Assembly: GCA_035544615.1 (NCBI GenBank)
Contig: DATKEA010000017.1
Coordinates: forward strand, 1,949-65,948
Direction of reading: 5' to 3'
Length of the DNA stretch: 64,000 nt
DNA from: Acidimicrobiia bacterium
GTDB lineage: Bacteria; Actinomycetota; Acidimicrobiia; Spongiisociales; ZC4RG35
The notes under the pieces: generated by a model
The model's input: only the letters and a program-made list of their open reading frames with translations
The model's database searches: none
Told to the model about the DNA's origin: nothing
Shown here: one piece after another, positions 1 to 64,000 of the stretch
Layout of the letters: the number at the start of each line of letters is the position of its first letter
Numbering within the stretch: the stretch's first letter is position 1
Program-made: the position numbers and the translations under genes

Positions 1-273
1 GGCATCGATGGTGGGATTGCTCGGGATCAGCCCGGGGTTGGCGAAGACGGCGGCTCGTTCCTTGAACGAGACCGACATGGTGACCAGGAATGGAGCGAGG
101 GTCCATACCACCAGTGCCACCAGGGGGAGGGCAAGCAGAAACTGACGCAGCCCCCGCCGGATCCTGGTGCCGGCGGGTCGCCGGGCCTCCGGTGGCGGCC
201 CGGTGACGGCCTCGGCAGCCTTGGCGGTGGCTGTGGCGAAGGCCGGCTCGTCGCCCCGGTGGAGGTCGCTCAT
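1..273 (-). CDS. Carbohydrate ABC transporter permease (MalG/UgpE-like), N-terminal part; the gene runs off the window edge
   Basis: Reverse translation from the ATG at 273..271 gives MSDLHRGDEP...LALPLVALVVWTLAPFLVTMSVSFK, typical of the N-terminal TM segment of a sugar ABC permease. It makes an ATGA start/stop overlap with the upstream permease, consistent with translational coupling. Confidence 0.6.
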   Translation of the reverse strand, partial: MSDLHRGDEPAFATATAKAAEAVTGPPPEARRPAGTRIRRGLRQFLLALPLVALVVWTLAPFLVTMSVSFKERAAVFANPGLIPSNPTIDA

Positions 274-1229
274 AAGTCGAACTCGTATCGTCTGCCGATG
301 GCCACGTAGCCCAGAGTGAGCAGGGCGTTGAGGATGAGGATGAAGGTGGCGATAGCGAGAGCTGCCTCGAACTCGAGATTGCGGAACGCCACTGTGTACA
401 TCTCCATCGCCACGGTTTGGGTTGCTTTGAGCGGCCCTCCGCCGGTGAGGGCGAGAACCACACCCAGGCCGGTCAAGGTCGAGTAGCTGAGCCATACCGT
501 GCTGATCAGGAGTTGCGGTGCCAACAAGGGGATGGTGAGGTGTCTTGCCCTGGTCCATCCGGTGGCGCCGTCGACCAGTGCTGCATCGAGGTATGACCGG
601 TCCACAGCCATCAGCCCACCAAGGAGGACCAGGATGGTGAGCGGTAGGTCGGTCCACACCTGGGTGAAGATCACTGTGACCATGGCCAGACCCGGGCTGG
701 CCAACCATGAGGGACCGTCGAAACCGAAGAACTCGATGGTCCGGTTGAGCAACCCGAATTGGCCGTTGAACAGGATCCGGAACATGACCGCTGCCGCCAC
801 GTTGGAGATGATGTAGGGCGCAACGGTTATCGCTCTCAAGAACCGCAACTTCTCGACCACCCGGAACAAGGCGAACGAGAAGAACAACCCGAGCCCGGTC
901 CCGAGGATGAGCGACCCGAATACAAAGACCGCGGTCCGGTTGAGCGAGTGCCAGAAGGCCGCCGACCGGAACATTCCGGCGTAGTTGGCGAGACCGACCC
1001 ACTCGAGCGGCGAGCCGAGTGTTTCCCTGGTGAACAGGCTCTGCCATATGCCATAGAGGACGGGAAACCCGAGTACGGCCGCTACCAGGAGGATGGCCGG
1101 CAGAGTGAACAGATACGGTGTCGACGCGGCCTGGCCGATCACCGAGTTGCTGTTCTGGCCGGGTCGGGTACGGCGTTGCCAGGGTCGGCGACCGCGCTTG
1201 TTTCGTTTTTGGATCGTGGTCGCGGTCAT
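270..1229 (-). CDS. Carbohydrate ABC transporter permease (MalF/UgpA-like)
   Basis: 319 aa polytopic membrane protein with the permease EAA-loop region (..DAALVDGATGWTRARHLTIPLLAP..), located next to a solute-binding protein gene. Confidence 0.8.
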   Translation of the reverse strand: MTATTIQKRNKRGRRPWQRRTRPGQNSNSVIGQAASTPYLFTLPAILLVAAVLGFPVLYGIWQSLFTRETLGSPLEWVGLANYAGMFRSAAFWHSLNRTAVFVFGSLILGTGLGLFFSFALFRVVEKLRFLRAITVAPYIISNVAAAVMFRILFNGQFGLLNRTIEFFGFDGPSWLASPGLAMVTVIFTQVWTDLPLTILVLLGGLMAVDRSYLDAALVDGATGWTRARHLTIPLLAPQLLISTVWLSYSTLTGLGVVLALTGGGPLKATQTVAMEMYTVAFRNLEFEAALAIATFILILNALLTLGYVAIGRRYEFDL

Positions 1230-1319
1230 CGACTAATCACCGGGGTGGTATCTCGGTTCGTTGCAGAGCGCACCCGCATCTGTGATACGGGTGCGCTCGT
1301 CGTTCAGTCGGCTCCTCGG

Positions 1320-2729
1320 CTACGTGGCGTCGAGTTGTGGTTGGTACTCGGCTGCCAGCTCTTCGGCGGTCTTGTCGGTCCCCAGCACGATCTCACCGAA
1401 CATCTGCTCGAGAATACCTTCCACCTCCCCGGCGTTGGGGCCGGCGGGGGTCGGGGTGCTTCCCAGGTACGCCTCCTTGAGGTCGTCGGTGAAGAACGGC
1501 CAGATCTCGAGGAGACGGGGGTCGTCGATCGCCTCGGTTTGCCTCATCGGCACCGAACCGTTGCCCGCAGCCTCGATCAGGTTGTCGGTCGCCGCGATGT
1601 ACCTCAGGATCAACGCCGCCTCTTCAGGGTGCTCGGCTCCGGAGGTGACCGCCCAGGTGCGAGCGGCGGAGAGGGCAACACCGTCGGCGCCGCCCCCGGA
1701 GCGGGAGAGCGGGACGGGAGTCAGATTCCACTGATCGGGGTAGGCGAAGTCGGCGGCTTCGTTGAAATCGCCGGCGGTGGTGAACCCATCCAGGATCAAT
1801 CCGGCGTCACCCGAGACAAACGCTCCTCGTGACTCGTCCTCACCCCAGGCAATCGCCTCCGGCGGGAGAAGCCCTTCGTTGGCGGCCTGGATGAACCAGT
1901 TGATTGTGTAGATCCCGCCTTCGGAGGTGAGATCCGGAACCGCCCCGTTGAATGGGGCGCCGGCCGCGGCGAGCATCGTCTTCAGCGTGGTCACGCCGTC
2001 GCCCGCCCTCGCCTGAACGGTGAATGGGATCGAGCCGGGGCGAGAGGCTTCCATGGCCCGCATCCCGTCCAGCACGCCGTCCAATGACTCGAATGGCGTC
2101 TCGACTCCCGCCTCCTCGAGCCATTCGGTGTTGTAGTAGAGGATGTCGAAGTTGGCGGTCACCGAGAGTCCGGTCTTTGCCCCGTCGATGGCGGTCTCGT
2201 CCCAGGCCAGGGGCAAGAGCTTGTTGTACAGATCGGGGTCTTCTTCTTCCCATTGGGCCGCGATCGGGTCGTGGGGAGCCAGCAACCCGGCCTCCACGAA
2301 GTTCTCGATCAGGAACGAGTCCTCAGCCCCGAGGATGTCGGGCAAGGGCTGACCGGCGTCCTGCATCCGCAGCATCTGCTGCAGGATGTCGTCGTTGGCC
2401 TGCACATCGAAGGTGACGTTGATGTTCGGGTGCTCCGCCATGAAGCTCTCGAACCCGTCCGGTGGGATGTAGTAGGGCCGGGTCACCCAAACCAGGATGT
2501 CGACCTCCTCCATGTCCTCGCCGCCGGCGGTGGTGTCGGTGTCACCTCCGTCTGCCGTGGTCTCGGTGTCGCCACCCGCTGTGGTGGTGGTGGTGGTGTC
2601 TGCGTCGTCGCCGGCACAGGCTGCAATCACCAGCCCCAGAGCCAGTAGTAGAGCAAGTATTCGATGGTTAGTTGGTTGGATCTGGCCTGGTGAGGCGGAT
2701 CCAGCGCGCCGTTTCCGTCTGAAGATCAC
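1320..2729 (-). CDS. Sugar ABC transporter substrate-binding lipoprotein
   Basis: Long extracellular solute-binding fold. The N-terminus has a positively charged region (RRKRR), a hydrophobic stretch and a lipobox (LVIAAC). The proposed start is the GTG at 2729, which lies 7 nt downstream of a GGAG. The ORF-track start at 2810 is probably too long. Confidence 0.7.
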   Translation of the reverse strand: MIFRRKRRAGSASPGQIQPTNHRILALLLALGLVIAACAGDDADTTTTTTAGGDTETTADGGDTDTTAGGEDMEEVDILVWVTRPYYIPPDGFESFMAEHPNINVTFDVQANDDILQQMLRMQDAGQPLPDILGAEDSFLIENFVEAGLLAPHDPIAAQWEEEDPDLYNKLLPLAWDETAIDGAKTGLSVTANFDILYYNTEWLEEAGVETPFESLDGVLDGMRAMEASRPGSIPFTVQARAGDGVTTLKTMLAAAGAPFNGAVPDLTSEGGIYTINWFIQAANEGLLPPEAIAWGEDESRGAFVSGDAGLILDGFTTAGDFNEAADFAYPDQWNLTPVPLSRSGGGADGVALSAARTWAVTSGAEHPEEAALILRYIAATDNLIEAAGNGSVPMRQTEAIDDPRLLEIWPFFTDDLKEAYLGSTPTPAGPNAGEVEGILEQMFGEIVLGTDKTAEELAAEYQPQLDAT

Positions 2730-2895
2730 TGATTCTTCTCCTCCCGTATCGATGCCTGCGATGGGCCCCGAGCGCCTATGCAGATGAGAAATCGCGGATC
2801 TTTCCTGCACTATGTAGAATACCGACTATTCGTAACACGGTCAAGCGGGCCCCGGAGCATGATTCGGGCGCTACCGATCGTCGAGAGGAGATGAC

Positions 2896-3891
2896 ATGGA
2901 ATCGGTGAGAGTGGCCTCGATCGGACTCGGTTGGTGGGGTGGAAACTTGGCCGATAAGGCGCGTTTGGCCGGTCTCGAGGTGGTGGGCGCGTTCGCCCGG
3001 GGCCAGGAGCAACGTGAGGAGTTTGCCCGTCTTCATGGGGGCCGGCCCGCATCGTCCCTCGACGATCTTCTCTCTGATGCCGAGGTCGAGGCAGTGATGA
3101 TCGCAACGCCTCACTCGACTCATGCCGATCTGGTGGTTGCCGCAGCGGAGGCGGGCAAGCACATCTTCGTCGACAAACCGTTCACGTTGAGCGTGGCGGA
3201 GGCCAAGCGAGCGACCGCGGCGGCTGATCGAGCCGGCGTGGTGCTCCAGGTCGGTCACAACCGCCGGCGTCAGCCGGCGACGCGTCGGCTCAAGCAGATG
3301 GTGGATGGCGGCGAGCTGGGGATGGTCCACTACGCGGAAGCGAATCTGTCCTACCCCAAAGGGCTCAACCCTCGAACCGGTTGGCGTGGTGATCCGGCCG
3401 AAAGCCCGGCCGGCGGGATGACCGGGCTGGGAGTCCACATGGCCGACAATCTCATCTATCTCCTCGGCCAGGTCGCAAGGGTCGCCGCCTTCAGCAAGAG
3501 AATCATCGGAGTCGGCAGTCTCGATGACGCCACGACCGCGACCTTGGAGTTCCACAGTGGTCCCCTCGCCGCTCTTGGCACCGCGATGGTGATACCGGAC
3601 ATCGCCCGAACCGCCGTCTGGGGGACTGAGGCCGCCGCGTGGAATGAGGTCGATGGCGAGCGCTTCTACCTTCAGCGGACCGGGGAGAAGGATCGCACAG
3701 AAAAGCCGGTGGACACCCTGGACACCGTGAAGGACGAATTGGAGGAGTTCGCCACCAACGTGCGCACCGGCGCCCGACCCGAGACCGGCGGCCCCGAGGC
3801 GCTGGAAGTGGTCGCGGTCCTCGAGGGCATCGTCGAGAGCGTACAAACAGGGAGCGTGGTGGATCTGGACGTGGTGCGAGCGCGGGCGTGA
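2896..3891 (+). CDS. Gfo/Idh/MocA family NAD(P)-dependent oxidoreductase
   Basis: N-terminal Rossmann motif IGLGWWGG and the EKP-like motif ..HIFVDKPF.., divergent from the sugar ABC transporter operon. Confidence 0.8.
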   Translation: MESVRVASIGLGWWGGNLADKARLAGLEVVGAFARGQEQREEFARLHGGRPASSLDDLLSDAEVEAVMIATPHSTHADLVVAAAEAGKHIFVDKPFTLSVAEAKRATAAADRAGVVLQVGHNRRRQPATRRLKQMVDGGELGMVHYAEANLSYPKGLNPRTGWRGDPAESPAGGMTGLGVHMADNLIYLLGQVARVAAFSKRIIGVGSLDDATTATLEFHSGPLAALGTAMVIPDIARTAVWGTEAAAWNEVDGERFYLQRTGEKDRTEKPVDTLDTVKDELEEFATNVRTGARPETGGPEALEVVAVLEGIVESVQTGSVVDLDVVRARA

Positions 3892-3923
3892 GGGACGGGG
3901 CGCCACACCGGGGGCGCCATCGC

Positions 3924-4089
3924 CGTTGGTTGCGGGGTCCGGTGAGGGCGGGTCAGTCCTGGTCGCTGGGTAATCTCCTATTGGCTCCCACCTTTGGGGG
4001 GTGGTGTAACCGGTAGCACCGTTGGTTGCGGGGTCCTGTAGGGCGGTTCAGTCATGGCCGCTTAGTAATCTCACTTTGGCTCCCACTAT
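3924..4089 (+). repeat. Two tandem copies of a ~96 bp degenerate tRNA-Gln-like unit (pseudo-tRNA copies), about 90% identical to each other, immediately upstream of the intact tRNA-Gln
   Basis: Unit 3924..4019 matches 4020..4115 by eye with about 10 mismatches. Each unit contains an intact acceptor/D-arm sequence (tggggggtggtgtaaccggtagcac) followed by a decayed anticodon/T-arm. The second unit reads straight into the functional tRNA. Confidence 0.5.
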
Positions 4090-4161
4090 TGGGGGGTGGT
4101 GTAACCGGTAGCACGGCAGGTTTTGGTCCTGTAAGAGCGGGTTCGAGTCCTGCCCCCCCAG
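4090..4161 (+). tRNA. tRNA-Gln (anticodon TTG)
   Basis: A cloverleaf folds by hand: 7 bp acceptor (tgggggg/cccccca), D-arm, anticodon stem gcagg/cctgt with loop ttTTGgt, and T-arm gcggg-ttcgagt-cctgc. tRNA-Gln-glmU-prs is a conserved actinobacterial arrangement. Confidence 0.85.
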
Positions 4162-4184
4162 CGTCAGCCACCGAAAGGTACGAC

Positions 4185-5573
4185 TTGCCAGTTCATGTGG
4201 TGATCCTCGCTGCCGGCGAGGGCAAGAGAATGAGGTCCGATCTGCCCAAGGTGGCCCACATGGCGGCGGGGCGGTCGTTGATCGGTTGGGTTCTGGAGGC
4301 GGTCCGTCCTCTGGAGGCGGCCAGCACCGTTGTTGTCGTCGGTCATGGGGCCGACATGGTCGACCCGCATCTTCCCCAAGGGGTTCTCTCCGCAGTTCAG
4401 AGTGAACAGCTCGGAACCGGGCACGCCACCCAAGTGGGCCTCGACGCACTCGACGAAGTGGAACCCGATGACACGATCATGGTCCTCTACGGGGACATGC
4501 CGTTGCTCAGTGACGGTCTGCTGAGAAGCCTGGCTGATCGATCTCCCGACGTGGCGGCTCGTCTGGTGACCTCGACCTTCGATGACCCCACCGGCTATGG
4601 CCGTGTCATCAGGGACGGTCGTGGGTTGGTAGAGAAGATCGTGGAGGAGCGGGATTGTGACGATGCCCAGCGGGCGGTGCGGGAAATCAACGCCGGCTCG
4701 TACGCGTTTCGGGCCAAGGACCTGATCGATGCTCTCAGCCTCGTTTCCAACGACAATGCGCAGGGTGAGTATTACCTGACCGACGTGGTTGGGATCCTGG
4801 TGGGGAGAGGGGAGCGTTTGGAACCGGTGGAGACCGCACCCGAGGAGGTGGTCGGTATCAATTCTCAGAGCCAATTGTCGGAGGCAACCCGACTCTTGCA
4901 GAAGCGCATCAATCAGAGGCTGCTCGAATCGGGGGTGTGGATTCTCGATCCCGACCGAACCTACATCGACGACACAGTGTCGGTCGAGCCTGGGGCCAGG
5001 ATCTATCCCGGGGTCCATCTCGAGGGAGAAACCAGCGTCGGAGCGGGAGCGCACGTCGGGCCCGATGTCTTTGCCGTCGATTCCACCATTGGTGCCGGTT
5101 CGACCGTGTGGTACGCGGTGCTACGAGGGGCGATGATCGGGGAGGATTGTCATGTCGGCCCATACGCCTCTTTGCGTCAGGGCACGGTTCTGGAGAAGGG
5201 TGCCAAGGTCGGGACTTTTGTGGAGACCAAGAACACCACGCTCGGTGAGAAGGCCAAAGCACCTCATCTCTCGTATCTAGGCGACGCAACCATCGGCGCC
5301 CGATCCAACATCGGCGCCGGGTCGATCACCTGCAACTATGACGGCTATCAGAAACACCGAACCGAGATCGGTGAAGAGGTCTTCATCGGATCGGACACCA
5401 TGCTGGTTGCCCCGGTGAGGATCGGAGACCGCGCTGTCACCGGCGCCGGTTCGGTGATAACGGAGGACGTCGACGAAGGCGCCCTTGCCGTTGAGCGGAG
5501 CGAGCAGCGCCTGATCGACGGCTACTCTGAAAGGCGAGCCAAGAGACATGCCGCCAACGAAACAGAGGACTGA
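4185..5573 (+). CDS. glmU: Bifunctional UDP-N-acetylglucosamine pyrophosphorylase / glucosamine-1-phosphate N-acetyltransferase
   Basis: N-terminal nucleotidyltransferase motif (VVILAAGEGKRMRS) and a C-terminal left-handed beta-helix of hexapeptide repeats. Start set at the TTG at 4185, downstream of AAAGG. The ORF-track start at 4026 would overlap the tRNA. Confidence 0.85.
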   Translation: MPVHVVILAAGEGKRMRSDLPKVAHMAAGRSLIGWVLEAVRPLEAASTVVVVGHGADMVDPHLPQGVLSAVQSEQLGTGHATQVGLDALDEVEPDDTIMVLYGDMPLLSDGLLRSLADRSPDVAARLVTSTFDDPTGYGRVIRDGRGLVEKIVEERDCDDAQRAVREINAGSYAFRAKDLIDALSLVSNDNAQGEYYLTDVVGILVGRGERLEPVETAPEEVVGINSQSQLSEATRLLQKRINQRLLESGVWILDPDRTYIDDTVSVEPGARIYPGVHLEGETSVGAGAHVGPDVFAVDSTIGAGSTVWYAVLRGAMIGEDCHVGPYASLRQGTVLEKGAKVGTFVETKNTTLGEKAKAPHLSYLGDATIGARSNIGAGSITCNYDGYQKHRTEIGEEVFIGSDTMLVAPVRIGDRAVTGAGSVITEDVDEGALAVERSEQRLIDGYSERRAKRHAANETED

Positions 5574-6546
5574 GTTGGACATAGTTTCCCGCAACCGAAT
5601 GATGCTGTTCACCGGGGGCGCCAACATCCCCCTCGCTGAAGAGGTGGCGGAGGTCCTGGGCGTGGCGCTGGGTGACCTCGAGCGGTCGCGGTTCGCCAAT
5701 GGTGAGCTCTACATCCGCCCCGGTGAGAGTGTCCGTGGGGCGGACTGCTATGTGATGCAGTCTCACTGCGAGCCCATGAATGACAACATCATGGAGCAGC
5801 TGATAACGATCGATGCGCTGAAGAGGGCGTCCGCGCGTCGCATCACCGCGGTGATGCCCTACTTCGGATACTCGAGGCAGGACAAGAAGGTCAGGCCGCG
5901 GGAGCCGATCACCGCTCGGCTGGTCGGGGACCTATTCATGACGGCGGGCGCCGACCGGTTGGTCTCGGTGGACCTGCACACCGGCCAGCTGCAGGGATTC
6001 ATCCACAAGCCGTTCGACTCACTGACCGCGCTTCCCATCATCACCGATTATCTATCCCAGCGGCTCGATGGCCCGACGACCGTCCTCTCCCCGGACGCTG
6101 GCGGGGTGAAGCGAGCCGAGCGGTATGCCAGATTTCTCGATGCCTCCGTCGCCTTCGTGTACAAACGGCGCGATCCGACCGAGCACAACGTCTCTTCGGC
6201 GTTGGCGATGGCGGGATCGGTCAAGGACCGGCATGTCGTGATCGTCGATGACATCATCGATACGGCGGGGACGGTCACCAACGCGGCCGAGATGGTCCAT
6301 GCCCAGGGCGCGCTCAGCGTGCGCATCGCGGCCACCCACGGTGTGTTCTCCGATCCTGCGGTTGACCGGATCAAGAACGCACCGGTAGAGGAAGTGATCG
6401 TTACCAATACCCTGCCCGTGTCATCCGAGGCACTGGAGCTGGACAAAGTTCAAGTCCTGTCGATAGCGCCGATACTGGCCGAGACCCTGCAGGCGATCTT
6501 CATGGATTCTTCGGTCTCGGAGATCTTTCTCGGCGAGAACGCCTAG
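5548..6546 (+). CDS. prs: Ribose-phosphate pyrophosphokinase (PRPP synthetase)
   Basis: Typical Prs sequence, including the PRPP-binding loop (VVIVDDIIDTAGT). An alternative start at the ATG at 5599 would remove the overlap with glmU. Confidence 0.85.
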   Translation: MPPTKQRTELDIVSRNRMMLFTGGANIPLAEEVAEVLGVALGDLERSRFANGELYIRPGESVRGADCYVMQSHCEPMNDNIMEQLITIDALKRASARRITAVMPYFGYSRQDKKVRPREPITARLVGDLFMTAGADRLVSVDLHTGQLQGFIHKPFDSLTALPIITDYLSQRLDGPTTVLSPDAGGVKRAERYARFLDASVAFVYKRRDPTEHNVSSALAMAGSVKDRHVVIVDDIIDTAGTVTNAAEMVHAQGALSVRIAATHGVFSDPAVDRIKNAPVEEVIVTNTLPVSSEALELDKVQVLSIAPILAETLQAIFMDSSVSEIFLGENA

Positions 6547-6586
6547 GGCCCCGTTCCGCCCCGGCACTTCCTACACTCCCGGCCTC

Positions 6587-7915
6587 GTGAGTGCGCGTCA
6601 TCGCCAGCCAGCCTCCCCAACCCAAGCACGGTTTCGCGCCCTCATCATCGGCTTGGTCGCAGTCTTCCTGATTGCCTTCTTCTTCCTGCGCGGGTTGGGT
6701 GAGGGCGGTCCGAGCGACAGCACCGTTCCCGAGGACGGTGGCGCCAGCACCTCGACGCCTGACGTCACGGTCACCACCAACCCCGACGCGTCTGCTACCA
6801 CCATCGCCGGCAGTGCAGGGGCCACAGGCGACCTCCCCGCCTTGCAGGGAGTCGAGCTCCAGACCGTGGCCGAGGGCTTGCGGCAACCCACGGTGCTGAC
6901 GGCACCGGTCGGAGACGAGCGGCTTTTCGTGGTGGAGAGGGTGGGTGTGATCCGGATCCTCGACCCCGATCGCCGGCTCTTGGATGCGGCGTTCCTCGAT
7001 ATCTCGGACCGGGTCCTGGCCAACGGCATCGAGCAAGGCCTCCTCGGGCTCACCTTCCACCCGGACTATGCGAGCAATGGCCGCTTCTTCGTCTACTACA
7101 CCGACAGAGACGGCCGCCGGCAGCTCTCCGAGTTCCAGGTTTCGGTCTCCGACCCGAATCTCAGCTCGCCCGACACCGAGACGGTGCTGATCGAGCGCGA
7201 GCAGCCACCCGACGCCACCGACATCCGTCACTATGCGGGCCAGCTGGGGTTCGGGCCCGAGGGATATCTATGGGTTTCTTTGGGCGACGGCGCCGACTCG
7301 AGGGCTCAGGGCCAGGATCCGAACACACTGTTCGGCACGGTGTCCCGCATCGATGTGGACAGCGGCGACCCCTATGCGATCCCACCCGAGAACCCATTCG
7401 TGGAGAGCGGCGGGGCGCCCGAGGTTTGGGCCTACGGGTTGAGGAACCCGTGGCGGTTCTCCATCGACCCGATCGACCGGTTGATCTACATCGCCGACGT
7501 CGGTCACGCCGACCAGGAGGAGATCAACGTCCTGCCGATCGACGAAGGTGGGTTCAATCTTGGTTGGTCCGACGTGGAGGGGACGCGGTGCTTTCATGTG
7601 CAGGACTGTGACCTGGAGAACTACACCGCTCCGGTCCTCACCTACAGCCATGACGAGGGGTGCTCGATCACAGGCGGATTCGTCTATCGGGGGAGCGCGA
7701 TTCCCGAGTTGACCGGCACCTACTTCTACAGCGACTGGTGCTCGCAGTGGATCAAGTCTTTCAAGTATGCCGACGGTCAGTTGACCGAGGAACGAGATTG
7801 GACGGCCGACCTCGGACAGATCGGGCAGATCAACAGCTTCGGCCTGGGTGGCGACGGTGAGCTCTATGCCATCACCCACGATGGCGTGGTCGCCCAGTTC
7901 GTAGCCAACCGCTAA
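6587..7915 (+). CDS. PQQ-dependent sugar dehydrogenase (soluble glucose/sorbosone dehydrogenase family), membrane-anchored
   Basis: N-terminal TM segment, a Thr/Pro-rich linker, then sGDH-type beta-propeller motifs (GLLGLTFHPDY, HYAGQLGFGPEGYLWVSLGDG, GLRNPWRFS). Confidence 0.7.
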   Translation: MSARHRQPASPTQARFRALIIGLVAVFLIAFFFLRGLGEGGPSDSTVPEDGGASTSTPDVTVTTNPDASATTIAGSAGATGDLPALQGVELQTVAEGLRQPTVLTAPVGDERLFVVERVGVIRILDPDRRLLDAAFLDISDRVLANGIEQGLLGLTFHPDYASNGRFFVYYTDRDGRRQLSEFQVSVSDPNLSSPDTETVLIEREQPPDATDIRHYAGQLGFGPEGYLWVSLGDGADSRAQGQDPNTLFGTVSRIDVDSGDPYAIPPENPFVESGGAPEVWAYGLRNPWRFSIDPIDRLIYIADVGHADQEEINVLPIDEGGFNLGWSDVEGTRCFHVQDCDLENYTAPVLTYSHDEGCSITGGFVYRGSAIPELTGTYFYSDWCSQWIKSFKYADGQLTEERDWTADLGQIGQINSFGLGGDGELYAITHDGVVAQFVANR

Positions 7916-8244
7916 CCACCCGAGGGAAGAGTCACCACCTCGCCCGGGTAGATGAGGTCGGGGTCGCCCGAGTGGAGCCGATCTCGGTTGGCGTCGATCA
8001 CCGTCCGCCAGAACGGAGCGACCTCGTCGTCGCTCGCGGTCCTTCCCAACTCCTGGTCGAGGTGGACCTGGCTGATCTTCCACAGATGGTCACCCGGTTG
8101 CACCACCACCGACGTGGGGGCCGGTACAGAACGCTGCCCGACCGGCACGAAAGCCACCTCGCCGGCAGGCTCGGCCAGGGCAACAGAGCTGACCGCTGAC
8201 ACGAGCATGGCGAGAATCATGGTCCCGACTCGATGCCTCCCCAT
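7912..8244 (-). CDS. Secreted LysM (peptidoglycan-binding) domain protein
   Basis: Signal peptide followed by a LysM-like stretch (VQPGDHLWKIS ... GDPDLIYPGEVVTLP). Confidence 0.5.
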   Translation of the reverse strand: MGRHRVGTMILAMLVSAVSSVALAEPAGEVAFVPVGQRSVPAPTSVVVQPGDHLWKISQVHLDQELGRTASDDEVAPFWRTVIDANRDRLHSGDPDLIYPGEVVTLPSGG

Positions 8245-8318
8245 CCCTCCAAGGTATGCCGCAATTCGGCTCGAGAGAAGGGGGTTACGATGGCCGGGCC
8301 GGTAAGTCAGGAGCAGGA

Positions 8319-8546
8319 ATGAGAGTCCGTATCGGAATCACCGATACCAGCAAGGTTGTCGAGCTGGATGTCGACGACGTCAAAGAGTTTCAGGAAGAGT
8401 TGGAGCGGGCTGTCGCCGACGGCGGTCTCGCCTGGTTCAGCGATACCAAGGGCCGGACAGTGGGGATCCCGATCAGTGGGTTGGCTTTCGTCGAGATAGA
8501 GACCTCAGAGGGCGGTCATGCGGTGGGATTCGCGCCGGCGGTATGA
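8319..8546 (+). CDS. DUF3107 family protein
   Basis: MRVRIGITDTSKVVELDVDD... resembles the conserved actinobacterial DUF3107. The ATG at 8319 is preceded by GGAGCAGGA. Confidence 0.55.
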   Translation: MRVRIGITDTSKVVELDVDDVKEFQEELERAVADGGLAWFSDTKGRTVGIPISGLAFVEIETSEGGHAVGFAPAV

Positions 8547-8590
8547 GAAGAGCGCACCGGAGTGCGCTCTCCCAACAGTCGAGCAGCGGG

Positions 8591-8869
8591 TCAGATCGAA
8601 CGTCGCCGACGCTCGGCCAGCCACCGCTTGCGGAGCCGGCGTCGATCGTCCTCGGCGAACCCGCCCCAGACCCCGGACTCCTGGTTGGTCTCGAGGGCAT
8701 ACTGGAGACAGGATTCCTGCACCGGGCAGGTGGAACAGATGGCGACCGCGGCCTCGATGTGATCGACGGCAGGCCCTGTGGTTCCAATCGGGAAGAACAG
8801 CGCAGGTTCGGAATCCCGGCACGCGGCCAGATCCCTCCAGTCTGTTGTGATGGTGGTTGTTGTGAGCAA
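8591..8869 (-). CDS. whiB: WhiB-family transcriptional regulator (Fe-S cluster, Wbl)
   Basis: Four-Cys motif (C...C..C.....C) with the WhiB signature W..A.C and the G(V)WGG turn, and a basic C-terminus. Confidence 0.85.
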   Translation of the reverse strand: MLTTTTITTDWRDLAACRDSEPALFFPIGTTGPAVDHIEAAVAICSTCPVQESCLQYALETNQESGVWGGFAEDDRRRLRKRWLAERRRRSI

Positions 8870-8886
8870 GAGCTTCTTCCTACCTT

Positions 8887-8902
8887 TGTGATGTTTTTCA
8901 CA
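8887..8902. promoter_or_regulatory. Perfect CRP/GlxR-type palindrome TGTGA-N6-TCACA, 18 bp upstream of the whiB start codon
   Basis: The sequence tgtgatgtttttcaca is read directly from the window. Confidence 0.35.
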
Positions 8903-8991
8903 AGCGTTCCCGGCAGTTCAAGCCCGGGAACCGTGGATTTCCGCACCTGACGATACTGTCCGGGACCTCCTGTGTAAACGGTTTTCTTTGA

Positions 8992-9696
8992 ATGATCAGC
9001 ATCGACAACAACCCGATGGTGGTGGGTCACCGTGGCTGGCCGGCCCGGTTTCCCGACAACACGCTGGCCGGTTTCATGGCCGCCGCTTCGGTGGCCGATG
9101 CCGTCGAGCTCGACGTTCGGCGCTCGGCAGACGGAAAACTCGTTCTATCCCACGACCCGTCTATTGGAGGGCTCCCGGTGTCATCCCACCAGTGGAATGA
9201 GCTCCTTGAACTCGATCTCGGTGACGGTCACCGCCCGGCGCTTCTCGACGAGGTGGTGGCTGCGCTCCCGGATCTCGCGATCCAGTTCGAGATCAAGAAT
9301 TCCCCGCATGAGGCCGGGTTCGAGCCCGATCACCGTCTCGCGCTGGAGACCGCGGCCAGGGCCAGGCCCAAGGACGTAGTCATGTCGTTCAACTGGCAGT
9401 CGATGGCCGAAGTTCGGCGTGAGTTCCCCGACGTTGCGACGGGGCTGTTGGTGGGGGGCGCAGGTGACGTTGGCCTGGCCGTCGATGAATGCCTCAACCT
9501 GGGACATGCCGCGTTGTTCCCATCGGTCGACCTGCCGACTCTCGGGGTGATCCACGGGCTGGCGAGCGGGCTGCAGGTATTTTCCTGGGTGGTAAACGAC
9601 ACCGAGCGGGTTGGGGAATTGGTCGGTGTCGGAGTGTCAGGCATCATTACGGACGATCCTGCCCGGGTCCGGGCGATAGTTGGGAGAGGCCGGTGA
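8992..9696 (+). CDS. Glycerophosphodiester phosphodiesterase (GDPD family)
   Basis: HRG..xxxPENT-like N-terminus (VGHRGWPARFPDNTLAGF) and the catalytic E.D motif (VELDVRRSADGKLVLSHD). Confidence 0.75.
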   Translation: MISIDNNPMVVGHRGWPARFPDNTLAGFMAAASVADAVELDVRRSADGKLVLSHDPSIGGLPVSSHQWNELLELDLGDGHRPALLDEVVAALPDLAIQFEIKNSPHEAGFEPDHRLALETAARARPKDVVMSFNWQSMAEVRREFPDVATGLLVGGAGDVGLAVDECLNLGHAALFPSVDLPTLGVIHGLASGLQVFSWVVNDTERVGELVGVGVSGIITDDPARVRAIVGRGR

Positions 9697-10157
9697 GCAT
9701 CAGAGACGAGCTCGTCCACGAGCTCAGAGACGCCATGAGGGCAAAGGACGGGCCCCGGCGCGACGTCATCCGCCAAATCGAGACCGAGGTGTCCCAGGCG
9801 AAGAGCCAGCCCGGGTTCACCGGTGAGCTCGACGACGACCTCTACCGGGGTGTGATCGCCTCTTACGTCAAGAAGATGGACAAGTCGCGCCAGGAGTACC
9901 TGGATCTTGGCGAGCGGGGCCAAGCCATGGCCGACAAGCTCGGCTTCGAGGTCGAGTATCTGTCCCGCTGGTTGCCCTCGAAGCTGGACGAGACGGCCAC
10001 CCGGGCATTGGTCCTGGCCGCGATCGCCGAACTGGGTGTCGCCGGAGACGCCAAGGCAGCGGGGCGAGTCACCGGACACTTGATGAAGAGCCACCGAGAA
10101 GATCTCGATGGTGGCCTTGTCAACCGCTTGGTCCGTGAGGAGCTGGCCCCCGATTGA
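9693..10157 (+). CDS. GatB/YqeY domain-containing protein
   Basis: VSIRDELVHELRDAMRAKD... matches the YqeY N-terminus. The GTG start overlaps the GDPD stop (GTGA). Confidence 0.65.
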   Translation: MSIRDELVHELRDAMRAKDGPRRDVIRQIETEVSQAKSQPGFTGELDDDLYRGVIASYVKKMDKSRQEYLDLGERGQAMADKLGFEVEYLSRWLPSKLDETATRALVLAAIAELGVAGDAKAAGRVTGHLMKSHREDLDGGLVNRLVREELAPD

Positions 10158-11095
10158 CCGTGCCCGATTACCAGCCGATGCTGGCCACTTCGTGGCCGGC
10201 AGCGTTCGACGATCCCGGTTGGTGGTTCGAGATCAAGTGGGATGGCTATCGCGCCATCGTCTCCGCCGATGGGAGGGAGGTCCGTGCCCGATCCCGGCGC
10301 GGGCTCGACCTGATCGGGCGGTTTCCCGAGTTGGCGGGTCTTGACATTCCCGATGGTGTGGCTCTCGATGGGGAGGTCGTGGCGTTCGATGAGCAGGGCC
10401 GCCCCTCGTTCTCCCACCTGCAGCGACGGTCAGGCTTCGCTGGCGGGGGCACCCGGGCCGATGTCGGTGTCAACCTCGTCGTCTTCGATGTCCTCTTTGC
10501 GGGAGAGGACCTCACTTCCGTTCCTTACGAAGGACGACGAGCCCGGCTCGAGTCACTCGAGCTGGCCATGCCGATCATCGTGCCCGAGGCGACGCCCGAG
10601 ATGGGGACCTCATTGTTCGAGGCGGCGCGCTCCCAGGGACTAGAGGGGGTGGTGGGCAAGCGACGCGGCTCGCCATATGTGCCGGGTCGCCGATCACCCG
10701 ACTGGCGCAAGGTGGCGGTGAAGCGCCGGCTGCGGGCGGTGGTGGGCGGATATCTGCCCGGAGAGGGAGGGCGGGCTTCCACTGTCGGTTCGATCCTCGT
10801 CGGGCTCAACGACGAGCATGGTTTGCGCTGGATCGCGGCGGTCGGGTCGGGTTTCGACGAGCCGGCTTTGCAGGCGTTCTCGGCAGCGCTGCGCCAGATG
10901 GAGCGCCCTGTGAAGCCCTTCTACAACGATGTGATCACTCCCAAGCCAATCCGCCCGGTTTGGGTCGAGCCCGAGATCGTGGTCGAGGTGGAGTACAAGG
11001 AGTGGACCCACGACCTGCATTTGAGGGCACCGGTCTACAAGGGGATCCAAGTCGCCGACCAGGAGACGGTCACCTGGGCCGAGGAAGGGCCTTAG
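10154..11095 (+). CDS. ATP-dependent DNA ligase, ligase domain only (LigC / LigD-LIG type, NHEJ)
   Basis: Adenylation motif I KxDG (EIKWDGYR) and an OB-fold C-terminus, convergent with a Ku gene. No polymerase or phosphoesterase domain is present. Confidence 0.8.
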   Translation: MTVPDYQPMLATSWPAAFDDPGWWFEIKWDGYRAIVSADGREVRARSRRGLDLIGRFPELAGLDIPDGVALDGEVVAFDEQGRPSFSHLQRRSGFAGGGTRADVGVNLVVFDVLFAGEDLTSVPYEGRRARLESLELAMPIIVPEATPEMGTSLFEAARSQGLEGVVGKRRGSPYVPGRRSPDWRKVAVKRRLRAVVGGYLPGEGGRASTVGSILVGLNDEHGLRWIAAVGSGFDEPALQAFSAALRQMERPVKPFYNDVITPKPIRPVWVEPEIVVEVEYKEWTHDLHLRAPVYKGIQVADQETVTWAEEGP

Positions 11096-11156
11096 TGGCC
11101 AGTCGCAGGAATCGCGGCGGTGTCTGTAACCCTCGCCCTGTTTCAGCGAAAGTCCA

Positions 11157-11957
11157 CTAGGAGACTTTTGCCTTTTGTGGCTCCTTGGTCTTGGTGGCCT
11201 CGACCGACGCCTTGAGAGCCTCGAGCAGATCGACGACTTTGGTCGGCTCCGGTGAAGTGGTGGTGGCGACGATCTCCTCGCCCGCAACCTTCTTGGAGGC
11301 GAGATCCTCGATCACTTCCCGAGTGCGATCGACATATGTGTCCGCCGCGAAGGGCTTGGTCAGATTGTCGATCAAGGAGGCGGCCATCTCCACTTCTTCG
11401 GGTCTGATCTCGACATTGGCTTCGAGCTCCTCGAACTCGGCGGCTCGCAGCTCATCCGGCCAGTACATCGTCTCCATGACGATGACGTCTTCTTTGACCC
11501 GTAGGGTCGCCAGTTGCTGCTTCTCACGGATCGACACCTTGGCGATGGCGACCCGCCCTTTTTCCTCGAGCGCTTCGCCGAGGATCTTGTAGGCCTTGAC
11601 CCCGGTCTTTTCAGGGATCAAGTAGTAGGAAGACTTGTAGAAGATCGGGTCGATCTCACTTTCGTCGACGAACTGGACGACATCGACCAGCTTGTTGCCC
11701 TCCGGGTGGGCCGACTCGAGCTCTTCGTCAGTGAATACGACGTAGCGGTCCTTCTCGAACTCGTATCCCTTGACGATGTCGTCCCACTCGACTTCGTTGC
11801 CGTCGGCTTCGGCCACCCGCTTGTAGCGGATGGGCGAGTGGTCGGTCTTTCGCAGCTGCTTGAACTTGGGCGTCTTGTTGTCGGTCGCGGTGTACAGGCC
11901 CACCGGGATGGTGACCAGCCCGAAGTTGATGGCGCCTTTCCAGATCGCACGTGGCAT
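11157..11957 (-). CDS. ku: Ku protein (non-homologous end joining)
   Basis: N-terminus MPRAIWKGAINFGLVTIPVGLY is the bacterial Ku signature. The C-terminal tail is lysine-rich. Confidence 0.9.
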   Translation of the reverse strand: MPRAIWKGAINFGLVTIPVGLYTATDNKTPKFKQLRKTDHSPIRYKRVAEADGNEVEWDDIVKGYEFEKDRYVVFTDEELESAHPEGNKLVDVVQFVDESEIDPIFYKSSYYLIPEKTGVKAYKILGEALEEKGRVAIAKVSIREKQQLATLRVKEDVIVMETMYWPDELRAAEFEELEANVEIRPEEVEMAASLIDNLTKPFAADTYVDRTREVIEDLASKKVAGEEIVATTTSPEPTKVVDLLEALKASVEATKTKEPQKAKVS

Positions 11958-12215
11958 GTGACCAAGTCTATGCCGCTAAGCCGACAAGAAAGTCGTCTTG
12001 AGTCGCTACATCTCGGTCATGCGGACTCTCGTCAGTCCTTTAACCCTGTGGTCCGCCTGATCCTCCGGTCGAGGAAACGCCAGCAAGAGCACTGGTAGAA
12101 CCCTCACCAAGGAACTGGGCGATCACCGACGCGTTGAAAGCCGTGCCGTTCCCGACCTCGTTGGCCCCACAGAGGGTTACCGAGTGGGAGCCCGCTGCCA
12201 CCGCCACAACGCTGC

Positions 12216-12725
12216 TCACACCGAGCCCGGTATCCTCGTCAGCGACGGCGGGGGTGGCGAACGATGTAGCACCGGGAACGCTGTTGGAAGGTTCCTCATC
12301 GAGGATCCCACAAGCCCCGTTGTGATGTCGGGGACGACCGTCTCTGTCGGGGTTTCGAGGAATCGTCTGGAGTCGCCTTCTGAGTACCCGAGGATGAACG
12401 AAGTCTTGGCAAGCCATCGAACGAGATGTACGTGACCTGCCTTGGTCAACCGTTCGTTCGGACTTGCCAGCCAGCGACGCAACGTCTTGGCGGTGTCGAC
12501 TTCGAGTCTGCTCATCCATCCTGAGTTACAGGATTCGCACGGGAGGCGGATGGTGCGCTCCGTCAAAGTGGCCGATTCGCCTACGGCCTGCGAGGTGGAG
12601 TCGACCGACGTGATCGTCATCCCTCGGTCCACTCCCAAGGCATGACAGATGGGTTTCGAGAGGATGTGTTCCTTCGTCTTTTTTCCGTCACCGAGGCAGA
12701 ACGGGCACTTCACGGCGAGAACCAT
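12216..12725 (-). CDS. Hypothetical protein with two CxxC pairs and HNH-endonuclease-like motifs
   Basis: CPFC...KEHILSKPICHALG ... CESCNSGWMS is read as an HNH-like zinc-finger arrangement. It lies in a gene-poor, lower-GC stretch. Confidence 0.3.
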   Translation of the reverse strand: MVLAVKCPFCLGDGKKTKEHILSKPICHALGVDRGMTITSVDSTSQAVGESATLTERTIRLPCESCNSGWMSRLEVDTAKTLRRWLASPNERLTKAGHVHLVRWLAKTSFILGYSEGDSRRFLETPTETVVPDITTGLVGSSMRNLPTAFPVLHRSPPPPSLTRIPGSV

Positions 12726-12916
12726 AGCACGAACATGTGTTCGGGTTTAGTGGCGACGGCGTTCACACCGAATCGGGAGTCGGGTGGGTTTCTCCGACGG
12801 GATGTCGGGAGGCGTGCCGTCGAATCACTCGAAGGGGGATGGGTAGCCAAATGACTCCGGCCGGAGCGCTCCGATGTCCCGAGCAGAGGAAGCCGTGCAG
12901 TCTCGGCTGGGTGGCT

Positions 12917-13381
12917 TCAGCCGAGACAGTTGGGTGCCGCGTTCAATGCTGCCCTTGCCTCCCGAGCCGCGGGACTGTCCGAGTCGGCGGCGGCACCCCA
13001 CTCAAAGAACTCGCGAGATGCGGCATCGGCGCCGATAAGCAATCCTTCGGGTTCGTTGGCGAACACGAACACCTCGCTGTCGATGCCGGGGGCCGAACCC
13101 TGAAGGAACCAGATTTCAGTGGAGGAGTCGCTGCCAGACGTATCGGCTTTGGCGGTCGCCTCGACAGTGAGAGTGCCACTGCCGGTCCAGGCGTCGGTCA
13201 TGGTGGCTCTCTCGGATGCGGACAATGGAGCGCATGACACCGAGCCGGCATCGAGACCTCGCCTGGCCATCTGAAAGGCGACGAGGGCCACGATCACGAA
13301 GGCGGCGATAAGGCCGAGTACTACCAGCGCGAGAATCAGACAGCCGGATCGCCTCGGCTTGGACTCCGCGGTCGGAGGCAT
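12917..13381 (-). CDS. Single-pass membrane protein with an extracytoplasmic domain; probably the 3' part of a frameshifted DUF2510 gene
   Basis: TM helix (CLILALVVLGLIAAFVIVALVAF) followed by a Ser/Thr-rich extracellular region. The upstream part of the frame continues without a stop into the DUF2510 ORF region. Confidence 0.35.
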   Translation of the reverse strand: MPPTAESKPRRSGCLILALVVLGLIAAFVIVALVAFQMARRGLDAGSVSCAPLSASERATMTDAWTGSGTLTVEATAKADTSGSDSSTEIWFLQGSAPGIDSEVFVFANEPEGLLIGADAASREFFEWGAAADSDSPAAREARAALNAAPNCLG

Positions 13382-13626
13382 AGCAGTCGGTGGTGCGTTT
13401 GGGTCGGGACTTTGGCTCCGGTCCACGTCTCGCCATCCCAGTACGCCTGATGTTTCGCTTTCCCGGCTGGATCGTTGTACCACCCCGGCGTGGACGGGAA
13501 GGTGTCAGCAGCTGGTGTGGCCGGTTCTCCAGGGCCGCCTACGAGGCGCTCGTACTCCTCTCGGGTGATCATCCCTTCGGCCAGGAGCTTGCGGAGTCGT
13601 TCCAGATCGTCGGACCCGTCGCTCAA
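13336..13626 (-). pseudogene. SHOCT-like plus DUF2510 (GWYNDPAG...YWDGETWT) N-terminal gene fragment, apparently separated from its TM/C-terminal part by a frameshift
   Basis: LRKLLAEGMITREEYERL is a SHOCT-type helix and GWYNDPAGKAKHQAYWDGETWT is the DUF2510 motif. The reading frame overlaps 12917..13483 by about 46-150 nt in a different frame. Confidence 0.4.
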
Positions 13627-13851
13627 TCGTTCCTCCAGTCGGGCTGACTATGTAAGTTGTCGGACGGCGAGCATGTAGGTCTCGATGGTTCTCGGGCTTC
13701 TCCTGCCAGCCCGAAGGTCGAGGGTCCACGATTCGAGGGCCTTGAGAATGTCCATGCCGTCCATTCTGCAACCGGGAAACCGGGTGCGAACCGATCCGCT
13801 CTAGTCTGACTTGACAGAGTCTGACCTAAAACCCCTGGTCAGAGAGTCTTG

Positions 13852-13923
13852 CGCTCCCGGCAGGATTCGAACCTGCGCACCCGGCTCCGGAGGCCGGTGC
13901 TCTATCCCCTGAGCTACGGGAGC
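13852..13923 (-). tRNA. tRNA-Arg (anticodon CCG)
   Basis: The reverse complement GCTCCCGTAGCTCAGGGGATAGAGCACCGGCCTCCGGAGCCGGGTGCGCAGGTTCGAATCCTGCCGGGAGCG folds into a canonical cloverleaf with anticodon loop cTCCGga. Confidence 0.85.
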
Positions 13924-13986
13924 GGACTGGGTCGAATGGTACGTCGTCGAGGGGGCAACCCGGCAACCCGGATTACCCTTCCCCCG

Positions 13987-14184
13987 ATGTCAGAGCGAGC
14001 GCCCGACAAGCGGCCGGACGAGGAGAGCAGACACCTCGCCTCCGCCGTGGGGATCGGAGCGGCCATCGGAGTGGGAGCCGGGGCCGCCATGTCCGCGGTC
14101 TCGGGTGAGGCCTTCTGGATCGCGATCGGTCCGGCCATAGGGGTGGCGGTCGCGGCCGCGTTGGGCTCGGCGAGAAGTGGCTGA
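13987..14184 (+). CDS. Small glycine-zipper membrane protein (hypothetical)
   Basis: 65 aa: MSERAPDKRPDEESRHLASAVGIGAAIGVGAGAAMSAVSG.... The ORF-track start at 13849 would overlap the tRNA-Arg. Confidence 0.3.
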   Translation: MSERAPDKRPDEESRHLASAVGIGAAIGVGAGAAMSAVSGEAFWIAIGPAIGVAVAAALGSARSG

Positions 14185-14227
14185 GCCCGTTTCGCTCCCC
14201 ACCCTTGGATCCCGGTCGGCACCGGCG

Positions 14228-15445
14228 ATGAGATACCTATCGACGAGAGGAGATGCGGAGCCTCTCGACTTCCGTGGCGCCATGCTGACCGGACTCGCCC
14301 CGGACGGCGGCCTGTACGTCCCCGAGGTGATCCCCTCGCTCCCCCAAGGTTGGGAGAAGTGGAGCTACCAACAGTCGGTCACGGTGGCGTTGACCCTCTT
14401 CGGTGCGGAGCGGGTGGGCCCGATGGTCCTGGAGGCAGCATCCCGGTTTAGGCACCCCGACGTCGCCCCTCTGGTCCCGGTGGGGGATCGTCATGTCCTC
14501 GAGCTGTTTTGGGGCCCAACCCTGTCCTTCAAGGACCATGCGCTTCAGATAGTGGCCCGCATGCTCGACCGGGAGTTGGGAGAGCAGAGAACGATCCTGG
14601 GCGCCACTTCGGGAGACACCGGCTCGGCGGCAATCGAGGCCTGCCGGGGGAGGCCAAACCTTCGCATCGTTGTCCTCTTCCCGGAGGGCAAGGTCTCCGA
14701 GTTCCAGCGGCGACAGATGACCACCGTCGACGACCCCAACGTGCTCGCCGTGGCGGTCGACGGCACCTTCGACGACTGCCAGGCGATGGTCAAGGAGGCC
14801 TTCGGGCGTCATGTTGGATTGCTCGCCTTCAACTCGATCAACTGGGCGCGGGTGGCGGCTCAGGTCGGCTACTACATCCACCTCGCCGCCAGGATGGGGG
14901 AGCCATTCGACGTTGTCGTACCCACCGGCAACTTCGGCAACGTCTTCTCCTGCTGGGTGGCGAAACGGATGGGGGCGCCGATCGAGACAATCACCATCGC
15001 CAACAATGCCAACCGGGGTCTCGCCAACCTGGTGGGGACCGGATCGATGGACCGGTCGGACGTGCTCCCGACCCTGGCGCCGGCTATGGACGTTGGAGTC
15101 CCGTCGAACCTGGAGCGTTTCACAGGCGACGCCGGCCTGGAGTTCGAAGCCGGGTTCGCCGATGATGAGCAGATCAGGGCAACCATCGCCGAGGTCGACC
15201 GAAGACATGGCTACCTACTCGACCCACATACGGCGACCGCCTGGTTCGTCGGGGAGGAGAAGGTGGGGAGCAGGCCCCAAGTGGTGGTGGGGACGGCACA
15301 TCCGGCCAAGTTCGCCGAGGCCGTTCAGCGCTCGATCGGTCGTGTGCCCGAGCCACCCCCCGGCTTCGAAGACCTGCTCAACAGACCGGAGCGAGTGGCT
15401 CGAATCGGCTTGGATCCTTCACAGCTCGACGGCCTCATCAGTTGA
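14228..15445 (+). CDS. thrC: Threonine synthase
   Basis: MRYLSTRG N-terminus, the PLP lysine region (PTLSFKDHALQ) and a GATSGDTG-type motif. Confidence 0.85.
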   Translation: MRYLSTRGDAEPLDFRGAMLTGLAPDGGLYVPEVIPSLPQGWEKWSYQQSVTVALTLFGAERVGPMVLEAASRFRHPDVAPLVPVGDRHVLELFWGPTLSFKDHALQIVARMLDRELGEQRTILGATSGDTGSAAIEACRGRPNLRIVVLFPEGKVSEFQRRQMTTVDDPNVLAVAVDGTFDDCQAMVKEAFGRHVGLLAFNSINWARVAAQVGYYIHLAARMGEPFDVVVPTGNFGNVFSCWVAKRMGAPIETITIANNANRGLANLVGTGSMDRSDVLPTLAPAMDVGVPSNLERFTGDAGLEFEAGFADDEQIRATIAEVDRRHGYLLDPHTATAWFVGEEKVGSRPQVVVGTAHPAKFAEAVQRSIGRVPEPPPGFEDLLNRPERVARIGLDPSQLDGLIS

Positions 15446-15626
15446 TCATCGCGCGATTGCTTTGCGCAATCACAACGAGCAGCTACGATATGTCCTGTTG
15501 GCGGCGCCAAGGGACGTCGCAACGACCCACTCAAAGCCCTCATTCGAGGCATGCCCCATTGTGAAGCAATGGTGCGTAAATCCCGGTCCGATTGAGCCCG
15601 CCTAGGGACGAATCGCGAAGGATCCA

Positions 15627-17114
15627 ATGACTACACGAGCTCAACTCCAGAGCAAGTCAATCGACGAACTCAGGCAAATCGCCGACGCCGTGGGCATCGA
15701 GACCGATGGTCTGCAGAAGTCCAAGCTGATCAGTGCTCTCGTCGATGCAGGACAGGTAGCCGAGGCATCGCCGACCGAAGATGTCGAGCTGCCCCAAGCC
15801 ACACCTCGCACCGAGCGGGTGGCGCAGAACGGCGAGGAAGAGTCGGACTCATCCGAGACGGCCGAGGCGCGCCCCGAGCCACGCCAGGGTGGCCGCAGTG
15901 ACTACGGCGACGACCAGCGGCAGGGAGCCAATCGAAATCGCAACCGTCGCCGACGAGGCGGTGGGCGTGAAGACGAGTACATCCCGGAGGAAGATCTCGA
16001 GACTCGCGAGGGCCTTCTCGACACCTTGCCCGAAGGCTATGGATTCCTGAGGGTCACCGGGTACCTGCCCGGCGACAACGACGTATACGTCTCGGCCAAC
16101 CAGGTGCGGAAGTTCCGCCTGCGCAAGGGCGACATCGTCTCCGGCCCGATCCGCCCCCCGCGTTCCAAGGAGAAATTCCCCGCGATCGTTCGCATCGACA
16201 AGGTCAACGGAATGACTTCCGACGAGGCGATGAAACGGCCCAAGTTCGAGTCGCTCACCCCGCTGTTCCCCGATCAGAGGCTTCGTCTCGAAATCGACGG
16301 GCGAGCCGAGGGGATCCTCACCCGGATCGTCGATCTGATCGCGCCGATCGGGAAAGGGCAGCGTGGGCTGATCGTCTCGCCACCCAAGGCGGGAAAGACC
16401 ACCGTCCTCCAGGAGATCGCACAGGCCATCACCACCAACAACCCCGAGTGCTACCTGATGGTGGTTCTGGTCGATGAGCGCCCCGAAGAAGTCACCGATA
16501 TGCAGCGGTCGGTCAAAGGAGAGGTTATCTACTCCACATTTGATCGTCCCGCCGAAGAGCACACCCAGGTCTCCGAGCTCGCCCTGGAGCGGGCCAAGCG
16601 GCTCGTCGAGATGGGCACCGACGTCGTGATCCTGCTCGACTCGATCACCCGTCTGGCTCGTGCCCACAACCTGGCCACGCCGGCGTCGGGACGAATCCTC
16701 TCCGGTGGTGTCGACTCACAGGCCCTGTACCCGCCAAAGCGATTCTTCGGCGCCGCCCGAAACATCGAAGAAGGAGGGTCGCTCACCATCCTGGGAACGG
16801 CACTCGTCGAGACCGGCTCCAAGATGGACGAGGTCATCTTCGAGGAGTTCAAGGGCACCGGCAACATGGAGCTCAGGCTCGATCGCAAGCTGGCCGACAA
16901 GCGGATCTACCCCGCGATCGACATTGAGGCGTCGGGAACAAGAAAAGAAGAGCTGTTGTTCGACCGTACGGAGCTGGCACAAGTCTGGAAACTGCGCCGA
17001 GTCCTCCTGGCCCTGGAGTCGGGTGCTGCGCTCGAATTGCTCATCGATCGCTTGAAGACAACGAAGTCCAATGGCGAGTTCCTCGCCGAAGTCGCCAAGA
17101 GCAGCGGCAACTGA
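15627..17114 (+). CDS. rho: Transcription termination factor Rho, with an Arg/Gly/Asp-rich N-terminal insertion
   Basis: RNA-binding CSD (GYGFLR...), Walker A ([17 protein letters not shown]) and the Q/R loops. The insertion [19 protein letters not shown] is typical of actinobacterial Rho. Confidence 0.9.
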
Positions 17115-17130
17115 GAATTAGGAGACCGCG

Positions 17131-17397
17131 GTGCAGACCGACATTCATCCCACCTACGGCGAGACCAACGTCACCTGCTCGTGTGGAAACACTTTCGTCA
17201 CCAACAGCACCAAGCCCGGTGACATGCACGTAGAGCTCTGCAACGAGTGTCATCCGTTCTTCACCGGCAAGCAGAAATTGGTCGACACCGGTGGCCGTGT
17301 CGAGCGTTTCCAGAAGCGCTACGGCAAGACCGTGTTCACCAAGGCCGGGGATCCGGTCCCCGAAGGCGCAGAGGCTGAAGCCGTCGAAGCAGAGTGA
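17131..17397 (+). CDS. rpmE: 50S ribosomal protein L31
   Basis: [22 protein letters not shown]...[13 protein letters not shown], the zinc-ribbon form of L31. Confidence 0.9.
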
Positions 17398-17473
17398 GCC
17401 GCCCCTCCCCTCGACATCGAAATTGGGACACACAGGTCCGGATTTGACCCCTGACCGTCCCCATCAGAAAGGG

Positions 17474-18436
17474 GTGAGCGTCGACCCCGCCAAAACGGTG
17501 GGAGGCCAGGCAGTGATCGAAGGCGTCATGATGCGCGCCCCAGGAGCCTGGTCGGTTGCGGTGCGTCAACCCGACGACTCGATCGTGGCTCGGCGCGACC
17601 AGCTGGAACGTCTCTCCAAACGCAACCGTGCCGCCCGGATTCCCCTGGTGCGCGGGATCCTCGTTCTCTGGGAGTCGCTGAGCCTGGGGTTCAGGGCTCT
17701 TTCCTGGTCGGCCGAGAAGGCGGCAGGGGAAGAGGAGGAGCCGCTGACCAAAGCCCAGATCGGCTGGACCATGGCGTTGGCGATGACGCTGTTCGCCGGT
17801 TTGTTCATCCTCTTGCCCGCCCTTGCCGCAAGTGCGGTGTCGGGCGAATCGGGAATCCTGTTCAACGTCATCGAGGGCCTGATCCGTCTCGCCCTGTTCG
17901 TCGGCTACATATGGGTGATCGGGCGCTCCAAGGAGATCGCCAGGGTCTTCGAGTACCACGGTGCCGAGCACATGTCGATCCACGCCTATGAGGCGGGGGA
18001 GCCGCTGAGCATCGAGTCTGTCGGGCGCTATCCACCCGAGCACCCTCGCTGTGGCACCAGTTTCCTTCTTATCGTTGTACTCGGCTCGATCATCCTTTTC
18101 TCCTTCTTCGGTCAGCCGGGCTGGGCTTTCCTGGTGGCCTCCCGTCTTCTCGGCATCCCGATCATCGCCGGGCTTGCCTACGAGTTGCTCCGCTGGTCGG
18201 GAACCAGGAGCACCGGCGTGTTGGCACAGGTCCTCGCCGCTCCCGGGATATGGCTTCAGAAGCTCACCACCAGTGTTCCTGACAGATCCCAGATCGAAGT
18301 AGCGATCTCGGCCCTGGTAGTGGCTCTAGACGACGACATGCTGGAGGACGTGCTCGGGCGAGGCGGCGTGCCAGATTCGGCGCTGTCGGCTCGTCTCGCT
18401 GTAGTGGGAGCTTCGCCTCCTCTCGCCGGCGAATGA
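17474..18436 (+). CDS. DUF1385 family membrane protein (YqhQ-like)
   Basis: [14 protein letters not shown] and a polytopic TM core. GTG start at 17474 after AGAAAGGGG. In many bacteria this gene lies between rpmE and prfA. Confidence 0.65.
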
Positions 18437-19494
18437 TGGACGAGTCGCTCGCGCGGCGGTTCGCCGAGATCGAGACGGCTTTCGAGGAAACCGAGGCAGC
18501 GCTGGGCAATCCAGAGATCCTGGCCGACTCCTCCCAGCTGGCCGAGCTAGGGAGACGTCATTCCGAGCTGCGGGAGGTCGTCGCCGACATTCGCCGTCTC
18601 CGGCAGCTCAACACCGATCTTCAAGAGGCCCGCGAGATGTCATCCGACGCGGACATGTCTCGACTCGCAGAGGATCTCTCGGTGGAGATAGAGGGGCTCG
18701 AGCAACGCATCAGCGCCACCCTGGTCCCCAAGGATCCGTCCGCCTCTCGGGACGTCATCGTCGAGATACGCTCGGCGGCGGGGGGGGACGAAGCCGCGAT
18801 CTGGGCCGGCGACTTGTTGCGCATGTATGAGCGCTACGCCGAGCAAAGCGGGTTCAAGTTCGAGGCCATGGATTCCTCCCCTTCTGAAGCCGGTGGTTAC
18901 GACAAGGTCACCGTCGCCATCAAGGGAAGGGGCGCATACTCGAGGATGAAGTACGAAGCCGGGGTCCATCGGGTACAGCGGGTGCCAAAGACCGAGTCAC
19001 AAGGACGGATCCACACTTCGACCGCGACCGTCGCCGTCCTGCCCGAGGTTGAGGAGGTGGAGGTGGAGATCGACCCCAATGACGTGAAGGTCGACGTCTA
19101 TCGATCGACCGGGCCGGGCGGCCAGTCGGTGAACACCACCGACTCGGCAGTGCGTCTCACCCATCTGCCCACCAACCTGGTGGTGACCTGTCAGGACGAG
19201 AAGAGCCAGCTCCAGAACAAGGAGAAGGCCATGCGCATCCTGCGAGCCCGGCTCTATCAGATCGAGCTGGAACGACAGCAGGCGGAATTGGCCGGGGCGA
19301 GACGATCCCAGGTGGGGTCCGGTGGCCGCTCGGAGAAGGTTCGCACCTACAACTACAAGGAGAACCGGGTGACCGACCATCGCATCGGTCTCACCCTTAA
19401 GCGACTGGACCAGGTACTGGCAGGAGATCTGGGCGAGCTCGTCGATGCACTAGCAGCTGACGAGCAGGCGACCCGGTTAGCCGCCGGCGACTGA
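18433..19494 (+). CDS. prfA: Peptide chain release factor 1
   Basis: GGQ motif ([24 protein letters not shown]) and an RF1-type domain arrangement. Confidence 0.9.
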
Positions 19495-19498
19495 AGGC

Positions 19499-20908
19499 TC
19501 AGGCATCGGCACCGAGGTTGGCCACGCCCTTGCGCTCCATGTTTCCCCAGGCGCGGGTCTCTTTGCCTCCGATGATCGCCCTGATCCGCCACGCCACCGT
19601 GATCTGGCGCAACCCAAAGTTCTCGATGAGCACCATGACGATGAGTCGGGCGGTGTCGACCTTCGAGTTGAAGTAGCCGTATGTCTCATCCAACAAAAGG
19701 GCAATCAGGGAGTTGAGCAGCCCCACGCCGAAGGCGAGAGCCAGCAGTATCACCAGCGAGGTGGTGTTGAGAGCGCCGAGGATCAGAGCCACCGGGATCG
19801 TTATCCATCCCACGAACTCGACGATCGGGGCCACGTACTCGAAAAGGAACATCGCGGCCCAGGTGACCATCCCCACCTTGCCGTACTTGGGGTTGAACGT
19901 CATGGGCATGAAATCCTTGACCGCGGTCATCAGGCCACGGTGCCAGCGGATCCGCTGACGCCTCAAGACACGGAGAGTCTCGGGGACTTCGGTCCAGATC
20001 ACCGCCGAGGGCTCGTAAACGATCCGGTACGGGATCGAGTTGTCGATGTGGTAGCGGTGGAGACGCATCGTCAGATCCATGTCCTCGCCCATGTGGCCAC
20101 TGGTGAATCCGCCAACGGCGATGACGGCTGACCGTTTCCATACCCCAAACGCACCCGAGACCAGGGGCAAAGCTTCCATACCCGACCATGCCGGCCGTGA
20201 AGCGAGAAAGGTGCGGACGTACTCCAGGACCTGCATGCGAGGCACCAGCTTCTTGGGAACCTCGGCCCGTATCAGGTGACCGAGTTGGACACGACTTCCG
20301 TTGAGTGGGCGTATGTTCCCGCCGACGGCGATGGTCCGAACCCGGTCCTCCACCACGCGCCGCATCGCTCCCACCAGGCAATTGGCGTCGAGAATCACAT
20401 CGGCATCTGTGCAAAGGGCATACGGATATCGGGCGGCGTTGATTCCGGCGTTGAGCGCATCGGCACGGCCCCCGTTCTCCTTGTCGATCACAGTTATGTC
20501 GACACTCCCATGGCCCCGGTAGATCCCCCTGACCTCGGCTGTCGGGATATCCGGCCGATAGGGGATACGCACCTTCTCCAGGTGGAAGGCCTCGATCAGG
20601 ACTTGCAGCGTGTCGTCCGTCGATCCGTCGTTGGTGACGACGATCTCGAATCTCGGGTAGCCCACGATCGACATCGAACGGACCGAGTCGACGATGCCGG
20701 CCGCCTCGTTGTATGCGGGGATGACGATCGAAACCGGGGGAGAGGTCTGGCTGGACAACATGTCCGAGACCCGCCCGAACCGATCGAGATGGTGTACCCG
20801 TCTCATCACAGCTGCCGAGCGCAATCCCAGCCAGATGAGATAGGTCTGCATCAGGATGAAATAGACCAGGGTCGCGTAGCCGACCCAACGCAGGGCCTCG
20901 AAGATCAT
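19499..20908 (-). CDS. Processive family-2 glycosyltransferase (PgaC/cellulose-synthase/NodC-like), integral membrane
   Basis: PAYNEAAGI, TNDGSTDDT, DAD (DxD), the QxxRW motif (RQRIRWHRG) and flanking TM helices. Confidence 0.8.
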   Translation of the reverse strand: MIFEALRWVGYATLVYFILMQTYLIWLGLRSAAVMRRVHHLDRFGRVSDMLSSQTSPPVSIVIPAYNEAAGIVDSVRSMSIVGYPRFEIVVTNDGSTDDTLQVLIEAFHLEKVRIPYRPDIPTAEVRGIYRGHGSVDITVIDKENGGRADALNAGINAARYPYALCTDADVILDANCLVGAMRRVVEDRVRTIAVGGNIRPLNGSRVQLGHLIRAEVPKKLVPRMQVLEYVRTFLASRPAWSGMEALPLVSGAFGVWKRSAVIAVGGFTSGHMGEDMDLTMRLHRYHIDNSIPYRIVYEPSAVIWTEVPETLRVLRRQRIRWHRGLMTAVKDFMPMTFNPKYGKVGMVTWAAMFLFEYVAPIVEFVGWITIPVALILGALNTTSLVILLALAFGVGLLNSLIALLLDETYGYFNSKVDTARLIVMVLIENFGLRQITVAWRIRAIIGGKETRAWGNMERKGVANLGADA

Positions 20909-22050
20909 TTGGGCACCGCTTCTTGGGCGGTGACATAACCGAGAAGGACCCGGTCACCGTGGTTGGCCTCGCCTGCCTCGAATCGAGCTCTGGCCGCGGC
21001 CAGCTCACCGGAGTCGGCCAGCGCTTCTGCGGCGGCGTCGGCGGCGAACGGTCCCTCGGACTCGATCGCCTTCAACAGCAGGTCGGTCCCGCCCGGCAGG
21101 ATCGATAATGCCCCTGCGCTGTTGCGTCGGACCCACCAGTTCTCGTCTTCCAGACCCTCGGCCAGCACCGGATTGATCGAGGGGTCTCCGATCTGAGCGA
21201 GGGCGGTGGCCGACTTCGCCCTGAGCCTCCAATCGGGGTGGCGGAAGGTGTACTTGAGCGGTCTTATCGCCAGCGGACCGCCGACCACGCCCAAGGCGTC
21301 GATGGTGGCGATCGCTACCTCCGGGTCACTGGCGACCCGCAGCACCCCGGCGAGGGTCGGGCCGACTTCTTGATCGCCGATCGTGCCCAGGACTCGAATT
21401 GCCTCGATAACGCCCTGGTTCTGGTCGTGCCCGAGATTGACCCTTATGTAGGCGACGAGGGGCCAGGTGGCCTTGGTCCCGAACCCGACGAGCGTGTCGG
21501 CGAAGCGGGCCCGCACCCAAGGCTGTTCGAATCCGAACCTCTCCAGGATGGGGTCGATGGCGGAGGTATGTTGTATTCGCCCCAGGCCGCGGGCACATTG
21601 GATTCGTATCTCGGGCTCCCTGTCGTCGAGATGCTCGATCAGGACCGGCGCCGACGACTCGTCTCCCATCTCGGCGAGTGAGACGGCTGCTCGCAGCCGT
21701 CTCCCGAGCGGGAAGCGACTGCGGAGTCTTGCCTCTTGTCTCTTGGCCAGCCCACTTCTGTCGATGATCCCGGTGAGGTTGTCGATCTCCGTTCCGGAGA
21801 CGATGTTTCGGAGGTCGATGACCGCGTCGAGAAACGCATCATCGTCGGCGATATTGGTCCCGAATGGATCGGTGTGGTGTTGGAAGGCGAGATGACGGCT
21901 GAGAACAGTCACATACTCGGCGCGGCGCGCGGCGTGGATTCGCCTACGGCGGCGGTGCACTGCCTTCAGCGAGACCAGCCCCGTGAGGAGAATGATGTCG
22001 ATGAAGAAGACAACCGCGACCGCGATCAAGCCGATCGTTGTTGGGTTCAT
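20905..22050 (-). CDS. HEAT/PBS-lyase-repeat protein with N-terminal TM anchor
   Basis: N-terminal TM (IGLIAVAVVFFIDIILLTGLV) then repeated helical units with a conserved Ala/Leu/Gly/Asp spacing (ARGLGRI, ADTLVGFG, IRVLGTIGD, ATALAQIGD, AAEALADSG). Its stop overlaps the GT2 start (ATGA). Confidence 0.6.
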   Translation of the reverse strand: MNPTTIGLIAVAVVFFIDIILLTGLVSLKAVHRRRRRIHAARRAEYVTVLSRHLAFQHHTDPFGTNIADDDAFLDAVIDLRNIVSGTEIDNLTGIIDRSGLAKRQEARLRSRFPLGRRLRAAVSLAEMGDESSAPVLIEHLDDREPEIRIQCARGLGRIQHTSAIDPILERFGFEQPWVRARFADTLVGFGTKATWPLVAYIRVNLGHDQNQGVIEAIRVLGTIGDQEVGPTLAGVLRVASDPEVAIATIDALGVVGGPLAIRPLKYTFRHPDWRLRAKSATALAQIGDPSINPVLAEGLEDENWWVRRNSAGALSILPGGTDLLLKAIESEGPFAADAAAEALADSGELAAARARFEAGEANHGDRVLLGYVTAQEAVPK

Positions 22051-22104
22051 GAGATCTCTAGGGTTTATCGGCTGGCGCGGTCACCGCATTGAGCGGTGCG
22101 CTCG

Positions 22105-22473
22105 TCAGCCAAGCAGACGCTGGCGGATTCTGGCCATCAACTCGGGAAGATGAAACGGCTTGCGGACGAAGTCCACCGCCCCCAGGTCGAGGCTGCTCAC
22201 CACTGTTCTGTCGTCGTCCACCCCTGAGAGCATGATGACCCGGTTCACATGCCCTTCTTGTTGCCACCGATCGATGACCTCCAAACCAAGCAATCCGGGC
22301 ATCAGCTGGTCCATGATCACCAGGTCGAACTCGCCCGTGATCCCCTTCTCGTACGCCTCCACGCCATTAATCGCGGTGTCGACCGCATAACCTTCCAACT
22401 CCAGAGCGGTCGCCAGGAGTGTCGTCACGGTTGCCGAGTCGTCGGCAACCAGCACTCTCTTGACGTCGGGCAT
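22105..22473 (-). CDS. Stand-alone response regulator receiver (CheY-like REC) protein
   Basis: KRVLVADD...DLVIMDQLMPG...K phospho-acceptor architecture. An alternative start at 22533 would add 20 acidic residues. Confidence 0.7.
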   Translation of the reverse strand: MPDVKRVLVADDSATVTTLLATALELEGYAVDTAINGVEAYEKGITGEFDLVIMDQLMPGLLGLEVIDRWQQEGHVNRVIMLSGVDDDRTVVSSLDLGAVDFVRKPFHLPELMARIRQRLLG

Positions 22474-22624
22474 GGGGGGTCCCAGCTTCTCTTCGCTTTC
22501 GGATTCCTCGCTGATGATGGCAGATCTCCCCATCGCGCTCGGCGCTTCCCTGACTTGGGGCCTGAGCGGCGTATCTTCTCAATTCTGTTCGTGCTCGTTC
22601 ACGCGTGGGAGACTTGGTGCGCCC

Positions 22625-23350
22625 ATGGAGATAATTCCTGATCATGAGATGTCGAGACTCCAATCGCTCGCAGGGCGGGAAACGCCCCTGGAGGACCTGA
22701 TCGCTCGCCGTCTCGCCGGTGAACCGCTCCAATACATCGAGGGGATGGCAGCCTTCGGCCCACTCGAGTTGGTGGTCGACGAAAGGGTGCTCATCCCGCG
22801 TCCCGAGACCGAGGGCCTGTTCGAGCTGGCGACCCGTCTGGTGCGGACACCGGAGGTGGTCGTCGACCTGTGCACCGGGTCGGGTGCGTTGGGGTTGGCC
22901 CTCAAGAGCTTCTTCCCCGGCGCCGCGGTGTTTGCCACTGACATCTCGGCTGATGCGATTGAGGTGGCGGCATCCAACCGAGATCGGACAGGTCTGCATG
23001 TCTATCTGGCAGAAGGCAATCTCTTCGACCCTCTGCCCGCCGCGATGTTGGGCACGGTCGACTTGATCGTGGCCAACCCGCCATATATTGCCGAGGTGGA
23101 CTTTCCCGGCCTGCCGAGGGACGTGCAAAGGGAGCCGCGTGTTGCACTTGTCTCCGGCCCGACTGGTCTCGAGATCATCCAGGAGATCGGTGCATCGGCG
23201 GCGGCCTGGCTTCGCCCGGGAGGGGTCGTCATCTGCGAGATCGGTGATCGTCAGGCGGTCTCGGCGTCGAGCTCCTTCCGCGATCTCCCTGCCGTCGTTC
23301 GTCAGGACCTCACCGGACGCGACCGCTACGTGGTCGCCGTCAAACCGTGA
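22625..23350 (+). CDS. prmC: Release-factor glutamine N5-methyltransferase
   Basis: LIPRPETE, the SAM motif (VDLCTGSGALGLAL) and the NPPY catalytic motif. The start is uncertain (22514 or 22625). Confidence 0.8.
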   Translation: MEIIPDHEMSRLQSLAGRETPLEDLIARRLAGEPLQYIEGMAAFGPLELVVDERVLIPRPETEGLFELATRLVRTPEVVVDLCTGSGALGLALKSFFPGAAVFATDISADAIEVAASNRDRTGLHVYLAEGNLFDPLPAAMLGTVDLIVANPPYIAEVDFPGLPRDVQREPRVALVSGPTGLEIIQEIGASAAAWLRPGGVVICEIGDRQAVSASSSFRDLPAVVRQDLTGRDRYVVAVKP

Positions 23351-23907
23351 TGATCGAGCGGGCCGTTGGATCGATCAACGCCGGGGAGGTGATCGGTCTT
23401 CCCACCGACACCGTCTATGGGCTCGGTGTCGATCCTCTGAACCGAGCTGCGGTCGCCAAGCTCTATGAGTTGAAGGGACGGCCCGACCACAGGCCGGTGG
23501 GTCTCCTCGTCGCCTCGATCGAGCAGGCACGAGAGATCGGCGTGTTCGATCGGGTGGGCGAGGGCCTGATGACGGCTCATTGGCCGGGGCCCCTGACCCT
23601 GGTGGTCGCTCCTAAGGTCATTCTGGCCGACTGGGTCGGCGACACCCAGACTCGCACCGTAGGGCTGCGGGTTCCGGACCTGGGGGTGACGATCGAGCTT
23701 CTCTCCGAGACCGGCCCTCTCGCCGTCACTTCGGCGAATCTCAGCGGCGGGCCAGAGACCATGGGCGACGCCGAAGCGCGAGCGCTGTTTGGCGATCAGG
23801 TGGCCTTCTATGTGGAGGGCAAGGCGCCTGGGGGAGTCTCATCGACGGTCGTCGACCTCACCGGCTCTCATCCTGTGGTGTTGCGCGAGGGCCCGGTCCG
23901 CATCTAG
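23347..23907 (+). CDS. tsaC: L-threonylcarbamoyladenylate synthase (YrdC/TsaC/Sua5 family)
   Basis: GEVIGLPTDTVYGLGVDP and KGR motifs. Single YrdC domain of 186 aa. Confidence 0.85.
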   Translation: MMIERAVGSINAGEVIGLPTDTVYGLGVDPLNRAAVAKLYELKGRPDHRPVGLLVASIEQAREIGVFDRVGEGLMTAHWPGPLTLVVAPKVILADWVGDTQTRTVGLRVPDLGVTIELLSETGPLAVTSANLSGGPETMGDAEARALFGDQVAFYVEGKAPGGVSSTVVDLTGSHPVVLREGPVRI

Positions 23908-23921
23908 TTACCCTCCGGGTC

Positions 23922-25193
23922 ATGATCTCAATGGACTCCCTGGAGCAGGTCGATCCCGCGATTGCGGATCTCATACGGAAGGACTTGGAAAGGCAGAACA
24001 CGCACATCCACCTCATCGCATCGGAGAACTTCGCCTCTCCGGCGGTCATGGCGGCTTCCGGCTCGGTATTCACCAACAAATACGCCGAGGGTTACCCGGG
24101 CCGCCGCTACTACGAGGGTTGCCAGATCGTCGACGAGATGGAACAGCTCGCCATCGATCGAGCCAAGGAGCTGTTCGGCGCGGGGCACGCCAACGTTCAG
24201 GCCCACTCCGGCGCACAGGCCAACATGGGTGTCTACTTCTCCTTGCTCGAGCCCGGTGACCGGGTGCTGGGCATGCGGCTCGACCAGGGTGGGCATCTCA
24301 CCCATGGGTCCCCGGTCAACTTCTCCGGTCTCTATTACGACTTCGTCGCCTACGGGGTCGACCCCGAATCCGAGTTGATCGACATGGACCAGGTTCGCTC
24401 CTTGGCCCTGGAGCACAAACCCAAGATCGTCCTCGCCGGCTACTCCGCCTATTCGCGCACCCTCGATTACGAGGGCTTTCGCTCCATCGCCGACGAGGTC
24501 GGCGCCATCTTCATGGTTGACGCGGCGCATTTCATCGGGCTGGTCGCCGGTGGGTCATATCCCTCCCCGGTGGCTCACGCCGATGTGGTGACCGGCACCA
24601 CGCACAAGGCTCTCAGGGGTCCCCGGGGTGGCCTGATCCTGAGCACCGAGGAGTTTGCCCGGGACATCGACAAGGCCGTGTTCCCCAACGCTCAGGGTGG
24701 GCCTATCGAGTCGCAGATCGCGGCCAAGGCCGTGTCGTTCCAGGAGGCGAGCCAGCCCGAGTTCCACCAGTACACCGAGCAGATCGTGGCCAACGCCCGG
24801 GCCATGGCGGGGAGCATCCAGGAGCAGGGAGTCCGGGTGGTCTCCGGTGGGACGGACAACCACCTGTTCCTCATCGACCTGAGGTCGATCGACGAGGACC
24901 TGACCGGAAAGGAGGCTGCGAGGTTGCTGGACGAGCTCGGGATCACGGTCAACTTCAACACCATCCCCTTCGATCCCCGGCCGCCGTTCCGGGCATCGGG
25001 GTTGAGGATCGGCACTCCTGCGATGACCACTCAGGGAATGAAGGAGGAACAGGCAACGGAAGTGTCGATGCTGATCGCGCGCGCCCTTCAGAATCGTCAC
25101 GACGCGTCGGTCCTCGACGAGGTGGCGGCCAGGGCAGGCGAGCTCGCCTCGAGCTTCTCCCCGTACCCGATCGATTTTGCCGGCCATGTGTAG
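23922..25193 (+). CDS. glyA: Serine hydroxymethyltransferase
   Basis: LIASENF, the PLP-lysine region TTHKALRGPRGG, full length. Confidence 0.9.
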   Translation: MISMDSLEQVDPAIADLIRKDLERQNTHIHLIASENFASPAVMAASGSVFTNKYAEGYPGRRYYEGCQIVDEMEQLAIDRAKELFGAGHANVQAHSGAQANMGVYFSLLEPGDRVLGMRLDQGGHLTHGSPVNFSGLYYDFVAYGVDPESELIDMDQVRSLALEHKPKIVLAGYSAYSRTLDYEGFRSIADEVGAIFMVDAAHFIGLVAGGSYPSPVAHADVVTGTTHKALRGPRGGLILSTEEFARDIDKAVFPNAQGGPIESQIAAKAVSFQEASQPEFHQYTEQIVANARAMAGSIQEQGVRVVSGGTDNHLFLIDLRSIDEDLTGKEAARLLDELGITVNFNTIPFDPRPPFRASGLRIGTPAMTTQGMKEEQATEVSMLIARALQNRHDASVLDEVAARAGELASSFSPYPIDFAGHV

Positions 25194-25248
25194 CGATTCC
25201 AGAACGGCTAGCTTCGATTTGTCGGTCAAGAGAACCATCCCTAAACTT

Positions 25249-25264
25249 TGTGAATAGATTCACA
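25249..25264. promoter_or_regulatory. Perfect CRP/GlxR-type palindrome TGTGA-N6-TCACA (tgtgaatagattcaca; extended IR ttgtgaatagattcacaa), about 30 bp upstream of the first ATP synthase operon gene
   Basis: Read directly from the window. The glyA stop is at 25193 and atpZ begins at 25292. Confidence 0.35.
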
Positions 25265-25291
25265 AGCCCGAGTCGATCGAACTGATACTCG

Positions 25292-25528
25292 ATGAAACAC
25301 GAGACACCCCATCAACACGTCGGGCGCGCCGTCAGCGAAGGCTGGCTCCAGGGAGGCTCGTTCACTGCTTCGATCCTCTCGGGAACACTTCTCGGTTATC
25401 TGGCCGACATGTGGCTGGGTACCGACCCCTGGTTGGTGGTCGCCGGGATCCTGCTCGGCTCCTACTCGGGTTTCATGAACATGTGGCGTTACTCGAAGAA
25501 GATGGAGGAGGCCTCGCGTGGATCGTGA
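25292..25528 (+). CDS. Small F0F1-ATPase-associated membrane protein (AtpZ/AtpR-like)
   Basis: 78 aa, two TM helices, the first gene of the atp operon. Confidence 0.45.
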   Translation: MKHETPHQHVGRAVSEGWLQGGSFTASILSGTLLGYLADMWLGTDPWLVVAGILLGSYSGFMNMWRYSKKMEEASRGS

Positions 25529-25918
25529 GCACGGGCCGGCCATCGAGGCCAACCTGGCCCGGGACACGGTGGCCCGAGCCATCTATGTCGGCCCGGCTCT
25601 GGTGATCCTCTTCGCGGCTGTGCGCGGGTGGGACGGGGCGTGGAGCTCAGCGCTCGGGGTGGCGGTGGTGATCGCCAACTTTCTGCTCTCAGGCGCCATC
25701 CTCTCGATTTCGGCAAGGATCAGCCTCCAGGCTTATCATGCCGCCGCTCTGATTGGTTTCTTCCTACGTCTTGGCTTGTTCGTCGGCGCGGTCTATCTCA
25801 TTGCCAACCTGGTGGAGGTGGATCGCCTGGCGTTCGGGATCTCGGCAGTGATCGCATACTTCACGCTATTGACCTGGGAAGCAGTCTCGATGACCAGAGG
25901 TAGAGAAAAGGAGCTGAG

Positions 25919-25931
<13 letters not shown>
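25518..25931 (+). CDS. atpI: ATP synthase protein I
   Basis: 137 aa, four hydrophobic helices, immediately upstream of atpB. Confidence 0.5.
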
Positions 25932-26970
<1,039 letters not shown>

Positions 26971-26979
26971 GAGGCGGAG

Positions 26980-27525
26980 ATGCAAGTCTTGACAGCCATG
27001 GCCGTGCTGGCCACCGATGAGCCAGCGTCCGGCGTCAGTCTGGTGCTGCCACATCCCTCCGAGCTGATTGCCGGCATCCTTGCCTTTCTCATAGTCTTCT
27101 TCTTCGTATGGAAGTGGGCCTTGCCCACCATCAACAAGACTCTGGAGGCACGCCAGCAGGCGATCACCGGCCAGCTGGAGCACGCCGAGGAGACCAAGAA
27201 GGAGGCCGAGAGCCTTCTCGCCGACTACAAGGCACAGCTAGCCGAGGCCAAGGCCGAGGGGAATCGGCTGATCGAAGAAGCGCGTCTGGCCGGGGAGCAG
27301 CTCAAGGCCGACATCGTGGCCAGAGCCGAGGAACAGGCGGCCCAGACCCTGGCCAAAGCACGCGACGAGGCGCAAGCCGAGAAGTCGCGCGCTATGACCG
27401 AAGCTCGCCGGGAGGTGGGGGAGATCTCCGTCGAGCTGGCCGAGAGGATTGTGGGCGGCTCGCTCGACAACAAGATGCAGAAAGACCTCATCGAGCGATA
27501 CCTGACCGAGCTGGAGACGCTCTAA
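26980..27525 (+). CDS. atpF: ATP synthase F0 subunit b
   Basis: N-terminal TM then a long charged coiled coil. Confidence 0.85.
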   Translation: MQVLTAMAVLATDEPASGVSLVLPHPSELIAGILAFLIVFFFVWKWALPTINKTLEARQQAITGQLEHAEETKKEAESLLADYKAQLAEAKAEGNRLIEEARLAGEQLKADIVARAEEQAAQTLAKARDEAQAEKSRAMTEARREVGEISVELAERIVGGSLDNKMQKDLIERYLTELETL

Positions 27526-28059
27526 ATGGACGAGCGGGTCACCGGATACGCACAGGCGATCTTGGACCTCGCTACCGCCGAGGGCGAGCTGGAACGAGTC
27601 GAGACCGAATTCCTGGCAATCAGCCAGGCTTTCGACAAGTCCGAGGAGTTGAGATCGGCGCTGACCGATCCCAGCCTCCCGTTGGAGAGGAAGCGCGCCA
27701 TCATCGACGACCTGATCGGCGGGCGGGCCTCCGCTCTCACCGTCGGCCTGGTCCAGTTCATTGCCGGGCAGGGCCGCTCGTCAGAGATCCCGGCCATCGC
27801 CAAGGCCTTTGTCGAGAAGGCGGTCGAGTCTCGCGACAAGGCCGTCGCCGAGGTTCGCTCGGCGGTGCCGCTCGACGAGCAAACCATCGAGCGTCTCGCC
27901 GTCGCTCTGGGCAAGGCGACTGGAAAGAGCGTCGAGGTGAAGGTCGTCGTAGATGACTCGGTCATCGGAGGGATCGTCGCCCGGGTCGGTGATGTCGTCA
28001 TCGACGGATCGCTCGCCAACGCGATCGCGGAGCTGCGCCAGGCCGTATTGAGCCGATGA
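27526..28059 (+). CDS. atpH: ATP synthase F1 subunit delta
   Basis: OSCP-like sequence, positioned between atpF and atpA. Confidence 0.85.
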
Positions 28060-28069
28060 GGAGTTACAG

Positions 28070-29611
<1,542 letters not shown>

Positions 29612-29621
29612 GCAGCAGAGG

Positions 29622-30509
29622 ATGGCCTCAGCCCAGCTCCGGGACACCCGGCGTCGCATCAAGAGCGTCGAGGCGATCAAGAAGATAACCCGCGCCATGG
29701 AGCTGATCGCCACCAGCCGTATCCCCAAGGCGCAGGCACGGGTCAACTCTTCCAAGCCGTACACGGCCAAGCTCATCGAGGTAATCCGGAATGTCAGTGC
29801 AGGTGGCGCCGGGTCCTCACACCGGCTTCTCGAACGCCGGGAGATCAAGACAGTCGGCCTGTTAATTGTCTCATCCGACCGGGGTCTGGCCGGGTCGTAT
29901 GCCTCCAATGTCATCCGTCTCACCGAAGCCCGGATCCGTGAGCTCGATCGGGAGGGCAAGGACGTCACCCTGTACACCGTCGGTAAGAAGGCCCAGGCCT
30001 ACTTCCGGTACCGGGGCTATCGGATCGAGAGTGCATACCTTGGAGTAACGGACACACCGGGATACGGGGACGCCCGGGCAGTCGCCAACACGGTGCTTGC
30101 CGCATTTGCCATGGCTCAGGTCGACTCTCTCGAGCTGTTCTACACCCGGTACCAGTCGGCTTTCATCCAGGTCCCGACCCGTCTCGAGCTGCTGCCGATC
30201 ACACCACCGGAAGCCGAGGAGGATGAACGGGCCCACGACGTCTCGTACGAGTTCGAGCCCTCACCGGATGAGATCCTCAACCGGTTGCTTCCCCGGTACG
30301 TGGAAGCAACCATCTTCAACGTGCTGCTCGAAGCCTCGGCTTCGGAACACAGTGCCCGGCGACGGGCGATGAAGGCTGCCACTGACAACGCCGAAGATCT
30401 GATACGGGTCCTGAGCGTCCAAGCCAACCGGGCCCGCCAGGCCGAGATCACCACCGCCATCTCCGAAATCGTGGGTGGCGCCGAAGCACTGGCCGAAGGC
30501 CGGAGATGA
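29622..30509 (+). CDS. atpG: ATP synthase F1 subunit gamma
   Basis: Conserved N- and C-terminal helices (RIKSV..ITRAME; ITTAISEIVGGAEAL). Confidence 0.9.
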   Translation: MASAQLRDTRRRIKSVEAIKKITRAMELIATSRIPKAQARVNSSKPYTAKLIEVIRNVSAGGAGSSHRLLERREIKTVGLLIVSSDRGLAGSYASNVIRLTEARIRELDREGKDVTLYTVGKKAQAYFRYRGYRIESAYLGVTDTPGYGDARAVANTVLAAFAMAQVDSLELFYTRYQSAFIQVPTRLELLPITPPEAEEDERAHDVSYEFEPSPDEILNRLLPRYVEATIFNVLLEASASEHSARRRAMKAATDNAEDLIRVLSVQANRARQAEITTAISEIVGGAEALAEGRR

Positions 30510-30521
30510 GAATTCAGATGA

Positions 30522-32299
<1,778 letters not shown>

Positions 32300-32317
32300 C
32301 CGGAGCCGCGACCGCCT

Positions 32318-32764
32318 CTACCCGGGTGGCGATTCGAAGCCGCGCACGAAGTCTTCGACGGTGCCGGTGAAACCATTCCCGATGGCGGCGGCAATCACCG
32401 GGAAGAACAGCGAGCCCAACACTCCGATGCCTTCGATGCGGAGGTCCACGAAGATCCTGGTCCCGATATCCACCGGGCTGAGCCCCACTGTCACCCGACC
32501 GTTGATCTCGGAGGTCCTGATGTCCCAGGCGATCAGTCTCTGGTCCTCGCGCCCCGCCGGAGCGGCCTGACCGAGGTACTTCCTTCCCCCAACGATGGTC
32601 TCGAACGAGAACCCTCTGAGTCGGCCGGAAGCGTCGAAGATGGGGTTGACGACCCGGTCAACTCCAGGGACGGCCTCCCAGGTCTGCGGCTCGTCGAGCG
32701 CAGACCAAACCGAAGGGATGGGTGTCGGCGTCGTGGCTGCATGCTGGAAGCTCTGCTCGGGCAC
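32318..32764 (-). CDS. SRPBCC-superfamily protein (CoxG-like), hypothetical
   Basis: About 148 aa with a START/Bet v1-like alternation of beta strands and a C-terminal helix. This is a weak call. Confidence 0.35.
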   Translation of the reverse strand: MPEQSFQHAATTPTPIPSVWSALDEPQTWEAVPGVDRVVNPIFDASGRLRGFSFETIVGGRKYLGQAAPAGREDQRLIAWDIRTSEINGRVTVGLSPVDIGTRIFVDLRIEGIGVLGSLFFPVIAAAIGNGFTGTVEDFVRGFESPPG

Positions 32765-33054
32765 GCCGGCAACCTAACCGAGTCGGCTCTGGCACCTGGA
32801 ATCAAGCCAGGGCTTCACATGTCGGGACCTGGTCGGGCGGTGGACCGGACCAGAGAGGGGGGCGCGCTCGTTGGCTCCACGAAATCGGGGCGACGTTTCC
32901 GTCGCCCCGATGCCCCTGGGAGGAGGGATCTGTTGTGGGTTCGGACCTCTTCGAGATCGTCGCCATGGAGAGTTGTAACGGCGGCGGGTTTCCTGATCGT
33001 GAACGCCGCCCATCGAGTTGCCGAACGCTTGGGGTGGACTTCCGTCGCTGACGG

Positions 33055-34137
33055 TCAGGGCAGGGCAGAGGCCTCGCGTAATGGGCGCAGCGCTCCCAGT
33101 GACTCGGCGACCACCACCAGGTCGTCGTCGAGTGAAAGGGTGAAGTCGAAACCCGGATTGGTGTGGGTAATACCTTGGCGGGTGATCGCCAGGAGGGTGG
33201 CCTGATGGTCACGACGGAGCTTGGCAGCGAGCTCATCGATGGTCAGCCCCACACAGTCGTCGGGCAGGATCACTCGATACAGCTCCGAGCCTTCGCCTCC
33301 GGAGACAATGTCGGACACCAGTGAGGACAGCCCCGGATACATGGCGGTTCGGGCGAGCAGATGGGCAGCCAGCTTGGAGGTGACCATGACCTCGTCGACG
33401 TTTGCCCTCCTGAAGTGAGCCACATGGTCGGGATTGTTGACCTCGACAACGGTGCGCACTTGGGGCGCCAGGGACTCGATGGCGAGGACAGTGAGAATCG
33501 ACGACATGTCGGCCTCATTCGAGCCGTCTCGAGGGACGATGATCGCCGAGACGGCGTTCTCGATCCCGGCCCGTTTCAGATCGCTTTCGGTGGTGGTGTC
33601 CCCGCGGACGAAGTAGGCGACATCGTCGGTCGGATTCCTCTCGCTGTCATGCAACAGGACGATTTTGGTTCCGTACTCGTCTTTGGCCAGCTCGCCGATC
33701 AGATCCCTTGCCGTCGAGTTCCACCCACAGACCACGATGTGGTCGCGATAGGCAGCTGCTCCCATCCCTTGTCCCTCCTTCAACAGAAAGTCGATCACGA
33801 ACCCCACCAACGCTCCGGTGAGGGTGGCCACTATGGCCACTCCGAACAGACCGAGCATCCAGCCCACGATCCAGCCCACCGGCCCGGTCACGAACCCACC
33901 TTCCCCCAGACCGAGAACGGTCGCTCCCGCCCAGTAGAACGACTGGCCTAGCTGGCCCAGCGAGCGGTCTGTCTCGGCGAGCCAGATCACGACGGCGGCC
34001 GAGGCGAGGAACAGGACGAGACCGAGGATCAGCGAGGTGAAGAACCGCCGATCGATCTTGTCGCCCACCCTCTTCACATGCCAGCTGACCCGGCGCAGGA
34101 ACGGCGAGTCGAACAACGTGCGAAAGCGCAACAACAT
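33055..34137 (-). CDS. Two-TM cation channel with cytoplasmic RCK/TrkA domains (MthK-like) and a non-canonical pore filter
   Basis: TM1-pore helix-filter (FYWAGATVLGLGEGGF)-TM2, then a Rossmann-like RCK_N (IVVCGWNSTARDLIGEL) and RCK_C. Confidence 0.65.
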   Translation of the reverse strand: MLLRFRTLFDSPFLRRVSWHVKRVGDKIDRRFFTSLILGLVLFLASAAVVIWLAETDRSLGQLGQSFYWAGATVLGLGEGGFVTGPVGWIVGWMLGLFGVAIVATLTGALVGFVIDFLLKEGQGMGAAAYRDHIVVCGWNSTARDLIGELAKDEYGTKIVLLHDSERNPTDDVAYFVRGDTTTESDLKRAGIENAVSAIIVPRDGSNEADMSSILTVLAIESLAPQVRTVVEVNNPDHVAHFRRANVDEVMVTSKLAAHLLARTAMYPGLSSLVSDIVSGGEGSELYRVILPDDCVGLTIDELAAKLRRDHQATLLAITRQGITHTNPGFDFTLSLDDDLVVVAESLGALRPLREASALP

Positions 34138-34247
34138 CGGCAGCGAACATAGTCACCTGTGTCCCCGCGGGCCCCACGGCAGGCAACCCTTATTCGCCCC
34201 GATAGGAAGCCGGCAGCTCCTAACGTCCGGCAAACGCTGTTCCACTG

Positions 34248-35846
34248 ATGCTGATAGCCCGCGACCTCCAAATCGAAGTCGGTCACCGCACGCTGCTCGC
34301 GGGGGCCTCGTTCAGCGTGCAAGCAGGTGATCGGATCGGTCTCGTCGGGCGCAACGGGGCAGGCAAGACGACCCTGATGAAGACGTTGATCGGAACCCAG
34401 CTTCCGGCGGACGGCACCGTCCTGAGATCGGGCCGGATCGGGTACTTCTCTCAGGAAGCGGCCCTTCCCGACCTCGAGCATCCCGACGCCACGGCCCTCG
34501 AGCGGATCCTCATGGCCCGTGAGATCGGAGCCCTCCAGCGGCGGATCGAGGAGGCGCGTCGCCGATTGCACCACCTGACCGGCTCGGAGCGGGATCGCGG
34601 GATCGAGCGCTTCGGGCGTCTGCACGATGAATTCGAGGCCAAGGGTGGCTTCGTCGCCGAGGCTGAGGCGAAACGAATGGCCGCTGCCCTTGGAATCGGC
34701 AATGACGAGCTGTCTCAGTCGGTGCTGACGATGTCGGGTGGTCAGAGACGCCGGGTCGAGCTGGCCCGCATCCTCTTTGCCGAGACCGACATCATCCTTC
34801 TCGACGAGCCGACCAACCATCTCGATCTCGACGCCAAGAGCTGGCTGATGGAGTGGCTCATGTCGTACAAGGGAGGAATGCTGGTGGTGTCGCACGATCT
34901 GCCCCTTCTCGACGAGGCCATCACCTCGGTGCTTGCCTTGGAGCATGGGGAGCTCGAGGCCTACCGGGGCAACTACTCGCATTACCTGGTGGAGCGGGAA
35001 CGGCGGCGGAAGCAGAAGGAGCGCGAGCGCCGGCATCAGGACGAAGCCATCGCCCGGCTCGAGGAGAACATCAGGCGCTTCAAGGGAACCACCGAGAAGA
35101 TGGCCAAGGCGGCGAGATCATGGGAGACCCGTGTCGACCGGATGAAGAGAGACCTCGTCGAAGTGCAGAGAGGTGGGAAGAAGGTGCGGGTTGCGTTTCC
35201 CCAGCCGGAGAAGTCGGGCAGGGTGCCGCTCTCAGCGTTCGGCTTGGCCAAGTCCTATGGCGACAACCTCGTCTTCGTGGATGTCGAGTTTGCCGTGGAA
35301 CGCGAGGAGCGGATGCTGCTGATAGGGCTCAACGGTGCCGGCAAGACCACCTTGCTCCGGATCCTGGCCGGCGTCGAATCAGCGGATCTCGGTGAGGTGT
35401 CGTTGGGGCACAAAGCGAGCGTCGGTTACTACGCCCAGGAGCACGAGCAGATTCGGGACGGGGTTTCGGTTCTCGACCACATGCCCACGGGAAGCGGGCT
35501 CACCGACCAGGCCCTGAGGTCGCTACTCGGGCATTTCCTGCTGGGCGACAAGATCGATCAGGATGCCTCGACCCTTTCCGGTGGCGAGAAGACCAAGCTG
35601 GCCTTGGCCATGCTGGTGGCGTCGAGGCCCAACGTCCTCCTCCTCGACGAACCGACAAACAACCTCGACCCTCAGGCGAAGGAGGCGCTGCTCGATGCTC
35701 TCACCATTTACGAGGGGACGGTGGTGCTGGTGAGTCATGACACTGACTTCGTCGCGCAACTCATGCCCGACCGTGCGGTGTTGATGCCTGAAGGCGAAAT
35801 GAGATTCTTCGACGAGAACCTGCTCGACCTGGTTGCCCTCGCCTGA
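34248..35846 (+). CDS. ABC-F family ATPase (two tandem ABC domains, no TMD; EttA/Uup-like)
   Basis: Two Walker A motifs (GRNGAGKTT; GLNGAGKTT), two LSGG signatures and an inter-domain charged linker. Confidence 0.85.
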   Translation: MLIARDLQIEVGHRTLLAGASFSVQAGDRIGLVGRNGAGKTTLMKTLIGTQLPADGTVLRSGRIGYFSQEAALPDLEHPDATALERILMAREIGALQRRIEEARRRLHHLTGSERDRGIERFGRLHDEFEAKGGFVAEAEAKRMAAALGIGNDELSQSVLTMSGGQRRRVELARILFAETDIILLDEPTNHLDLDAKSWLMEWLMSYKGGMLVVSHDLPLLDEAITSVLALEHGELEAYRGNYSHYLVERERRRKQKERERRHQDEAIARLEENIRRFKGTTEKMAKAARSWETRVDRMKRDLVEVQRGGKKVRVAFPQPEKSGRVPLSAFGLAKSYGDNLVFVDVEFAVEREERMLLIGLNGAGKTTLLRILAGVESADLGEVSLGHKASVGYYAQEHEQIRDGVSVLDHMPTGSGLTDQALRSLLGHFLLGDKIDQDASTLSGGEKTKLALAMLVASRPNVLLLDEPTNNLDPQAKEALLDALTIYEGTVVLVSHDTDFVAQLMPDRAVLMPEGEMRFFDENLLDLVALA

Positions 35847-35923
35847 AGCACCGACCGGAACTACCTAAGCGGAGAGCTGGTCGGTTGGTTGCAAGGCTGA
35901 GCACTCACCGCAGGTGCGACCTA

Positions 35924-35958
35924 GAGGGGAGGGCCTCGCGGAAAGAGGCTCTCCCCTC
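35924..35958 (+). terminator. GC-rich hairpin (14 bp stem with 1 mismatch, 7 nt loop) 78 nt after the ABC-F stop; candidate terminator without a U-tract
   Basis: gaggggagggcctc-gcggaaa-gaggctctcccctc, read directly. Confidence 0.25.
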
Positions 35959-36173
35959 GGGTGATCGGTTACATCTGCACACGTCGACGCTGGTCGGACG
36001 GGGATTGCTGTCAGGATCTCTCTATGCAAGCCAAGCCAAGATGCCAAAGATCGAGCCCCCAAACGGCAATCCCCGTCGCGCTCTCTCCCAGCCCCGCCCA
36101 CACTCTCGCCCGCCCGGGCGATACCTCCATGACCATTGTCAGATTCATCCCATGTGTCTAGTCCCTAGTCTAC

Positions 36174-36187
36174 CCAACGAACGTTTG
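36174..36187. promoter_or_regulatory. Candidate PaaR operator CCAACGAACGTTTG, 21 bp upstream of paaA
   Basis: The near-palindrome AACGAACGTTTG matches the CNAACGNNCGTTNG PaaR-box pattern recalled from Thermus PaaR work. A TetR gene closes the paa cluster. Confidence 0.4.
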
Positions 36188-36207
36188 TTTGTGGTAGACT
36201 GCCTGGC

Positions 36208-37152
36208 ATGACCCCCGAGGAACATTTCGAAGCCATCGTCGCCGCCGAGGACAAGATCGAGCCGACCGACTGGATGCCGGAGGCCTACCGCAGCACTTTG
36301 ATCCGCCAGATTGCGCAGCATGCGCATTCCGAGGTGATCGGGATGCAGCCCGAGCGCAACTGGATCAGCCGGGCCCCGACCCTCCATCGCAAGGCGATCC
36401 TCATGGCCAAGGTCCAGGACGAGGCCGGCCACGGTCTCTATCTCTACTCCGCGGCCGAGACTCTCGGGGTTAGACGCGACGAGTTGCAGGACCTGCTCCA
36501 TCAGGGCAAGCACAAGTATTCTTCGATCTTCAATTACCCGACTTTGAGCTGGGCAGACATCGGCGCCATCGGCTGGCTGGTCGATGGGGCGGCGATCACC
36601 AATCAAGTGATGCTCACCCGCTGCTCGTATGGGCCCTACGCCCGGGGCATGGTGAGAATCTGCAAGGAGGAGTCATTCCACCAGCGTCAGGGATACGAGA
36701 TACTGATTCGCCTTTGCCAGGGCTCTCCTGAACAGACGGCAATGGCCCAGGACGCCCTCGATCGCTGGTGGTGGCCATCACTGATGATGTTCGGGCCTCA
36801 TGACACCGACTCCACTCACACCGAGCAGTCGATGCAATGGAAGATCAAACGGGTTTCCAATGACGAGTTGCGTCAGCAATTCGTCGACATGACGGTTCCC
36901 CAAGCCGACTACCTCGGGTTGACCATGCCCGATCCGGCCCTGAAGTGGAATGAGGAACGCGGGCATTACGACTTCGGGGAGATCGATTGGGACGAGTTCT
37001 GGACTGTGGTCAAAGGGAACGGCCCCATGAATCGGGATCGGATCGAGCACAAAGTGAGGGCTTGGGACGACGGCGCTTGGGTGAGAGAGGCCGCGGCCGC
37101 CCACGCCGCCAAGAGGTCGGCGGCGGTCGCAAGTCTCACCGGTGCGGCCTGA
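36208..37152 (+). CDS. paaA: 1,2-phenylacetyl-CoA epoxidase subunit A
   Basis: Diiron ferritin-like fold with E..H ligands (HSEVIG..., EESFHQRQ). Confidence 0.9.
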
Positions 37153-37164
37153 GGGAGAGGGAAG

Positions 37165-37509
37165 ATGACCTACGACGTCCCCCTCCTCCCCGGCGAGCGC
37201 CCTGATATCGAGGAGACCACCGCTACCACCGGCGAGGGGTGGCCGCTGTGGGAGGTCTTCGTCAGGGCGCGAAGGGGCATCTCACATGTGCACATCGGAA
37301 GTCTGCATGCCCCGGATCCGGAGTCGGCGCTCCAGAACGCGCGCGATGTCTACACCCGGCGCGGCGAAGGAGTCAGCCTGTGGGTGGTGCCGAGCTCGGA
37401 GATCCACGCATTCGAGCCCGAGGATCTCGTCGATTACGTAGAGGCGAACGAGAAGGTCTACCGCCACGCCACCACCTATGACATCCCGGACGAAGTGGGT
37501 CACATGTGA
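37165..37509 (+). CDS. paaB: 1,2-phenylacetyl-CoA epoxidase subunit B
   Basis: 114 aa PaaB; WPLWEVF is typical. Confidence 0.9.
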   Translation: MTYDVPLLPGERPDIEETTATTGEGWPLWEVFVRARRGISHVHIGSLHAPDPESALQNARDVYTRRGEGVSLWVVPSSEIHAFEPEDLVDYVEANEKVYRHATTYDIPDEVGHM

Positions 37510-38261
37510 TCGAGCCGAACCCGCCTTCGCTGCCGCCAATTGTCCCATCAGCCAACGGTGACCGGCTCGACTTCCTGCTCGCCTGTGCCGACGACAACCT
37601 GGTCCTGGCCCAGCGTCTTGGCGAGTGGATCTCCAACGCGCCGGAGCTGGAAGAGGACATCGCGCTGGGCAACATCGCACTCGACCATCTAGGTGTGGCC
37701 CGGGCCCTCTACACGCACGCTGGTGAAGTCGAGAGTCTGGGGCGGACAGAAGACGATCTGGCGATGAGACGCTCCGAGCGTGACTTCATGAACGCATTGC
37801 TGGTGGAGCAACCCAATGGTGACTTCGCCCACACCATGGTGCGATCGCTCTTCTTCGACGCCTACCAGGTCGAGCTGTGGTCCGATTTCTCCGACTCCGA
37901 TGACGCCACATTGGCCGGAATCGCGGCGCGGGCGCTCAAGGAGGCCCGCTATCACCTCCGGCACTCCTCGGCCTGGGTGATTCGACTCGGGGACGGGACC
38001 GAAGAATCACATCCACGGGCTCAGGACGCGGTGGATGCCTTGTGGCGATTCACCGCCGAGCTCTTCGAGGGCGGCGCCGACGGCTATCGAGACCGGTGGC
38101 AGAAGACGATCGAAGGGGTGTTGGACGAGGCTCGCCTCACGATTCCGGAAGACCCCTATCAACGAAGTGGCGGCCGGAGGGGATTCCACTCGGAGCATCT
38201 GGGTCATCTGCTTGCCGAGATGCAATGGATGCAACGCAGTTACCCGGGGCTGAAGTGGTGA
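37506..38261 (+). CDS. paaC: 1,2-phenylacetyl-CoA epoxidase subunit C
   Basis: PaaA paralogue lacking a full set of metal ligands, in the conserved position. Confidence 0.85.
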   Translation: MIEPNPPSLPPIVPSANGDRLDFLLACADDNLVLAQRLGEWISNAPELEEDIALGNIALDHLGVARALYTHAGEVESLGRTEDDLAMRRSERDFMNALLVEQPNGDFAHTMVRSLFFDAYQVELWSDFSDSDDATLAGIAARALKEARYHLRHSSAWVIRLGDGTEESHPRAQDAVDALWRFTAELFEGGADGYRDRWQKTIEGVLDEARLTIPEDPYQRSGGRRGFHSEHLGHLLAEMQWMQRSYPGLKW

Positions 38262-38725
38262 CCACAACAGCCGAGACCGACCTGAATCGCGCTCGCGACA
38301 TCGCATCCACCGTGGTCGATCCCGAGATCCCGGTGCTGAGTGTCGCCGACCTGGGCATCCTTCGTGACGTCGAGGTGACGGACGGCCGGGTGACGGTGAC
38401 CATCACGCCCACCTACTCGGGCTGTCCCGCAATGCGCCAGATCGAGGATGACCTCAGGACCGCCCTGGGCGACGCCGGGTTCGCCGATGTTGAGGTCCGG
38501 ATGGTCCATAGCCCGGCGTGGAGCAGCGAATGGATCACCTCGGAGGGTCGTCGCCGGCTGGCCTCGTTTGGCATCGCCCCGCCAGGCCCGGTGGGCGAGC
38601 TCCTGTGCCCGCGGTGCGCGTCCGGCTCCCCGCGGATGGTGGCCAGGTTCGGGTCGACGGCATGCAAGGCGCTGATGGTCTGCACCGCGTGTGGTGAGCC
38701 GTTCGACTTCTTCAAGGAGTTCTGA
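38255..38725 (+). CDS. paaD: 1,2-phenylacetyl-CoA epoxidase subunit D (SufT/DUF59-like)
   Basis: The DUF59 region (VVDPEIPVLSVADLGIL) plus the C-terminal Cys cluster (CPRC...CTAC). GTG start overlaps the paaC stop. Confidence 0.8.
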   Translation: MVTTTAETDLNRARDIASTVVDPEIPVLSVADLGILRDVEVTDGRVTVTITPTYSGCPAMRQIEDDLRTALGDAGFADVEVRMVHSPAWSSEWITSEGRRRLASFGIAPPGPVGELLCPRCASGSPRMVARFGSTACKALMVCTACGEPFDFFKEF

Positions 38726-39793
38726 GTGAGCCTCGACTTCCATCCGTTGCTTGTCGTCGAGGTCTCGCCCCTTACCGACGACGCCGTCGCCGTCACCTTC
38801 GATGTTCCTCCCGAGCTGGCGGAGGCGTTTCGCTACCTGCCGGGCCAACACATGACGTTGCGCGCCCTCATCGACGGAAGGGACGTCCGACGGTCCTACT
38901 CGATCTGCTCCAACGCCAACGAAGGCAAGCTACGGGTCGGGATCAAACGGCTCCCAGGCGGAGCCTTCAGCACATATGCAACGAGTGTGCTCGCGGCGGG
39001 TGATGTCGTCGACGCGATGCCTCCTGTTGGTGAGTTCAGCATCGTTCCCGACCCGACGACTGCCCGGCACCGGGTGGCGATCGCGGCCGGTTCGGGCATC
39101 ACTCCCGTCCTCTCGCTCATCTCGACCACACTCGAGAGTGAGCTCCGATCATCGTGGACACTCCTCTTCGGTAATCGCACGGCCAATACCGTGATGTTCC
39201 TCGAGGAGTTGGAAGGGTTGAAGGACCGCTTTCCGGACCGCTTCCAGATGTTTCACCTGCTCAGTCGTGAGGGGGCAGACCTGCCCCTGCTCGCCGGCCG
39301 GATCGACGACGAGAAGCTCCGGGCGGTGCATGGTCTTCTCGCGGGCCGAGCGGTGGATGGCTGGTACCTGTGCGGCCCCTACGAAATGGTGATGACCGCC
39401 CGGGAGACACTGTCGTCGTTGGGGGTCGAGCCTGACCTGATTCACGACGAGTTGTTCTTCGCCGGTCCCATAGATCCCTCATCGCTGCCTCCGGAGCCGT
39501 CACCCGGCGAGGGCTCGGTCGAGCTGAGGGTGATCCTCGACGGGAGAGCAGTCGAAACCCGGATGACCGCTGACACCTCGATCCTCGACGCCGCCCTCCG
39601 GGTCCGCTCCGAATTGCCGTTTTCGTGCAAAGGCGGGATGTGTGCCTCGTGCAAGGGTCGGATAGAGGAGGGTGTGGTTCGGATGGACAAGAATTACGCC
39701 CTCATCGACTCGGAGGTGGATGCTGGCTACGTGCTCACCTGTCAGTCACATCCGGTCTCGGATCGGGTCGTCGTCCGCTACGACCACCGCTGA
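38726..39793 (+). CDS. paaE: 1,2-phenylacetyl-CoA epoxidase reductase subunit E (FNR-like plus plant-type 2Fe-2S ferredoxin)
   Basis: RxYS FAD-binding motif (RRSYSICS), an NAD-binding GSGITP motif and the C-terminal C-x4-C-x2-C...C ferredoxin. Confidence 0.85.
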   Translation: MSLDFHPLLVVEVSPLTDDAVAVTFDVPPELAEAFRYLPGQHMTLRALIDGRDVRRSYSICSNANEGKLRVGIKRLPGGAFSTYATSVLAAGDVVDAMPPVGEFSIVPDPTTARHRVAIAAGSGITPVLSLISTTLESELRSSWTLLFGNRTANTVMFLEELEGLKDRFPDRFQMFHLLSREGADLPLLAGRIDDEKLRAVHGLLAGRAVDGWYLCGPYEMVMTARETLSSLGVEPDLIHDELFFAGPIDPSSLPPEPSPGEGSVELRVILDGRAVETRMTADTSILDAALRVRSELPFSCKGGMCASCKGRIEEGVVRMDKNYALIDSEVDAGYVLTCQSHPVSDRVVVRYDHR

Positions 39794-40368
39794 TGGTCGC
39801 CACCCGCAACACACGGGCCGACGTCGTCGCCGCGGCCGGCCGTTTGTTCGCCGACAAGGGCTACCACGGCACCTCGATGCGCGATTTGGGAAAGGAGTTG
39901 GGTCTTCTCGGCTCATCGCTCTACGCCCACATCGAATCGAAGCAGGACCTCCTGGTCGCCGTAGTGGAAGAAGGGGCCCGTCTCTTCCAGGAGTCGGCAC
40001 AGACCGCGCTGGCGGTGGAGGGGTCGGCCGATGACCGGTTGCACGCGCTGATAGCCGGGCACATCGATGTCGTTCTCGACAACCACGACGTCGTGGGGAC
40101 CTTCCTCAACGAGGCGCGCGTGCTCGACGATGCCCACCGAGCGCGGGTGATCGCAGCCAGGGACGCATACGAGAGTGCGTTTCGATCGGTCATCGCCGAT
40201 GGGATCAGCGATGGGTCGTACCGGTCCGATGTCGACCCCAAGCTGGCCTCGATCTTCATCCTCTCGATTCTCAACGCGGTGCAGCGGTGGTATCGGGTTG
40301 AGGGCGAGCTCGATCCGGGTCAGCTCGCCGATCGCATCGATCGGTTCGTCGCCGACTCCTTGCGCTGA
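39793..40368 (+). CDS. TetR-family transcriptional regulator (PaaR-like)
   Basis: N-terminal HTH (VVAAAGRLFADKGYHGTSMRDLGKELG). ATG overlaps the paaE stop (ATGA). Confidence 0.7.
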   Translation: MVATRNTRADVVAAAGRLFADKGYHGTSMRDLGKELGLLGSSLYAHIESKQDLLVAVVEEGARLFQESAQTALAVEGSADDRLHALIAGHIDVVLDNHDVVGTFLNEARVLDDAHRARVIAARDAYESAFRSVIADGISDGSYRSDVDPKLASIFILSILNAVQRWYRVEGELDPGQLADRIDRFVADSLR

Positions 40369-40391
40369 GCAGTCGACGCGGTGAGCGTCGG

Positions 40392-41078
40392 TTGGCCGGA
40401 CCCGAATTGTCGCTCAGGAACCACCGCCGACCGACCGACGTTGCAGGTGAGATGCTCTCGTCGCGTCAGGCTGCCGGGTCCTTGATTGTCGCCGTCCTCC
40501 TGTTCGCCGCCGTTCCTCTTCCCGGGTTGGCCGGAGAGGCGCAGGCGCGGGCGGCCGATCTCGACGGCGAAGGGCGTGACGATCTCCTCTACCCGGCCGG
40601 GTGCGAGTCGGGTGTCTGCTGGCATGGCCAGCTCTCGACCGGCAGCTCATTCTCCAACCCGATGAACCTCGGCATGGCACAACCCGAGGAGCTGGCGTCG
40701 AGCGAGTTATTCGACGGGGACGGTGACGGCGACGATGACCTCTTGACCGGGCGCGAGGCGGGGGGACGGGCTCACGATCTGGACGTCAGGCGGATGGGTC
40801 CTGACGGGCTCGGCGATGTTTCCACCCTGACTCAGTTTGGAGCACCTTTGACCGGAGTCACCCATCGCCGGCTCGGCCCGGGACGACCAGTCGAGGCCCT
40901 GGTGAGTCGAGCATGCGAGCCGGCTCCATGTGTCGACCACCTGTTGTCACTGTCGGGGCGCGTGCTGCCCCTCGATGAGTACACGAGGGCAGTCGTGCTC
41001 ACACCCGAAGAAGCATCGGGTTCTATCCCGGCTGAGCCGGGACCGGGGCTCAGCCTCCGTTGGATGAGGTCTCTTTGA
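40392..41078 (+). CDS. Secreted hypothetical protein with FG-GAP/VCBS-like Asp-rich repeats
   Basis: Signal-like segment from M at 40452, then DLDGEGRDDLLYP and FDGDGDGDDDLL calcium-binding-type repeats. Its 3' end overlaps korB. Confidence 0.3.
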   Translation: MAGPELSLRNHRRPTDVAGEMLSSRQAAGSLIVAVLLFAAVPLPGLAGEAQARAADLDGEGRDDLLYPAGCESGVCWHGQLSTGSSFSNPMNLGMAQPEELASSELFDGDGDGDDDLLTGREAGGRAHDLDVRRMGPDGLGDVSTLTQFGAPLTGVTHRRLGPGRPVEALVSRACEPAPCVDHLLSLSGRVLPLDEYTRAVVLTPEEASGSIPAEPGPGLSLRWMRSL

Positions 41079-42078
41079 CCGTCCAGGTGCCCTGACTGGT
41101 AATCAGGGTGGACAGGTCGCCGTCACCCAGCTTCTCCTTGGCCGCCTCGATCTGGGCGTTCATCTGCGACTCGTATGTCGGCCGATGGACGTTGCGGAAG
41201 ATGCCAAGTGGGGTTGGCCCATAGGGCCCGTGAGACAGCCTGCTCAACGCGAACGCGACCGCCGCGTCGGGTCGGGTCGGGTCATGGACCAGGATCGCTC
41301 CCGGATCGACCGACGACGAGTCCACGATCGTGGCCGAGCCGTCGCGAAGGACGATCGCCTTGGCTCCCTCGTCGAAGACGACCGGCTTTCCGATCTCGAG
41401 GTCGATCCGGTTGTGTACCCGCTCTTCCTTGCCGGTCAGCTGGATGAATGCCTTGTCGTTGAACACATTGCAGTTCTGATAGATCTCGATGAAAGCCGAG
41501 CCTTCGTGCTCGTACGCCGCCTTGAGCAGCTCCTGGGTGTGGCCCCGATCCATGTCCAGGGTCCGGGCCACGAAGGTGGCCTCGGCGCCGAGGGCCAATG
41601 AAACCGGGTTGAACGGGTAGTCGATCGACCCGTAGGGCGAGGACTTGGTGGTCTTGCCCGGCTCCGACGTGGGGGAGTACTGGCCCTTGGTCAGCCCGTA
41701 GATCTGATTGTTGAACAGCAGCACCTTGAGGTTCACATTGCGACGAAGGGCATGGATGAGATGGTTCCCGCCAATGGAGAGGGCATCTCCGTCGCCGGTG
41801 ATCACCCAGACCGAGAGCTCCGGCCTGGTGGCGGCGATCCCCGACGCGATGGCCGGGGCACGCCCGTGAATCGAGTGCATGCCGTAGGTGTTCATGTAAT
41901 AGGGGAACCTCGCGGCGCAACCGATGCCCGACACGAAGACGAATTCCTCTCTGGGCCGTCCGAGACCGGCCAGAAACTGTTGGACCGAGGCCAGGATGGT
42001 GTAGTCGCCGCATCCGGGGCACCAACGCACTTCCTGATCTGTCTGAAAGTCGGCTCGGGTATAGCTCGGGGCGGTCAC
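41050..42078 (-). CDS. korB: 2-oxoglutarate:ferredoxin oxidoreductase subunit beta
   Basis: TPP-binding GDG motif (ITGDGDALSIGGNH) and the N-terminal Cys pair (WCPGCGD). Confidence 0.9.
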   Translation of the reverse strand: MTAPSYTRADFQTDQEVRWCPGCGDYTILASVQQFLAGLGRPREEFVFVSGIGCAARFPYYMNTYGMHSIHGRAPAIASGIAATRPELSVWVITGDGDALSIGGNHLIHALRRNVNLKVLLFNNQIYGLTKGQYSPTSEPGKTTKSSPYGSIDYPFNPVSLALGAEATFVARTLDMDRGHTQELLKAAYEHEGSAFIEIYQNCNVFNDKAFIQLTGKEERVHNRIDLEIGKPVVFDEGAKAIVLRDGSATIVDSSSVDPGAILVHDPTRPDAAVAFALSRLSHGPYGPTPLGIFRNVHRPTYESQMNAQIEAAKEKLGDGDLSTLITSQGTWTVKETSSNGG

Positions 42079-43955
42079 TTGATCATCTCCAGGATCTTCT
42101 CGGTTATCTCCGAGATCTTGAACGGCTCGCCTGCGATCTTGTTGAGACCCTTGGCGTCGACCAGGTACTCGGCCCTGATCACCTTGCGCAGTTGACCGGT
42201 GTTCAGCTCCGGGATCAGGATTTTGTCGTATCGGTTCAGGATGTCACCCAGGTTCCGTGGCATCGGGTTGAGGTACCGGAGATGGGTCGTGGCCACTTTC
42301 TCCCCGGACAGTCTCACCCTCCGGGCTGCAGCGCGGATCGAGCCGAACGTCGAGCCCCAGCCGAGGACCAGGATGTCGGCGTCCTCGTCGCCGTTGATCT
42401 CCAAATCGGGGACGTCGTTGACGATGTTGGCCACCTTCCAGGCCCGGGTATCGGTCATCAGCTGATGATTGGCCGGGTCGTAGGACACGTTGCCGGTGAT
42501 GGCCTCCTTCTCGAGACCGCCGATCCGGTGCTCCAGACCCGGGGTCCCAGGGACCGCCCAGGGGCGGGCGAAGGTGTCGATGTCGCGCATGTAGGGCAGG
42601 AATGTCGAGTCGGGCCCGTTGGGGTATCGAGCGAACTCGGTCTCGATCGGTGCGATGGCATCGACATCAGGCAGCATCCATGGCTCGGACCCGTTGGCGA
42701 CCTGGTTGTCGCTGAGGAGAAGGACCGGAGTCATGTACTTGATCGCGATCCGGGCGGCCTCGATCGTCATCTCGAAGGCATCAGATGGCGAGGCGATGGC
42801 CAGGACCGGGATCGGGGACTCACCGTGACGCCCGTAGAGCGAGAAGAGGAGGTCCGACTGCTCGGGCTTGGTCGGTAGACCGGTCGACGGCCCACCACGC
42901 TGCACGTTGATCACGATCAGCGGAAGTTCCATCATGAAGGCAAGCGAGATGCCCTCACTCTTCAGTGCGATTCCCGGCCCCGAGGAGCCAGTGACCGCGA
43001 GGCTCCCGGCAAAGGCCGCCCCGATGGCAGTGCCAACCCCGGCGATCTCGTCCTCGGCCTGGAAGGTTCGCACCCCGAAGTTCTTGTGACGGGCCAGCTC
43101 ATGGAGGATGTCCGATGCCGGTGTAATCGGGTAGGTCCCGTAGAAGAGCGGGAGCCCGGCCAACCTGGAGGCGGCGATCAAGCCCCAGGCGAGCGCCGTG
43201 TTGCCATTGACGTTGGTGTAGGTGCCGGGGCGAAGGGCCGCCGGTTTGATCTCGAAGGTGATCTTGGCCGCCTCGGTGGCCACGCCGAAGGTGTATCCGG
43301 CCTGGAAAGCCGCCACGTTGGCCGCGGCGACTTCGGGAGTTCGGGAGAACTTCTTCTGCGCCCATTCGATTGTGGGCTCGGTCGGTCGATGGAACAGCCA
43401 TGCGAGCAATCCGAGAGCGAAGAAGTTCTTGGAACGGAGCACGCTTCGACCCGAGACCCCGGTGTCTTTCACGGCTTCCTTGGTGAGCTCGTCCATAGGC
43501 ACCTTGATCACCCTGTATCCGTCCAGGGTTCCGTCCTCCAACGGGTCCTTGTCATAGCCGGCTTTCGCCAGGTTCCGCTCATCGAAGGTGTCGGTGTTAA
43601 CCACCAGGGTGCCGCCCTGTCGGAGGTCCTTGAAGTTCTTCCTCAGCGCGGCCGGGTTCATGGCCACGAGGCAATCTGGCTGGTCGCCCGCAGTGAGGAT
43701 GTCGAAGTCGGCGATCTGAACCTGGAAGCTGGAAACTCCGGGAAGGGTCCCCGCCGGCGCCCGGATCTCCGCCGGGAACGAGGGCAGGGTCGCCAGGTCG
43801 TTGCCGAAGAGTGCGCTTGCGTCGGTGAATCTCGATCCGGCTACTTGCATTCCGTCGCCGGAGTCGCCGGCGAAACGGATCACAACCCGGTCCAGGGTCT
43901 CGCTGGGGGTGGTCGAGGGTTCAGCTGTGGCGATCTGGTCGGCCACTTTGGTCAC
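42075..43955 (-). CDS. korA: 2-oxoglutarate:ferredoxin oxidoreductase subunit alpha
   Basis: 626 aa with fused gamma/alpha domains (FAGDSGDGMQ...), coupled to korB. Confidence 0.9.
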   Translation of the reverse strand: MTKVADQIATAEPSTTPSETLDRVVIRFAGDSGDGMQVAGSRFTDASALFGNDLATLPSFPAEIRAPAGTLPGVSSFQVQIADFDILTAGDQPDCLVAMNPAALRKNFKDLRQGGTLVVNTDTFDERNLAKAGYDKDPLEDGTLDGYRVIKVPMDELTKEAVKDTGVSGRSVLRSKNFFALGLLAWLFHRPTEPTIEWAQKKFSRTPEVAAANVAAFQAGYTFGVATEAAKITFEIKPAALRPGTYTNVNGNTALAWGLIAASRLAGLPLFYGTYPITPASDILHELARHKNFGVRTFQAEDEIAGVGTAIGAAFAGSLAVTGSSGPGIALKSEGISLAFMMELPLIVINVQRGGPSTGLPTKPEQSDLLFSLYGRHGESPIPVLAIASPSDAFEMTIEAARIAIKYMTPVLLLSDNQVANGSEPWMLPDVDAIAPIETEFARYPNGPDSTFLPYMRDIDTFARPWAVPGTPGLEHRIGGLEKEAITGNVSYDPANHQLMTDTRAWKVANIVNDVPDLEINGDEDADILVLGWGSTFGSIRAAARRVRLSGEKVATTHLRYLNPMPRNLGDILNRYDKILIPELNTGQLRKVIRAEYLVDAKGLNKIAGEPFKISEITEKILEMIK

Positions 43956-44057
43956 ATCCTTGCTATGTCTAATCGGCGCGCGTGGGCCAGGAATTGACCT
44001 CGGAGCTCTGGTGAGAAGACCGCATCCCGGTTGCCGCGCGGGTCCAGTTTATCTTTG

Positions 44058-45359
44058 TCATGCACTACTCAAGCCCAATGGAGCAGGGGTGAATCCGACC
44101 ACTCCCGCATTCTCTAGAGATCTACCGAAGGCGATGAGACCTGTCTCTGAGCCGAGCGACCCAATGGCCTGAAGCGAGACCGCGGGATCACCTGAGCCGG
44201 TGACGGGCATGGCGATCGCCGGATGAAGCGAATGGTTGACAACAGCAGAGAACCAGGAGAGAACAGCTCGATAATGACGGTCGCCGATCATGTCGTTTCC
44301 AATCTCCTTACGGATTGCTGGTGAGGTTGGCGTGATCAACAGATCGACACGCTGGAAGGCCTCGGCGAATCGGTCGCGGATCATCCGTTGCCAGTCGATC
44401 CCGGCCTCGATCTCCCCGGAGGTGACTCGGGCGCAGTCATCGAGCCGCCTGGCCACGTCGTCGCCGTACGCCAAATCCTTCGCCCTGAACCCGGCGTGCA
44501 CCTCGTTTATCTCCCCGGCGATGGCATGGATCAACTGGGGGGCTGGCAAGACGTCCGGCATCTCGATCTCGCTGACCGAGTGACCCAGGCCACGGAGTGT
44601 CTCGATCGCGGCCTCGAACCCGACAGCAACCCTTTCTTCCATCGGTGCCCTGTCGAGCCACGGCTGGGGAACCCCGAGCCGGAGCCCGTTCGGGTGCGGC
44701 TCGTCCGTCTCGTCGTCGGACATCACCCGGTAGGCGACGTCGAGGCTCTCGATGGAGTCGGCGAGCGGGCCTACGGTGTCGACCGAGGCGGCGAGCGGGA
44801 AGACCCCCGCCAGGGGAATCCGTCCGTAGGTCACCTTGAGCCCGAAACAGGCGCAGAGCGCCGCCGGCACCCTGACCGAGCCACCGGTGTCGGTTCCGAT
44901 GCCTACCGGTGTGATCCCGGCGGCCACGGCCGCAGCCGACCCCCCCGACGAGCCGCCAGGCGAGGTGTTGGGATCCCACGGGTTGCGCACCGGCCCGTAG
45001 TGGGGGTTCTCCGATGAGAAGCCAAAGGCAAACTCGTGCAGACCGGTTCGGCCGATGATGACGGCACCGGCAGCCTCGAGTCGGTCGACAACCGGAGCGG
45101 ACTCGGTTGCCTGCTTGCGGTAGAACACCGAGCCGGCGGTAGTGGTGCGATCCGCGTGATCGATCAGGTCTTTGAGACCGATTGGCATCCCGCCCAGAGG
45201 CCCCGCGTACCCACCCCCGGCGAGGATGGAATCGATGTCCAGGGCCCGGGCCAGGGCACGGTCGTCATCCAGGTAGGTGAATGCGTTCAGGTTGCCCTGA
45301 GTGGCGTGGGCTGCATCGAGGGCATCTTGAACTCGGTTGACGGCTGATGCACCGGACAC
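44058..45359 (-). CDS. Amidase-signature family amidase
   Basis: GGSSGGSAAAVAAG signature region with the Ser-cisSer-Lys triad context. Confidence 0.8.
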   Translation of the reverse strand: MSGASAVNRVQDALDAAHATQGNLNAFTYLDDDRALARALDIDSILAGGGYAGPLGGMPIGLKDLIDHADRTTTAGSVFYRKQATESAPVVDRLEAAGAVIIGRTGLHEFAFGFSSENPHYGPVRNPWDPNTSPGGSSGGSAAAVAAGITPVGIGTDTGGSVRVPAALCACFGLKVTYGRIPLAGVFPLAASVDTVGPLADSIESLDVAYRVMSDDETDEPHPNGLRLGVPQPWLDRAPMEERVAVGFEAAIETLRGLGHSVSEIEMPDVLPAPQLIHAIAGEINEVHAGFRAKDLAYGDDVARRLDDCARVTSGEIEAGIDWQRMIRDRFAEAFQRVDLLITPTSPAIRKEIGNDMIGDRHYRAVLSWFSAVVNHSLHPAIAMPVTGSGDPAVSLQAIGSLGSETGLIAFGRSLENAGVVGFTPAPLGLSSA

Positions 45360-45430
45360 GAGAGGCGACCATAGCCAGGACGGCCGGGGTTCTTCGGTTT
45401 ACCGGTCGTCGCCCGAGCGAGGAAGACCGT

Positions 45431-46537
45431 TCACTCGAAGGTGAGACCGTTGCCGTCGGGCACCAGCGAGATCCAGGCCTGACCGGGGGGAACCGGTATC
45501 ACATTGCCCGAGTCGTCGGTGAGTATGAACCAACCCTGCTCGGTTTCCCGTTGCCAGGTCCCGCTCATCACCTTGCCGTCGGCGAAGACGAAAGCCTGTC
45601 CGGACCCGGTCGTCCTGCTGCTCGGCAGGCTCTTGCCCCGTCCCGGTGGGGAGTGGTTGTACTGCTCGGTATAGAGGGCCACCAGAACCGGGAAGCCGAT
45701 GCGACCTTCCTCACCTTCCATGGTTCGCCAGTTCGACTCCTGTCCACCCGCGCTACGCAGCCAGGTCTCGGTGTCGGGGTCCCAGTCCCAGTTCACGATG
45801 TTGCCGACGAAGTTGATCTCGACGGTGGTCGCCGGCGTTGCGGTGGAGGGCAGCTCGCCAAATTCCCAGATGGGAGCGATCGGAGGCTCGTCGGGATACT
45901 CGAGACTGTCGGCGTACTCACGGAGCAGGATCGTGTTGGCGTACAGGTTGTGAGGGGCGAACCGCCCCGATACCCGGAATGTTTGAGGCCGGACCTCACC
46001 GACCAGGTTCACGTCCATCGACCGGATCAATTGCTGGACCCAGTTCTGAGCGCCGGAGATGACAAACGTGGGCTGGTTGAGAGCGGTCAGGATGTGGGGG
46101 TCGGTCGGTCGTCCGGAGCGCATCGGGCCGAAGTATTCGGTGTCGCTCTGCTGCCAAAGGGTCATGAAGCGGGTGATCCCTTCGACCACGATCTCGAAGA
46201 CGACGTCGGCTTCCTGGACGCCTGACTGGGGTCGGGCATTGGGATGGTTGTCCATCTTCACCGCCAGCACTCTCCGGTCGAGTAGCGCCGGGTCATCCAC
46301 GGGCAAGCCGTTGAGAGGGGAGACCGCTTCCGGAATAGTGCTGGATGTTGTGGTTGTGGTCTCGGCGGAGGTCGTCGTCGTCTCGACAATTGTGGTTGCC
46401 GTGGTCTCGGGGGCTTCGGGTGGGTCCTCGACAGCCAGCGCCATCACCACCCCCACCGCGGCGAGAAGGATGACGCCGATCGTGACCAGCTGTGCGCGTC
46501 TCGACTGCCGTAGCAGCTGGATGAATCTCGAAAGCAT
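45431..46537 (-). CDS. DUF3048 domain lipoprotein (YerB-like)
   Basis: N-terminal TM/signal, a Thr-rich linker, then the DUF3048 core (LAVKMDNHPNARPQSGVQEADVVFE). Confidence 0.55.
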   Translation of the reverse strand: MLSRFIQLLRQSRRAQLVTIGVILLAAVGVVMALAVEDPPEAPETTATTIVETTTTSAETTTTTSSTIPEAVSPLNGLPVDDPALLDRRVLAVKMDNHPNARPQSGVQEADVVFEIVVEGITRFMTLWQQSDTEYFGPMRSGRPTDPHILTALNQPTFVISGAQNWVQQLIRSMDVNLVGEVRPQTFRVSGRFAPHNLYANTILLREYADSLEYPDEPPIAPIWEFGELPSTATPATTVEINFVGNIVNWDWDPDTETWLRSAGGQESNWRTMEGEEGRIGFPVLVALYTEQYNHSPPGRGKSLPSSRTTGSGQAFVFADGKVMSGTWQRETEQGWFILTDDSGNVIPVPPGQAWISLVPDGNGLTFE

Positions 46538-46604
46538 CGGCGGCAGAGTATCCGTCCGCTGTTGCTACACCACCTCAAGGGTTGTCATGAGGCACCCCGA
46601 GGGC

Positions 46605-47006
46605 TCAAACCGTGAGGACCCCGCCCCTGATCGGGAGGTCACTCAGCGCTGATCCCGGTTGGTCGATCGAGATGGCGAGCTCGATCCCTTCGGCGTTGGA
46701 CCGGAGGACGTAGAGGGCGTCGATGTTGACCCCGGCATCGGCCAGCACCCTGGTCAACCGCGCCAGCTCCCCCGGGACGTGGGGCAGGACCGCGGTGAGC
46801 ACGGTGTTCTCTTCGCTGTGCAGGGCCGCCTCTTCCAGGACCCGCCGGGTGGTCGGAGCGTCGTCGACGATGAGGCGAACCGTCCCTTCCCCGTCGTGAC
46901 CGTAGGCGGCGAGCGCCTCGATGTTGACCCCGAAGGCGGCCAGTGCTTCGGTCAATGCCGCGAGCCTGCCCGGACGGTTCTCCATCTGGACGACGAACTC
47001 GGTCAT
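46605..47006 (-). CDS. ACT-domain protein (two tandem ACT repeats)
   Basis: Two beta-alpha-beta-beta-alpha-beta units (VVQMENRPGRLAALTEALAAFGVNI; TAVLPHVPGELARLTRVLADAGVNI). Confidence 0.7.
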   Translation of the reverse strand: MTEFVVQMENRPGRLAALTEALAAFGVNIEALAAYGHDGEGTVRLIVDDAPTTRRVLEEAALHSEENTVLTAVLPHVPGELARLTRVLADAGVNIDALYVLRSNAEGIELAISIDQPGSALSDLPIRGGVLTV

Positions 47007-47040
47007 GGAGATGACTCTACGCCGCTGGCCGTGTTCTGTG

Positions 47041-47982
47041 TCAGGTGCTCGGATCGGCCGGCTCGACCCTTCCCCGCCTCATGAGGTAGGAGTGCCAGAT
47101 CACGCGTGCCGCGGTTGCTCGGATGGGTCGCCAGGGCGCGGACAGGAGCTCGAGCTCTCCCGCGTCCGGCACCGATGACATGCCGAGAACCTCGGCGGCC
47201 CCTACCTGGAGGGCGCGATCTCCCACCGGGAAGACATCGGGCAGCCCGAGCGCCGACAGCAGGTAGGCATCTGCGGTCCACGGCCCGATCCCCTTGATCG
47301 CCAGCAGTGCCTGACGCGCCCCGTGGGGTGCCTGTCCTATCAAACCCGCCAGGTCCAACTCGCCGGATCTCACCGCCCGTGCCAACCCCGTCAGATAGCC
47401 GGACTTCTGCCAAGTGACGCCGATGCCGCGGAGATCGGCTTCGGTGACCTCACTCATCCTCTCGGGAGTGATCACACCGAGAAGGCCGTGAAGTCGTCGG
47501 TACATCGCCGCGCCCGACTCGAGAGAGACCTGTTGCTCCAGGATCAACCAGACCAGTGTCGGGAATCCTGCCGGCCTGCGCCAGAAGGGGGGTACGCCAA
47601 ACTCTTCGACCACACGGCGAAATGTCGGTTCCTCCCCGATGAGGAGATGCGCCGACTCGATGAAGGTGGATTCGTCGAGTCGCTCGACTCGAGGCTCGAG
47701 GCTTTCCATCGGAACCGGGCCAAAGGAGGCCGAGTCCTCGACGCCGGCCACATGATTGTCGGAAACGACCCAGGCCTGGCCTTCGCCCATGGTGCCCTGC
47801 CCGTCGACCCGATCCCCAGGCCCCGCCACCAGCCGCTTCACCAACCAGAAGTCGTCGCGTCCCGGGTGGGGAAGAGCCACGACTTCGCCGACGAGTGGTG
47901 ACCGCGACCCAGTGGTGACGAACTCCTCACCGGGAACGAGGGTCGGCCTCATAGAGTCTTCGACAACACGGAACCTGCGCAT
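47041..47982 (-). CDS. Apparent in-frame fusion of an S26 peptidase (SodX-like, Ni-SOD maturation) with an HhH-GPD DNA-3-methyladenine glycosylase (AlkA/Mag-like)
   Basis: Residues ~1-100 carry S26 signal-peptidase-type motifs (VEDSMRPTL; WLVKRLVAGPGDRV; VSDNH..DSASFGPV). Residues ~110-313 carry the HhH-GPD fold (LILEQQVSLESGAAMYRRL ... AIKGIGPWTADAYLL ... FPVGDRAL). The gene is divergent from sodN with a 61 bp gap. Confidence 0.55.
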   Translation of the reverse strand: MRRFRVVEDSMRPTLVPGEEFVTTGSRSPLVGEVVALPHPGRDDFWLVKRLVAGPGDRVDGQGTMGEGQAWVVSDNHVAGVEDSASFGPVPMESLEPRVERLDESTFIESAHLLIGEEPTFRRVVEEFGVPPFWRRPAGFPTLVWLILEQQVSLESGAAMYRRLHGLLGVITPERMSEVTEADLRGIGVTWQKSGYLTGLARAVRSGELDLAGLIGQAPHGARQALLAIKGIGPWTADAYLLSALGLPDVFPVGDRALQVGAAEVLGMSSVPDAGELELLSAPWRPIRATAARVIWHSYLMRRGRVEPADPST

Positions 47983-48043
47983 GGAAATCGTCCCCGGAGG
48001 GTATGGTCGGATGAGTAAATCGACAAAGAACGAAGGAGTGCAA

Positions 48044-48451
48044 ATGCGACAGGTGATTGTTGCCCATGCCCACTGCGATCTCTTCTGCGGGGTCTACGAC
48101 CCGGCCCAGGCCAAGATCGAGGCGATGTCGGTGCTCAAGTCGGCCGAGAAGTACCAGGGCTCGGACGATGAGGTATTCAGGAGCCGGGCGATCACCATCA
48201 AGGAGGAACGCGCTGAGCTGGTCAAGCACCACCTGATGGTGCTCTGGGTCGACTTTTTCACGGCCGACCATCGCAAGGAGTTCCCCAACCTCGACGATCT
48301 CTTCTGGCGTGCCATCCTCCAAGCCGGGAATGCCAAGAAGTCGGTTGATCCCGAGGACGGGAAGAAGCTGGTTGCCCTGATCGACGAGATCGCCGAGATC
48401 TTCTGGCAGACCGAGAAGGCCCAGGGGGCGGGGGTCTACCCGCCTAACTAG
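48044..48451 (+). CDS. sodN: Nickel superoxide dismutase precursor
   Basis: Propeptide MRQVIVAHA followed by the Ni-hook HCDLFCGVYDPAQA. GGAG lies 8 nt upstream of the ATG. 135 aa. Confidence 0.85.
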   Translation: MRQVIVAHAHCDLFCGVYDPAQAKIEAMSVLKSAEKYQGSDDEVFRSRAITIKEERAELVKHHLMVLWVDFFTADHRKEFPNLDDLFWRAILQAGNAKKSVDPEDGKKLVALIDEIAEIFWQTEKAQGAGVYPPN

Positions 48452-48454
48452 TGG

Positions 48455-48643
48455 CTAGCGGGGTTTCCTGCTCGTCTTCGCCTTGAGTTGGTCGGTGAGG
48501 CGCTGTGCCCAGGGCAGATCGCGCGACAAGACGGTGAGACCACCCAAGATGGTGAGGATCCCCGGGCCGGGCAGCACGAGCATGGCGGTGCCTGCACCGA
48601 GAAGGGTGAATCCACTCGCCAGCCGCACCACTCGACTCATCAC
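48455..48643 (-). CDS. Small PGPGW-motif transmembrane protein (hypothetical)
   Basis: 62 aa with the motif LVLPGPGILTILGGL. Confidence 0.4.
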   Translation of the reverse strand: MMSRVVRLASGFTLLGAGTAMLVLPGPGILTILGGLTVLSRDLPWAQRLTDQLKAKTSRKPR

Positions 48644-48696
48644 CGGGATGATATCGGCAACCGTTGGGCAAAGCGGAGGAGAAGCTGCTCTGCGGC

Positions 48697-50337
48697 TCAG
48701 TCGTCCAGAACGTCAGGCTCCAGCTTGGCAAACAGCGGCGTCACCGCGCCCAGATGAGCTCCTCCCGGGACCGGAACACGTTCCCAGCTGGTCACGTCGC
48801 GTTCGATGCCGAGCATCTCGCCCAGCGGGCCCGTGGTCCAAGGCAGGTAGGGGGCGAGAGCGACCCTGATCCCGGAGATGGCCTGAATGGCAGTCCATAG
48901 GATGGTGCCGGCTCGCTCGGGCTCCTGTTTCAGAACATGCCATGGCTCCTCGGAGTTGAGATAGGCGTTGACCTCGGAGGCCGCGTCCATCGCAGTTCGT
49001 AACCCAGCACGGAGCTCGACGGCTTCGATGTGGCCCGCGGTTGTCTGCAACGCCGTGTCCACCGACGCGATCAATGCGTCGTCGGTGGCGGTGAGCGGCC
49101 CCGGGGAAGGAACCTGTCCCCCGTAGTTGCGCTCCGTGATCGAGAGGACACGATTGACCAGATTGCCCCAGGTGGCCACCAGCTCCTCGTTGACACGTCG
49201 GATGAGCTCGTCGTCACTGAGATCGGTGTCGTTCTGCTCGGGGAGAACCGAGGCGATGGCATAACGAATGGCGTCGGGCTCGAGACGCTCGGCATACCAG
49301 CCGATGGGCAATCCAACACCCTGAGATCTCGACGCCTTCATCCCCTTGAAGGTGATGTACTGGTTGGCGGGGACGTCGGTCGGCAGGTTGAGCCCACCGT
49401 ATCCCATCAGCATCGCCGGCCAAATCACGGCATGAAACGGAATGTTGTCTTTGCCCACGAAGTAGTAGGACTCGGCTTCGGGATCCTCCCACCATCGCTT
49501 CCAGGCGTCGGGATCCCCGGTCGAGGCGGCCCACTCCTTCGCCGCGCTCAGATAGCCAATGACGGCGTCGAACCACACGTAGATGCGCTTGCCCGGCCCG
49601 AGATCATCCACCGGGAGTTCCACCCCCCACTCGATGTCTCTGGTGATCGCCCGCTCCGGCATCCCCTCGTCGATCATGCCCAGTGCCCAGTTCTTCACGT
49701 GACGACGCCAGGTGGTCTTCGATTCGAGCCAATTGCGGAGATCGTCCGCGAATGCGGGCAGCTTGAAGAAGTAGTGCTCGGTCTCCCTGAGCACGGGCGA
49801 GGCGCCGGTGAGACGGGACCGAGGGTCGATCAGGTCGATGGCGTCGAGGGTCCGCCCGCAGTTTTCGCACTGATCCCCCCTGGCCTGGGTGTACCCGCAG
49901 TGGGGGCAGGTCCCCTCCACGTAGCGGTCGGGAAGAAAACGCTCAGCCTCCGGGTCGAAGTACTGGGTGGTGGTCGACTTCACCAGGTACTCCTTCTCCA
50001 GGAGCTGGAGGAAGACATCCTGGGTCACCGCGGCATGGTTCTCGGTCATGGTGGTGGTGAACAAGTCGAACGATATGCCCAGCGAGTTCCAATAGCCGAG
50101 GATCTCGGGGTGGTACTTCTCGACCACGTTGCGGGGACTGATCCCCTCTTCGTCGGCCTTGACCGTTATCGGAGTCCCATGAGCGTCGGATCCGGAGACC
50201 ATGAGCACGTCGTTGCCGGCGATGCGGTGGTAGCGGGCGAAGATGTCGGCGGGCAGATAGGCCCCGCCCAGGTGCCCTAGATGGAGCGACCCCGACGCAT
50301 AGGGCCAAGCCACCGCGACCAGTATTCGACGACTCAT
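48697..50337 (-). CDS. metG: Methionine--tRNA ligase
   Basis: HLGH motif, the zinc knuckle (CPHCGY...CENCG) and a KMSKS-type loop (FKGMKASRSQG). Confidence 0.9.
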   Translation of the reverse strand: MSRRILVAVAWPYASGSLHLGHLGGAYLPADIFARYHRIAGNDVLMVSGSDAHGTPITVKADEEGISPRNVVEKYHPEILGYWNSLGISFDLFTTTMTENHAAVTQDVFLQLLEKEYLVKSTTTQYFDPEAERFLPDRYVEGTCPHCGYTQARGDQCENCGRTLDAIDLIDPRSRLTGASPVLRETEHYFFKLPAFADDLRNWLESKTTWRRHVKNWALGMIDEGMPERAITRDIEWGVELPVDDLGPGKRIYVWFDAVIGYLSAAKEWAASTGDPDAWKRWWEDPEAESYYFVGKDNIPFHAVIWPAMLMGYGGLNLPTDVPANQYITFKGMKASRSQGVGLPIGWYAERLEPDAIRYAIASVLPEQNDTDLSDDELIRRVNEELVATWGNLVNRVLSITERNYGGQVPSPGPLTATDDALIASVDTALQTTAGHIEAVELRAGLRTAMDAASEVNAYLNSEEPWHVLKQEPERAGTILWTAIQAISGIRVALAPYLPWTTGPLGEMLGIERDVTSWERVPVPGGAHLGAVTPLFAKLEPDVLDD

Positions 50338-50367
50338 AGGCCCACGAGAGTAAACCTCAAGCTGGGT

Positions 50368-51294
50368 TCATCGGGCCGTATTGACCCCGGCGACGGGCAC
50401 ATGGCGGCTGGAACGCTCGATCAGGACCACCCCACCGATGATGAGCACCGCACCGACGACGATGGCGACCGTCAGTCGCTCTCCCAGGAAGATCACGGCC
50501 AGCGTCACCGCGATCACCGGGACCACATAACCGGCGACGGCGAGCCGGGAGGCGAGGGTTACCTGGGCTGCGATCAGAAAAGCAGTGAACGGAACGGCGG
50601 TGGCCAGCACCCCAAGGGCGATGAGGAGGGCCCACTGCGATGTCTCGATCGAAGAGAGCGGGGTGGTGTCGAGGAAGGGCATCGCCAGCAGGACGAGGCC
50701 AGTGGCGCTGGCAAACTGGGGGATCACCAAACCGTCGCCACCGACATCGAGGGCGAAGCGGCGGCTCAGAGCACCTCCGACGCCGGCGAAGCAGACGGCG
50801 ATCAACGACAGGCCGACACCCCGCCACAAGTTGCCTACACCGTCCATGGAGCCACCTCCCACCCCCACCAGGACCCCGGTGCCGACGAGAGCGACGACCA
50901 GACCCGGTATCGACTGGGGGTTGAACCGCTCGTCAACCACCAAGAAATGCGCTCCTCCCACCGTGGCCGCGGGAATCAGAGCCACCAGGAGCCCGCCCAA
51001 GCTCACCGGAAGATCCTCCAGCCCCATGGTGAACAGGGTGTTGGGCAGCGCCAAGGCCACTCCGCCCAGAATGAAGCCCCTCACCCAGTGACGAGCATCG
51101 AGTCCCCGAAATCTCTTCCAGAACCGGGAGACGATCACCAGCACGACGAGAGCGAGGCCGAAACGCATCGGGACCACGGTGAACGTCGACACCCCACTGC
51201 CGAGGAGAGCCCGGGTGAGGACCGCCGCCGATCCCCACCCGAGGATGGCAGCCACGAGCGGGGTCCACGGATTCATGCCGGGGCGACGGTACAA
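50368..51294 (-). CDS. DMT-superfamily (EamA) transporter
   Basis: Ten TM helices arranged as two EamA repeats. Confidence 0.8.
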   Translation of the reverse strand: MYRRPGMNPWTPLVAAILGWGSAAVLTRALLGSGVSTFTVVPMRFGLALVVLVIVSRFWKRFRGLDARHWVRGFILGGVALALPNTLFTMGLEDLPVSLGGLLVALIPAATVGGAHFLVVDERFNPQSIPGLVVALVGTGVLVGVGGGSMDGVGNLWRGVGLSLIAVCFAGVGGALSRRFALDVGGDGLVIPQFASATGLVLLAMPFLDTTPLSSIETSQWALLIALGVLATAVPFTAFLIAAQVTLASRLAVAGYVVPVIAVTLAVIFLGERLTVAIVVGAVLIIGGVVLIERSSRHVPVAGVNTAR

Positions 51295-51350
51295 GACGGC
51301 ACCAGGTTGGGCCTAAAAGAAAAGCCGCGGAATGCCGATAACCTGACTCT

Positions 51351-52457
51351 ATGACCAATCGTCTCCTCTCCCTCACCGCTGCGCTGATGCTGATTGTGGG
51401 TGCCTGCGGTGGGACAACCGAAGGCACCACCACCATCGGATCTGACACCACCACTACCACCCAGACCGAGACCACGGTCGCGGCCGTGACTCCCCAAGGT
51501 GTCCTGCTCTCCTACTCGCTGACCGCCGGCGACGAGTTCAGCTACGAAGTGGACCTGGATCAGCACATCGAGGTAAGCGCGTCGGGTGACGCCTCGCTGA
51601 TGGGAGACGAGGAGATGCCGGGCAATGCCGTGGTGGACCTGACCGGTTCCGCGACCTTCACCCACGTCGTGTCCGACGGGCCCGAAGCGGGCACATATGA
51701 GATTCACATAACCGGAGACTTCGCCGACGTGACGGTCACAGGCACCGTGGACGGCGAGCCTGTGGACTCCGACGAAGCACCCGACTTCGCCGCCCTGGAT
51801 CCGATCGACTTGACCATCGTCGTCGACGAGCAAGGCAAACTCATCCAGAAGGAAAGCGATATCGATGATCCTCTGGGTGGGCTCTTTGGAGATCTGGGTG
51901 CCCTGGGTGGCAGCAGTCCCGCTCCCGGTCTCGACCCGGGCCAATTCTTCGGTCCGTTGCTGTCAGACGACGAGGTCACCGTCGGTGATACCTGGTCGGA
52001 AGACATCGAGACGTCCGGCTTGTCCGAAGACAACTCGATCGTGACCAGTATCACCAGCACGGTTACCGACGTCGAGAACCTCGACGGGACAGAGGTGTTC
52101 GTCATCGAGAGCCAGTCTTCGACCTCGCGTATCGAGTTTGATCTGGGTGAGTTCTTCGCCGGCATGTTGGGGGCGTTCCTGCCCGAGGGGACCACCGAAG
52201 CAGAGTCGGCCGAGTTCGAGGAGATGCTCGCCCAACTCAAATTCCTGATGACCATCGACGACACCACATCCGATAGCACCACCTGGTTCGACGCCGAGGC
52301 TGGAATTGCCCGCCAATCGGAGGTCACCGCCGGCACCAGGATCACCATGGAGTTGAACATGCCTGACGAAGACACCGGCGAGATGGTCGGCTTCGACATG
52401 GACATGGCCCTCGATCAGGTCATCACCTATCGGTTGATCTCCGGGCCGCCCGCCTGA
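51351..52457 (+). CDS. Hypothetical lipoprotein
   Basis: Lipobox LIVGAC, a Thr-rich linker, then an acidic domain with no recognised motif. Confidence 0.5.
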   Translation: MTNRLLSLTAALMLIVGACGGTTEGTTTIGSDTTTTTQTETTVAAVTPQGVLLSYSLTAGDEFSYEVDLDQHIEVSASGDASLMGDEEMPGNAVVDLTGSATFTHVVSDGPEAGTYEIHITGDFADVTVTGTVDGEPVDSDEAPDFAALDPIDLTIVVDEQGKLIQKESDIDDPLGGLFGDLGALGGSSPAPGLDPGQFFGPLLSDDEVTVGDTWSEDIETSGLSEDNSIVTSITSTVTDVENLDGTEVFVIESQSSTSRIEFDLGEFFAGMLGAFLPEGTTEAESAEFEEMLAQLKFLMTIDDTTSDSTTWFDAEAGIARQSEVTAGTRITMELNMPDEDTGEMVGFDMDMALDQVITYRLISGPPA

Positions 52458-52458
52458 G

Positions 52459-53196
52459 TCACTTCTTGCGGCGGAGACCGGAGAGAGCGCTCCGCCACAA
52501 GTAGGCGGTGAAGCTGGGGATCGCCTCTTGTTCCCCGTGGGCCTGGTCGCCGACCGAGGCGGTCGCTTCGCCTTTCTGCGGTGCTTCGATCGAGCGTTCC
52601 CCAGCGGCGCGCATCTCAGCCAATCGCTCTCTGAGGAAGACCGCTTCGGTCTCGGCACGTGCCGCCCTCTCACGGGCTTCGGCCAGCTGCTGACCTGCCT
52701 CGTGGAGGTTGCCCAGTTGGAGCAGCATCTTGTCCCAGGCCGCGATGGGAACGATCATCGTGCCGGGAGGGGGAGTCATCTCAGCGGCCGGTTTCGATGT
52801 GACCACGCCGCGTGCGTCGGCCGTCTCGGGTGGTGGCCCTGCCGGCACGCTCTCCCGTCCCACTTGCGCGGCCCGCGCCCGCACCCCATCCAGGGTGACC
52901 AGGCGGCGAGTCCCGGTCGGTGTCTCGTCGAGAATGCTCGGGATCCGGCCTTTACTGGCCCACTTTCGCAGCGTGGCAATGGGGATCCCGGTTGCCGCAC
53001 TCGCTTGGCGAAGAGTCAGCCAACCCTGGCCCGAAACATGAAGGTCCCCGGCTTGGTCTTCACCGCTGGCGTTCGAGGATGGCTGGCGGGCCGGTGGTGG
53101 GGTTGCCGGGGTGCGAAGCGCCTCGGTCTCCCATAGAAAGGCAGCATCCTGATCAGCCATGTCGTCATCATAAGAACTCTCTGCCGGCGAGATCAT
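52459..53196 (-). CDS. Helix-turn-helix DNA-binding protein (excisionase/MerR-like HTH plus coiled coil), divergent from the BMC locus
   Basis: HTH LTLRQASAATGIPIATLRKWASKGRIP, a Pro-rich linker and a C-terminal coiled coil. Confidence 0.5.
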   Translation of the reverse strand: MISPAESSYDDDMADQDAAFLWETEALRTPATPPPARQPSSNASGEDQAGDLHVSGQGWLTLRQASAATGIPIATLRKWASKGRIPSILDETPTGTRRLVTLDGVRARAAQVGRESVPAGPPPETADARGVVTSKPAAEMTPPPGTMIVPIAAWDKMLLQLGNLHEAGQQLAEARERAARAETEAVFLRERLAEMRAAGERSIEAPQKGEATASVGDQAHGEQEAIPSFTAYLWRSALSGLRRKK

Positions 53197-53251
53197 GGGC
53201 CGTCCCCCATGTTCCTAGGATGGGCCGGGTGAGGAGGCCGCAACCAGCCAC

Positions 53252-53881
53252 ATGACATCGCCCGCCGGCCCGACATCCCCGACCGAACAGGAAGTCCGCA
53301 CCCTGGTCGAGAGTGTGCTCGACGGAGTCCTGGGCTCCGATTCCGATCGGCCGGGGCCGGATCCCGCCCCGCCGACGCCGGCCGGGGCCGACGAGGGAAT
53401 GCCGAAGGCGAAGATCGCGGTGGGTTCAGACCACGGCGGCTACCCGCTCAAGGAGAGACTGGCATTCAAGCTCCGAGAGACCGGCTACGAGATCGTCGAT
53501 TGCGGGACGGACTCGCACGATGCAGTCGACTATCCGGACTTTGCCCACGCCGTAGCCCGAGAGGTGAGCTCCGGATCCTGTCGCTACGGGATCGTGGTGG
53601 ACGGAGCCGGAATCGGTTCGGCCATGGTGGCCAACAAGGTGCCGGGAGTGCGTGCCGCCTTGTGCTACGACCTGTCGTCGGCCCGCAACAGCCGAGAACA
53701 CAACCACGCCAACGTGTTGACCCTGGGAGCCGGGTTGATCGGGGAGGCTCTCGCCTGGCAGATTGTCGAAGAGTGGCTTTCCGTCGAGTGGGGTGGTGGT
53801 CGACACGCCCGCCGGGTTGCCAAGATCGACAACGTGCAACGGCAATACTCCGGGTCCGGCGTGAGTCAGGATCACCATTGA
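53252..53881 (+). CDS. RpiB/LacAB-family sugar-phosphate isomerase with an N-terminal encapsulation-peptide-like extension (BMC cargo)
   Basis: The core [15 protein letters not shown]...[17 protein letters not shown]...GGRHARRV aligns by eye to RpiB. A ~50 aa N-terminal extension carries an amphipathic helix ([16 protein letters not shown]) then a Pro/Gly/Asp-rich linker. An alternative core start lies at 53399. Confidence 0.8.
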
Positions 53882-54711
53882 ATCGCGATGCGTTGGTCGA
53901 GGCGGTGACTCGGGAGGTGATCGCTGCCCTCTCGACTCGCTACGACGTGTGTGACACCGGCGAGAAGGTGCGCGAGGTCGTGGCCAACGGGGTCGACCGG
54001 GTCGCCTTTCACGGCGAGGCGGCCGAGGTGCCCCTGGACATGGCTCGATACATCGATCACACCCTGCTCAAGCCCGAGGCGACGGCTGCCGAGATCGACC
54101 AGCTTTGCCGCGAGGCCGCGCAGTACCGCTTCGCCTCGGTTTGCATCAATCCCACATGGGTGAAGCGCGCGGCGGAGAATCTTCGGGGCACCTCGGTCCC
54201 GGTATGCACCGTGATCGGCTTTCCCCTCGGCGCCGGCACATCGGAGATCAAAGCGATGGAAGCGCGGAGGGCACTCCGTGACGGCGCGCGGGAAGTCGAC
54301 ATGGTGCTCAACATCGGGGCGTTGAAGTCGGGTGACCACAGCCTGGTGCTGAAGGACATCGAGAAGGTTGTCGATGCCGCCCACGAGGTAGGTGCATTGT
54401 GCAAGGTGATCCTCGAGACCGCCCTGCTCACCGACGAGGAGAAAGTGGTCGCTTCGGCCCTCGCCAAGAAGGCCAAAGCGGACTTCGTCAAGACTTCGAC
54501 CGGTTTCGGCCCGGGAGGCGCAACCGTCTATGACGTGGCCCTGATGCGGGAGACAGTCGGGCCCGAGATGGGAGTGAAAGCCTCGGGCGGGGTTCGCACC
54601 ACCGATGACGCGGAGGACATGATCGCCGCCGGTGCTACCAGAATCGGTGCTTCGGCTGGGATCGAGATCGTAGGCGGCAAGGATGGAGGACAAGGTGACG
54701 AGAGGCATTGA
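53878..54711 (+). CDS. deoC: Deoxyribose-phosphate aldolase (DERA) with an N-terminal encapsulation-peptide-like helix (BMC cargo)
   Basis: The core [14 protein letters not shown]...FASVCINP...[10 protein letters not shown]...DMVLNIG...DFVKTSTGF...[10 protein letters not shown] matches class-I DERA. A ~55 aa extension begins [19 protein letters not shown]. The TTG start overlaps the rpiB stop. Confidence 0.8.
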
Positions 54712-55324
54712 GCTGAGGTCGTTTGCGTTCCTGGACAGCCTCCAGCCGCAATACGCAGCATTTCTCGGGACGGTGGCCCAGGGGTTCCTCCCGCTGGCCG
54801 GCGACTCGTCCCTGTGGGTGGAAGTGGCTCCAGGTATCGAGATCAATCGTCTGACCGACGTGGCTCTGAAGGCGACATCGGTCAAGCCGGGCCTCCAGAT
54901 CATCGAGCGCTTCTACGGCGTGCTCGAGGTTCACTCACCGGATCAGGCCGAGACCAGAGCCGCCGGGGCGGCAATCCTCGACGGCATCGAGCTGACCGAG
55001 CACGACCGGATCAAGCCGCGGATCTTGTCGTCCCAGATCATTCGCAGACTCGACGACCATCACGCTCAGCTCATCAACCGGACCCGGCACGGTCAGATGA
55101 TCATCCCGGGCCAGACCCTGTATGTCCTCGAGTGCGAGCCGGCCGCATATGCGTCACTTGCTGCCAACGAGGCGGAGAAGGCAGCGGAGATCAACGTCCT
55201 CGAGGTGCGAAGCTTCGGCTCGATGGGTCGGGTCTACCTGGGCGGAGAAGAGCAGGACATCGATGTCGGGTGGCAGGCAGCGGTGGGCGCTCTGGAAGGG
55301 CTCACCGGCCGTGATGCCGGCTGA
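54695..55324 (+). CDS. BMC-T shell protein, CcmP/CsoS1D type (tandem permuted BMC domains)
   Basis: [28 protein letters not shown]...GIEINR...[11 protein letters not shown]...[28 protein letters not shown] matches the recalled CcmP sequence closely. The GTG at 54695 lies 5 nt after a GGAGG. The ORF-track ATG is at 54683. Confidence 0.8.
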
Positions 55325-55373
55325 GTGAGGATCTGCTTGAGTCAACGACGAAGACAACGAAAGGAGGAGCTTC

Positions 55374-55676
55374 ATGGCTGAAGCTCTTGGCATGATCGAA
55401 ACTCGAAGCTTCTCGGCGATGGTCGAGGCGGCAGATGCGATGGTGAAAGCCGCCAAGGTGGAGCTCGTGGGCATGGAGAAGACCGGTGGTGGATATGTGA
55501 CGGCCGTCGTGCGTGGCGATGTGGCCGCGGTCAAGGCTGCCGTCGACGCCGGTGTCCGGGGAGCGGAGAAGGTGGGTGAGGTCATCTCGACCCATGTCAT
55601 CGCACGCCCACACGTCAACATCGACCTGGTTCTGCCGCTCGGTCGCCAGGACCAGGCGCAAGACGATCTCGGTTAG
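55374..55676 (+). CDS. BMC-H shell protein (PduA/EutM type hexamer)
   Basis: [33 protein letters not shown]... is the canonical single BMC (Pfam00936) domain. Confidence 0.9.
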
Positions 55677-55709
55677 CCCAGCCATCCGTGGGAGACAGGA
55701 GATAGGACC

Positions 55710-56021
55710 GTGCATCTAGGCAGGGTCGCCGGGACGCTGGTCGCCAGTCGCAAGGAATCCCTCATGGAGGGGATGGTGTTCCTCGTCGTGCGTCAACTCG
55801 ACTCAGAGAACGCCGAGACGGGGAGCTATGTGGTGGCGGTCGATACGGTCGGTGCCGGTGTTGGCGAAGTCGTGCTCTACGCCTCGGGCAGCTCGGCGCG
55901 TCAAACGGAATCGACCCGCGACCGACCGGTGGATGCGGTGATCATGGCCATCGTCGACTCCTGGGATGTCGGTGGAGAGGTCCGGTACCACAAGGGTGAC
56001 GAAGAGGCATCGAGCAGGTAG
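55710..56021 (+). CDS. BMC-P vertex protein (EutN/CcmL/PduN family), paralogue 1
   Basis: [15 protein letters not shown]...[22 protein letters not shown]...AVIMAIVD is the EutN_CcmL fold. Confidence 0.85.
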
Positions 56022-56023
56022 CG

Positions 56024-57481
56024 ATGCTGAGCGACACAGATATCCAGGCCATAATCGAGCGGGTCAGGGGCCGGGTCGCCACAGCCGAGACAAACCGACG
56101 GGCGGCTCCGGCTTTGCGTGCCTCCGACGACCTCGCCGTGTCCGATGTCCAGCTCGGGGACGGCATCCATCCTTCCGTCGACGATGCGGTGGCGGCGGCT
56201 GGCACCGCCTTTCTCGAATACCGCGAGATGGGGCTCGAATCGCGCAAGTCGATCGTCGAGGCCATGCGAGCCGCGATGTTGCGGGAGGGGGAGCGACTCG
56301 GGTACATGGCGGCTGAGGAGACCGGCATCGGGAGGGGTGAGGACAAGGCGATCAAGAACCGCCTGGTAACCACCAAGACCCCGGGGCCCGAAGACCTCGA
56401 GCCACAGGTGGTGACCGGTGACGCCGGCATGATGGTCACCGAATACGCCCCTTACGGAGTGATCGGTTCGATCACTCCGACGACAAACCCCACATCCACG
56501 ATCATCAACAATTCGATCGCCATCGTGTCGGCGGGCAATGCGGTGGTCTTCAACGTCCATCCCAACGCCCGGTTGGTATCGGTCGAGAATGTCCAGCTTC
56601 TCAACAGGGCCATCGTCGGGGCGGGGGGCCCGCCGGATCTGGTAACTGCGATACCTCAGCCAACACTGGAGTCCGCGCGCCAATTGATGCAACATCCCGA
56701 CGTTCGCGTGCTCCTGGTCACCGGCGGCCCCGGTGTGGTCAAAGAGGCGCTCAAGACCAGCAAGAAAGCGATAACCGCCGGGCCCGGCAATCCGCCGGCG
56801 GTGGTCGACCAAACCGCCGACATCGACAACGCGGGCCGCGCCATCGTCAGGGGAGCGTCCTTCGACAACAACGTCATCTGCACCGACGAGAAAACCACGA
56901 TCGTGGTCGACACCGTCGCCGACCGTCTGGTGCAGGCGATGATCGCCGCCGGCGCCTACCGGCTCAAGGAGCACGAGCTGAAGCGTCTGGAGCGGGTGAT
57001 ATTCAAGGAGATGGGACCCCCCGGTAAACCGGGAATGATCAACACCGACTGGATCGGCAAGGACGCGGCGAGGATCCTCTCCGAGATCGGGGTCACAGTG
57101 GGGGACGAGGTGAGGCTGGTCGTGGCCGAGGTCCGTCGCGAGCACAACCTGGTCTGGACCGAGCAGATGATGCCGGTGATGCCGGTGGTCCGGGTGAGCA
57201 ATGTCGAGGATGCCATCGACCTCGCGGTTCGCTCCGAGCACGGGTTCCGACACACCGCTTCGATCCACAGCACCAATGTGGAGACGATCACACGCATGGC
57301 CCGCGCGATGAACTGCAGCATTTTCGTGGCCAATGGGTCCAACTTCAACGGCCTCGGAGAAGGAGGCGAAGGCTTCACCTCGTTCTCGATCGCCAGCCCT
57401 ACCGGGGAGGGAATGACCCGGCCGCGTACTTTCTCCAGGGTGCGCCGGGTGACGGTGGTCGGAGCTCTGCGAATTGTCTGA
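56024..57481 (+). CDS. CoA-acylating aldehyde dehydrogenase (PduP/EutE-like) with an N-terminal encapsulation peptide (BMC cargo)
   Basis: N-terminal MLSDTDIQAIIERVRGRV amphipathic helix, a ~30 aa linker, then the AldDH core (GIHPSVDDAVAAAGTAF ... ITPTTNPTST ... catalytic Cys region NNVICTDEKT). Confidence 0.85.
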   Translation: MLSDTDIQAIIERVRGRVATAETNRRAAPALRASDDLAVSDVQLGDGIHPSVDDAVAAAGTAFLEYREMGLESRKSIVEAMRAAMLREGERLGYMAAEETGIGRGEDKAIKNRLVTTKTPGPEDLEPQVVTGDAGMMVTEYAPYGVIGSITPTTNPTSTIINNSIAIVSAGNAVVFNVHPNARLVSVENVQLLNRAIVGAGGPPDLVTAIPQPTLESARQLMQHPDVRVLLVTGGPGVVKEALKTSKKAITAGPGNPPAVVDQTADIDNAGRAIVRGASFDNNVICTDEKTTIVVDTVADRLVQAMIAAGAYRLKEHELKRLERVIFKEMGPPGKPGMINTDWIGKDAARILSEIGVTVGDEVRLVVAEVRREHNLVWTEQMMPVMPVVRVSNVEDAIDLAVRSEHGFRHTASIHSTNVETITRMARAMNCSIFVANGSNFNGLGEGGEGFTSFSIASPTGEGMTRPRTFSRVRRVTVVGALRIV

Positions 57482-58076
57482 CGGAGCGCAGGCGGTCGCC
57501 CTATTCGAGTTTGGCTCGATCAGCGCGGGGATCGTCGCCGGTGATGCAATGGTCAAGGCCTCTCCGCTGGGAGCCATCTATGCCGGAACCGTGCACCCCG
57601 GCAAGTATCTCGTGTTGGTCACCGGAGACACGGCCAGTGTCGCCATGGCTGTCGATGTCGGGAACGATGTGGGGCGGGAGGCGGTAAGCGACGTTGTGTT
57701 CCTCGCCGATATCCACCCGTCCGTTCCCCAGGCGATTCGGGGCAATAGCGCCCGGGCGCCGGTGGGTGACGAGGCTCTCGGCGTCGTGGAAACCTCTTCG
57801 GTGGCCGCGGCCGTGGACGCCGCCGACGCCGGGGTCAAGGCTGCCGACGCCCGGCTCGCCGCCATCAGACTGGGCGACGGTTTGGGGGGAAAGGGCTATG
57901 TCCTGTTCACCGGGATGGTGGCGGAGGTCGAGGCGTCGTTGGAGGCGGCGGTGGCCCGCGCCGAAGGTCACGGGACGCTGGTGCGCTCCGATCTGATTGC
58001 GCAGCTTCACGAGGAGATGGCTGACAACCTGCGCGCTGACCTCAATTTCATGAACCGGGTCTCCGGGAGTCGATGA
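57474..58076 (+). CDS. BMC-T shell protein, PduT-like (tandem canonical BMC domains)
   Basis: Two BMC repeats (ALFEFGSISAGIVAGDAMVKAS...; ALGVVETSSVAAAVDAADAGVKAADARL...). The PduT Fe-S Cys position is His here (HPGKY). Confidence 0.75.
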   Translation: MSDGAQAVALFEFGSISAGIVAGDAMVKASPLGAIYAGTVHPGKYLVLVTGDTASVAMAVDVGNDVGREAVSDVVFLADIHPSVPQAIRGNSARAPVGDEALGVVETSSVAAAVDAADAGVKAADARLAAIRLGDGLGGKGYVLFTGMVAEVEASLEAAVARAEGHGTLVRSDLIAQLHEEMADNLRADLNFMNRVSGSR

Positions 58077-58077
58077 G

Positions 58078-58356
58078 ATGCAACTGGGCCGTGTCCTAGG
58101 AAGCGTCGTCGCCACCAAGAAGTCCCCGGGTCTGGAGGGAGTCCGGCTTCTCATCGTCCAGCCTCTCGACAAGACCCAGCAGCCAAAGGGCGAGAGCGTG
58201 GTCGCTGCCGACGCAGTGTCCATGGCCGGCCCCGGCGAACTTGTGTACTTCGTTGCCTCGCGGGAGGCGGCCGAGGCTCTGCCCGAGCGGTTCGTGCCGG
58301 TCGACCACGCCGTGGTGGGCATCGTCGATCAGATTCACCTGGAATCCGGCCGATGA
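58078..58356 (+). CDS. BMC-P vertex protein, paralogue 2
   Basis: MQLGRVLGSVVATKK...AADAVSMAGPGELVYFVASREA...VVGIVD. Confidence 0.85.
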   Translation: MQLGRVLGSVVATKKSPGLEGVRLLIVQPLDKTQQPKGESVVAADAVSMAGPGELVYFVASREAAEALPERFVPVDHAVVGIVDQIHLESGR

Positions 58357-58640
58357 AGGTGGGTCGGGTTGCGGGGACTGTCGTGTCCACGATCAAGGTT
58401 CCGGTTCTCGACGACCACCGGCTCCTTCTCTGCGATATCGAGGACCTGAAGGGAAGTTCGGTGGGCTACACCATCGCCGTCGACGTGGTCGATGCCGGCG
58501 TGGGCGACAAGGTGCTCATCCTCGACGAGGGCAGCTCGGCCCGTCAGATCCTCGGCCTCGAATGGGGTGCGATCCGGGCAGTGGTGGTGGGCATCGTCGA
58601 TCAGTTGGTCGTGGAGGGCGCGGTGCGGGGGCTCGACTAG
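58353..58640 (+). CDS. BMC-P vertex protein, paralogue 3
   Basis: MKVGRVAGTVVSTIK...AVDVVDAGVGDKVLILDEGSSAR...VVVGIVD. Overlaps the preceding BMC-P (ATGA). Confidence 0.85.
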   Translation: MKVGRVAGTVVSTIKVPVLDDHRLLLCDIEDLKGSSVGYTIAVDVVDAGVGDKVLILDEGSSARQILGLEWGAIRAVVVGIVDQLVVEGAVRGLD

Positions 58641-58842
58641 CGGAAATGTTTCGCCAAGTGCGGAGCTTCGGTTTGAAACCCGGAATAGCGGGTAAGAGCG
58701 CCGACCCGATCAACACACCTTGAATTGACACCGATCAGAATTGCCGGGGCGGATCAGGGAGAAGCTCCTCCCTCCATCAGTGAGCTACGAGCCCTCACGC
58801 CGCCCGATCCGCCCCGGCGATCAACGTCGGATCGGGCCGGCC

Positions 58843-59385
58843 ATGCAAGACCATGACTTCCGTGCCCATCTCCGTGCCGCCCGTGCCGGGGATGAGCCTG
58901 CCTGGTGGGCCCTTTATCACTGGCTCGCTCCTCAGGTTCTCGGGTTTCTCCGTGGCAGCCGGATTCCCGACCCCGAAGACGTCCTCGGTGAGGTCTTCCT
59001 CGAGGTGGCTCGCCGAATCGATCGATTTCGGGGCGACGCGCGAGGGTTCAGGGCTTGGGTGTTCACCATTACACGGGCGCGTCGCGTCGACGAGATTCGG
59101 CGGCGCGTCCGGCGTCGGGAAGACCCGCTCGACACCGGGTCTCACGATCTGTTGCCCGCTCCCCTCGATGTCGAGGCCGAGGCGCTCGCCATGGTCGGGC
59201 TGGAAGAGTTGATCGGCCTTCTCGACCAACTCACCGACGATCAGAGCGAAGTGCTGGTATTGCGGGCTATCGGTGGTTGGACAGCTCGTGAGGTGGGAGA
59301 GATCACCGGTCGTAGCACCGGATCCGTGGAGCAACTGCAACACCGGGCGACCCGGGCGCTGAGAGAGCTTCTCGACGAGGCGTAA
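58843..59385 (+). CDS. ECF-subfamily RNA polymerase sigma-70 factor
   Basis: Region 2 (FRAHLRAARAGDEPAWWALYHWLAPQVLGFL ... DVLGEVFLEVARRIDRF) and region 4 HTH (EVLVLRAIGGWTAREVGEITGRSTGSVEQLQHRATRALR). The ORF-track start at 58741 is probably too long. Confidence 0.75.
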   Translation: MQDHDFRAHLRAARAGDEPAWWALYHWLAPQVLGFLRGSRIPDPEDVLGEVFLEVARRIDRFRGDARGFRAWVFTITRARRVDEIRRRVRRREDPLDTGSHDLLPAPLDVEAEALAMVGLEELIGLLDQLTDDQSEVLVLRAIGGWTAREVGEITGRSTGSVEQLQHRATRALRELLDEA

Positions 59386-59415
59386 GGAAATCGTTGGCTG
59401 GATCGATCCCTTGTC

Positions 59416-60312
59416 ATGCGTCAGCCAGGGCCGAGCCGCGACTCCGAAGCCTTCCTATCGGCTCTGGCTGACGAACTCTTTGCGTCCCCTGACCAATTGA
59501 CCGCTCAGCGCCACGTAAAGGCTGCGGCCCGTGCTGCTGAAACGGAGCGGCAGATGAGACACTTTCGGCTCACTCGTTGGGCGGCTGCCACGGTGGCGAT
59601 CACCACGCTGTTCGGCACTGGCGGCATTGCCGTCGCCGGCGGGCTCCCTCGCCCGATTCAGTCAGTGGTAGCCGACATGGCCCGCGCCCTGCCCCTTCCC
59701 ATCGATGTTCCGTACCCCGCGGCGGTTGATCGCCTCGTCGTCAACGGTGATGCGGCCGCCCGCGATCGAAATCCCGAGGACGCCGAAGTCGAAATCGACT
59801 CCTACCAGCCGGCGCCAGACGCGCCGGTCGCCCCCTCTGTCCCGCCTGTCGACGGCGAAGTTGTGCCGGCAAGCAGCGGAGACCGCGACCTCGATCAGCC
59901 TCCGGCCAGGGTGCGAGAAGGTGATCGCTGTGACTTGTCAGAGATCGAGAAGGATCGGGGCCGGCTCGACCGTGACGAGATCAAGGAGCTTCGTATCGAG
60001 CTACGCCTGCTGTGCGGGCTCGAGCTATTCGATCCCCCGCGATGGGCCCACGATGGACGGTCATCCGACCCGGGTCAGGACGACGCCGATGAGGTTCAGA
60101 CAAGTCACCAGGACCAGGACCGCGACCGCGATCGGGGGGATCGGGATCGGGATCGGGACCGGGCACGCGATCGGAGCGGAGATCCTGATTCGTCCGATTC
60201 GGAGCGCTCAGGCGAAACGAAGGAGAGGACAGACGACAAAGTGGAGGAGCGACCCGATGACGGGAGCACCGATCGGTCGTCGGCCGGTGGCTGGCGTGAC
60301 CGCCACGACTGA
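59416..60312 (+). CDS. Putative anti-sigma factor (single TM) with an Asp/Arg-rich low-complexity C-terminal tail
   Basis: Immediately downstream of the ECF sigma gene. TM segment WAAATVAITTLFGTGGIAVAG. The tail is DQDRDRDRGDRDRDRDRARDR. Confidence 0.4.
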   Translation: MRQPGPSRDSEAFLSALADELFASPDQLTAQRHVKAAARAAETERQMRHFRLTRWAAATVAITTLFGTGGIAVAGGLPRPIQSVVADMARALPLPIDVPYPAAVDRLVVNGDAAARDRNPEDAEVEIDSYQPAPDAPVAPSVPPVDGEVVPASSGDRDLDQPPARVREGDRCDLSEIEKDRGRLDRDEIKELRIELRLLCGLELFDPPRWAHDGRSSDPGQDDADEVQTSHQDQDRDRDRGDRDRDRDRARDRSGDPDSSDSERSGETKERTDDKVEERPDDGSTDRSSAGGWRDRHD

Positions 60313-60333
60313 TTTCTTCAACCAAAGGAGAAG

Positions 60334-61212
60334 ATGGAAATGACATTTCGAGAACGCAAGAGCACCCTGATCGCCTGCTTGACGCTGGCGACTGTGGTTG
60401 CTCTGCCCAGCATGGCGCTGGCCGAGGACGACAAGACGACGCCGACCGAAACCGGGACGACGGACTCGGCGGCAACCGGCGCGGATCATCAAGTCTCCGA
60501 GGTCCTGACCACTCTGCCCGTGCTCGGAACCGGGCTGAGCCTGACCATCACCAGGGACGAGACCGGTGCGATCGCCTCCGTTGGCCTCGATCCTGCCGAT
60601 GCAGCCACCGTCATCAAAGAGAAGGACCACAAGGTTGTCTTCCTTCTCAGCGACGAGGACACCGTGGTGGTGGTCAAGGCGCGTGGCGGGTCGGTTCGGA
60701 CCAAGGTCAAGGCGGATGCGACCGCCGACGTGACCGGTCCCGGTTCCTGGTCGGCCGACGTCTTCGGCAACGGGATCGTGACCATTCCCTACACCGTTAC
60801 CTTCGACGGGATCACACCCACCATCACAATCGGTGAGGTGATCGCGCCCGATGGGGTCATCGCCGAGGTGGATGAGGCGAAGACACGGACCTCCGACGAC
60901 GGCGACAAGTCCTTCTACAAAGTGAAGGTCAAGCTGACCTCGGATGACGAGCGGGCCAAGGTCACGTTCGTGGCCAAGGTCTCGGTCAACGACGAAGGCG
61001 AGAGCAAGGTTCGCCTGGCCGTGGACCTCAAGTCATATGACAGATTCAAGGACCGCGATGACGATCGACGTGACCAGCGGGACCGCCATGATGACGACGA
61101 CGATCGACGTCGCGACAAGAGCGACCGCGACGACGACAAGCGCGGTGACCACCGGGACCGCGACAAGGACCGCGACGATGACGACGACAACGACGACAAC
61201 GGTGAGACTTGA
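60334..61212 (+). CDS. Secreted hypothetical protein with a highly charged Asp/Arg-rich C-terminal tail
   Basis: Signal peptide (LIACLTLATVVALPSMALA), a beta-rich middle, then ~60 aa of D/R/K/H low complexity. Confidence 0.4.
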   Translation: MEMTFRERKSTLIACLTLATVVALPSMALAEDDKTTPTETGTTDSAATGADHQVSEVLTTLPVLGTGLSLTITRDETGAIASVGLDPADAATVIKEKDHKVVFLLSDEDTVVVVKARGGSVRTKVKADATADVTGPGSWSADVFGNGIVTIPYTVTFDGITPTITIGEVIAPDGVIAEVDEAKTRTSDDGDKSFYKVKVKLTSDDERAKVTFVAKVSVNDEGESKVRLAVDLKSYDRFKDRDDDRRDQRDRHDDDDDRRRDKSDRDDDKRGDHRDRDKDRDDDDDNDDNGET

Positions 61213-61922
61213 GGAAAGTGTTGATCAGGTCGGCACCTGATCAGGTACGCCTCCGGCGGGGAGAGGCCCGACTGGGCTACCTCCCCGCCGTCTTGCTGAT
61301 AGTGGCCGGTTGCACCGGCGAAGCGGACCCGGTGCCCGCTTCGGTAGCCGTCACCAGCTCGACGATGTCGACCACTTCCACCACCGTGGCGGCCACTACC
61401 ACCACGTCCGCAGTGACCACCACCGTCCCAGTCGATCCGGTGCTGACGGTGGGCGAGAGTCTGGCGGCGAGCAGCGCCAATTATCGGTTCACCTCCCTGA
61501 TCCTGGTCGGCGAGCAGACCCTGACCACAATCGAAGGAGTCGTCGACGGAAACTCCGTTGCGGCTGCTATCGGCACCGGCTCCGGGGAAGTGTCGTATAT
61601 CCGCACGCCGGACGGAGAGTGGGTGGCGGGCGCCGGCGGGGAGTGGGTCGCCCTCGAGGGAGAGCCCCCGGTCGCCCCGCCTCTAGGTGCTTTGGTGGAT
61701 GCCGGCGACCTCGCCCTCGTGTCCGGCAACGGGACCACGGGAGTGTTCACCGGGGTGCTCGGGCCCGCGGCCGGGGCCGCCCAGGGCCTGACTTTCACCT
61801 TGACCGTCGAGGCGGGCCTCGTCACCGAGATCCGCTACGAGGTCGACACCGGTGGTGAGCTCGCCCAGGTGATCACCACTCTGAGCGAAATCGGGTCCGC
61901 GGGATCTGTCACTGCCCCATAG
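61209..61922 (+). CDS. Hypothetical lipoprotein
   Basis: Lipobox LLIVAGC and a Thr/Ser-rich linker. Confidence 0.45.
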   Translation: MRKVLIRSAPDQVRLRRGEARLGYLPAVLLIVAGCTGEADPVPASVAVTSSTMSTTSTTVAATTTTSAVTTTVPVDPVLTVGESLAASSANYRFTSLILVGEQTLTTIEGVVDGNSVAAAIGTGSGEVSYIRTPDGEWVAGAGGEWVALEGEPPVAPPLGALVDAGDLALVSGNGTTGVFTGVLGPAAGAAQGLTFTLTVEAGLVTEIRYEVDTGGELAQVITTLSEIGSAGSVTAP

Positions 61923-61974
61923 GGCATCTGAAGCGGCTTCCGCGTAGGGTCGCAGCTCACCAACCGGCCCGAGC

Positions 61975-63126
61975 GTGATCGACCCCACCGCCATAACCCT
62001 TGCCGACCTAGAGCGCGATCCGAATCCGATTCTCGCCGAACTCCGATCGCAGAGCCCTGTCGCCCACATACCGAACATGGACATGTGGTTGGTCACCCGA
62101 TGGGAGTATGTCGTCTTCGTATGCGAGCATCCCGAGCTCTTTTCGGCAAACACCGATCCCTCCTGGCTGAGAGAGTGCCTCGGGGAGAACATGCTCACAC
62201 TCGACGGCGAGCGACATGACCACCTGGCCGACGGCATGCGGCCTCCCTTTGCGGGGAGCGAGGCCGGTCGGGCCCTCAGGAACAGCCTCCCGGGCATGCT
62301 CGACGCCCTGATCGACGACTTTGAGGATGAGGGCACCACCGATCTGATGACGTCGTACGCAGAGCCCCTGGCCAACCTGACCCTGCTCGAGGCCCTCGGA
62401 TTCACCACCGTGACCTGGCAGCAGCTCGCCGGGTGGTGTCACGGAGTGATCACCGGGATCTCCAACTTTGAGAACGACCCCGGCAGAGCCGCGATCGCAT
62501 CCACCGCTCACCGGGAGCTGGGAGAGGCTCTCGACCGGCAACTCGAGATCCTACGGGAGACGCCGGACAACCGGGGTCTCTCCCACTTCTTGAGGGCCGG
62601 TTTCAGTCGCGACGAGATCGTCAACAATGTTCGTCTCATGATCTCGGGTGGGATCAACGAGCCCCGTGACGGAGTCGGTCTGGTGATGTGCGTCCTGTTG
62701 AGCGACCCGGAGATCCTGGCCGCGGTTGAGGCCGATCGTTCGCTGTTGAGGAAGGTGGTCGAGGAGACCTTCCGATACCACACCCCGGTGGGGACGGCGA
62801 CCCGCCAGACGACGCAAGAGGTCCAACTGGGCGGGGTCACGATCCCCGAGGGGGCCATCGTGGCCGCGGTCCTGTCCGCAGCCAATCGCGACCCGGCGCG
62901 ATGGACCGACCCCGACCTGTTCAACCCTGATCGCGGGGAGGGCTCACATCTGGCGTTCTCAACCGGCGAGCACCGTTGCCTTGGGGAGGCGCTCGGGAGA
63001 CAGCAAGTGCGAATCGGCGTGGAGCGTCTTCTCCATCGACTGCCCGGTCTTCGTCTGGCCGACGAAGTGATCCTTCACGGGTTCGAGTTTCGGGGGCCTA
63101 CTTCTCTCGAGGTGGCCTGGGGCTGA
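61975..63126 (+). CDS. Cytochrome P450
   Basis: Heme-binding loop FSTGEHRCLGEALG, the ExxR motif (ETFRYH) and an I-helix region. Confidence 0.85.
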   Translation: MIDPTAITLADLERDPNPILAELRSQSPVAHIPNMDMWLVTRWEYVVFVCEHPELFSANTDPSWLRECLGENMLTLDGERHDHLADGMRPPFAGSEAGRALRNSLPGMLDALIDDFEDEGTTDLMTSYAEPLANLTLLEALGFTTVTWQQLAGWCHGVITGISNFENDPGRAAIASTAHRELGEALDRQLEILRETPDNRGLSHFLRAGFSRDEIVNNVRLMISGGINEPRDGVGLVMCVLLSDPEILAAVEADRSLLRKVVEETFRYHTPVGTATRQTTQEVQLGGVTIPEGAIVAAVLSAANRDPARWTDPDLFNPDRGEGSHLAFSTGEHRCLGEALGRQQVRIGVERLLHRLPGLRLADEVILHGFEFRGPTSLEVAWG

Positions 63127-63131
63127 CCGCT

Positions 63132-64000
63132 TCAGTAGTACTCGAGATACTCGCCGATCTCCCAGTCGGTGGTATGAGTGAGGTATCTCTCCCACTCCGC
63201 TCGCTTGATGGCAAGGAACCCCTCGACGTAGCTCGGGGAGAATGCCTCTACGAACTCTTTGTCCGCTTCGAGGGCGTCCAGCGCAGCCTCGAGGCTGGCG
63301 GGGGCCGTGACGTCGGTGTCGACCCCGGTGATGCAATCCTGGGTTTCGGCGGGCGGGCATTCGAGATCCATGCTCACTCCACGGAGCGCGGCGACGAGCG
63401 TGGCGGCGGCGGCGAGATGAACCGACGTCGCCCCGTCGGCCAGTCGGTGCTCCAACCTGGTGCCTTCGCCCCGGGTCGGCGGGATCCGCACGGCAACCCC
63501 GCGATGGTCGTAGCCCCAATTGGCGTAATAGCCATTGAGAGACCCGGGTTGCAGACGTTTGTAGGCGTTGACCGTCGGGGCCACCAGCGCCGTCATCGAG
63601 ACGTGGTCGTGGACCATGCCCGCTATGCACTGGCGGGCCAGCGAACCAATACCGCTCGGATCCGATGGGTCGGACAGGACGTTTTGGCCGTTGTCGTCCA
63701 TCAGCGAGAAGTTGATATGGATCCCGCTTCCCCCGCGCTCGGTGATCGGTTTACCCATGAAGGTGAGCAGGTAGCCGCGCTTCGCCGCGACCTCTTTGGC
63801 CATCACCTTGAACAAGAAGGCGTCGTCCGCGGCTTTGAGCGCCTCGTCGTAGCGAAGGGTCAGCTCGAACTGACCGTCGTCGTACTCCGAGTTGACCGAT
63901 TCCAACTCGATACCCATCTCCCGGGCCGTGTCCATGACTTCGTCGATGGTGCCGCTGGGGTCGACCGAGGTGCCGGTCCCGTAGACATAGGATCCGGGAG
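63132..64000 (-). CDS. Glutamine synthetase family protein (GlnA-like, catalytic C-terminal domain); the N-terminus lies beyond the window
   Basis: GS catalytic-domain motifs (GSGIHINFSL, NAYKRL, RIPPTRGEGTRLEHR). The frame stays open to the window edge. Confidence 0.8.
   Translation of the reverse strand, partial: PGSYVYGTGTSVDPSGTIDEVMDTAREMGIELESVNSEYDDGQFELTLRYDEALKAADDAFLFKVMAKEVAAKRGYLLTFMGKPITERGGSGIHINFSLMDDNGQNVLSDPSDPSGIGSLARQCIAGMVHDHVSMTALVAPTVNAYKRLQPGSLNGYYANWGYDHRGVAVRIPPTRGEGTRLEHRLADGATSVHLAAAATLVAALRGVSMDLECPPAETQDCITGVDTDVTAPASLEAALDALEADKEFVEAFSPSYVEGFLAIKRAEWERYLTHTTDWEIGEYLEYY

Follow-up and report, generated by a model that had tools for sequence, protein, structure and literature searches.

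The gene transcribed divergently from sodN in the analyzed stretch of Acidimicrobiia DNA (64 kb in length, hereafter the window) raises two questions. The literature knows SodX as a small protease that stands alone, and it treats short AlkA-type glycosylases likewise as stand-alone repair enzymes; here, proteins of both kinds appear to be encoded within one uninterrupted reading frame. It was necessary to establish (i) whether this is a real fusion, or rather two genes that merged because a stop codon had been lost or missed, and (ii) what the resulting protein might do. A sequence-only reading had described the gene as a SodX-like S26 peptidase fused in frame to an AlkA/Mag-type DNA glycosylase, and the results of sequence, profile, fold, synteny and conservation analyses all agree with this description. 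The features of the locus are summarized in Table 1.

Table 1. Features of the sodN locus and of the divergently transcribed fused gene (positions within the window).
Feature	Position	Strand	Basis or remarks
Fused SodX(S26)-AlkA2-type glycosylase gene	47041..47982	-	Single ORF, both Pfam domains, 313 aa
SodX-type S26 peptidase module, aa 1-102	47677..47982	-	PF10502, TIGR02754, alignment, AF2/Foldseek
Catalytic Ser10 codon	47953..47955	-	Box B, DSMRPTL
Catalytic Lys49 codon	47836..47838	-	Box D, LVKRLVAGPGD
AlkA2/Mag-type HhH-GPD glycosylase module, aa 103-313 plus stop	47041..47676	-	PF00730, PDB search, Foldseek
HhH motif GIGPWTADAYLL	aa 231-242	-	Glycosylase module
Catalytic Asp255 codon	47218..47220	-	FPVGDRAL motif, aligned to 2yg8
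Divergent intergenic region, 61 bp	47983..48043	.	Between the fused gene and sodN
G(G/A)GTATGGTC box, -10-like, sodN strand	47999..48008	+	Conserved in approx. 40 orthologous loci
AAGGAG ribosome-binding site, sodN strand	48033..48038	+	Within the divergent intergenic region
sodN, Ni-superoxide dismutase precursor	48044..48451	+	Sod_Ni 129.6 bits; TIGR02753 125.2 bits, cutoff 90
SodN propeptide MRQVIVAHA, 9 residues	48044..48070	+	Followed by the Ni-hook HCDLFCGVYDP
ACT-domain-pair protein, 133 aa	46605..47006	-	Pfam ACT; 34 nt downstream of the fusion
DUF3048 protein, 368 aa	45431..46537	-	Pfam DUF3048 and DUF3048_C, synteny; next conserved gene

Domain composition of the fused protein

The open reading frame starts at the first ATG that follows an upstream stop codon and remains open throughout its length. 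Within the encoded protein, Pfam profiles recognized a Peptidase_S26 domain (aa 4-60) and an HhH-GPD domain (aa 144-284).

The S26-like character assigned from sequence to the first 100 or so residues was confirmed by a match to PF10502 above the family threshold (36.1 bits, E 7.9e-9; cutoff 22.9). Boxes B, D and E (the last in the form SDN..DS.SFGPVP) are all present in this module, which has no transmembrane anchor. Residues 5-99 also match positions 2-88 of the 90-position model TIGR02754 (sod_Ni_protease), with a score of 32.7 bits that lies below the equivalog cutoff of 63.25. An AF2 model of the module alone had a pLDDT of 90.2, and a Foldseek search with this model placed SpsB (4wvg), SipA (4n31) and LepB (1t7d) at the top of the matches (TMq 0.67-0.79), with weaker matches to the C-domains of LexA and lambda CI. 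To our knowledge, no structure of SodX itself has been solved.

Two alignments, one of 42 full-length in-frame fusions taken from independent short-read MAG assemblies and the other of 43 database members, revealed that Ser10, Lys49-Arg50 and Asp83-Ser84 are invariant, and that nearly all fused orthologues retain SDN (aa 74-76). In approximately half of the clade, the box D loop (GPGD...) that follows the catalytic Lys has been shortened by 7-14 residues, the Lys itself being retained; this deletion might alter the peptidase activity. Over its entire length the module can be aligned with 47 stand-alone SodX-like proteins (95-168 aa), in which S10, K49 and R50 are likewise invariant. Most of these relatives are 95-120 aa long, i.e. 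shorter than the approx. 140 aa that the sequence-only reading had given as the usual size of SodX. The four nearest genuine stand-alone relatives with a genomic context on record (P0126, P0127, P0128 and P0134; 43-46% identity) are each encoded divergently to a Sod_Ni gene, and it is by this homology, together with the conserved context, that the module is identified as SodX.

The second part of the protein contains a full HhH-GPD domain (PF00730, 42 bits; cutoff 26.2), in which the catalytic Asp that had been recognized in FPVGDRAL is indeed present, at position 255. The HhH motif, GIGPWTADAYLL, and the following PDVFPVGD255 are invariant in the clade, and the same motif aligns in 2yg8. The conserved stretches of this module also include LEQQVSLESGAA, RQK and the helix-hairpin-helix GIGPWTADAYLLS; those that are invariant or nearly so are LEQQVSLES, GIGPWTAD, P-x-GD255RALQVG and WRPxR..AAR, and the longer WRPxR..AAR..WH.YL and the C-terminal tail, RGRxEP, are conserved as well. 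Searches of the PDB by sequence returned 2yg8 (E 7e-25) and 2h56 (E 2e-22), with approx. 29-33% identity over query aa 115-299, and the top structural matches found by Foldseek were 2yg8, 4hsb, 2h56 and 3s6i (TMt 0.74-0.87 over approx. 205 residues). The score against NF007641, the equivalog model of E. coli AlkA, was 27.1 bits versus a cutoff of 229, and the match covered only model positions 154-273; the place of the AlkA N-terminal (TBP-like) domain is occupied here by the S26 module. In the features tested, the protein qualifies as an S26 peptidase and as a short AlkA2/Mag-type HhH-GPD glycosylase, and it falls below the strict SodX and AlkA equivalog cutoffs.

In Nth and OGG1 the catalytic Lys is located in the second helix of the HhH motif, unlike in monofunctional glycosylases. 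In the fused protein the hairpin is followed by Trp235 (of GIGPW), as in AlkA-type enzymes, and the assignment of the protein as monofunctional is tentative. Trp235 and Asp255 presumably correspond to Trp218 and Asp238 of E. coli AlkA.

Since the alignment with stand-alone proteins extends over the whole S26 module, and the stand-alone glycosylase homologues (205-225 aa) begin at the equivalent of aa ~103, the two parts must follow each other head to tail, with practically nothing that could serve as a linker. Conservation extends to the junction itself (V99-x-R-L102-D103-x-x-T106-F107). A search of the junction for signs of internal initiation or self-cleavage found neither a conserved Met nor an Ala-x-Ala sequence. 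The AF2 model of the whole chain, built on the family alignment, had a pLDDT of 93.4 and a pTM of 0.90, and such a pTM for a two-domain chain suggests that the predicted relative orientation of the domains is fixed.

The sodN locus

The divergent arrangement of the fused gene and sodN, which had been noted from the sequence, was confirmed by the profile match of SodN and by the short distance (61 bp) between the two genes. The junction of the propeptide with the mature protein (AHA↓HCDL) is conserved in all orthologous sodN loci, and AHA↓H fits the rule of small residues at -1 and -3 that applies to S26 enzymes, SodN being the presumed substrate of the S26 module. The propeptide comprises 9 residues here versus approx. 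14 in the stand-alone loci examined; that of Streptomyces SodN is also approx. 14 residues long. According to PMC3919588 (citing Eitinger 2004), His1 of SodN becomes exposed only when the cognate peptidase has cut the precursor.

In the approx. 40 orthologous loci compared, the spacer between the divergent genes mostly measures 51-62 nt; two loci have longer spacers of 79-89 nt. Because a generic promoter scan (sigma-70) of the region 46400..48800 gave no signals, as did a terminator scan of the same region, the conserved G(G/A)GTATGGTC box is regarded here as a putative promoter element.

The gene order around the fusion is constant: MetRS, sodN, the fused gene, the ACT gene and the DUF3048 gene, with sodN alone in the opposite orientation. 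The ACT gene follows the fused gene, with which it may be co-transcribed, in nearly all loci, and it is also found in an outgroup locus (L064, see below). No second copy of an S26, HhH or SodN sequence was found in the 64-kb window. An Rfam search of the window detected two tRNAs only.

Distribution and conservation of the fusion

When 5.8 billion protein clusters were searched by means of a word index, more than 100 clusters (60-91% identity) were obtained, drawn from NCBI, JGI, ENA and Logan assemblies. Nearly all of the proteins are 303-334 aa long, and all but five contain both Pfam domains. A scan of one genome per species identified 54 loci, of which 45 hold the fused gene (51-94% identity), almost all of them in MAGs of Acidimicrobiia that were obtained in soil surveys. 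When both halves of the gene and its neighbors were used as tblastn queries, the S26 and HhH parts proved to adjoin each other in one frame. A fusion that is in frame across 42 independently assembled orthologues is neither a chance event nor a feature of the assembly.

For 13 pairs of sequences, the Nei-Gojobori method gave dN/dS values in the range 0.11-0.31 (S26 module) and 0.12-0.44 (glycosylase module). Both halves of the gene are kept by purifying selection.

In an exhaustive phmmer search of 1.84 billion representatives of clusters at 50% identity, 3152 matches were obtained at E <= 1e-10. These included one full-length fused protein (P0171; 314 aa, 56% identity) and fragments, while the other strong matches were stand-alone glycosylases starting near query residue 100. 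Among these 1.84 billion representatives, the S26-glycosylase architecture is confined to one clade of Acidimicrobiia.

The sequence-only reading had considered the loss of a stop codon between two adjacent genes, and the same result could be produced by an error of sequencing or assembly that merged sodX with a glycosylase gene. This explanation would draw support from three close relatives, P0121, P0122 and P0123 (63-67% identical, 122-155 aa), which are annotated as stand-alone S26 proteins. However, P0121 and P0123 are not truly unfused genes: they are located on noisy long-read contigs, in which the glycosylase part directly follows in a shifted frame. On both contigs MetRS is in pieces, and in L055 the ACT and DUF3048 genes are broken too. 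Both represent the same fused gene, disrupted by sequencing errors. With the fusion present in more than 40 species-level genomes and in the protein clusters described above, and with dN/dS of both halves well below 1, an artefact or a recent private mutation is scarcely credible, and the notion that a stop codon had been lost or missed in this particular sequence has to be abandoned.

Origin of the fusion

Two outgroup contigs carry sodX in an unfused form. In L064, which has the same backbone, sodN (71% identity) is divergent from a stand-alone sodX of 157 aa and is accompanied by the ACT (62%) and DUF3048 (47%) genes, while the position of the glycosylase module is occupied by an unrelated gene of 239 aa. 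In L065, SodN (82% identity) is paired with a stand-alone SodX of 105 aa. The presence, on sister contigs with the same backbone, of a stand-alone sodX without a glycosylase indicates that the fusion is the derived state.

It had been proposed that orthologous loci be checked for separate sodX and alkA genes. The outgroup locus L064 does not have this arrangement, since its sodX is followed by the unrelated gene and has no neighboring alkA. A separate glycosylase gene downstream of stand-alone sodX was found in none of five loci with readable flanks, and the loci examined included no intermediate in which the two genes were separate but adjacent. The nearest stand-alone glycosylases (50-55% identity) are also encoded by Acidimicrobiia, and no sodN, ACT or DUF3048 gene was found near them (loci L046-L049).

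A real gene-fusion event took place in the ancestor of the clade. It was most probably a one-time fusion in a soil subclade of Acidimicrobiia, in which a glycosylase gene would have come to lie behind sodX, with subsequent loss of the stop codon and the spacer. The same glycosylase family also occurs with other N-terminal domains, namely STAS (P0176) and GrpB (P0198), and these fusions indicate that the glycosylase is prone to such events.

Comparison with known systems

The N-terminal module resembles SodX of S. coelicolor (SCO5255) and Prochlorococcus MIT9313, as modeled by TIGR02754, in being a minimal soluble S26 protein of approx. 100 aa with a Ser/Lys dyad. A gene located divergently beside sodN, and a SodN propeptide that ends with Ala before the HCD Ni-hook, are further shared features (PMC3919588). 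Unlike SodX, the module is not free but constitutes the N-terminal part of a longer protein (313 aa); its score does not reach the equivalog cutoff, and in many members of the fused clade its box D loop is partly missing.

The best sequence and structure matches of the C-terminal module are AlkA2 of D. radiodurans (DR_2584, 2yg8) and the 3-methyladenine glycosylase of B. halodurans (2h56), with which it shares a two-lobed HhH-GPD core lacking the AlkA N-terminal domain, and the GD-x-AL catalytic motif. These two enzymes are stand-alone proteins of 205-233 aa, in contrast to the fused form described here. DrAlkA2, which has no AlkA N-domain, is active on 3meA, 7meG, 1meA and 3meC (PMC5128194). 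Mag1 and Mag2 of S. pombe and E. coli AlkA also have the same fold and HhH motif, with the catalytic Asp at the same position; AlkA possesses an extra N-terminal alpha/beta domain that is absent here, and Mag2 is not an active glycosylase.

In combining a clan SF Ser/Lys peptidase with a DNA-binding module in one chain, the protein is also reminiscent of LexA, UmuD and lambda CI. This likeness is an analogy and not family membership, since the two domains occur in the opposite order, the DNA-binding module is enzymatic and not a repressor HTH, and there is no evident self-cleavage site.

The combination of SodX and AlkA2 domains is real and conserved. A full-text search of the literature found no paper describing a SodX-glycosylase fusion, and the automatic names given to the proteins each refer to one half only ("S26 family signal peptidase" in NCBI, "DNA-3-methyladenine glycosylase II" in JGI). 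The fusion is therefore a new domain architecture of proteins that are already present in public databases under automatic names.

Proposed function

The simplest reading of these results, to which we assign a probability of about 0.7, is that the clade-specific fusion is a bifunctional cytoplasmic protein with two independent, co-expressed activities. We infer both enzymatic activities, their substrates and their independence from the features described above. The N-terminal 102 residues would constitute the SodX maturation protease, a minimal S26 enzyme with a Ser/Lys dyad and without a membrane anchor, which most likely cuts the 9-residue SodN propeptide at AHA↓H and would thereby free the amine of His1 that the nickel hook requires. 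A short alkylpurine DNA glycosylase of the AlkA2/Mag kind, putatively monofunctional, would be formed by the C-terminal 211 residues; it is devoid of the AlkA N-terminal domain and most likely flips damaged bases into its pocket, where Asp255 would cut the glycosidic bond. One short bidirectional control region may drive both the NiSOD system and the fusion. Most likely, a base-repair enzyme would be obligatorily co-expressed, at a 1:1 ratio, with the NiSOD system, and each active site probably works on its own.

Three other readings were weighed. One of the modules may be catalytically silent: the glycosylase could be a Mag2-like binder of abasic sites or DNA, or a scaffold for the folding or solubility of SodX, or the S26 module with its short box D could be an inactive remnant. 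Mag2 is indeed among the best structural matches (4hsb, 4b21), the box D loop is missing from about half of the clade and the TIGR02754 score is under the cutoff. Even so, we consider a silent module unlikely, because Asp255 and the HhH motif are invariant, Ser10 and Lys49 are retained even where the loop is deleted, and dN/dS is similar and low in both modules; moreover, at every locus SodN retains a propeptide that must come off, and no other protease gene is conserved near the fused loci. It also seems very unlikely that the protein acts as a polyprotein which its own protease cuts at the junction into separate SodX and glycosylase. S26/S24 enzymes do cut after small residues, relatives of the LexA type cleave themselves and Ala110 is frequent in an F-x-E-A motif near the junction, but the -3 position of this motif is variable and often occupied by a large residue, there is neither a SodN-like AHA↓H site nor a flexible linker, and the junction residues are predicted with high pLDDT to be structured.

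The remaining reading is that the two functions are coupled. The glycosylase would place SodX on the nucleoid, or gate it by lesion binding, so that NiSOD would be matured near DNA or upon DNA damage, as an inverted analogue of the LexA type. The junction that is free of a linker, conserved and predicted to be rigid (pTM 0.90), the relationship of the S26 fold to the peptidase domains of LexA and lambda CI, and the strict retention of the fusion across the whole clade are all consistent with this reading; the conserved junction and high pTM of the model could indeed mean that the domains cooperate instead of acting independently. On the other hand, the glycosylase module has kept all catalytic motifs of its stand-alone family, as expected of an ordinary repair enzyme, the fusions of this family to the unrelated STAS and GrpB domains suggest opportunistic joining, and in every other lineage SodX functions without a fusion partner. 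Functional coupling is thus rather improbable, and its stronger form, according to which the fusion is no neutral accident and NiSOD activation is physically tied to DNA by a LexA-like sensor-protease in reverse order, has to be viewed with still more reserve. Invariant catalytic residues, together with the absence of a cleavage site and of a linker, make coupling, a silent module and self-cleavage less likely than a bifunctional protein with independent sites.

The finding of both domains in one polypeptide corrects the split naming of the two halves in the databases, and the fusion is conserved across a lineage of abundant, uncultured soil Acidimicrobiia. It also provides a "Rosetta-stone" link between superoxide defence and base-excision repair, and, as a soluble and well-predicted two-domain protein, may be useful for the study of SodX. 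If the two domains do no more than work next to each other, the gene fusion is an ordinary one and only modestly interesting. If the coupling were true, these bacteria would mature their superoxide dismutase where, or when, their DNA is at risk.

Variation in the peptidase domain and in related glycosylases

Alignment of the orthologues revealed that, in approximately half of the fused clade, box D of the S26 module has a loop (GPGDxVxG) shortened by 7–14 residues. The deletion directly follows the catalytic Lys, and both Ser10 and Lys49 are retained in the members that carry it. In other lineages, the short AlkA2-type glycosylase family is found joined to a STAS domain (P0176) or a GrpB domain (P0198).

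Features of the sodN–fusion locus and of related loci and proteins
Feature	Location	Strand	Description
Box D loop deletion	fused orthologues L015–L042; alignment columns for window aa 53–66		
Ni-hook of SodN	48071..48103		HCDL(F/Y)CGVYDP across loci
G(G/A)GTATGGTC box	47999..48008, plus orthologous spacers		
ACT-pair protein gene	46605..47006	-	downstream of fusion, same strand
DUF3048 protein gene	45431..46537	-	downstream of fusion, same strand
PGPGW-family gene	48455..48643	-	small membrane protein, 62 aa
239-aa protein gene	L064:1230-1949		between sodX and ACT gene
Other glycosylase fusions (STAS or GrpB partner)	P0176 (297 aa), P0198 (389 aa)		

The Ni-hook and the upstream region of sodN

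The Ni-hook was compared across loci L001–L052, L057, L061 and L062. The hook of the Streptomyces NiSOD reads HCDLPCGVYDP, and its Pro5 forms a cis peptide. Set against this sequence, the SodN hook of the clade has an aromatic residue (F or Y) where the Streptomyces enzyme has Pro5, and the aromatic residue is conserved in the fused clade and in the relatives with stand-alone sodX that were examined.

Approximately 35 nt 5′ of the sodN start lies a G(G/A)GTATGGTC box, which is conserved in about 40 loci. A generic sigma-70 scan of 46400..48800 did not detect this box; it is probably the −10 element of sodN, placed inside a very short bidirectional control region.

Gene content of the conserved block

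Seven of the Acidimicrobiia-type loci (L007, L014, L017, L018, L019, L036 and L044) come from MAGs whose records are labelled Acidobacteriota/Acidobacteria or Boseongicola, the latter an alphaproteobacterium; these labels are probably taxonomy-label or binning errors. Frameshifts in sodN or the fused gene were found in L014, L018 and L044.

In the unfused outgroup L064, the 239-aa protein encoded next to the stand-alone sodX has a hydrophobic N-terminus, and comparison with Pfam assigned it to no significant family.

On the other side of sodN, the PGPGW-family gene is placed between the sodN 3′ end and MetRS in the window. A PGPGW match occurs at the equivalent position of L055 (a long-read contig with fragmented genes), which suggests that this gene belongs to the conserved block.

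The ACT-pair and DUF3048 genes follow the fusion in almost every locus and are also present in the unfused outgroup. The gaps among the three genes are about 30–70 nt in the window, and the ACT-pair and DUF3048 genes may form an operon with sodX.

Follow-up and report, generated by a model that had tools for sequence, protein, structure and literature searches.

An SPU3-type microcompartment operon, probably for deoxyribose-5-phosphate degradation, in an Acidimicrobiia bacterium

Nine contiguous genes of an Acidimicrobiia bacterium encode a protein-shelled organelle. It is unexceptional within the catalogued SPU3 class, whose predicted role is the degradation of 2-deoxyribose-5-phosphate (dR5P), and the locus can be read with good, if not complete, confidence as a sugar-phosphate-utilising (SPU) bacterial microcompartment (BMC) of this subtype, a metabolosome acting on dR5P. 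The assignment follows from point-by-point agreement with the SPU3 description of Sutter et al. (2021), which lists Actinobacteria among its hosts, and every testable feature of the published subtype is found at the locus. Catalogues of SPU loci appeared in 2014 and 2021, with over 280 loci that fall into seven subtypes and come from 26 phyla, and an Actinobacteria SPU3 entry with a 210-residue BMC-T^dp labelled ccmP-like already exists, therefore the locus is not the novel system proposed in the initial annotation. The accompanying statement that the class had only been predicted bioinformatically has been overtaken by the in vitro activity of an SPU6 aldolase on dR5P in 2024, but it still holds for the in vivo physiology.

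Organization of the locus

In the window, which is the whole 64 kb stretch of DNA that was analysed, nine co-directional ORFs occupy positions 53252-58640 on the plus strand in the order RpiB-like protein, deoxyribose-phosphate aldolase (DERA), BMC-T^dp, BMC-H, BMC-P, CoA-acylating aldehyde dehydrogenase (AldDH), BMC-T^s, BMC-P and BMC-P (Table 1). The genes either overlap (by 29, 8 and 4 nt) or are separated by short gaps (1, 2, 33 and 49 nt), and the start of the last BMC-P gene overlaps the stop of the preceding one by 4 nt. The initial annotation of a complete SPU locus of nine tightly coupled genes is confirmed, as all nine ORFs match the expected profile models, namely BMC (PF00936), EutN_CcmL (PF03319), DeoC, RpiB and AldDH. 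Its count of one BMC-H, two BMC-T and three BMC-P was likewise correct, the two BMC-T being one BMC-T^dp and one BMC-T^s among six shell proteins, and the three cargo enzymes are as it described them. The functional unit is slightly larger than the nine genes and includes the divergent HTH gene and a terminator-like hairpin. The surroundings of the operon are core chromosome with uniform GC content.

Table 1. Coordinates of the genes and sequence elements of the locus within the window
Feature	Position	Strand	Details
HTH regulator candidate, divergent	52459..53196	-	weak MerR/HTH_17-like N-terminal part
-10-like hexamer TATGAT	53167..53172	-	6 nt upstream of HTH Met13 ATG
CCTAGGAT motif	53214..53221	+	palindrome CCTAGG overlapping -10-like TAGGAT
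Ribosome-binding site GAGGAGG	53231-53237		
RpiB/LacAB-family protein	53252..53881	+	209 aa; PF02502, 6.7e-53, residues 55-192
Class I deoxyribose-5-phosphate aldolase (DERA), signature enzyme	53878..54711	+	277 aa; TIGR00126 deoC, 287.7 bits vs cutoff 117.3
BMC-T^dp, CcmP-like tandem permuted BMC-domain trimer	54683..55324	+	double-stacking gated-pore type; NF053796 CcmP
BMC-H, single hexamer shell protein	55374..55676	+	PF00936, 6.5e-30
BMC-P no. 1, pentamer vertex protein	55710..56021	+	apart from adjacent pair; PF03319, 1.3e-28, full length
CoA-acylating aldehyde dehydrogenase (AldDH)	56024..57481	+	485 aa; PRK15398, 614.7 bits vs cutoff 403
BMC-T^s, PduT-like tandem BMC trimer	57474..58076	+	two PF00936 domains
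BMC-P no. 2	58078..58356	+	first of adjacent pair; PF03319, 9.4e-27
BMC-P no. 3	58353..58640	+	second of adjacent pair; PF03319, 1.1e-18
Terminator-like hairpin with T-rich tail	58648..58666	+	8 nt past last gene

Conservation of the operon among relatives

The relatives examined were the best 80 of at least 554 genome matches found, all of them species-level genomes and nearly all Acidimicrobiia MAGs, one of which is 99% identical. Across these 80 nearest loci the nine genes never differ in their order, and none of them is missing from the part of the block that a contig covers. The SPU3-type operon is conserved across many Acidimicrobiia genomes and is not rare there. The description of a rare accessory organelle in Actinomycetota does not fit these findings, since the same operon occurs in at least 80 species-level genomes, nearly all of them Acidimicrobiia, and belongs to the core chromosome.

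Cargo enzymes

DERA starts with a TTG codon at 53878 that overlaps the rpiB stop (ATTGA), and aligns with the solved DERA 8QPS over residues 53-270 (E = 1.1e-82). Its catalytic residues D141, K205 and K234, in the motifs EVDMV, VKTSTG and VKASGG, are invariant in 70 orthologues. The N-terminal extension of about 54 residues is highly conserved and agrees with the SPU DERA extension described by Dwyer et al. (2024); activity on dR5P in vitro has been measured only for the SPU6 enzyme (Dwyer 2024, PMC11585597). AldDH matches the BMC aldehyde dehydrogenase of R. palustris (5JFL) over residues 23-484 (E = 7e-125), and all 79 orthologues keep its catalytic Cys286 (NNVICTDEK). Its N-terminus consists of an encapsulation-peptide (EP)-like helix, DIQAIIERVRGRV, which is partly conserved, and a variable, non-conserved linker that reaches about residue 45; the PDB alignments of the closest AldDH structures begin at query residues 23 and 47.

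The RpiB-like protein is built from an N-terminal amphipathic helix (residues ~12-27), whose hydrophobic moment of 0.57 ranks third among 195 windows, a Pro-rich variable linker extending to about residue 53, and a domain with an altered active site. The linker is not conserved, the extension ranges from 46 to 63 residues among orthologues, and the PDB alignments begin at query residue 53. When compared to C. thermocellum RpiB (GIVICGTGLG), Asp117 replaces the catalytic Cys and Ala119 replaces the Thr of the CGTG motif, and both are invariant in 69 orthologues. Furthermore, dR5P has no C2 hydroxyl, which is required for aldose-ketose isomerisation. The Asp-for-Cys substitution is reported for all SPU RPIs, and the one that has been assayed, from SPU6, shows negligible ribose-5-phosphate (R5P) isomerase activity and forms a complex with DERA (Dwyer 2024, PMC11585597). 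Sugar-phosphate isomerisation, which the initial annotation had placed first in the reaction series, is not supported in view of the invariant substitutions and the SPU6 assay. The protein most likely does not act as a ribose-5-phosphate isomerase; it is probably a partner of DERA or a core-organising or core-packing subunit, possibly one that binds a sugar phosphate.

All canonical sugar-phosphate-binding residues are nevertheless kept, which exceeds the need of a pure scaffold and is a hint of some ligand or reaction as yet unrecognised. The ten pocket positions (D60, H61, Y94, D117, A119, H150, N151, R184, H185 and R188) are all invariant in the 69 orthologues, down to 66% domain identity, when only 36% of the domain columns are. 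The same organelle could accordingly host other or extra chemistry, in which the paralogue is an isomerase, a ring-opening or a substrate-delivery subunit for a non-R5P sugar phosphate, and the substrate is not, or not only, dR5P. Asp might serve as a general base, comparable to the Glu of M. tuberculosis RpiB, substrate ranges in the RpiB family are broad, and the option was left open by Dwyer et al. (2024). We regard this as unlikely, because, beside the negligible activity of the SPU6 protein on R5P, its complex did not improve DERA kinetics (Dwyer 2024), and the aldolase is an unambiguous DERA equivalog by its deoC score (Table 1), the acetaldehyde product of which suits the AldDH clade. 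Moreover, SPU5 and many SPU4 loci are devoid of RPI (Dwyer 2024), which argues that the core chemistry can do without it.

The possibility that the three enzymes are unencapsulated, cytosolic housekeeping copies lying beside shell genes has largely been refuted and is given hardly any weight. The RpiB-like protein does score above the NCBI rpiB equivalog cutoff (149.1 vs 138.65 bits), DERA shares ~65-70% identity with PDB entries of non-BMC DERAs, and no second rpiB or deoC was found within the 64 kb window. However, all three enzymes carry N-terminal extensions that are absent from solved homologues, the RpiB-like protein has lost the catalytic Cys, and enzyme and shell genes are interleaved in a fixed order in 80/80 related genomes. 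In addition, 16 related loci have a second, canonical rpiB, with the Cys and without the extension, a few kb further downstream, which identifies the BMC copy as a specialised paralogue.

Shell proteins

BMC-T^dp reaches 339.8 bits on the NF053796 CcmP model, for which the cutoff is 340. Its PF00936 score is only 22 bits, which is to be expected when the BMC domains are permuted. Its PDB matches include CcmP (4HT5, E = 1.2e-84 over 205 residues), the Haliangium ochraceum BMC-T (5V76 and 5V74) and CsoS1D (3F56). A Glu-Arg pair (IIERFY vs FIERLY) aligns to E69/R70 of CcmP, which we take to be the pore-gating residues, and the trimer is a candidate conduit for sugar phosphates as well as for CoA and NAD. 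BMC-H has standard interface motifs (KAAKV and ARPH) and is 82-99% identical among the 80 related loci. BMC-T^s matches PduT structures at 6e-31, and its TVHPGK aligns to PVCPGK of 3NWG, with His41 at the position of the Fe-S-binding pore Cys of PduT; 77 of the 79 orthologues share this His41, and the whole protein contains no cysteine. The three BMC-P are distinct, the second being 37-40% identical to the other two. By homology, BMC-H would form the facets, into which BMC-T^s and BMC-T^dp would be inserted, and the three BMC-P would cap the vertices.

Putative regulator, promoters and terminator

The divergent HTH protein is likely a local regulator, and of the 70 related loci in which rpiB is included, ~62 have a homologue at the equivalent, divergent position. 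Its matches to MerR (6.7e-5) and HTH_17 (3.4e-4) are both under the Pfam gathering score, no PDB relative was found, and a C-terminal helical segment (residues ~145-195) forms a block that is at least 98% conserved. The alignments of relatives begin at query residues 7-13, and the true start is probably Met13 (ATG at 53160). A plus-strand block, CATCATAAGAAC, at the TATGAT hexamer is conserved in 28 aligned upstream regions of related loci, and the hexamer may represent the promoter of a leaderless HTH transcript; a scan for the sigma-70 consensus found nothing. In the same 28 regions CCTAGGATG is conserved at 80% or more, and the CCTAGGAT motif is a candidate promoter and/or operator of the operon. 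Five terminator-like sites were found in the region versus 2.9 expected, with a weak consensus match, and it is only its position that makes the hairpin at 58648-58666 suggestive of a terminator.

Proposed mechanism

Each of the three cargo proteins begins with an extension made up of an amphipathic helix and a variable linker, which would target it to the lumen. dR5P from DNA or deoxynucleoside breakdown would enter the shell, where DERA would split it into acetaldehyde and glyceraldehyde-3-phosphate. The latter would exit to glycolysis, and AldDH would convert the confined acetaldehyde, with CoA and NAD+, into acetyl-CoA and NADH. The RpiB-like protein would bind DERA as a partner or core organiser rather than isomerise R5P. 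Neither PTAC, alcohol dehydrogenase nor PduS is encoded at the locus, hence acetyl-CoA/CoA and NADH/NAD+ must pass between lumen and cytosol, for which the large pore of the CcmP-like gated BMC-T^dp trimer is the most plausible route; a T^dp is typical of BMC operons without PTAC (Dwyer 2024). Besides the invariant pocket of the RpiB-like protein, it counts against this model that the genes of the locus themselves leave cofactor recycling without explanation, and the supply of dR5P is putative, as deoA, deoB, deoD, nucleases and nucleoside transporters are absent from the 64 kb window and from the conserved flanks of relatives.

The DERA and AldDH reactions are reversible in principle, and the pathway might run in the reductive, condensing direction, with AldDH serving as an NADH sink by reducing acetyl-CoA to acetaldehyde, and DERA condensing aldehydes with glyceraldehyde-3-phosphate into a storage sugar phosphate. 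The enzyme pair of SPU-type loci in Atribacteria has been so interpreted (Nobu 2016, as presented in PMC6281690), yet that hypothesis was made for strictly anaerobic, syntrophic fermenters. The window also encodes F1Fo ATP synthase, a cytochrome P450 and the oxygen-dependent ring oxygenase paaABCDE, which point to an aerobic heterotroph, to which such a sink would be of no obvious use. Linked to the locus there is neither an alcohol dehydrogenase nor an aldehyde:ferredoxin oxidoreductase. The reverse direction therefore appears quite improbable, and dR5P degradation is the preferred reading.

Comparison with known systems

The 'archaeal microcompartments' of Hodarchaeales (bioRxiv 2025.11.08.687404) share the SPU-type DERA and AldDH core and a shell of H, T^s and P proteins, and dR5P catabolism has been proposed for them. 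They differ in their DERA-flavoprotein fusions, PTAC, MNdh/PduS-T^s electron conduit and DNA-binding BMC-P tails, none of which is present here. The resemblance to the beta-carboxysome protein CcmP (4HT5, 5LSR) extends to the Glu-Arg pore pair, although BMC-T^dp falls 0.2 bits under the CcmP equivalog cutoff. The gene context lacks RuBisCO, carbonic anhydrase, CcmM/N and CcmK, which makes the locus a metabolosome and not a carboxysome. The BMC of H. ochraceum, a model shell, likewise has a BMC-P triplet, an AldDH with an N-terminal EP and a closely related BMC-T^dp (5V76, 2e-71; 5V74, 2e-70), but its main locus lacks the PF02502 protein and usually DERA, both of which belong to the operon here.

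The sole biochemically studied SPU system is the SPU6 locus of the MAG Chloroflexi bacterium GWB2_54_36 (Dwyer, Sutter & Kerfeld 2024, Commun Biol). In both, DERA is extended at its N-terminus and conserves the catalytic Asp/Lys/Lys, the RPI has Asp in place of Cys and an EP at its N-terminus, the AldDH is of the acylating kind, and the shell includes a BMC-P triplet as well as a BMC-T^dp. In SPU6, however, AldDH belongs to a different branch and has a C-terminal EP, the T^dp falls in a different (blue) clade, BMC-T^s is missing from the locus as listed by Dwyer et al., and the regulator is of the GntR/UTRA type instead of the HTH protein.

SPU3 comprises 31 loci from 12 phyla including Actinobacteria (Sutter et al. 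2021, Nat Commun, Supplementary Data 2). The locus shares with it the combination of AldDH, PF02502 and PF01791, with PF02502 upstream of PF01791, the N-terminal EPs on AldDH and DERA, the single BMC-H, the BMC-P triplet, the CcmP-like BMC-T^dp, a BMC-T^s without PduS partner or pore cysteine, and the lack of PTAC. It differs in that RpiB and DERA are separate overlapping genes here, whereas they are fused in 12-20 SPU3 loci, and in that the RpiB-like protein also carries a clear EP-like helix and linker. Furthermore, the Acidimicrobiia clade has its own conserved divergent HTH regulator and, with at least 80 species-level genomes, exceeds the whole SPU3 set of 2021.

The operon and its products

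The initial annotation described nine contiguous plus-strand genes (53252-58640) as a complete bacterial microcompartment (BMC) locus of the sugar-phosphate-utilising (SPU) type, and all nine open reading frames are present, each confirmed by profile search. Adjacent genes either share 29, 8 or 4 nt or lie 1-49 nt apart. With respect to the shell, PF00936 matches BMC-H and BMC-T^s and, weakly, T^dp (22 bits only), while PF03319 matches three ORFs. Sequence-level matches to solved structures were considered decisive for the identification. The locus is of the metabolosome type of BMC locus, in which PF00936 and PF03319 genes are clustered with an aldehyde-generating deoxyribose-phosphate aldolase (DERA) and a CoA-acylating aldehyde dehydrogenase (AldDH). 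The SPU assignment is likewise upheld, as DERA, the PF02502 protein, AldDH and the shell inventory match the catalogued class, and the features that distinguish it are present: a PF01791 DERA with the Asp/Lys/Lys residues and an extension, and an adjacent PF02502 protein with Asp in place of Cys.

Features of the operon and of the surrounding window (window positions)
Feature	Position	Strand	Match or remark
GlmU-like protein, longest ORF	4026-5573		TTG start at 4026
tRNA	4090-4161		Rfam, 58 bits; same strand as GlmU-like ORF
ATP-dependent DNA ligase	10154-11095	+	LigD-like ligase domain
Ku	11157-11957	-	adjoins the ligase gene
Second tRNA	13852-13923	-	
paaA, paaB, paaC, paaD and paaE-like reductase	36208-39793		phenylacetate-CoA oxygenase cluster; reductase with FAD, NAD and 2Fe-2S domains
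2-oxoacid:ferredoxin oxidoreductase, two subunits	41050-43955	-	POR_N/POR and TPP-binding subunit
Amidase	44058-45359		
DUF3048 protein	45431-46537		
S26/HhH-GPD ORF	47041-47982	-	313 aa; signal peptidase S26 match, residues 4-60; HhH-GPD domain, residues 144-284
EamA-family transporter	50368-51294	-	upstream of the HTH gene
Predicted lipoprotein	51351-52457		368 aa; no Pfam match; signal peptide with Cys, Thr-rich linker
HTH protein, candidate regulator	52459-53196	-	divergent; likely start Met13
RpiB/LacAB-family protein	53252-53881	+	PF02502, 6.7e-53
DERA	53878-54711	+	TIGR00126, 287.7 bits vs cutoff 117.3; TTG start overlaps preceding stop
BMC-T^dp, tandem permuted BMC	54683-55324	+	213 aa; NF053796 CcmP, 339.8 bits vs cutoff 340
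BMC-H	55374-55676	+	PF00936, 6.5e-30
BMC-P no. 1	55710-56021	+	PF03319
CoA-acylating AldDH	56024-57481	+	PRK15398, 614.7 bits
BMC-T^s, PduT-like	57474-58076	+	PF00936, two domains, 7.2e-29
BMC-P no. 2	58078-58356	+	PF03319
BMC-P no. 3	58353-58640	+	PF03319
ECF sigma factor	58741-59385		downstream of operon
ORF after ECF sigma gene	59416-60312		no Pfam match
Second ORF after ECF sigma gene	60334-61212		no Pfam match

Cargo enzymes

The three enzymes carry N-terminal extensions of about 53 (RpiB-like protein), 54 (DERA) and 45 residues (AldDH) that are absent from their PDB homologues. In the RpiB-like protein, an amphipathic helix (hydrophobic moment 0.57, ranking third among 195 windows) is followed by a Pro-rich linker, variable in length and sequence, that is typical of encapsulation peptides, and AldDH begins with the helix DIQAIIERVRGRV, which also leads into a variable linker. 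Such a combination of an amphipathic helix with a poorly conserved linker is the hallmark of encapsulation peptides, and the cargo is accordingly predicted to be encapsulated. The DERA extension is highly conserved and matches the helix-plus-strands extension that is present on all SPU DERAs (Dwyer 2024, PMC11585597). Over residues 53-270, DERA is ~65-70% identical to solved DERAs, and its Asp (D141), Schiff-base Lys (K205) and second Lys (K234) are invariant in 70 orthologues. Against 5JFL, a BMC aldehyde dehydrogenase of R. palustris, AldDH scores E = 7e-125, and its Cys286 is invariant among orthologues.

The RpiB-like protein has an altered catalytic motif, which reads VDGAGIG as compared to ICGTGLG in C. 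thermocellum RpiB; Asp117 replaces the catalytic Cys and Ala119 replaces Thr, and both substitutions are invariant in 69 orthologues. Within the motif DGAGIGS, Ser123 occupies the position of the catalytic Glu of the M. tuberculosis enzyme, five residues downstream, in what we take to be the M. tuberculosis register. Neither of the catalytic bases by which RpiB (EC 5.3.1.6) is recognized, the E. coli-type Cys or the M. tuberculosis-type Glu, is found in the protein, which on these residues ought not to be annotated as a working RpiB, although it passes the NCBI rpiB equivalog cutoff despite the missing Cys and would be automatically named rpiB. All SPU RPIs are reported to carry Asp instead of the catalytic Cys, and in assays the SPU6 RPI isomerised R5P to a negligible extent only and bound DERA in a ~1:1 complex (Dwyer 2024, PMC11585597). 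The proposal of the initial annotation, isomerisation followed by aldol cleavage, therefore finds no support in the Asp117/Ala119 motif or in the inactive SPU6 RPI. It is also at odds with the chemistry of deoxyribose-5-phosphate, which has no C2 hydroxyl, so that its aldose-ketose isomerisation is impossible.

A second rpiB was found in 16 more distant relatives among the 80 best-matching loci (L042, L048-L050, L052-L054, L066, L067, L069, L071-L074, L078 and L079). It is encoded on the other strand, a few kb beyond the end of the operon (at L042:16150-16593, minus strand, for example), lacks the extension and retains a Cys-Gly-Ser-Gly motif; the BMC copy is therefore a specialised paralogue and not a housekeeping gene. 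The canonical gene is often located near a 6-phosphogluconolactonase-family gene, an alpha/beta hydrolase, a NUDIX-histidine phosphatase fusion and polyphosphate kinase. The possibility that the three enzymes are unencapsulated housekeeping copies, which had been raised at the outset, is effectively refuted by this separate canonical rpiB in relatives, by the N-terminal extensions together with the missing Cys of the RpiB-like protein, and by the fixed interleaving of the enzyme genes with the shell genes.

All 10 of the 10 canonical positions of the ligand pocket are invariant in the RpiB-like protein, as compared to 36% of the domain columns. Such complete invariance exceeds the needs of a pure packing scaffold, and provides comparative evidence for ligand binding: the protein has probably kept the ability to bind a sugar phosphate. 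The most serious rival explanation, which is compatible with an SPU3 assignment, holds that the Asp117/Ala119 paralogue is a working enzyme or substrate handler, which might isomerise a sugar phosphate other than R5P, or might serve DERA as a partner that opens the furanose ring and delivers the substrate. We regard this as rather improbable; if true, the SPU3 organelle, found in a large clade of soil and sediment Acidimicrobiia, would handle a substrate or step yet unassigned.

Shell proteins

The closest solved relatives of T^dp are CcmP (4HT5, 1.2e-84) and the BMC-T proteins of Haliangium, with CsoS1D behind at 5.6e-54, and the Glu-Arg pore pair of CcmP is retained. A beta-carboxysome was ruled out, as RuBisCO, carbonic anhydrase/CcmM and CcmK were not found in the window ORFs scanned and only T^dp is CcmP-like. 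In a metagenome protein collection clustered at 90% identity, at least 7,890 clusters match T^dp at E <= 1e-60, most of them unnamed or labelled 'hypothetical protein', and the 120 top clusters are all metagenome or MAG proteins of 85-92% identity. T^dp falls 0.2 bits under the NCBI CcmP equivalog cutoff, and its public MAG homologues bear similarly uninformative labels ('hypothetical protein' or none); this protein and the RpiB-like protein are likely sources of mis- or under-annotation of such loci.

The single BMC-H of the locus bears KAAKV and ARPH motifs, and the three BMC-P proteins are 37-41% identical pairwise, the genes of the second and third adjoining with a 4-nt overlap. BMC-T^s contains no cysteines at all. 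Its His41 aligns with the PduT-type pore Cys, and this position is His in 77 of 79 orthologues and Gln in the other two; we found no published description of a conserved His at the Fe-S-binding pore Cys position of PduT-like T^s proteins. In the T^s trimer, three His41 residues would point into the pore, where they might create a metal site or a selectivity filter. As an addition to the reading in which the RpiB-like protein is active, the His41 triad of this Cys-free pore might even constitute an undescribed metal-binding or gated conduit.

Proposed mechanism

From the gene content, residues and conservation observed in the window and its relatives, we infer encapsulation, transport, physiological substrate and regulation along the following lines. 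Deoxyribose-5-phosphate would enter the shell either through the BMC-H pore or through the gated T^dp, and DERA, complexed with the RpiB-like protein, would yield glyceraldehyde-3-phosphate and acetaldehyde. The DERA activity and RPI behaviour invoked here are known from SPU6 alone. AldDH would subsequently turn the trapped acetaldehyde into acetyl-CoA and NADH. Among the 67 window ORFs scanned, no match was detected to a PduS-type protein (Complex1_51K), nor to PF06130, PF00465 or PF00121 in the window ORFs scanned, where PTAC, alcohol dehydrogenase, PduS and triose-phosphate isomerase were all missing. As neither PTAC nor alcohol dehydrogenase nor PduS is encoded in the locus, acetyl-CoA and NADH would have to exit, and CoA and NAD+ to enter, the likely cofactor route being T^dp with its CcmP-like Glu-Arg pore pair. 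SPU operons without PTAC typically encode a T^dp (Dwyer 2024, PMC11585597). Furthermore, no deo genes, nucleoside transporters, pta/ack or adh were found, either in the window itself or in the regions that flank the operon in the best 80 relatives.

An opposite direction of flux, in which the compartment serves as an NADH sink with aldehyde condensation, was proposed for anaerobic Atribacteria (PMC6281690), but is unlikely in a host that carries genes for a P450, the paa ring oxygenase and ATP synthase near the locus.

Distribution and genomic context

A scan with AldDH across one genome per GTDB species returned at least 554 relatives, of which the best 80 are 74-99% identical and derive almost exclusively from Acidimicrobiia MAGs, a few records bearing other labels. 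No record with exactly the AldDH sequence of the window was retrieved. One of the 80 loci, L001 (Acidimicrobiia bacterium SMAG_U2920), has 99% identity and is collinear across all 15 genes compared, and the gene order RpiB, DERA, T^dp, H, P, AldDH, T^s, P, P is constant in the best 80 of at least 554 relatives as far as the contigs reach. The window surrounding the operon is ordinary core chromosome, with a uniform GC content (0.62-0.65) and genes for MetRS, an F1Fo ATP synthase operon, Rho, RF1, SHMT and PRPP synthetase, as well as paaABCDE, 2-oxoacid:ferredoxin oxidoreductase and Ku/LigD; a recently acquired horizontal island was ruled out on the grounds of this GC content and core-gene context. 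The expression 'rare accessory organelle', used in the initial annotation, therefore misdescribes an operon that is conserved in a sizeable Acidimicrobiia clade in a core-chromosome setting.

In the relatives, the flanks show a lineage-specific synteny of housekeeping genes (EamA, lipoprotein, MetRS, 6-phosphogluconolactonase, alpha/beta hydrolase, NUDIX-HisPhos fusion, PPK1 and canonical rpiB). The EamA and lipoprotein genes keep their position in ~21-26 related loci, which may reflect synteny within the lineage or else a functional link, for example in metabolite export. Downstream of the operon, the two ORFs that follow the ECF sigma gene each have a long C-terminal tail of low complexity, rich in Asp and Arg (DRDRDRGDRDRDRDR... 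and RDDDRRDQRDRHDDDDDRRRDK..., respectively), and the first occupies the position expected for an anti-sigma factor. This trio (58741-61212) accompanies the operon only in the closest relatives L001, L007, L009 and L015, whereas L008 reaches the sigma gene only.

Several other features of the window deserve mention. The paa cluster points to aerobic aromatic catabolism, the LigD-like ligase and Ku are a non-homologous end-joining pair, and the 2-oxoacid:ferredoxin oxidoreductase adjoins the amidase and DUF3048 genes. The GlmU-like ORF overlaps a tRNA on the same strand, therefore its true start must be downstream of the tRNA. The ORF combining a signal peptidase S26 match with HhH-GPD, a base-excision-repair domain, represents either an uncommon fusion protein or two genes run together in an ORF called too long.

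Regulation

The divergent HTH gene is present in ~62 of the 70 loci that reach rpiB (among the best 80 of at least 554); in those without it, other regulators are encoded upstream, for example a LacI-type protein or an ECF sigma/anti-sigma pair. The pair that precedes the operon in L059 and L062 is unrelated to the ECF trio located downstream of it in the window. Alignments of the HTH protein to its relatives begin at Met13, and no PDB relative was found for it. The HTH-rpiB intergenic region is 55 nt as annotated and 91 nt with the Met13 start. Alignment of 28 upstream regions revealed two conserved blocks, both putative promoter/operator elements. The first, CATCATAAGAAC, reads TATGAT on the minus strand, 6 nt before the Met13 ATG, a candidate actinobacterial leaderless promoter arrangement. 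The second, CCTAGGATG, contains the palindrome CCTAGG overlapping TAGGAT and precedes a GAGGAGG ribosome-binding site and the rpiB ATG. A scan of 52400-59500 for sigma-70 consensus promoters found nothing. The two tRNAs, both elsewhere in the window, were the only Rfam matches, and neither a riboswitch nor any other RNA was detected near the locus. A terminator-like hairpin is located 3' of the last BMC-P gene.

Significance and comparison with known systems

Many Acidimicrobiia, which are abundant in soil and sediment, conserve this compact nine-gene SPU3 operon in their chromosomes, usually together with a putative divergent regulator of its own, and the locus supports a role for them in the recycling of DNA-derived sugars. 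It also offers a small and uniform gene set for shell engineering. SPU compartments are among the most widespread metabolosome types, yet none has been studied in vivo. The SPU6 enzymes have been partly characterised biochemically, and the earlier description of the class as predicted bioinformatically is therefore out of date.

The SPU class comprises more than 280 loci from 26 phyla and is divided into seven subtypes (Sutter 2021). HO-type BMCs have a main locus of AldDH and shell genes (a P triplet and several T) with no PF02502 or DERA gene in the operon (Sutter 2021); here PF02502 and PF01791 both lie inside the operon, therefore the locus is placed in SPU and an HO-type BMC was ruled out. 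SPU3 loci are described as encoding AldDH, PF02502 and PF01791, the PF02502 gene preceding that of PF01791. AldDH and the aldolase bear encapsulation peptides at the N terminus, the shell includes a BMC-P triplet, a CcmP-like T^dp and a T^s without PduS or pore Cys, and the hosts include Actinobacteria (Sutter 2021). The catalogued Actinobacteria SPU3 T^dp is A0A1F2Y269, a ccmP-like protein of 210 aa from 'unclassified-Actinobacteria RBG_16_68_12' (Sutter 2021). It is not among the 120 top T^dp homologues listed, of at least 7,890 clusters, and no Acidimicrobi- or Ilumatobacter name occurs in the Sutter 2021 supplements.

The window locus agrees with SPU3 in enzyme set, gene order, BMC-P triplet, CcmP-like T^dp and Cys-free T^s. 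It is thus not the novel system for which it had been put forward as the likeliest candidate, as SPU3 is already catalogued, Actinobacteria included, and it adds nothing categorically new. Its minor additions to the described subtype are the size and uniformity of the clade, the putative HTH regulator with its conserved upstream motifs, the invariant pocket of the RpiB-like protein and the pore His of T^s.

Follow-up and report, generated by a model that had tools for sequence, protein, structure and literature searches.

The locus at 53252-58640 of the window (the whole stretch of 64,000 nucleotides analyzed here, from an Acidimicrobiia bacterium) encodes three enzymes among microcompartment shell proteins, and raises the question of whether these enzymes begin upstream of their catalytic domains, with helices that direct them to a shell. 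An earlier note, made from the DNA letters, had proposed that all three carry N-terminal extensions of this kind. Very probably the locus is a nine-gene operon in which the three enzymes start upstream, each with an N-terminal helix of ~17-19 residues that would act as an encapsulation peptide, the targeting role being putative and drawn by analogy with studied systems.

A nine-gene SPU microcompartment operon

The region is a compact SPU (sugar-phosphate-utilizing) microcompartment operon of nine genes in an Acidimicrobiia host, with the order RPI, DERA, BMC-T(dp), BMC-H, BMC-P, AldDH, BMC-T(s), BMC-P, BMC-P:

53252..53881, + strand: RpiB-like protein (SPU RPI), 209 aa; Pfam LacAB_rpiB at aa 55-192
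53878..54711, + strand: DERA (deoC), 277 aa; Pfam DeoC at aa 56-262
54683..55324, + strand: BMC-T shell protein, CsoS1D-like, double-stacking type; weak Pfam BMC match, orthologous genes annotated PF27545 CsoS1D_N
55374..55676, + strand: BMC-H hexamer shell protein; PF00936, E = 6.5e-30
55710..56021, + strand: BMC-P pentamer shell protein, first of three; PF03319, E = 1.3e-28
56024..57481, + strand: acylating aldehyde dehydrogenase (AldDH; PduP/EutE type), 485 aa; Pfam Aldedh, best PDB match 5jfl
57474..58076, + strand: BMC-T shell protein, tandem BMC domains; PF00936 twice
58078-58356 and 58353-58640, + strand: two more BMC-P genes; PF03319

By Pfam, DERA (PF01791) and the acylating AldDH (PF00171) are co-encoded with shell proteins; shell genes (PF00936, PF03319) and the genes of the three enzymes are intermixed, in an order kept in orthologous loci. 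The PF03319 genes at 55710, 58078, and 58353 make up the triplet of BMC-P genes usual in SPU loci, a criterion for recognizing them (PMC11585597). The BMC-T gene at 54683 starts inside the 3′ end of deoC (29-nt overlap), and a terminator-like hairpin (58648-58666) lies 3′ of the last BMC-P gene. RPI is present and unfused. Genes for PduS and PTAC were not seen in the 44-64 kb part of the window or within 7 kb on either side in orthologues, nor was triosephosphate isomerase within ~7 kb of the window locus; PduS occurs in all SPU subtypes except SPU6, PTAC in SPU1, SPU4, and SPU7, and SPU5 is without RPI (PMC11585597). RpiB and DERA had been called unusual cargo, but they are the signature enzymes by which SPU microcompartments are defined, across more than 280 loci in 26 phyla (PMC8217296; PMC11585597).

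Extent and conservation of the N-terminal extensions

In each of the three enzymes, ~50 residues precede the Pfam/PDB core, beginning with a short helix. The Pfam cores start at residue 55 (RpiB-like), 56 (DERA), and ~50 (AldDH). Alignments to solved structures of RpiB and DERA begin only at residues 48-56, with the exception of archaeal DERA 1n7k (from 37), and those to solved AldDH structures at residue 47, apart from three microcompartment-type 5jfl-like chains (from 23). The parts of the extensions are:

53285..53335, + strand: RpiB putative encapsulation-peptide helix, aa 12-28; column entropy 0.48 bits, dN/dS 0.10-0.25, AlphaFold2 helix 12-23
53336..53407, + strand: RpiB hypervariable Pro/Ala/Asp/Gly linker, aa 29-52; 2.72 bits, variable in length, disordered in AlphaFold2
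53884..53934, + strand: DERA encapsulation-peptide-like helix, aa 3-19; AlphaFold2 helix 3-20, dN/dS 0.08-0.21
53935..54039, + strand: second part of the DERA extension, conserved, aa 20-54; 0.35 bits vs. 0.29 in the core, dN/dS 0.07-0.09
56030..56086, + strand: AldDH putative encapsulation-peptide helix, aa 3-21, SDTDIQAIIERVRGRVATA; dN/dS 0.12-0.20
56087..56164, + strand: AldDH linker, aa 22-47, moderately variable; 1.10 bits vs. 0.42 in the core

The RpiB-like frame has no start codon between its upstream stop and ATG 53252; a Shine-Dalgarno-like GAGGAGG lies 14 nt from this ATG, a spacing longer than ideal, and all 48 aligned homologues share M1. DERA begins at TTG 53878, which overlaps the rpiB stop (aTTGA) as the earlier note had said, with AGGA 6 nt upstream; three orthologues have ATG at the position of this TTG. 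In AldDH the earliest start codon is ATG 56024, eight codons past the upstream in-frame stop. Public databases already hold a 277-aa DERA (ending ERY) identical to that of the window except for the last residue, and an NCBI protein labeled as from an Acidimicrobiia MAG is 100% identical to the window AldDH. The last DERA codon is CAT (His277, 54706..54708, + strand); Tyr stands at the end of 120/120 homologues.

The upstream start codons that had been proposed appear to be real: orthologues read ATG in place of the window's TTG, and the extensions are, from sequence comparison, translated and constrained. Across the three enzymes dN/dS is 0.08-0.25 in the helices vs. 0.05-0.14 in the cores, the helix values being obtained at saturated dS (~1-2), and column entropy in the helices is 0.48 (RpiB), 0.49 (DERA), and 0.72 bits (AldDH), far below that of the RpiB linker. 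Codon-position GC in the DERA extension (0.76/0.41/0.87) has coding-like periodicity, and M1 and the helix show little or no variation. The AldDH helix keeps the consensus L[SD][DE]xEI[QR]xII[DE]RVKGRVAAAE; the DERA motif L[VI]E.[IV]T[RE]EVL is also found in Chloroflexi DERAs of the SPU type, and Acidobacteriota and Bacteroidota have variants of it. Automatic annotation had been expected to miss these starts: in the window's clade it does not, as database gene calls include the helix in 117/120 (DERA), 117/120 (RpiB), and 112/120 (AldDH) cases, with 8/120 AldDH calls cut at VKGRV; in other clades the expectation holds and is already published.

The RpiB-like protein has a textbook layout of conserved helix, hypervariable linker, and core, and its hydrophobic doublets (#..##..##..##, where # is hydrophobic) have the spacing of the PduD peptide. 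The AldDH helix resembles the PduP, EutC, and EutE peptides, and the fit of DERA is less regular. In single sequences the hydrophobic moment is not above that of shuffles (p = 0.10, 0.32, and 0.14), and the validated PduP, PduD, EutC, and EutE peptides likewise fail this comparison; the non-chance evidence for the helices is evolutionary. The AlphaFold check suggested with the original proposal returns helices at DERA 3-20 and RpiB 12-23, but with low confidence (pLDDT ~50-76 in the helices, ~30-76 over the two extensions).

The segment after the DERA helix had been taken for a spacer of ~40 aa, a description that does not fit it: residues 20-54 are core-like in conservation and common to RPI-DERA fusions. 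Matches to representatives of 400-530 aa, the length of such fusions, start at about DERA residue 28, and AlphaFold2 confidence is below 50 across aa 20-54. By sequence conservation, this 35-residue element appears to belong to the SPU-type DERA fold and not to be a linker. In the core, D141, K176, and K205, putatively catalytic as assigned by motif, are invariant among homologues. The window's clade has lost a Cys-rich module that many SPU DERA extensions contain.

The extensions also track the shell genes. There is room for the DERA extension in 38/38 DERA loci with shell genes, and it is absent from seven loci without them; the stop-free codons before the DERA core number 4-7 in Bacillus, Planococcus, and Macrococcus (non-microcompartment) vs. 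at least 57 in shell-linked loci. An N-terminal AldDH helix is found in window-type loci and is absent from Anaerolineae-type loci (mostly Chloroflexi), which fits the C-terminal peptide published for SPU6 (PMC11585597). Conserved columns, low dN/dS, and the association with shell loci together bear out N-terminal encapsulation-peptide-like helices on all three enzymes; their absence from related SPU loci had been named as grounds for abandoning the idea, and they are present in both orthologous and distant ones.

Possible roles of the helices

As an encapsulation peptide, each helix would bind the luminal face of the shell or the interfaces between its tiles; alternatively, it may aggregate with other cargo helices and so nucleate the enzyme core. 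Either way, DERA, which converts deoxyribose-5-P to glyceraldehyde-3-P and acetaldehyde, would be placed with the AldDH that converts acetaldehyde to acetyl-CoA. The RpiB-like protein, in which Asp117 stands in for the catalytic Cys, is probably no isomerase but serves DERA as adaptor or scaffold partner, going by Dwyer et al. (2024, PMC11585597).

As a tentative alternative, the DERA extension may chiefly be a module for structure or cargo aggregation (oligomerization or core nucleation) rather than a shell-targeting peptide plus passive spacer, with the helix perhaps making enzyme-enzyme contacts only. The whole 54-residue extension is nearly core-like in conservation (0.35-0.49 vs. 0.29 bits, with dN/dS 0.07-0.09 in aa 20-54), residues 28-54 are kept internally in RPI-DERA fusions, many homologues have the Cys-rich motif, and the extension causes insolubility or aggregation, its deletion yielding soluble protein (Dwyer et al., PMC11585597). 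However, the first 19 residues resemble the RpiB and AldDH peptides as well as published encapsulation peptides, a structural module is compatible with shell binding, and deletion of the peptide from the Flav+DERA enzyme of an archaeal SPU-like system abolished shell recruitment (PMC12747264).

Rather doubtful is a piggy-back arrangement, in which only some helices bind the shell, a degenerate RpiB-like adaptor brings DERA along as a 1:1 complex, and the three helices mainly zip together. Compared with Clostridium thermocellum RpiB (3he8), the catalytic Cys and Thr of the window protein are replaced by Asp117 and Ala119 (VVDGAG vs. ICGTG), with D117 invariant in 48 homologues. Replacement of the catalytic Cys (E. 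coli Cys66) by Asp is an SPU criterion, and Dwyer et al. (2024) found it in all SPU RPIs; they also report that RPI forms a stable complex with DERA and that its isomerase activity is negligible (PMC11585597). A near-identical motif, SExE[VI]RS[LI][VI][ED]RV, is common to the helices of RpiB and AldDH, that of DERA being different, and RPI-DERA fusions exist, in part of SPU3 (20 loci; PMC11585597). Against this arrangement, DERA conserves its own helix even alongside RPI, and SPU5 DERA keeps the extension despite having no RPI (PMC11585597).

It is highly improbable that the extensions are untranslated, with true starts at the in-frame ATGs 53399 and 54040 and leader or intergenic DNA upstream, for all that the GAGGAGG spacing is long. 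The earlier note had named such downstream starts as what would overturn it, placing the deoC codon at about 54041; an ATG is there, at exactly 54040. Yet ATG 53399 (Met50) lies inside the RpiB linker and is Met in 0/120 homologues, and DERA Met55 is Leu in 19/120; downstream starts would also leave a 160-nt gap, when other genes of the operon overlap or are at most ~50 nt apart. Together with the low dN/dS (0.07-0.25), the coding-like GC, and the near-invariant M1 and helices, these comparative data appear effectively to refute the untranslated model. Nor is there any realistic prospect that the helices serve to target the enzymes to a membrane or to secretion: amphipathic helices at an N-terminus are able to bind membranes, but these are acidic or zwitterionic, have neither a hydrophobic core nor a twin-arginine motif nor a signal-peptidase site, and occur only on shell-gene-linked homologues, and the window's four signal-peptide or membrane-like proteins have quite different N-termini.

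Comparison with known microcompartments

An encapsulation peptide usually consists of an amphipathic helix of ~15-20 residues joined to the catalytic domain by a poorly conserved flexible linker. PduP, PduD, EutC, and EutE of the Pdu and Eut microcompartments reportedly carry such peptides at their N-termini. The window enzymes fall within the usual definition in part: the linker is variable in RpiB and partly so in AldDH, and DERA is without a poorly conserved linker. Like the Pdu and Eut enzymes, they have an N-terminal helix of ~17-18 residues, with doublets at i, i+3, i+4, i+7, and i+8 clearest in RpiB and AldDH, where helix, linker, and catalytic core follow in turn; DIQAIIERV of the AldDH helix is close to the EutE/EutC type (DIEQVVKAV and QIEEIVRSV). 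Unlike in those systems, the cargo comprises DERA and an RpiB-like protein, and DERA has a conserved second element in place of a flexible linker. Targeting by the window peptides is putative.

As in SPU loci (Axen 2014, PMC4207490; Sutter 2021, PMC8217296; PMC11585597), the window locus encodes PF01791 DERA, PF02502 RPI, and PF00171 AldDH with a BMC-P triplet, has BMC-T(dp) in a locus without phosphotransacylase, and shares the RPI Cys-to-Asp replacement, the RPI helix with variable linker, and the DERA helix with its extra element. The minimal enzyme set, with PduS, phosphotransacylase, and triosephosphate isomerase all absent within ~7 kb, is SPU6-like. Assignment to SPU6 was rejected, because the AldDH helix is N-terminal, as in every SPU subtype except SPU6 (PMC11585597), and the AldDH C-terminus ends at the core (...VVGALRIV). 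The window differs from the studied SPU systems in its host lineage (Acidimicrobiia, Actinomycetota), in extensions shorter than those of the studied Chloroflexi proteins (54 vs. ~70 aa in DERA; an RPI linker of 24 vs. ~75 aa), and in a DERA without the Cys-rich segment.

The SPU-type microcompartments of Hodarchaeales likewise center on DERA and AldDH, with encapsulation peptides predicted at protein termini; there, tagged enzymes that kept the peptide reached shells and deletion variants did not (PMC12747264, bioRxiv 2025), so that peptide-dependent recruitment is shown by experiment for that system. That system also differs in its archaeal host, in DERA being fused to a flavoprotein domain, and in its shell and enzyme complement (citrate synthase-PTAC and others). 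Encapsulation peptides on SPU DERA, RPI, and AldDH (except in SPU6), together with the missed start sites, were already described by Dwyer, Sutter, and Kerfeld in 2024 (PMC11585597), so the idea itself was not new; because they were published for the whole SPU family, the window is an ordinary new example of them, from the Acidimicrobiia.

Operon organization and translation starts

Nine tightly packed genes on the + strand form an operon (53252–58640), the enzymes and shell genes of which match the definition of SPU (sugar phosphate utilizing) microcompartments, or BMCs (Axen, 2014, PMC4207490; Sutter, 2021, PMC8217296; Dwyer, 2024, PMC11585597).

Genes of the SPU-type operon and its downstream hairpin
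53252–53881, +, RpiB-like protein (RPI)
53878 (TTG)–54711, +, DERA (deoC)
54683–55324, +, BMC-T, 213 aa; CsoS1D_N annotation in orthologues (double-stacking type, BMC-T(dp))
55374–55676, +, BMC-H
55710–56021, +, BMC-P
56024–57481, +, acylating AldDH
57474–58076, +, tandem-domain BMC-T
58078–58356 and 58353–58640, +, two BMC-P genes
58648–58666, terminator-like hairpin

The nearest database proteins are labeled as Acidimicrobiia MAGs, and the synteny of the operon and its flanks (Ni-SOD, MetRS, EamA, and an HTH gene) is kept in relatives. Four junctions within the operon overlap, by 4 nt (rpiB/deoC, 53878–53881), 29 nt (deoC/BMC-T(dp), 54683–54711), 8 nt (AldDH/BMC-T, 57474–57481), and 4 nt (BMC-P/BMC-P, 58353–58356), which suggests that the translation of cargo genes is coupled to that of shell genes. 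The HTH gene (52459–53196, − strand), transcribed divergently and placed 55 nt upstream of rpiB, matches MerR/HTH_17 weakly and keeps its synteny in relatives; it is a candidate regulator, replacing the GntR gene that the studied SPU6 locus has. Downstream of the operon (58741–59385, + strand) is a gene for an ECF-type sigma factor; it is also present in one orthologous locus (L003) and absent from two others (L001 and L002). A sigma-70 promoter scan of 52900–58900, which is uninformative for an actinobacterium, gave no match.

The earlier note had proposed that the RpiB-like protein, DERA, and AldDH bear N-terminal extensions with helices like encapsulation peptides, and the sequences and coordinates it quoted are correct on re-checking. 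For rpiB and AldDH, no in-frame start codon comes between the upstream stop and ATG 53252 or ATG 56024, respectively. The deoC start, TTG 53878, shares bases with the rpiB stop (aTTGA), is preceded by AGGA at a distance of 6 nt, and is ATG in orthologues. The Pfam cores start at residue 55 in RpiB, 56 in DERA, and about 50 in AldDH. Alignment to solved RpiB and DERA structures begins at residues 48–56 (at 37 for one archaeal DERA), and alignment to solved AldDH structures begins at residue 47 (at 23 for the microcompartment-type 5jfl chains). Because cores and structures align only past these residues, all three enzymes have ~50 extra N-terminal residues.

The N-terminal extensions are translated, constrained protein. 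Codon-position GC of the extension is 0.76/0.41/0.87 in DERA and 0.71/0.49/0.78 in AldDH, like that of the coding cores. Against three orthologous loci, for which synonymous divergence is saturated (dS about 1–2), dN/dS of the helix is 0.10–0.25 in RpiB, 0.08–0.21 in DERA, and 0.12–0.20 in AldDH; values are 0.07–0.09 for DERA residues 20–54 and 0.05–0.14 for the adjacent cores of the enzymes. The competing model, by which translation begins at downstream codons, is rejected in view of the orthologue ATG, the dN/dS values, and the fact that the downstream Met is not conserved: it occurs in none of 120 RpiB homologues and is replaced by Leu in 19/120 DERA homologues. The upstream starts are therefore real, as had been proposed. 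The accompanying expectation that automatic annotation would probably miss the extensions does not hold, since gene calls in the clade include them for 117/120 DERA, 117/120 RpiB, and 112/120 AldDH homologues. Long forms that are identical or nearly so exist in public databases as well: P0001, a DERA homologue of 277 aa that differs only in its last residue, and the database protein P0241. For annotation purposes, the correct starts are ATG 53252, TTG 53878, and ATG 56024.

Among related AldDH gene calls, ~40% are 494–504 aa in length, with a further basic segment, MARSGTTRxRRxxLDRS, leading into the helix (database proteins P0274–P0357; loci L001 and L002). This putative leader is either real or an over-extended gene call into the preceding BMC-P gene. 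In the window AldDH it is excluded by a stop that lies 8 codons before ATG 56024.

Conservation and character of the helices

The RpiB extension comprises a conserved block (MTxPAGPxSPSEQEVRSLVERVLDGV[IV]G; 0.48 bits for the helix), followed by a Pro/Ala/Ser/Asp-rich linker of variable length (2.72 bits) and then the core (0.29 bits); this is the layout of a textbook encapsulation peptide. AldDH has a conserved block (L[SD][DE]xEI[QR]xII[DE]RVKGRVAAAE) and then a moderately variable linker (1.10 bits). All 54 residues of the DERA extension (a helix at residues 3–19, then a conserved element at residues 20–54) are at 0.35–0.49 bits, nearly as conserved as the core (0.29 bits). Matches of the DERA query to cluster representatives of 400–530 aa, the length of RPI-DERA fusions, begin at residue ~28, and we therefore infer that the second half of the extension is an attached structural element, not the "~40 aa spacer" described in the earlier note; the same conclusion was reached for the SPU3 chimera (Dwyer et al., 2024, PMC11585597). 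AlphaFold2, run on shallow alignments of close homologues, predicts at low confidence DERA helices at residues 3–20 and 28–35, and an RpiB helix at residues 12–23 followed by disorder.

Compared with the known peptides, the RpiB helix has the hydrophobic doublet spacing of PduD, and the AldDH helix resembles PduP, EutC, and EutE; hydrophobic spacing is less regular in the DERA helix than in either. In composition-matched shuffles, no excess of hydrophobic moment was found for the window helices, nor for validated peptides (p = 0.06–0.44 for the latter), and thus amphipathicity alone proves nothing. Nor did the proposed helices stand out when the first 80 residues were scanned for Eisenberg moment. 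A looser form of the hydrophobic spacing is present within the first 32 residues of 8/51 putative window genes, of which four owe it to a signal peptide or membrane segment; RpiB and AldDH are two of the others. A reading of the helices as signal peptides or membrane anchors was considered and rejected.

The helices of RpiB (53285–53335) and AldDH (56030–56086) have a near-identical consensus, SEQEVRSLVERVLDGV and SESEIRSIIDRVKGRV, respectively. The motif that they share, SExE[VI]RS[LI][VI][ED]RV, is lacking from the DERA helix, which is of a different type; contacts in the cargo core may accordingly fall into two classes.

Association with shell genes and variable cargo modules

In a sample of 80 DERA loci across many phyla, the 38 with shell genes in the retrieved DNA all leave at least 57 codons free of stops before the DERA core, so that the claimed extensions are indeed kept in related SPU loci. 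An N-terminal helix is recognized by a strict pattern in 30 of the 38, and an AGAxR motif in 34; Chloroflexi loci typically have the helix as L[VI]E.[IV]T[RE]EVL, and variants of this form occur in Acidobacteriota and Bacteroidota. None of the seven extension-less loci (Bacillus, Planococcus, Macrococcus, and others; mostly 4–22 stop-free codons) has shell genes. RPIs of shell loci have an analogous helix and low-complexity linker, and AldDH has an N-terminal helix in window-type loci and none in Anaerolineae-type (mostly Chloroflexi) loci. The extensions are specific to microcompartment-type (SPU-like) homologues, and are helix-prone.

RPI-DERA fusions (loci L028, L053, L060, and L080) have an encapsulation-peptide-like helix between the two domains (e.g., LSPDDIQRIAERIRQLIG), in keeping with a published proposal that, in SPU3 chimeras, the task of the peptide falls to a helix inside the protein. 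Many SPU-type RPIs of Chloroflexi and Acidobacteriota (L014–L020, L049, and others) have a conserved ~45 aa module before the RPI core, with the pattern ITExDL..[LV]..G..[FL].[IV]..GA[LI]VTPLAR..A..R.I.L; it comes after the N-terminal helix in L063, L070, and L037, and is not in the window RpiB. A Pfam scan of this module matched no family.

Just upstream of the V..VV.AGA.R[IV] motif, 38/73 extension-bearing DERAs have at least three Cys (e.g., DACIDCKGACAAHC, ECAGCGQC), in patterns of the kind C-x2-C-x3-C(-x3-C). Carriers of this Cys-rich module include L010, L011, L012, L075, and many of L014–L082. The segment has been lost from the window clade (L004–L009), in which at most one Cys is left (window remnant DVCDTGEK, 53935–53960). 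The module is a possible metal or Fe-S site, and goes unmentioned in the main text of Dwyer (2024, PMC11585597).

The window DERA ends in ...GDERH (CAT, then TGA; 54706–54711), in place of the Tyr found in all 120 closest homologues (82–100% identical) and in most distant full-length SPU-type DERAs aligned. In DERA, the Tyr at the C-terminus has a catalytic role. The His ending amounts to a single T-to-C difference at 54706; variation between strains, an inactivating change, and a base-call error are all possible causes. Together with the lost Cys-rich module, this Tyr-to-His change is a likelier subject for fruitful follow-up than the main claim is.

Proposed function and comparison with known SPU loci

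The best-supported reading of the three helices is as encapsulation peptides, which would bind the shell or one another. In this capacity they would draw RPI, DERA, and AldDH into the shell and aggregate them there, so that acetaldehyde released by cleavage of deoxyribose-5-phosphate would be oxidized to acetyl-CoA in the lumen. The experimental support comes from relatives: a Chloroflexi DERA aggregates less once its extension is deleted, and a 1:1 complex forms between RPI and DERA (PMC11585597); in SPU-like archaeal compartments, peptide deletion abolishes shell recruitment (PMC12747264). In the RpiB-like protein, Asp117 and Ala119 (53600–53608), which are invariant in 48 RpiB homologues, replace the catalytic Cys and Thr (ICGTG to VDGAG), and the Cys-to-Asp change is found in all SPU RPIs (Dwyer, 2024, PMC11585597). 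These replacements suggest a non-isomerase or scaffold role, and would also suit an adaptor.

Overall, the observation in the earlier note is confirmed and its interpretation is partly supported. Its central idea is already published (Dwyer, Sutter, and Kerfeld, Commun Biol 2024, PMC11585597): every SPU DERA is extended at its N-terminus by a segment with an amphipathic helix, often missed by automated start sites; the encapsulation peptide of SPU RPI is a typical N-terminal one; and the AldDH peptide is N-terminal in every SPU subtype but SPU6. DERA and RPI, regarded in that note as unusual cargo, define the SPU type. The result is little new biology; it confirms the published SPU cargo rule in an Actinomycetota lineage. 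The peptides are short and well delimited (17–19 aa), and are possible targeting tags for engineered SPU shells.

Slight novelty may lie in the lineage and the flavor of the locus. The RPI-DERA-AldDH set, together with an N-terminal AldDH peptide and both BMC-T types, is found in loci L004–L012 and L075, and L013, on a short contig, is alike. We consider it unlikely that the Acidimicrobiia loci represent an uncatalogued SPU subtype, with recent loss of the Cys-rich DERA module in the closest relatives of the window. The Anaerolineae-type AldDH, without an N-terminal extension, matches that of SPU6, in which the AldDH peptide is C-terminal (PMC11585597). The window locus resembles SPU6 in its minimal enzyme set, without PduS or PTAC within ~7 kb, but differs from it in having the AldDH peptide at the N-terminus and in having BMC-T(dp) together with BMC-T(s).

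Follow-up and report, generated by a model that had tools for sequence, protein, structure and literature searches.

The best described relatives of the locus analysed here are the sugar-phosphate-utilising (SPU) BMC loci and among them the subtype SPU3, which was defined in Sutter 2021 (Nat Commun) and is also treated in Dwyer 2024 (Commun Biol). According to Supplementary Data 2 of Sutter 2021, SPU3 loci encode a single standard BMC-H, a BMC-P triplet in which two genes lie side by side, a BMC-Tdp of the CcmP-like clade and a BMC-Ts that has neither a PduS partner nor a pore Cys. The enzymes listed there for SPU3 are an aldehyde dehydrogenase (AldDh) together with pfam01791 and pfam02502 proteins, and Actinobacteria are among the hosts. 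Three further systems are relevant for a comparison, namely SPU6 of Chloroflexi, which has been studied experimentally (Dwyer 2024), the shell of Haliangium ochraceum (HO; 5V74 and related structures) and, for single shell proteins, CcmP and CsoS1D of the beta- and alpha-carboxysome as well as PduT.

In a window of 64 kb, which is the whole stretch of DNA analysed and belongs to a soil Acidimicrobiia genome, we found a tightly packed operon of nine genes on the plus strand (53252-58640) with the order RPI-DERA-Tdp-H-P1-AldDh-Ts-P2-P3 and with overlapping stop and start codons between neighbouring genes. All nine genes show dN/dS values between 0.08 and 0.36. Six of them encode shell proteins, one BMC-H, a CcmP-type BMC-Tdp, a PduT-like BMC-Ts and three BMC-P, and all six ORFs are intact. 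Pfam and PDB alignments confirmed the positions and types that a first-pass annotation had given to these six genes. As no further BMC or EutN ORF was detected in the 64 kb window using phmmer with the local shell proteins as queries, its count of a single hexamer gene is valid for the window. We are highly confident from the gene content that the locus encodes a canonical SPU3-type sugar-phosphate-utilising BMC (metabolosome), whereby the subtype call is a match to the published text description (Sutter 2021) and not to the catalogue HMMs.

The same gene order with all genes intact is present in 31 loci including the window, the other 30 coming from Acidimicrobiia and Zixibacteria-like genomes, and additional loci that are partial or frameshifted show it as well. 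The DERA protein of the window is 99% identical to that of a soil Acidimicrobiia MAG, and in the relatives outside the phylum that share the order RPI and DERA are fused, as is typical of SPU3.

The first gene of the operon encodes an RPI of the RpiB family (53252..53881, plus strand; Pfam LacAB_rpiB 6.7e-53, residues 55-192), whose N-terminus consists of an amphipathic helix and a Pro-rich linker, both conserved among relatives; the helix is likely to be an encapsulation peptide (EP). Alignment to PDB structures places Asp117 at the position of the catalytic Cys of RpiB ('vvDgaG' vs 'viCgtG'), and this exchange is found in 43 of 43 loci, in agreement with the published description of the SPU RPI as inactive. 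Directly adjacent follows the SPU signature enzyme deoxyribose-5-phosphate aldolase (DERA; 53878..54711, plus strand; Pfam DeoC), which starts with a TTG that overlaps the RPI stop codon (TTGA). It carries an N-terminal extension of 52 residues that is conserved in relatives, and PDB DERAs align to residues 53-270 only (E 1e-82). Its DMV, KVI and VKTSTGF motifs, which we take to hold the equivalents of D102, K167 and K201 of the E. coli enzyme, are conserved in the alignment to PDB DERAs and relatives.

The third enzyme is a PduP-like CoA-acylating aldehyde dehydrogenase (AldDh; 56024..57481, plus strand; Pfam Aldedh), which aligns with 5JFL (E 7e-125) from residue 23 through the C-terminal end of 5JFL. 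Residues 1-22, which lie beyond this homology, are a conserved amphipathic segment, DIQAIIERVRGRV, whose helix is likely to be an encapsulation peptide as well. The Cys in the conserved NNVICTDEK motif aligns with a conserved Cys of 5JFL and is taken to be the catalytic one. The N-terminal extension of DERA and the N-terminal helices of RPI and AldDh agree with Dwyer 2024.

Compared to SPU3, the locus thus described shares the AldDh with N-terminal EP, the N-extended pfam01791 DERA, the pfam02502 RPI, the absence of PTAC, the whole shell set and an Actinobacteria host, and nothing substantive differs. RPI and DERA are fused in a subset of SPU3 loci, whereas here they are separate genes with overlapping stop and start codons, and the SPU3 descriptions that we found do not specify such a detail as the conserved His or Gln at the pore of the BMC-Ts. 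SPU6 has in common with the locus the DERA signature enzyme and an RPI without catalytic Cys, which is proposed as packaging partner. However, in SPU6 the EP of the AldDh is C-terminal in contrast to the N-terminal one found here, the Tdp belongs to the 'blue' clade and not to the CcmP-like clade, and the catalogue description of SPU6 lists no BMC-Ts, of which the locus analysed here has one.

The HO shell resembles the locus in having one main BMC-H, a Cys-less BMC-Ts and a BMC-P triplet, but the HO main locus contains neither DERA nor RPI. HO has two Tdp paralogues, and its T1 presumably carries a Ser at the pore position of Cys38 in PduT. In type I HO loci two of the BMC-P are encoded in a satellite locus along with an aldolase (Sutter 2021). 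We found no satellite genes within the window.

The BMC-Ts (57474..58076, plus strand; two Pfam BMC domains, 7.2e-29) shares with PduT the tandem, non-permuted BMC domains and the xPGK[YF] pore loop, and it matches PduT 3VCD (6e-31) and the PduT-type protein 3NWG (2e-30). In PduT the pore Cys38 is the ligand of a [4Fe-4S] cluster and PduS is the usual partner, whereas in our protein this position is taken by His41 (HPGKY). The first-pass annotation had already pointed to a His in place of the cluster-ligating Cys, and the alignments reproduce it, with vhPGKY facing vcPGKY in 3NWG and His41 facing a Ser in the 3VCD sequence, which is presumably that of a C38S mutant. Neither the window of 64 kb nor the fetched loci with a His- or Gln-pore Ts, which were covered up to 10 kb on either side of DERA, gave a hit in single-sequence phmmer searches for PduS, PTAC, Fe-ADH and TIM homologues. 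By comparison, an SPU4-like locus of Faecousia encodes a Ts with a Cys pore next to PduS. The BMC-Ts is therefore PduT-like in fold and family and is not a PduT-type Fe-S protein.

It could be argued that the three His form a metal site or an electron or proton conduit replacing the function of the PduT [4Fe-4S] cluster, as His is a good metal ligand, the position ligates the cluster in PduT and the residue is conserved in 39 of 42 related syntenic loci and in 118 of 120 close BMC-Ts homologues. We consider this unlikely. Among the 20 nearest cluster representatives at 50% identity the position is occupied by His in 10 and by Gln in 9, an exchange that is typical of a hydrogen-bonding residue and not of a metal ligand, and this alternation in the nearest relatives favours a polar pore lining over a metal ligand. 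Over all 150 cluster representatives Cys (41), Ser (35), His (33), Gln (17) and Thr (8) are found. A redox partner of the PduS type is missing from the window and the related loci, the dN/dS of 0.36 is the most relaxed of the operon, and in the Sutter 2021 catalogue Ts proteins without the Cys are regarded as structural. Searching the literature for His sites in the pores of BMC-T, whether engineered or natural, yielded nothing relevant. The earlier statement that the trimer probably has no metal centre is consistent with the catalogue SPU3 type (no pore Cys, no PduS) and with the His/Gln alternation, and we infer the same, although a ring of three His could bind metal. With the polar pore lining as the preferred reading, the high conservation of the His in this lineage (39/42) leaves room for a specific role beyond a purely structural one.

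The first-pass annotation had regarded the shell inventory as unusual, which does not hold since precisely these shell genes make up the SPU3 definition in Sutter 2021, so that the set is an ordinary one and is already known. That it represents a lineage-specific innovation or a new BMC type or variant is accordingly very unlikely, even if the Acidimicrobiia MAGs with similar loci look recently deposited and may be missing from the 2021 catalogue, and even if the strict conservation of the pore His is unmentioned in the SPU literature that we found. Each element of the inventory stands in the SPU3 description, the Actinobacteria included, all SPU loci are said to have the triplet, and the Zixibacteria-like loci share both the gene order and the SPU3-typical RPI-DERA fusion. 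A single pentamer gene had likewise been assumed to be the norm, but in Sutter 2021 BMC-P occur most often either singly or as three paralogues, and every SPU locus carries at least a BMC-P triplet.

All three BMC-P genes, located on the plus strand, match Pfam EutN_CcmL over their full length: BMC-P1 at 55710-56021 (1.3e-28), BMC-P2 at 58078-58356 (9.4e-27) and BMC-P3 at 58353-58640 (1.1e-18). They had been described as diverged, which fits their mutual identity of 36-38%. P1 has a CcmL-like SGSSARQ motif, is closest to the HO pentamer in 5V74 (E 2.2e-32, 63% identity) and forms a clade with it in our tree. P2 and P3 each have their own conserved signature, mAGpGE..., SREAAE and FVPvDHA in P2 and LilDEG.sARQ in P3, and overlap in an ATGA (58353-58356), which suggests translational coupling. 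In the phylogenetic tree the three BMC-P fall into three clean clades that span phyla. A paraphyly of P3 seen in a midpoint-rooted NJ tree was an artefact and disappeared after the Faecousia loci had been dropped and the tree re-rooted.

As an icosahedral shell needs only 12 pentamers, and as a single P1-like BMC-P reportedly suffices for the HO model shell in the 5V74 work, two of the three genes might be redundant or decaying duplicates beside one functional pentamer, which the first-pass annotation had itself named as a point to be checked. We consider this very unlikely. The dN/dS values of 0.16 (P1), 0.18 (P2) and 0.28 (P3) are comparable to those of the enzyme genes, all three BMC-P are intact in 36 loci, and neither the signatures specific to each paralogue, nor the separate clades across phyla, nor the overlap of P2 and P3 with its suggested coupled translation would be expected from decay. 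Judged by their sequences, the three BMC-P are thus ancient paralogues under purifying selection and not pseudogenes.

The catalogue 'grey' and 'orange' BMC-P partners, with which we equate P2 and P3, always co-occur; the colour clades of P1-P3 are unconfirmed, the clades given here being those of our own tree and not of the catalogue HMMs. P2 and P3 may co-assemble, for example as a heteropentamer, or have a separate function such as nucleating the cargo, closing the shell or controlling its size, with P1 capping the vertices. That P2 and P3 serve as something other than simple vertex caps or, alternatively, that the His ring of BMC-Ts is a metal-binding or a phosphate- or pH-sensing selectivity filter is a speculative proposal, for which we see a modest chance.

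The sole hexamer gene encodes a BMC-H (55374..55676, plus strand; single Pfam BMC domain, 6.5e-30) with the standard KAAK and (A)RPH edge motifs, a GGGY pore loop and a dN/dS of 0.08. The BMC-Tdp (54683..55324, plus strand), a CcmP-type double-stacking trimer, likely starts at the GTG at 54695, which is preceded by a GGAGGA motif. In Pfam it shows only one BMC stretch below threshold (22 bits vs a cut-off of 24.5). In contrast, residues 7-211 align with CcmP 4HT5, the best PDB match (E 1.2e-84), and the protein also aligns with CsoS1D (5.6e-54), with HO BMC-T2/T3 (E 1e-70) and with the MSM0271/0275 proteins. From the full-length alignment with CcmP it follows that both permuted BMC domains are present, which bears out the CcmP/CsoS1D-type assignment of the first-pass annotation against the possibility of a single BMC domain; the weak Pfam score is most likely due to the permuted order of the domains and not to a failed assignment. 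The Glu-Arg gate shared with CcmP and CsoS1D, which in CcmP we take to be E69/R70 (numbered by our own count on the CcmP sequence), is intact (IIER), and a check of the pore residues revealed the 'ER' pair in 46 of 46 loci, with a dN/dS of 0.10 for the gene. CcmP and CsoS1D work in a carbon-fixing context with RuBP and 3-PGA, whereas the context here is catabolic, with deoxyribose phosphate, cofactors and acetyl-CoA as the presumed species. The earlier idea that this trimer gates the passage of a sugar phosphate is plausible, but it is not original as the hypothesis already stands in the published SPU and catalogue papers. A carboxysome-related, anabolic compartment, to which the CcmP-like gene might point, can practically be dismissed despite the approximately 65% identity to cyanobacterial CcmP (estimated from the alignment, E 1e-84), as the enzymes of the operon are DERA, RPI and an acylating AldDh, genes for RuBisCO and carbonic anhydrase are absent from it, and CcmP-like Tdp are documented in HO, MIC3, SPU2 and SPU3 loci (Sutter 2021).

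From the gene content together with the published SPU model, a mechanism and roles for the shell proteins can be proposed. [quoted passage not shown] The RPI without catalytic Cys would probably serve as a packaging partner for DERA and not as an isomerase. BMC-H would build the facets, and the CcmP-type stacked trimer would provide a large gated pore for bulky phosphorylated species, acetyl-CoA, CoA and NAD(H). No gene for PTAC, PduS or an alcohol dehydrogenase that could recycle the cofactors within the shell was found in the window. The PduT-like trimer with its His/Gln pore and no Fe-S cluster may be a structural or pore tile, and the three BMC-P would correspond to the 'BMC-P triplet' of the catalogue with P1 resembling the HO-shell pentamer, which caps the vertices.

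Divergently transcribed from the operon is an ORF of 245 aa (52459..53196, minus strand) with a weak MerR/HTH_17-like helix-turn-helix (Pfam MerR 6.7e-5 and HTH_17 3.4e-4, both below the cut-off). A homologue is found in 29 fetched loci besides the window, counted within 10 kb on either side of DERA in any position or orientation. We regard the protein as a candidate regulator, whose membership in the system we infer. A scan for promoters found none, and we do not claim a terminator, since shuffled sequences fold just as well as the hairpin that follows P3 (z = 0.11).

In summary the known SPU picture is not extended by this locus, whose main value lies in the correct annotation, namely that an SPU3 metabolosome, presumably for the salvage of deoxyribose phosphate from the debris of DNA, is encoded in a soil lineage of Acidimicrobiia as well as in about 40 related MAG loci. 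The proposals for P2 and P3 and for the His ring are not specific to the window but bear on all loci with a BMC-P triplet. With its nine genes the compact locus could serve as a minimal system to find out why BMC-P triplets exist and which role Cys-less PduT-like trimers play.

The shell inventory of the operon (53252–58640, forward strand) is the defining inventory of an already described BMC subtype, the sugar-phosphate-utilising type SPU3. The operon holds nine closely spaced genes encoding an RpiB-family protein (RPI, 53252–53881), a deoxyribose-phosphate aldolase (DERA, 53878–54711, TTG start), a tandem-domain BMC protein of 213 aa (Tdp, from 54683 or 54695 to 55324), a single-domain BMC-H (55374–55676), a BMC-P pentamer (P1, 55710–56021), an aldehyde dehydrogenase (AldDh, 56024–57481), a second tandem-domain BMC protein of 200 aa (Ts, 57474–58076) and two further BMC-P (P2, 58078–58356; P3, 58353–58640). 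All six shell genes proved real and lie where the first-pass annotation had placed them, as checked on the ORFs of the 64 kb window, in which the local shell proteins as queries revealed no extra BMC or EutN ORF. Stops and starts overlap in RPI/DERA (TTGA), P2/P3 (ATGA) and AldDh/Ts (8 nt), and Shine-Dalgarno-like motifs are found upstream of RPI, Tdp (GTG 54695), BMC-H and P1. For DERA the TTG at 53878, overlapping the RPI stop, is the only possible start, and for Tdp the GTG at 54695 with a GGAGGA motif before it is more likely than the ATG at 54683; both starts are probably truncated or misplaced by automatic callers.

P1, P2 and P3 each match EutN_CcmL of Pfam over their full length. In the window they share 36–38% identity with one another, in line with the three diverged paralogues initially proposed, and each is typically 56–70% identical to its positional counterpart in other loci. 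In a neighbour-joining tree they separate into three clean clades with conserved signatures of their own (P1, SGSSARQT...DAViMAIVD; P2, mAGpGE...SREAAE...FVPvDHA; P3, LilDEG.sARQ), P1 grouping with the shell pentamer of Haliangium ochraceum (PDB 5V74, 63% identity). Pseudogenes are ruled out, since dN/dS, computed pairwise by the Nei-Gojobori method for the Acidimicrobiia loci, is low (0.16, 0.18 and 0.28 for P1, P2 and P3), inside the range of the remaining operon genes (0.08–0.36), and all three pentamers are intact in 36 loci. Judged from sequence, they are old, distinct and maintained.

Pfam gives for Tdp a single BMC match under the threshold. Despite this, its alignment with CcmP (4HT5, E 1.2e-84) spans the whole protein, as do those with BMC-T2/T3 from H. 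ochraceum, CsoS1D and the mycobacterial MSM0271/0275, which upholds the CcmP-type assignment and identifies Tdp, at the sequence level, as a true member of the CcmP branch of double-stacking proteins with permuted tandem domains. The Glu-Arg gate pair, which we take to be E69/R70 in CcmP (numbering counted on the printed CcmP sequence), reads IIER in Tdp and is retained in 46/46 related loci. The BMC-H shows the standard edge motifs KAAK and (A)RPH.

Ts possesses two BMC domains of the standard kind, and its matches to PduT-type proteins have E-values of 6e-31 to 5e-28. In the alignments the His of its vHPGKY motif falls opposite the Cys in vCPGKY of 3NWG and opposite a Ser in the PduT sequence of 3VCD, a C38S mutant, and thus His41 is located at the cluster-ligating position, as had been noted before. 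This His is conserved in 39 of 42 related loci and in 118 of 120 close homologues. Among the 150 best representatives of 50%-identity clusters the position is occupied by Cys (41), Ser (35), His (33), Gln (17) or Thr (8), and among the 20 nearest by His (10) or Gln (9). The sole syntenic locus with a pore Gln (L040, around 4499–5743) carries a His three residues further on (QPGHY), which fits the His/Gln interchange across the wider family. Because of this alternation, the absence of PduS from the window and the fetched loci with a His- or Gln-pore Ts, and a dN/dS of 0.36, the highest in the operon, we favour a polar pore lining over an obligate metal ligand, which supports the earlier suggestion that the trimer probably has no metal centre.

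A scan with the DERA protein, sampling one genome per species, led to 71 loci; contig DASWKK010000066.1 from a soil Acidimicrobiia MAG is 99% identical to the window (DERA protein). The order RPI-DERA-Tdp-H-P1-AldDh-Ts-P2-P3 with all genes intact is found in 31 loci including the window, and also in additional partial or frameshifted ones; the hosts are mostly Acidimicrobiia, with some labelled Zixibacteria, Krumholzibacteria, Chloroflexia and Ignavibacteria. In several MFD-series MAGs (L010, L069, L070) AldDh, DERA, Ts or P1 is split over reading frames, and as the adjoining genes are intact these splits look like assembly indels and not real pseudogenes. In loci from beyond the phylum, one reading frame encodes RPI and DERA as a fusion in which RPI is N-terminal (L043, L044, L046, L047, L048, L053 and L071, e.g. 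L044:1507–2961; labelled Zixibacteria, Krumholzibacteria and Ignavibacteria), and the downstream order of shell genes and AldDh is unchanged where the contigs reach far enough. This fusion is the known SPU3 chimera. The scan also reached two SPU4-like loci from Faecousia (Firmicutes; L057:1–11600 and L058) with DeoR, Fe-ADH, PTAC, AldDh, PduS, a Cys-pore Ts, three BMC-H, pentamers, two DeoC paralogues and TIM. In one such locus PduS adjoins the Cys-pore Ts, whereas homologues of PduS, PTAC, Fe-ADH and TIM were found neither in the window, with its His-pore Ts, nor in the fetched loci with a His- or Gln-pore Ts.

The catalytic domain of DERA begins only at residue 53, and AldDh carries an N-terminal helix together with the conserved aligned Cys. 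In RPI, residues 115–122 read VVDGAGIG, with Asp117 and Ala119 replacing the Cys and Thr of the RpiB motif CGTG, whose Cys is the catalytic residue; every related locus (43/43) carries this Asp. Such a protein fits the SPU RPI described as lacking the catalytic Cys, essentially inactive and DERA-binding (Dwyer et al. 2024). SPU3 hosts include Acidobacteria, Actinobacteria and Chloroflexi, and the enzymes are AldDh, pfam01791 and pfam02502, the latter two being fused in some loci, with encapsulation peptides at the N-termini of AldDh and pfam01791; the catalogued shell set comprises a single BMC-H, a BMC-P triplet, a CcmP-like Tdp and a Ts with neither a PduS partner nor a pore Cys (Sutter et al. 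2021). Dwyer et al. (2024) repeated the statement that all SPU loci carry at least a BMC-P triplet and reported that SPU types without PTAC typically possess Tdp and that the DERA N-terminal extension is overlooked by automatic annotation. As the DERA extension, the RPI without the catalytic Cys, the AldDh helix, the missing PTAC and the further published points are all matched, the gene calls of the first-pass annotation were right but its description of the inventory as unusual was not. Sugar-phosphate passage through the CcmP-like trimer is likewise a hypothesis already published, and only the pore His of Ts is a detail not spelled out in the SPU texts compared.

Several neighbouring genes were also observed. 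A divergently transcribed 245-aa ORF (52459–53196, reverse strand) with a weak MerR/HTH_17-like helix-turn-helix under the Pfam cut-offs and a coiled-coil-looking C-terminus is a candidate regulator of the operon; in the stored DNA around the operon a homologue is present in 29 fetched loci besides the window, distant Acidimicrobiia included. An EamA-family transporter (50368–51294, reverse strand) that faintly matches triose-phosphate transporters lies some 2 kb upstream and also accompanies the operon in 13 fetched loci besides the window; it might speculatively be tied to substrate uptake. Immediately downstream an ECF-type sigma factor (58741–59385, forward strand) is followed, up to 61212 on the same strand, by two ORFs without Pfam matches but with C-terminal Asp/Arg-rich low-complexity tails (DRDRDRDR...), an arrangement kept in the closest relatives only.

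[quoted passage not shown] Since no internal recycling enzyme is encoded, bulky species and cofactors are probably handled by the gated CcmP-like pore, and RPI would probably serve as the packaging partner of DERA.
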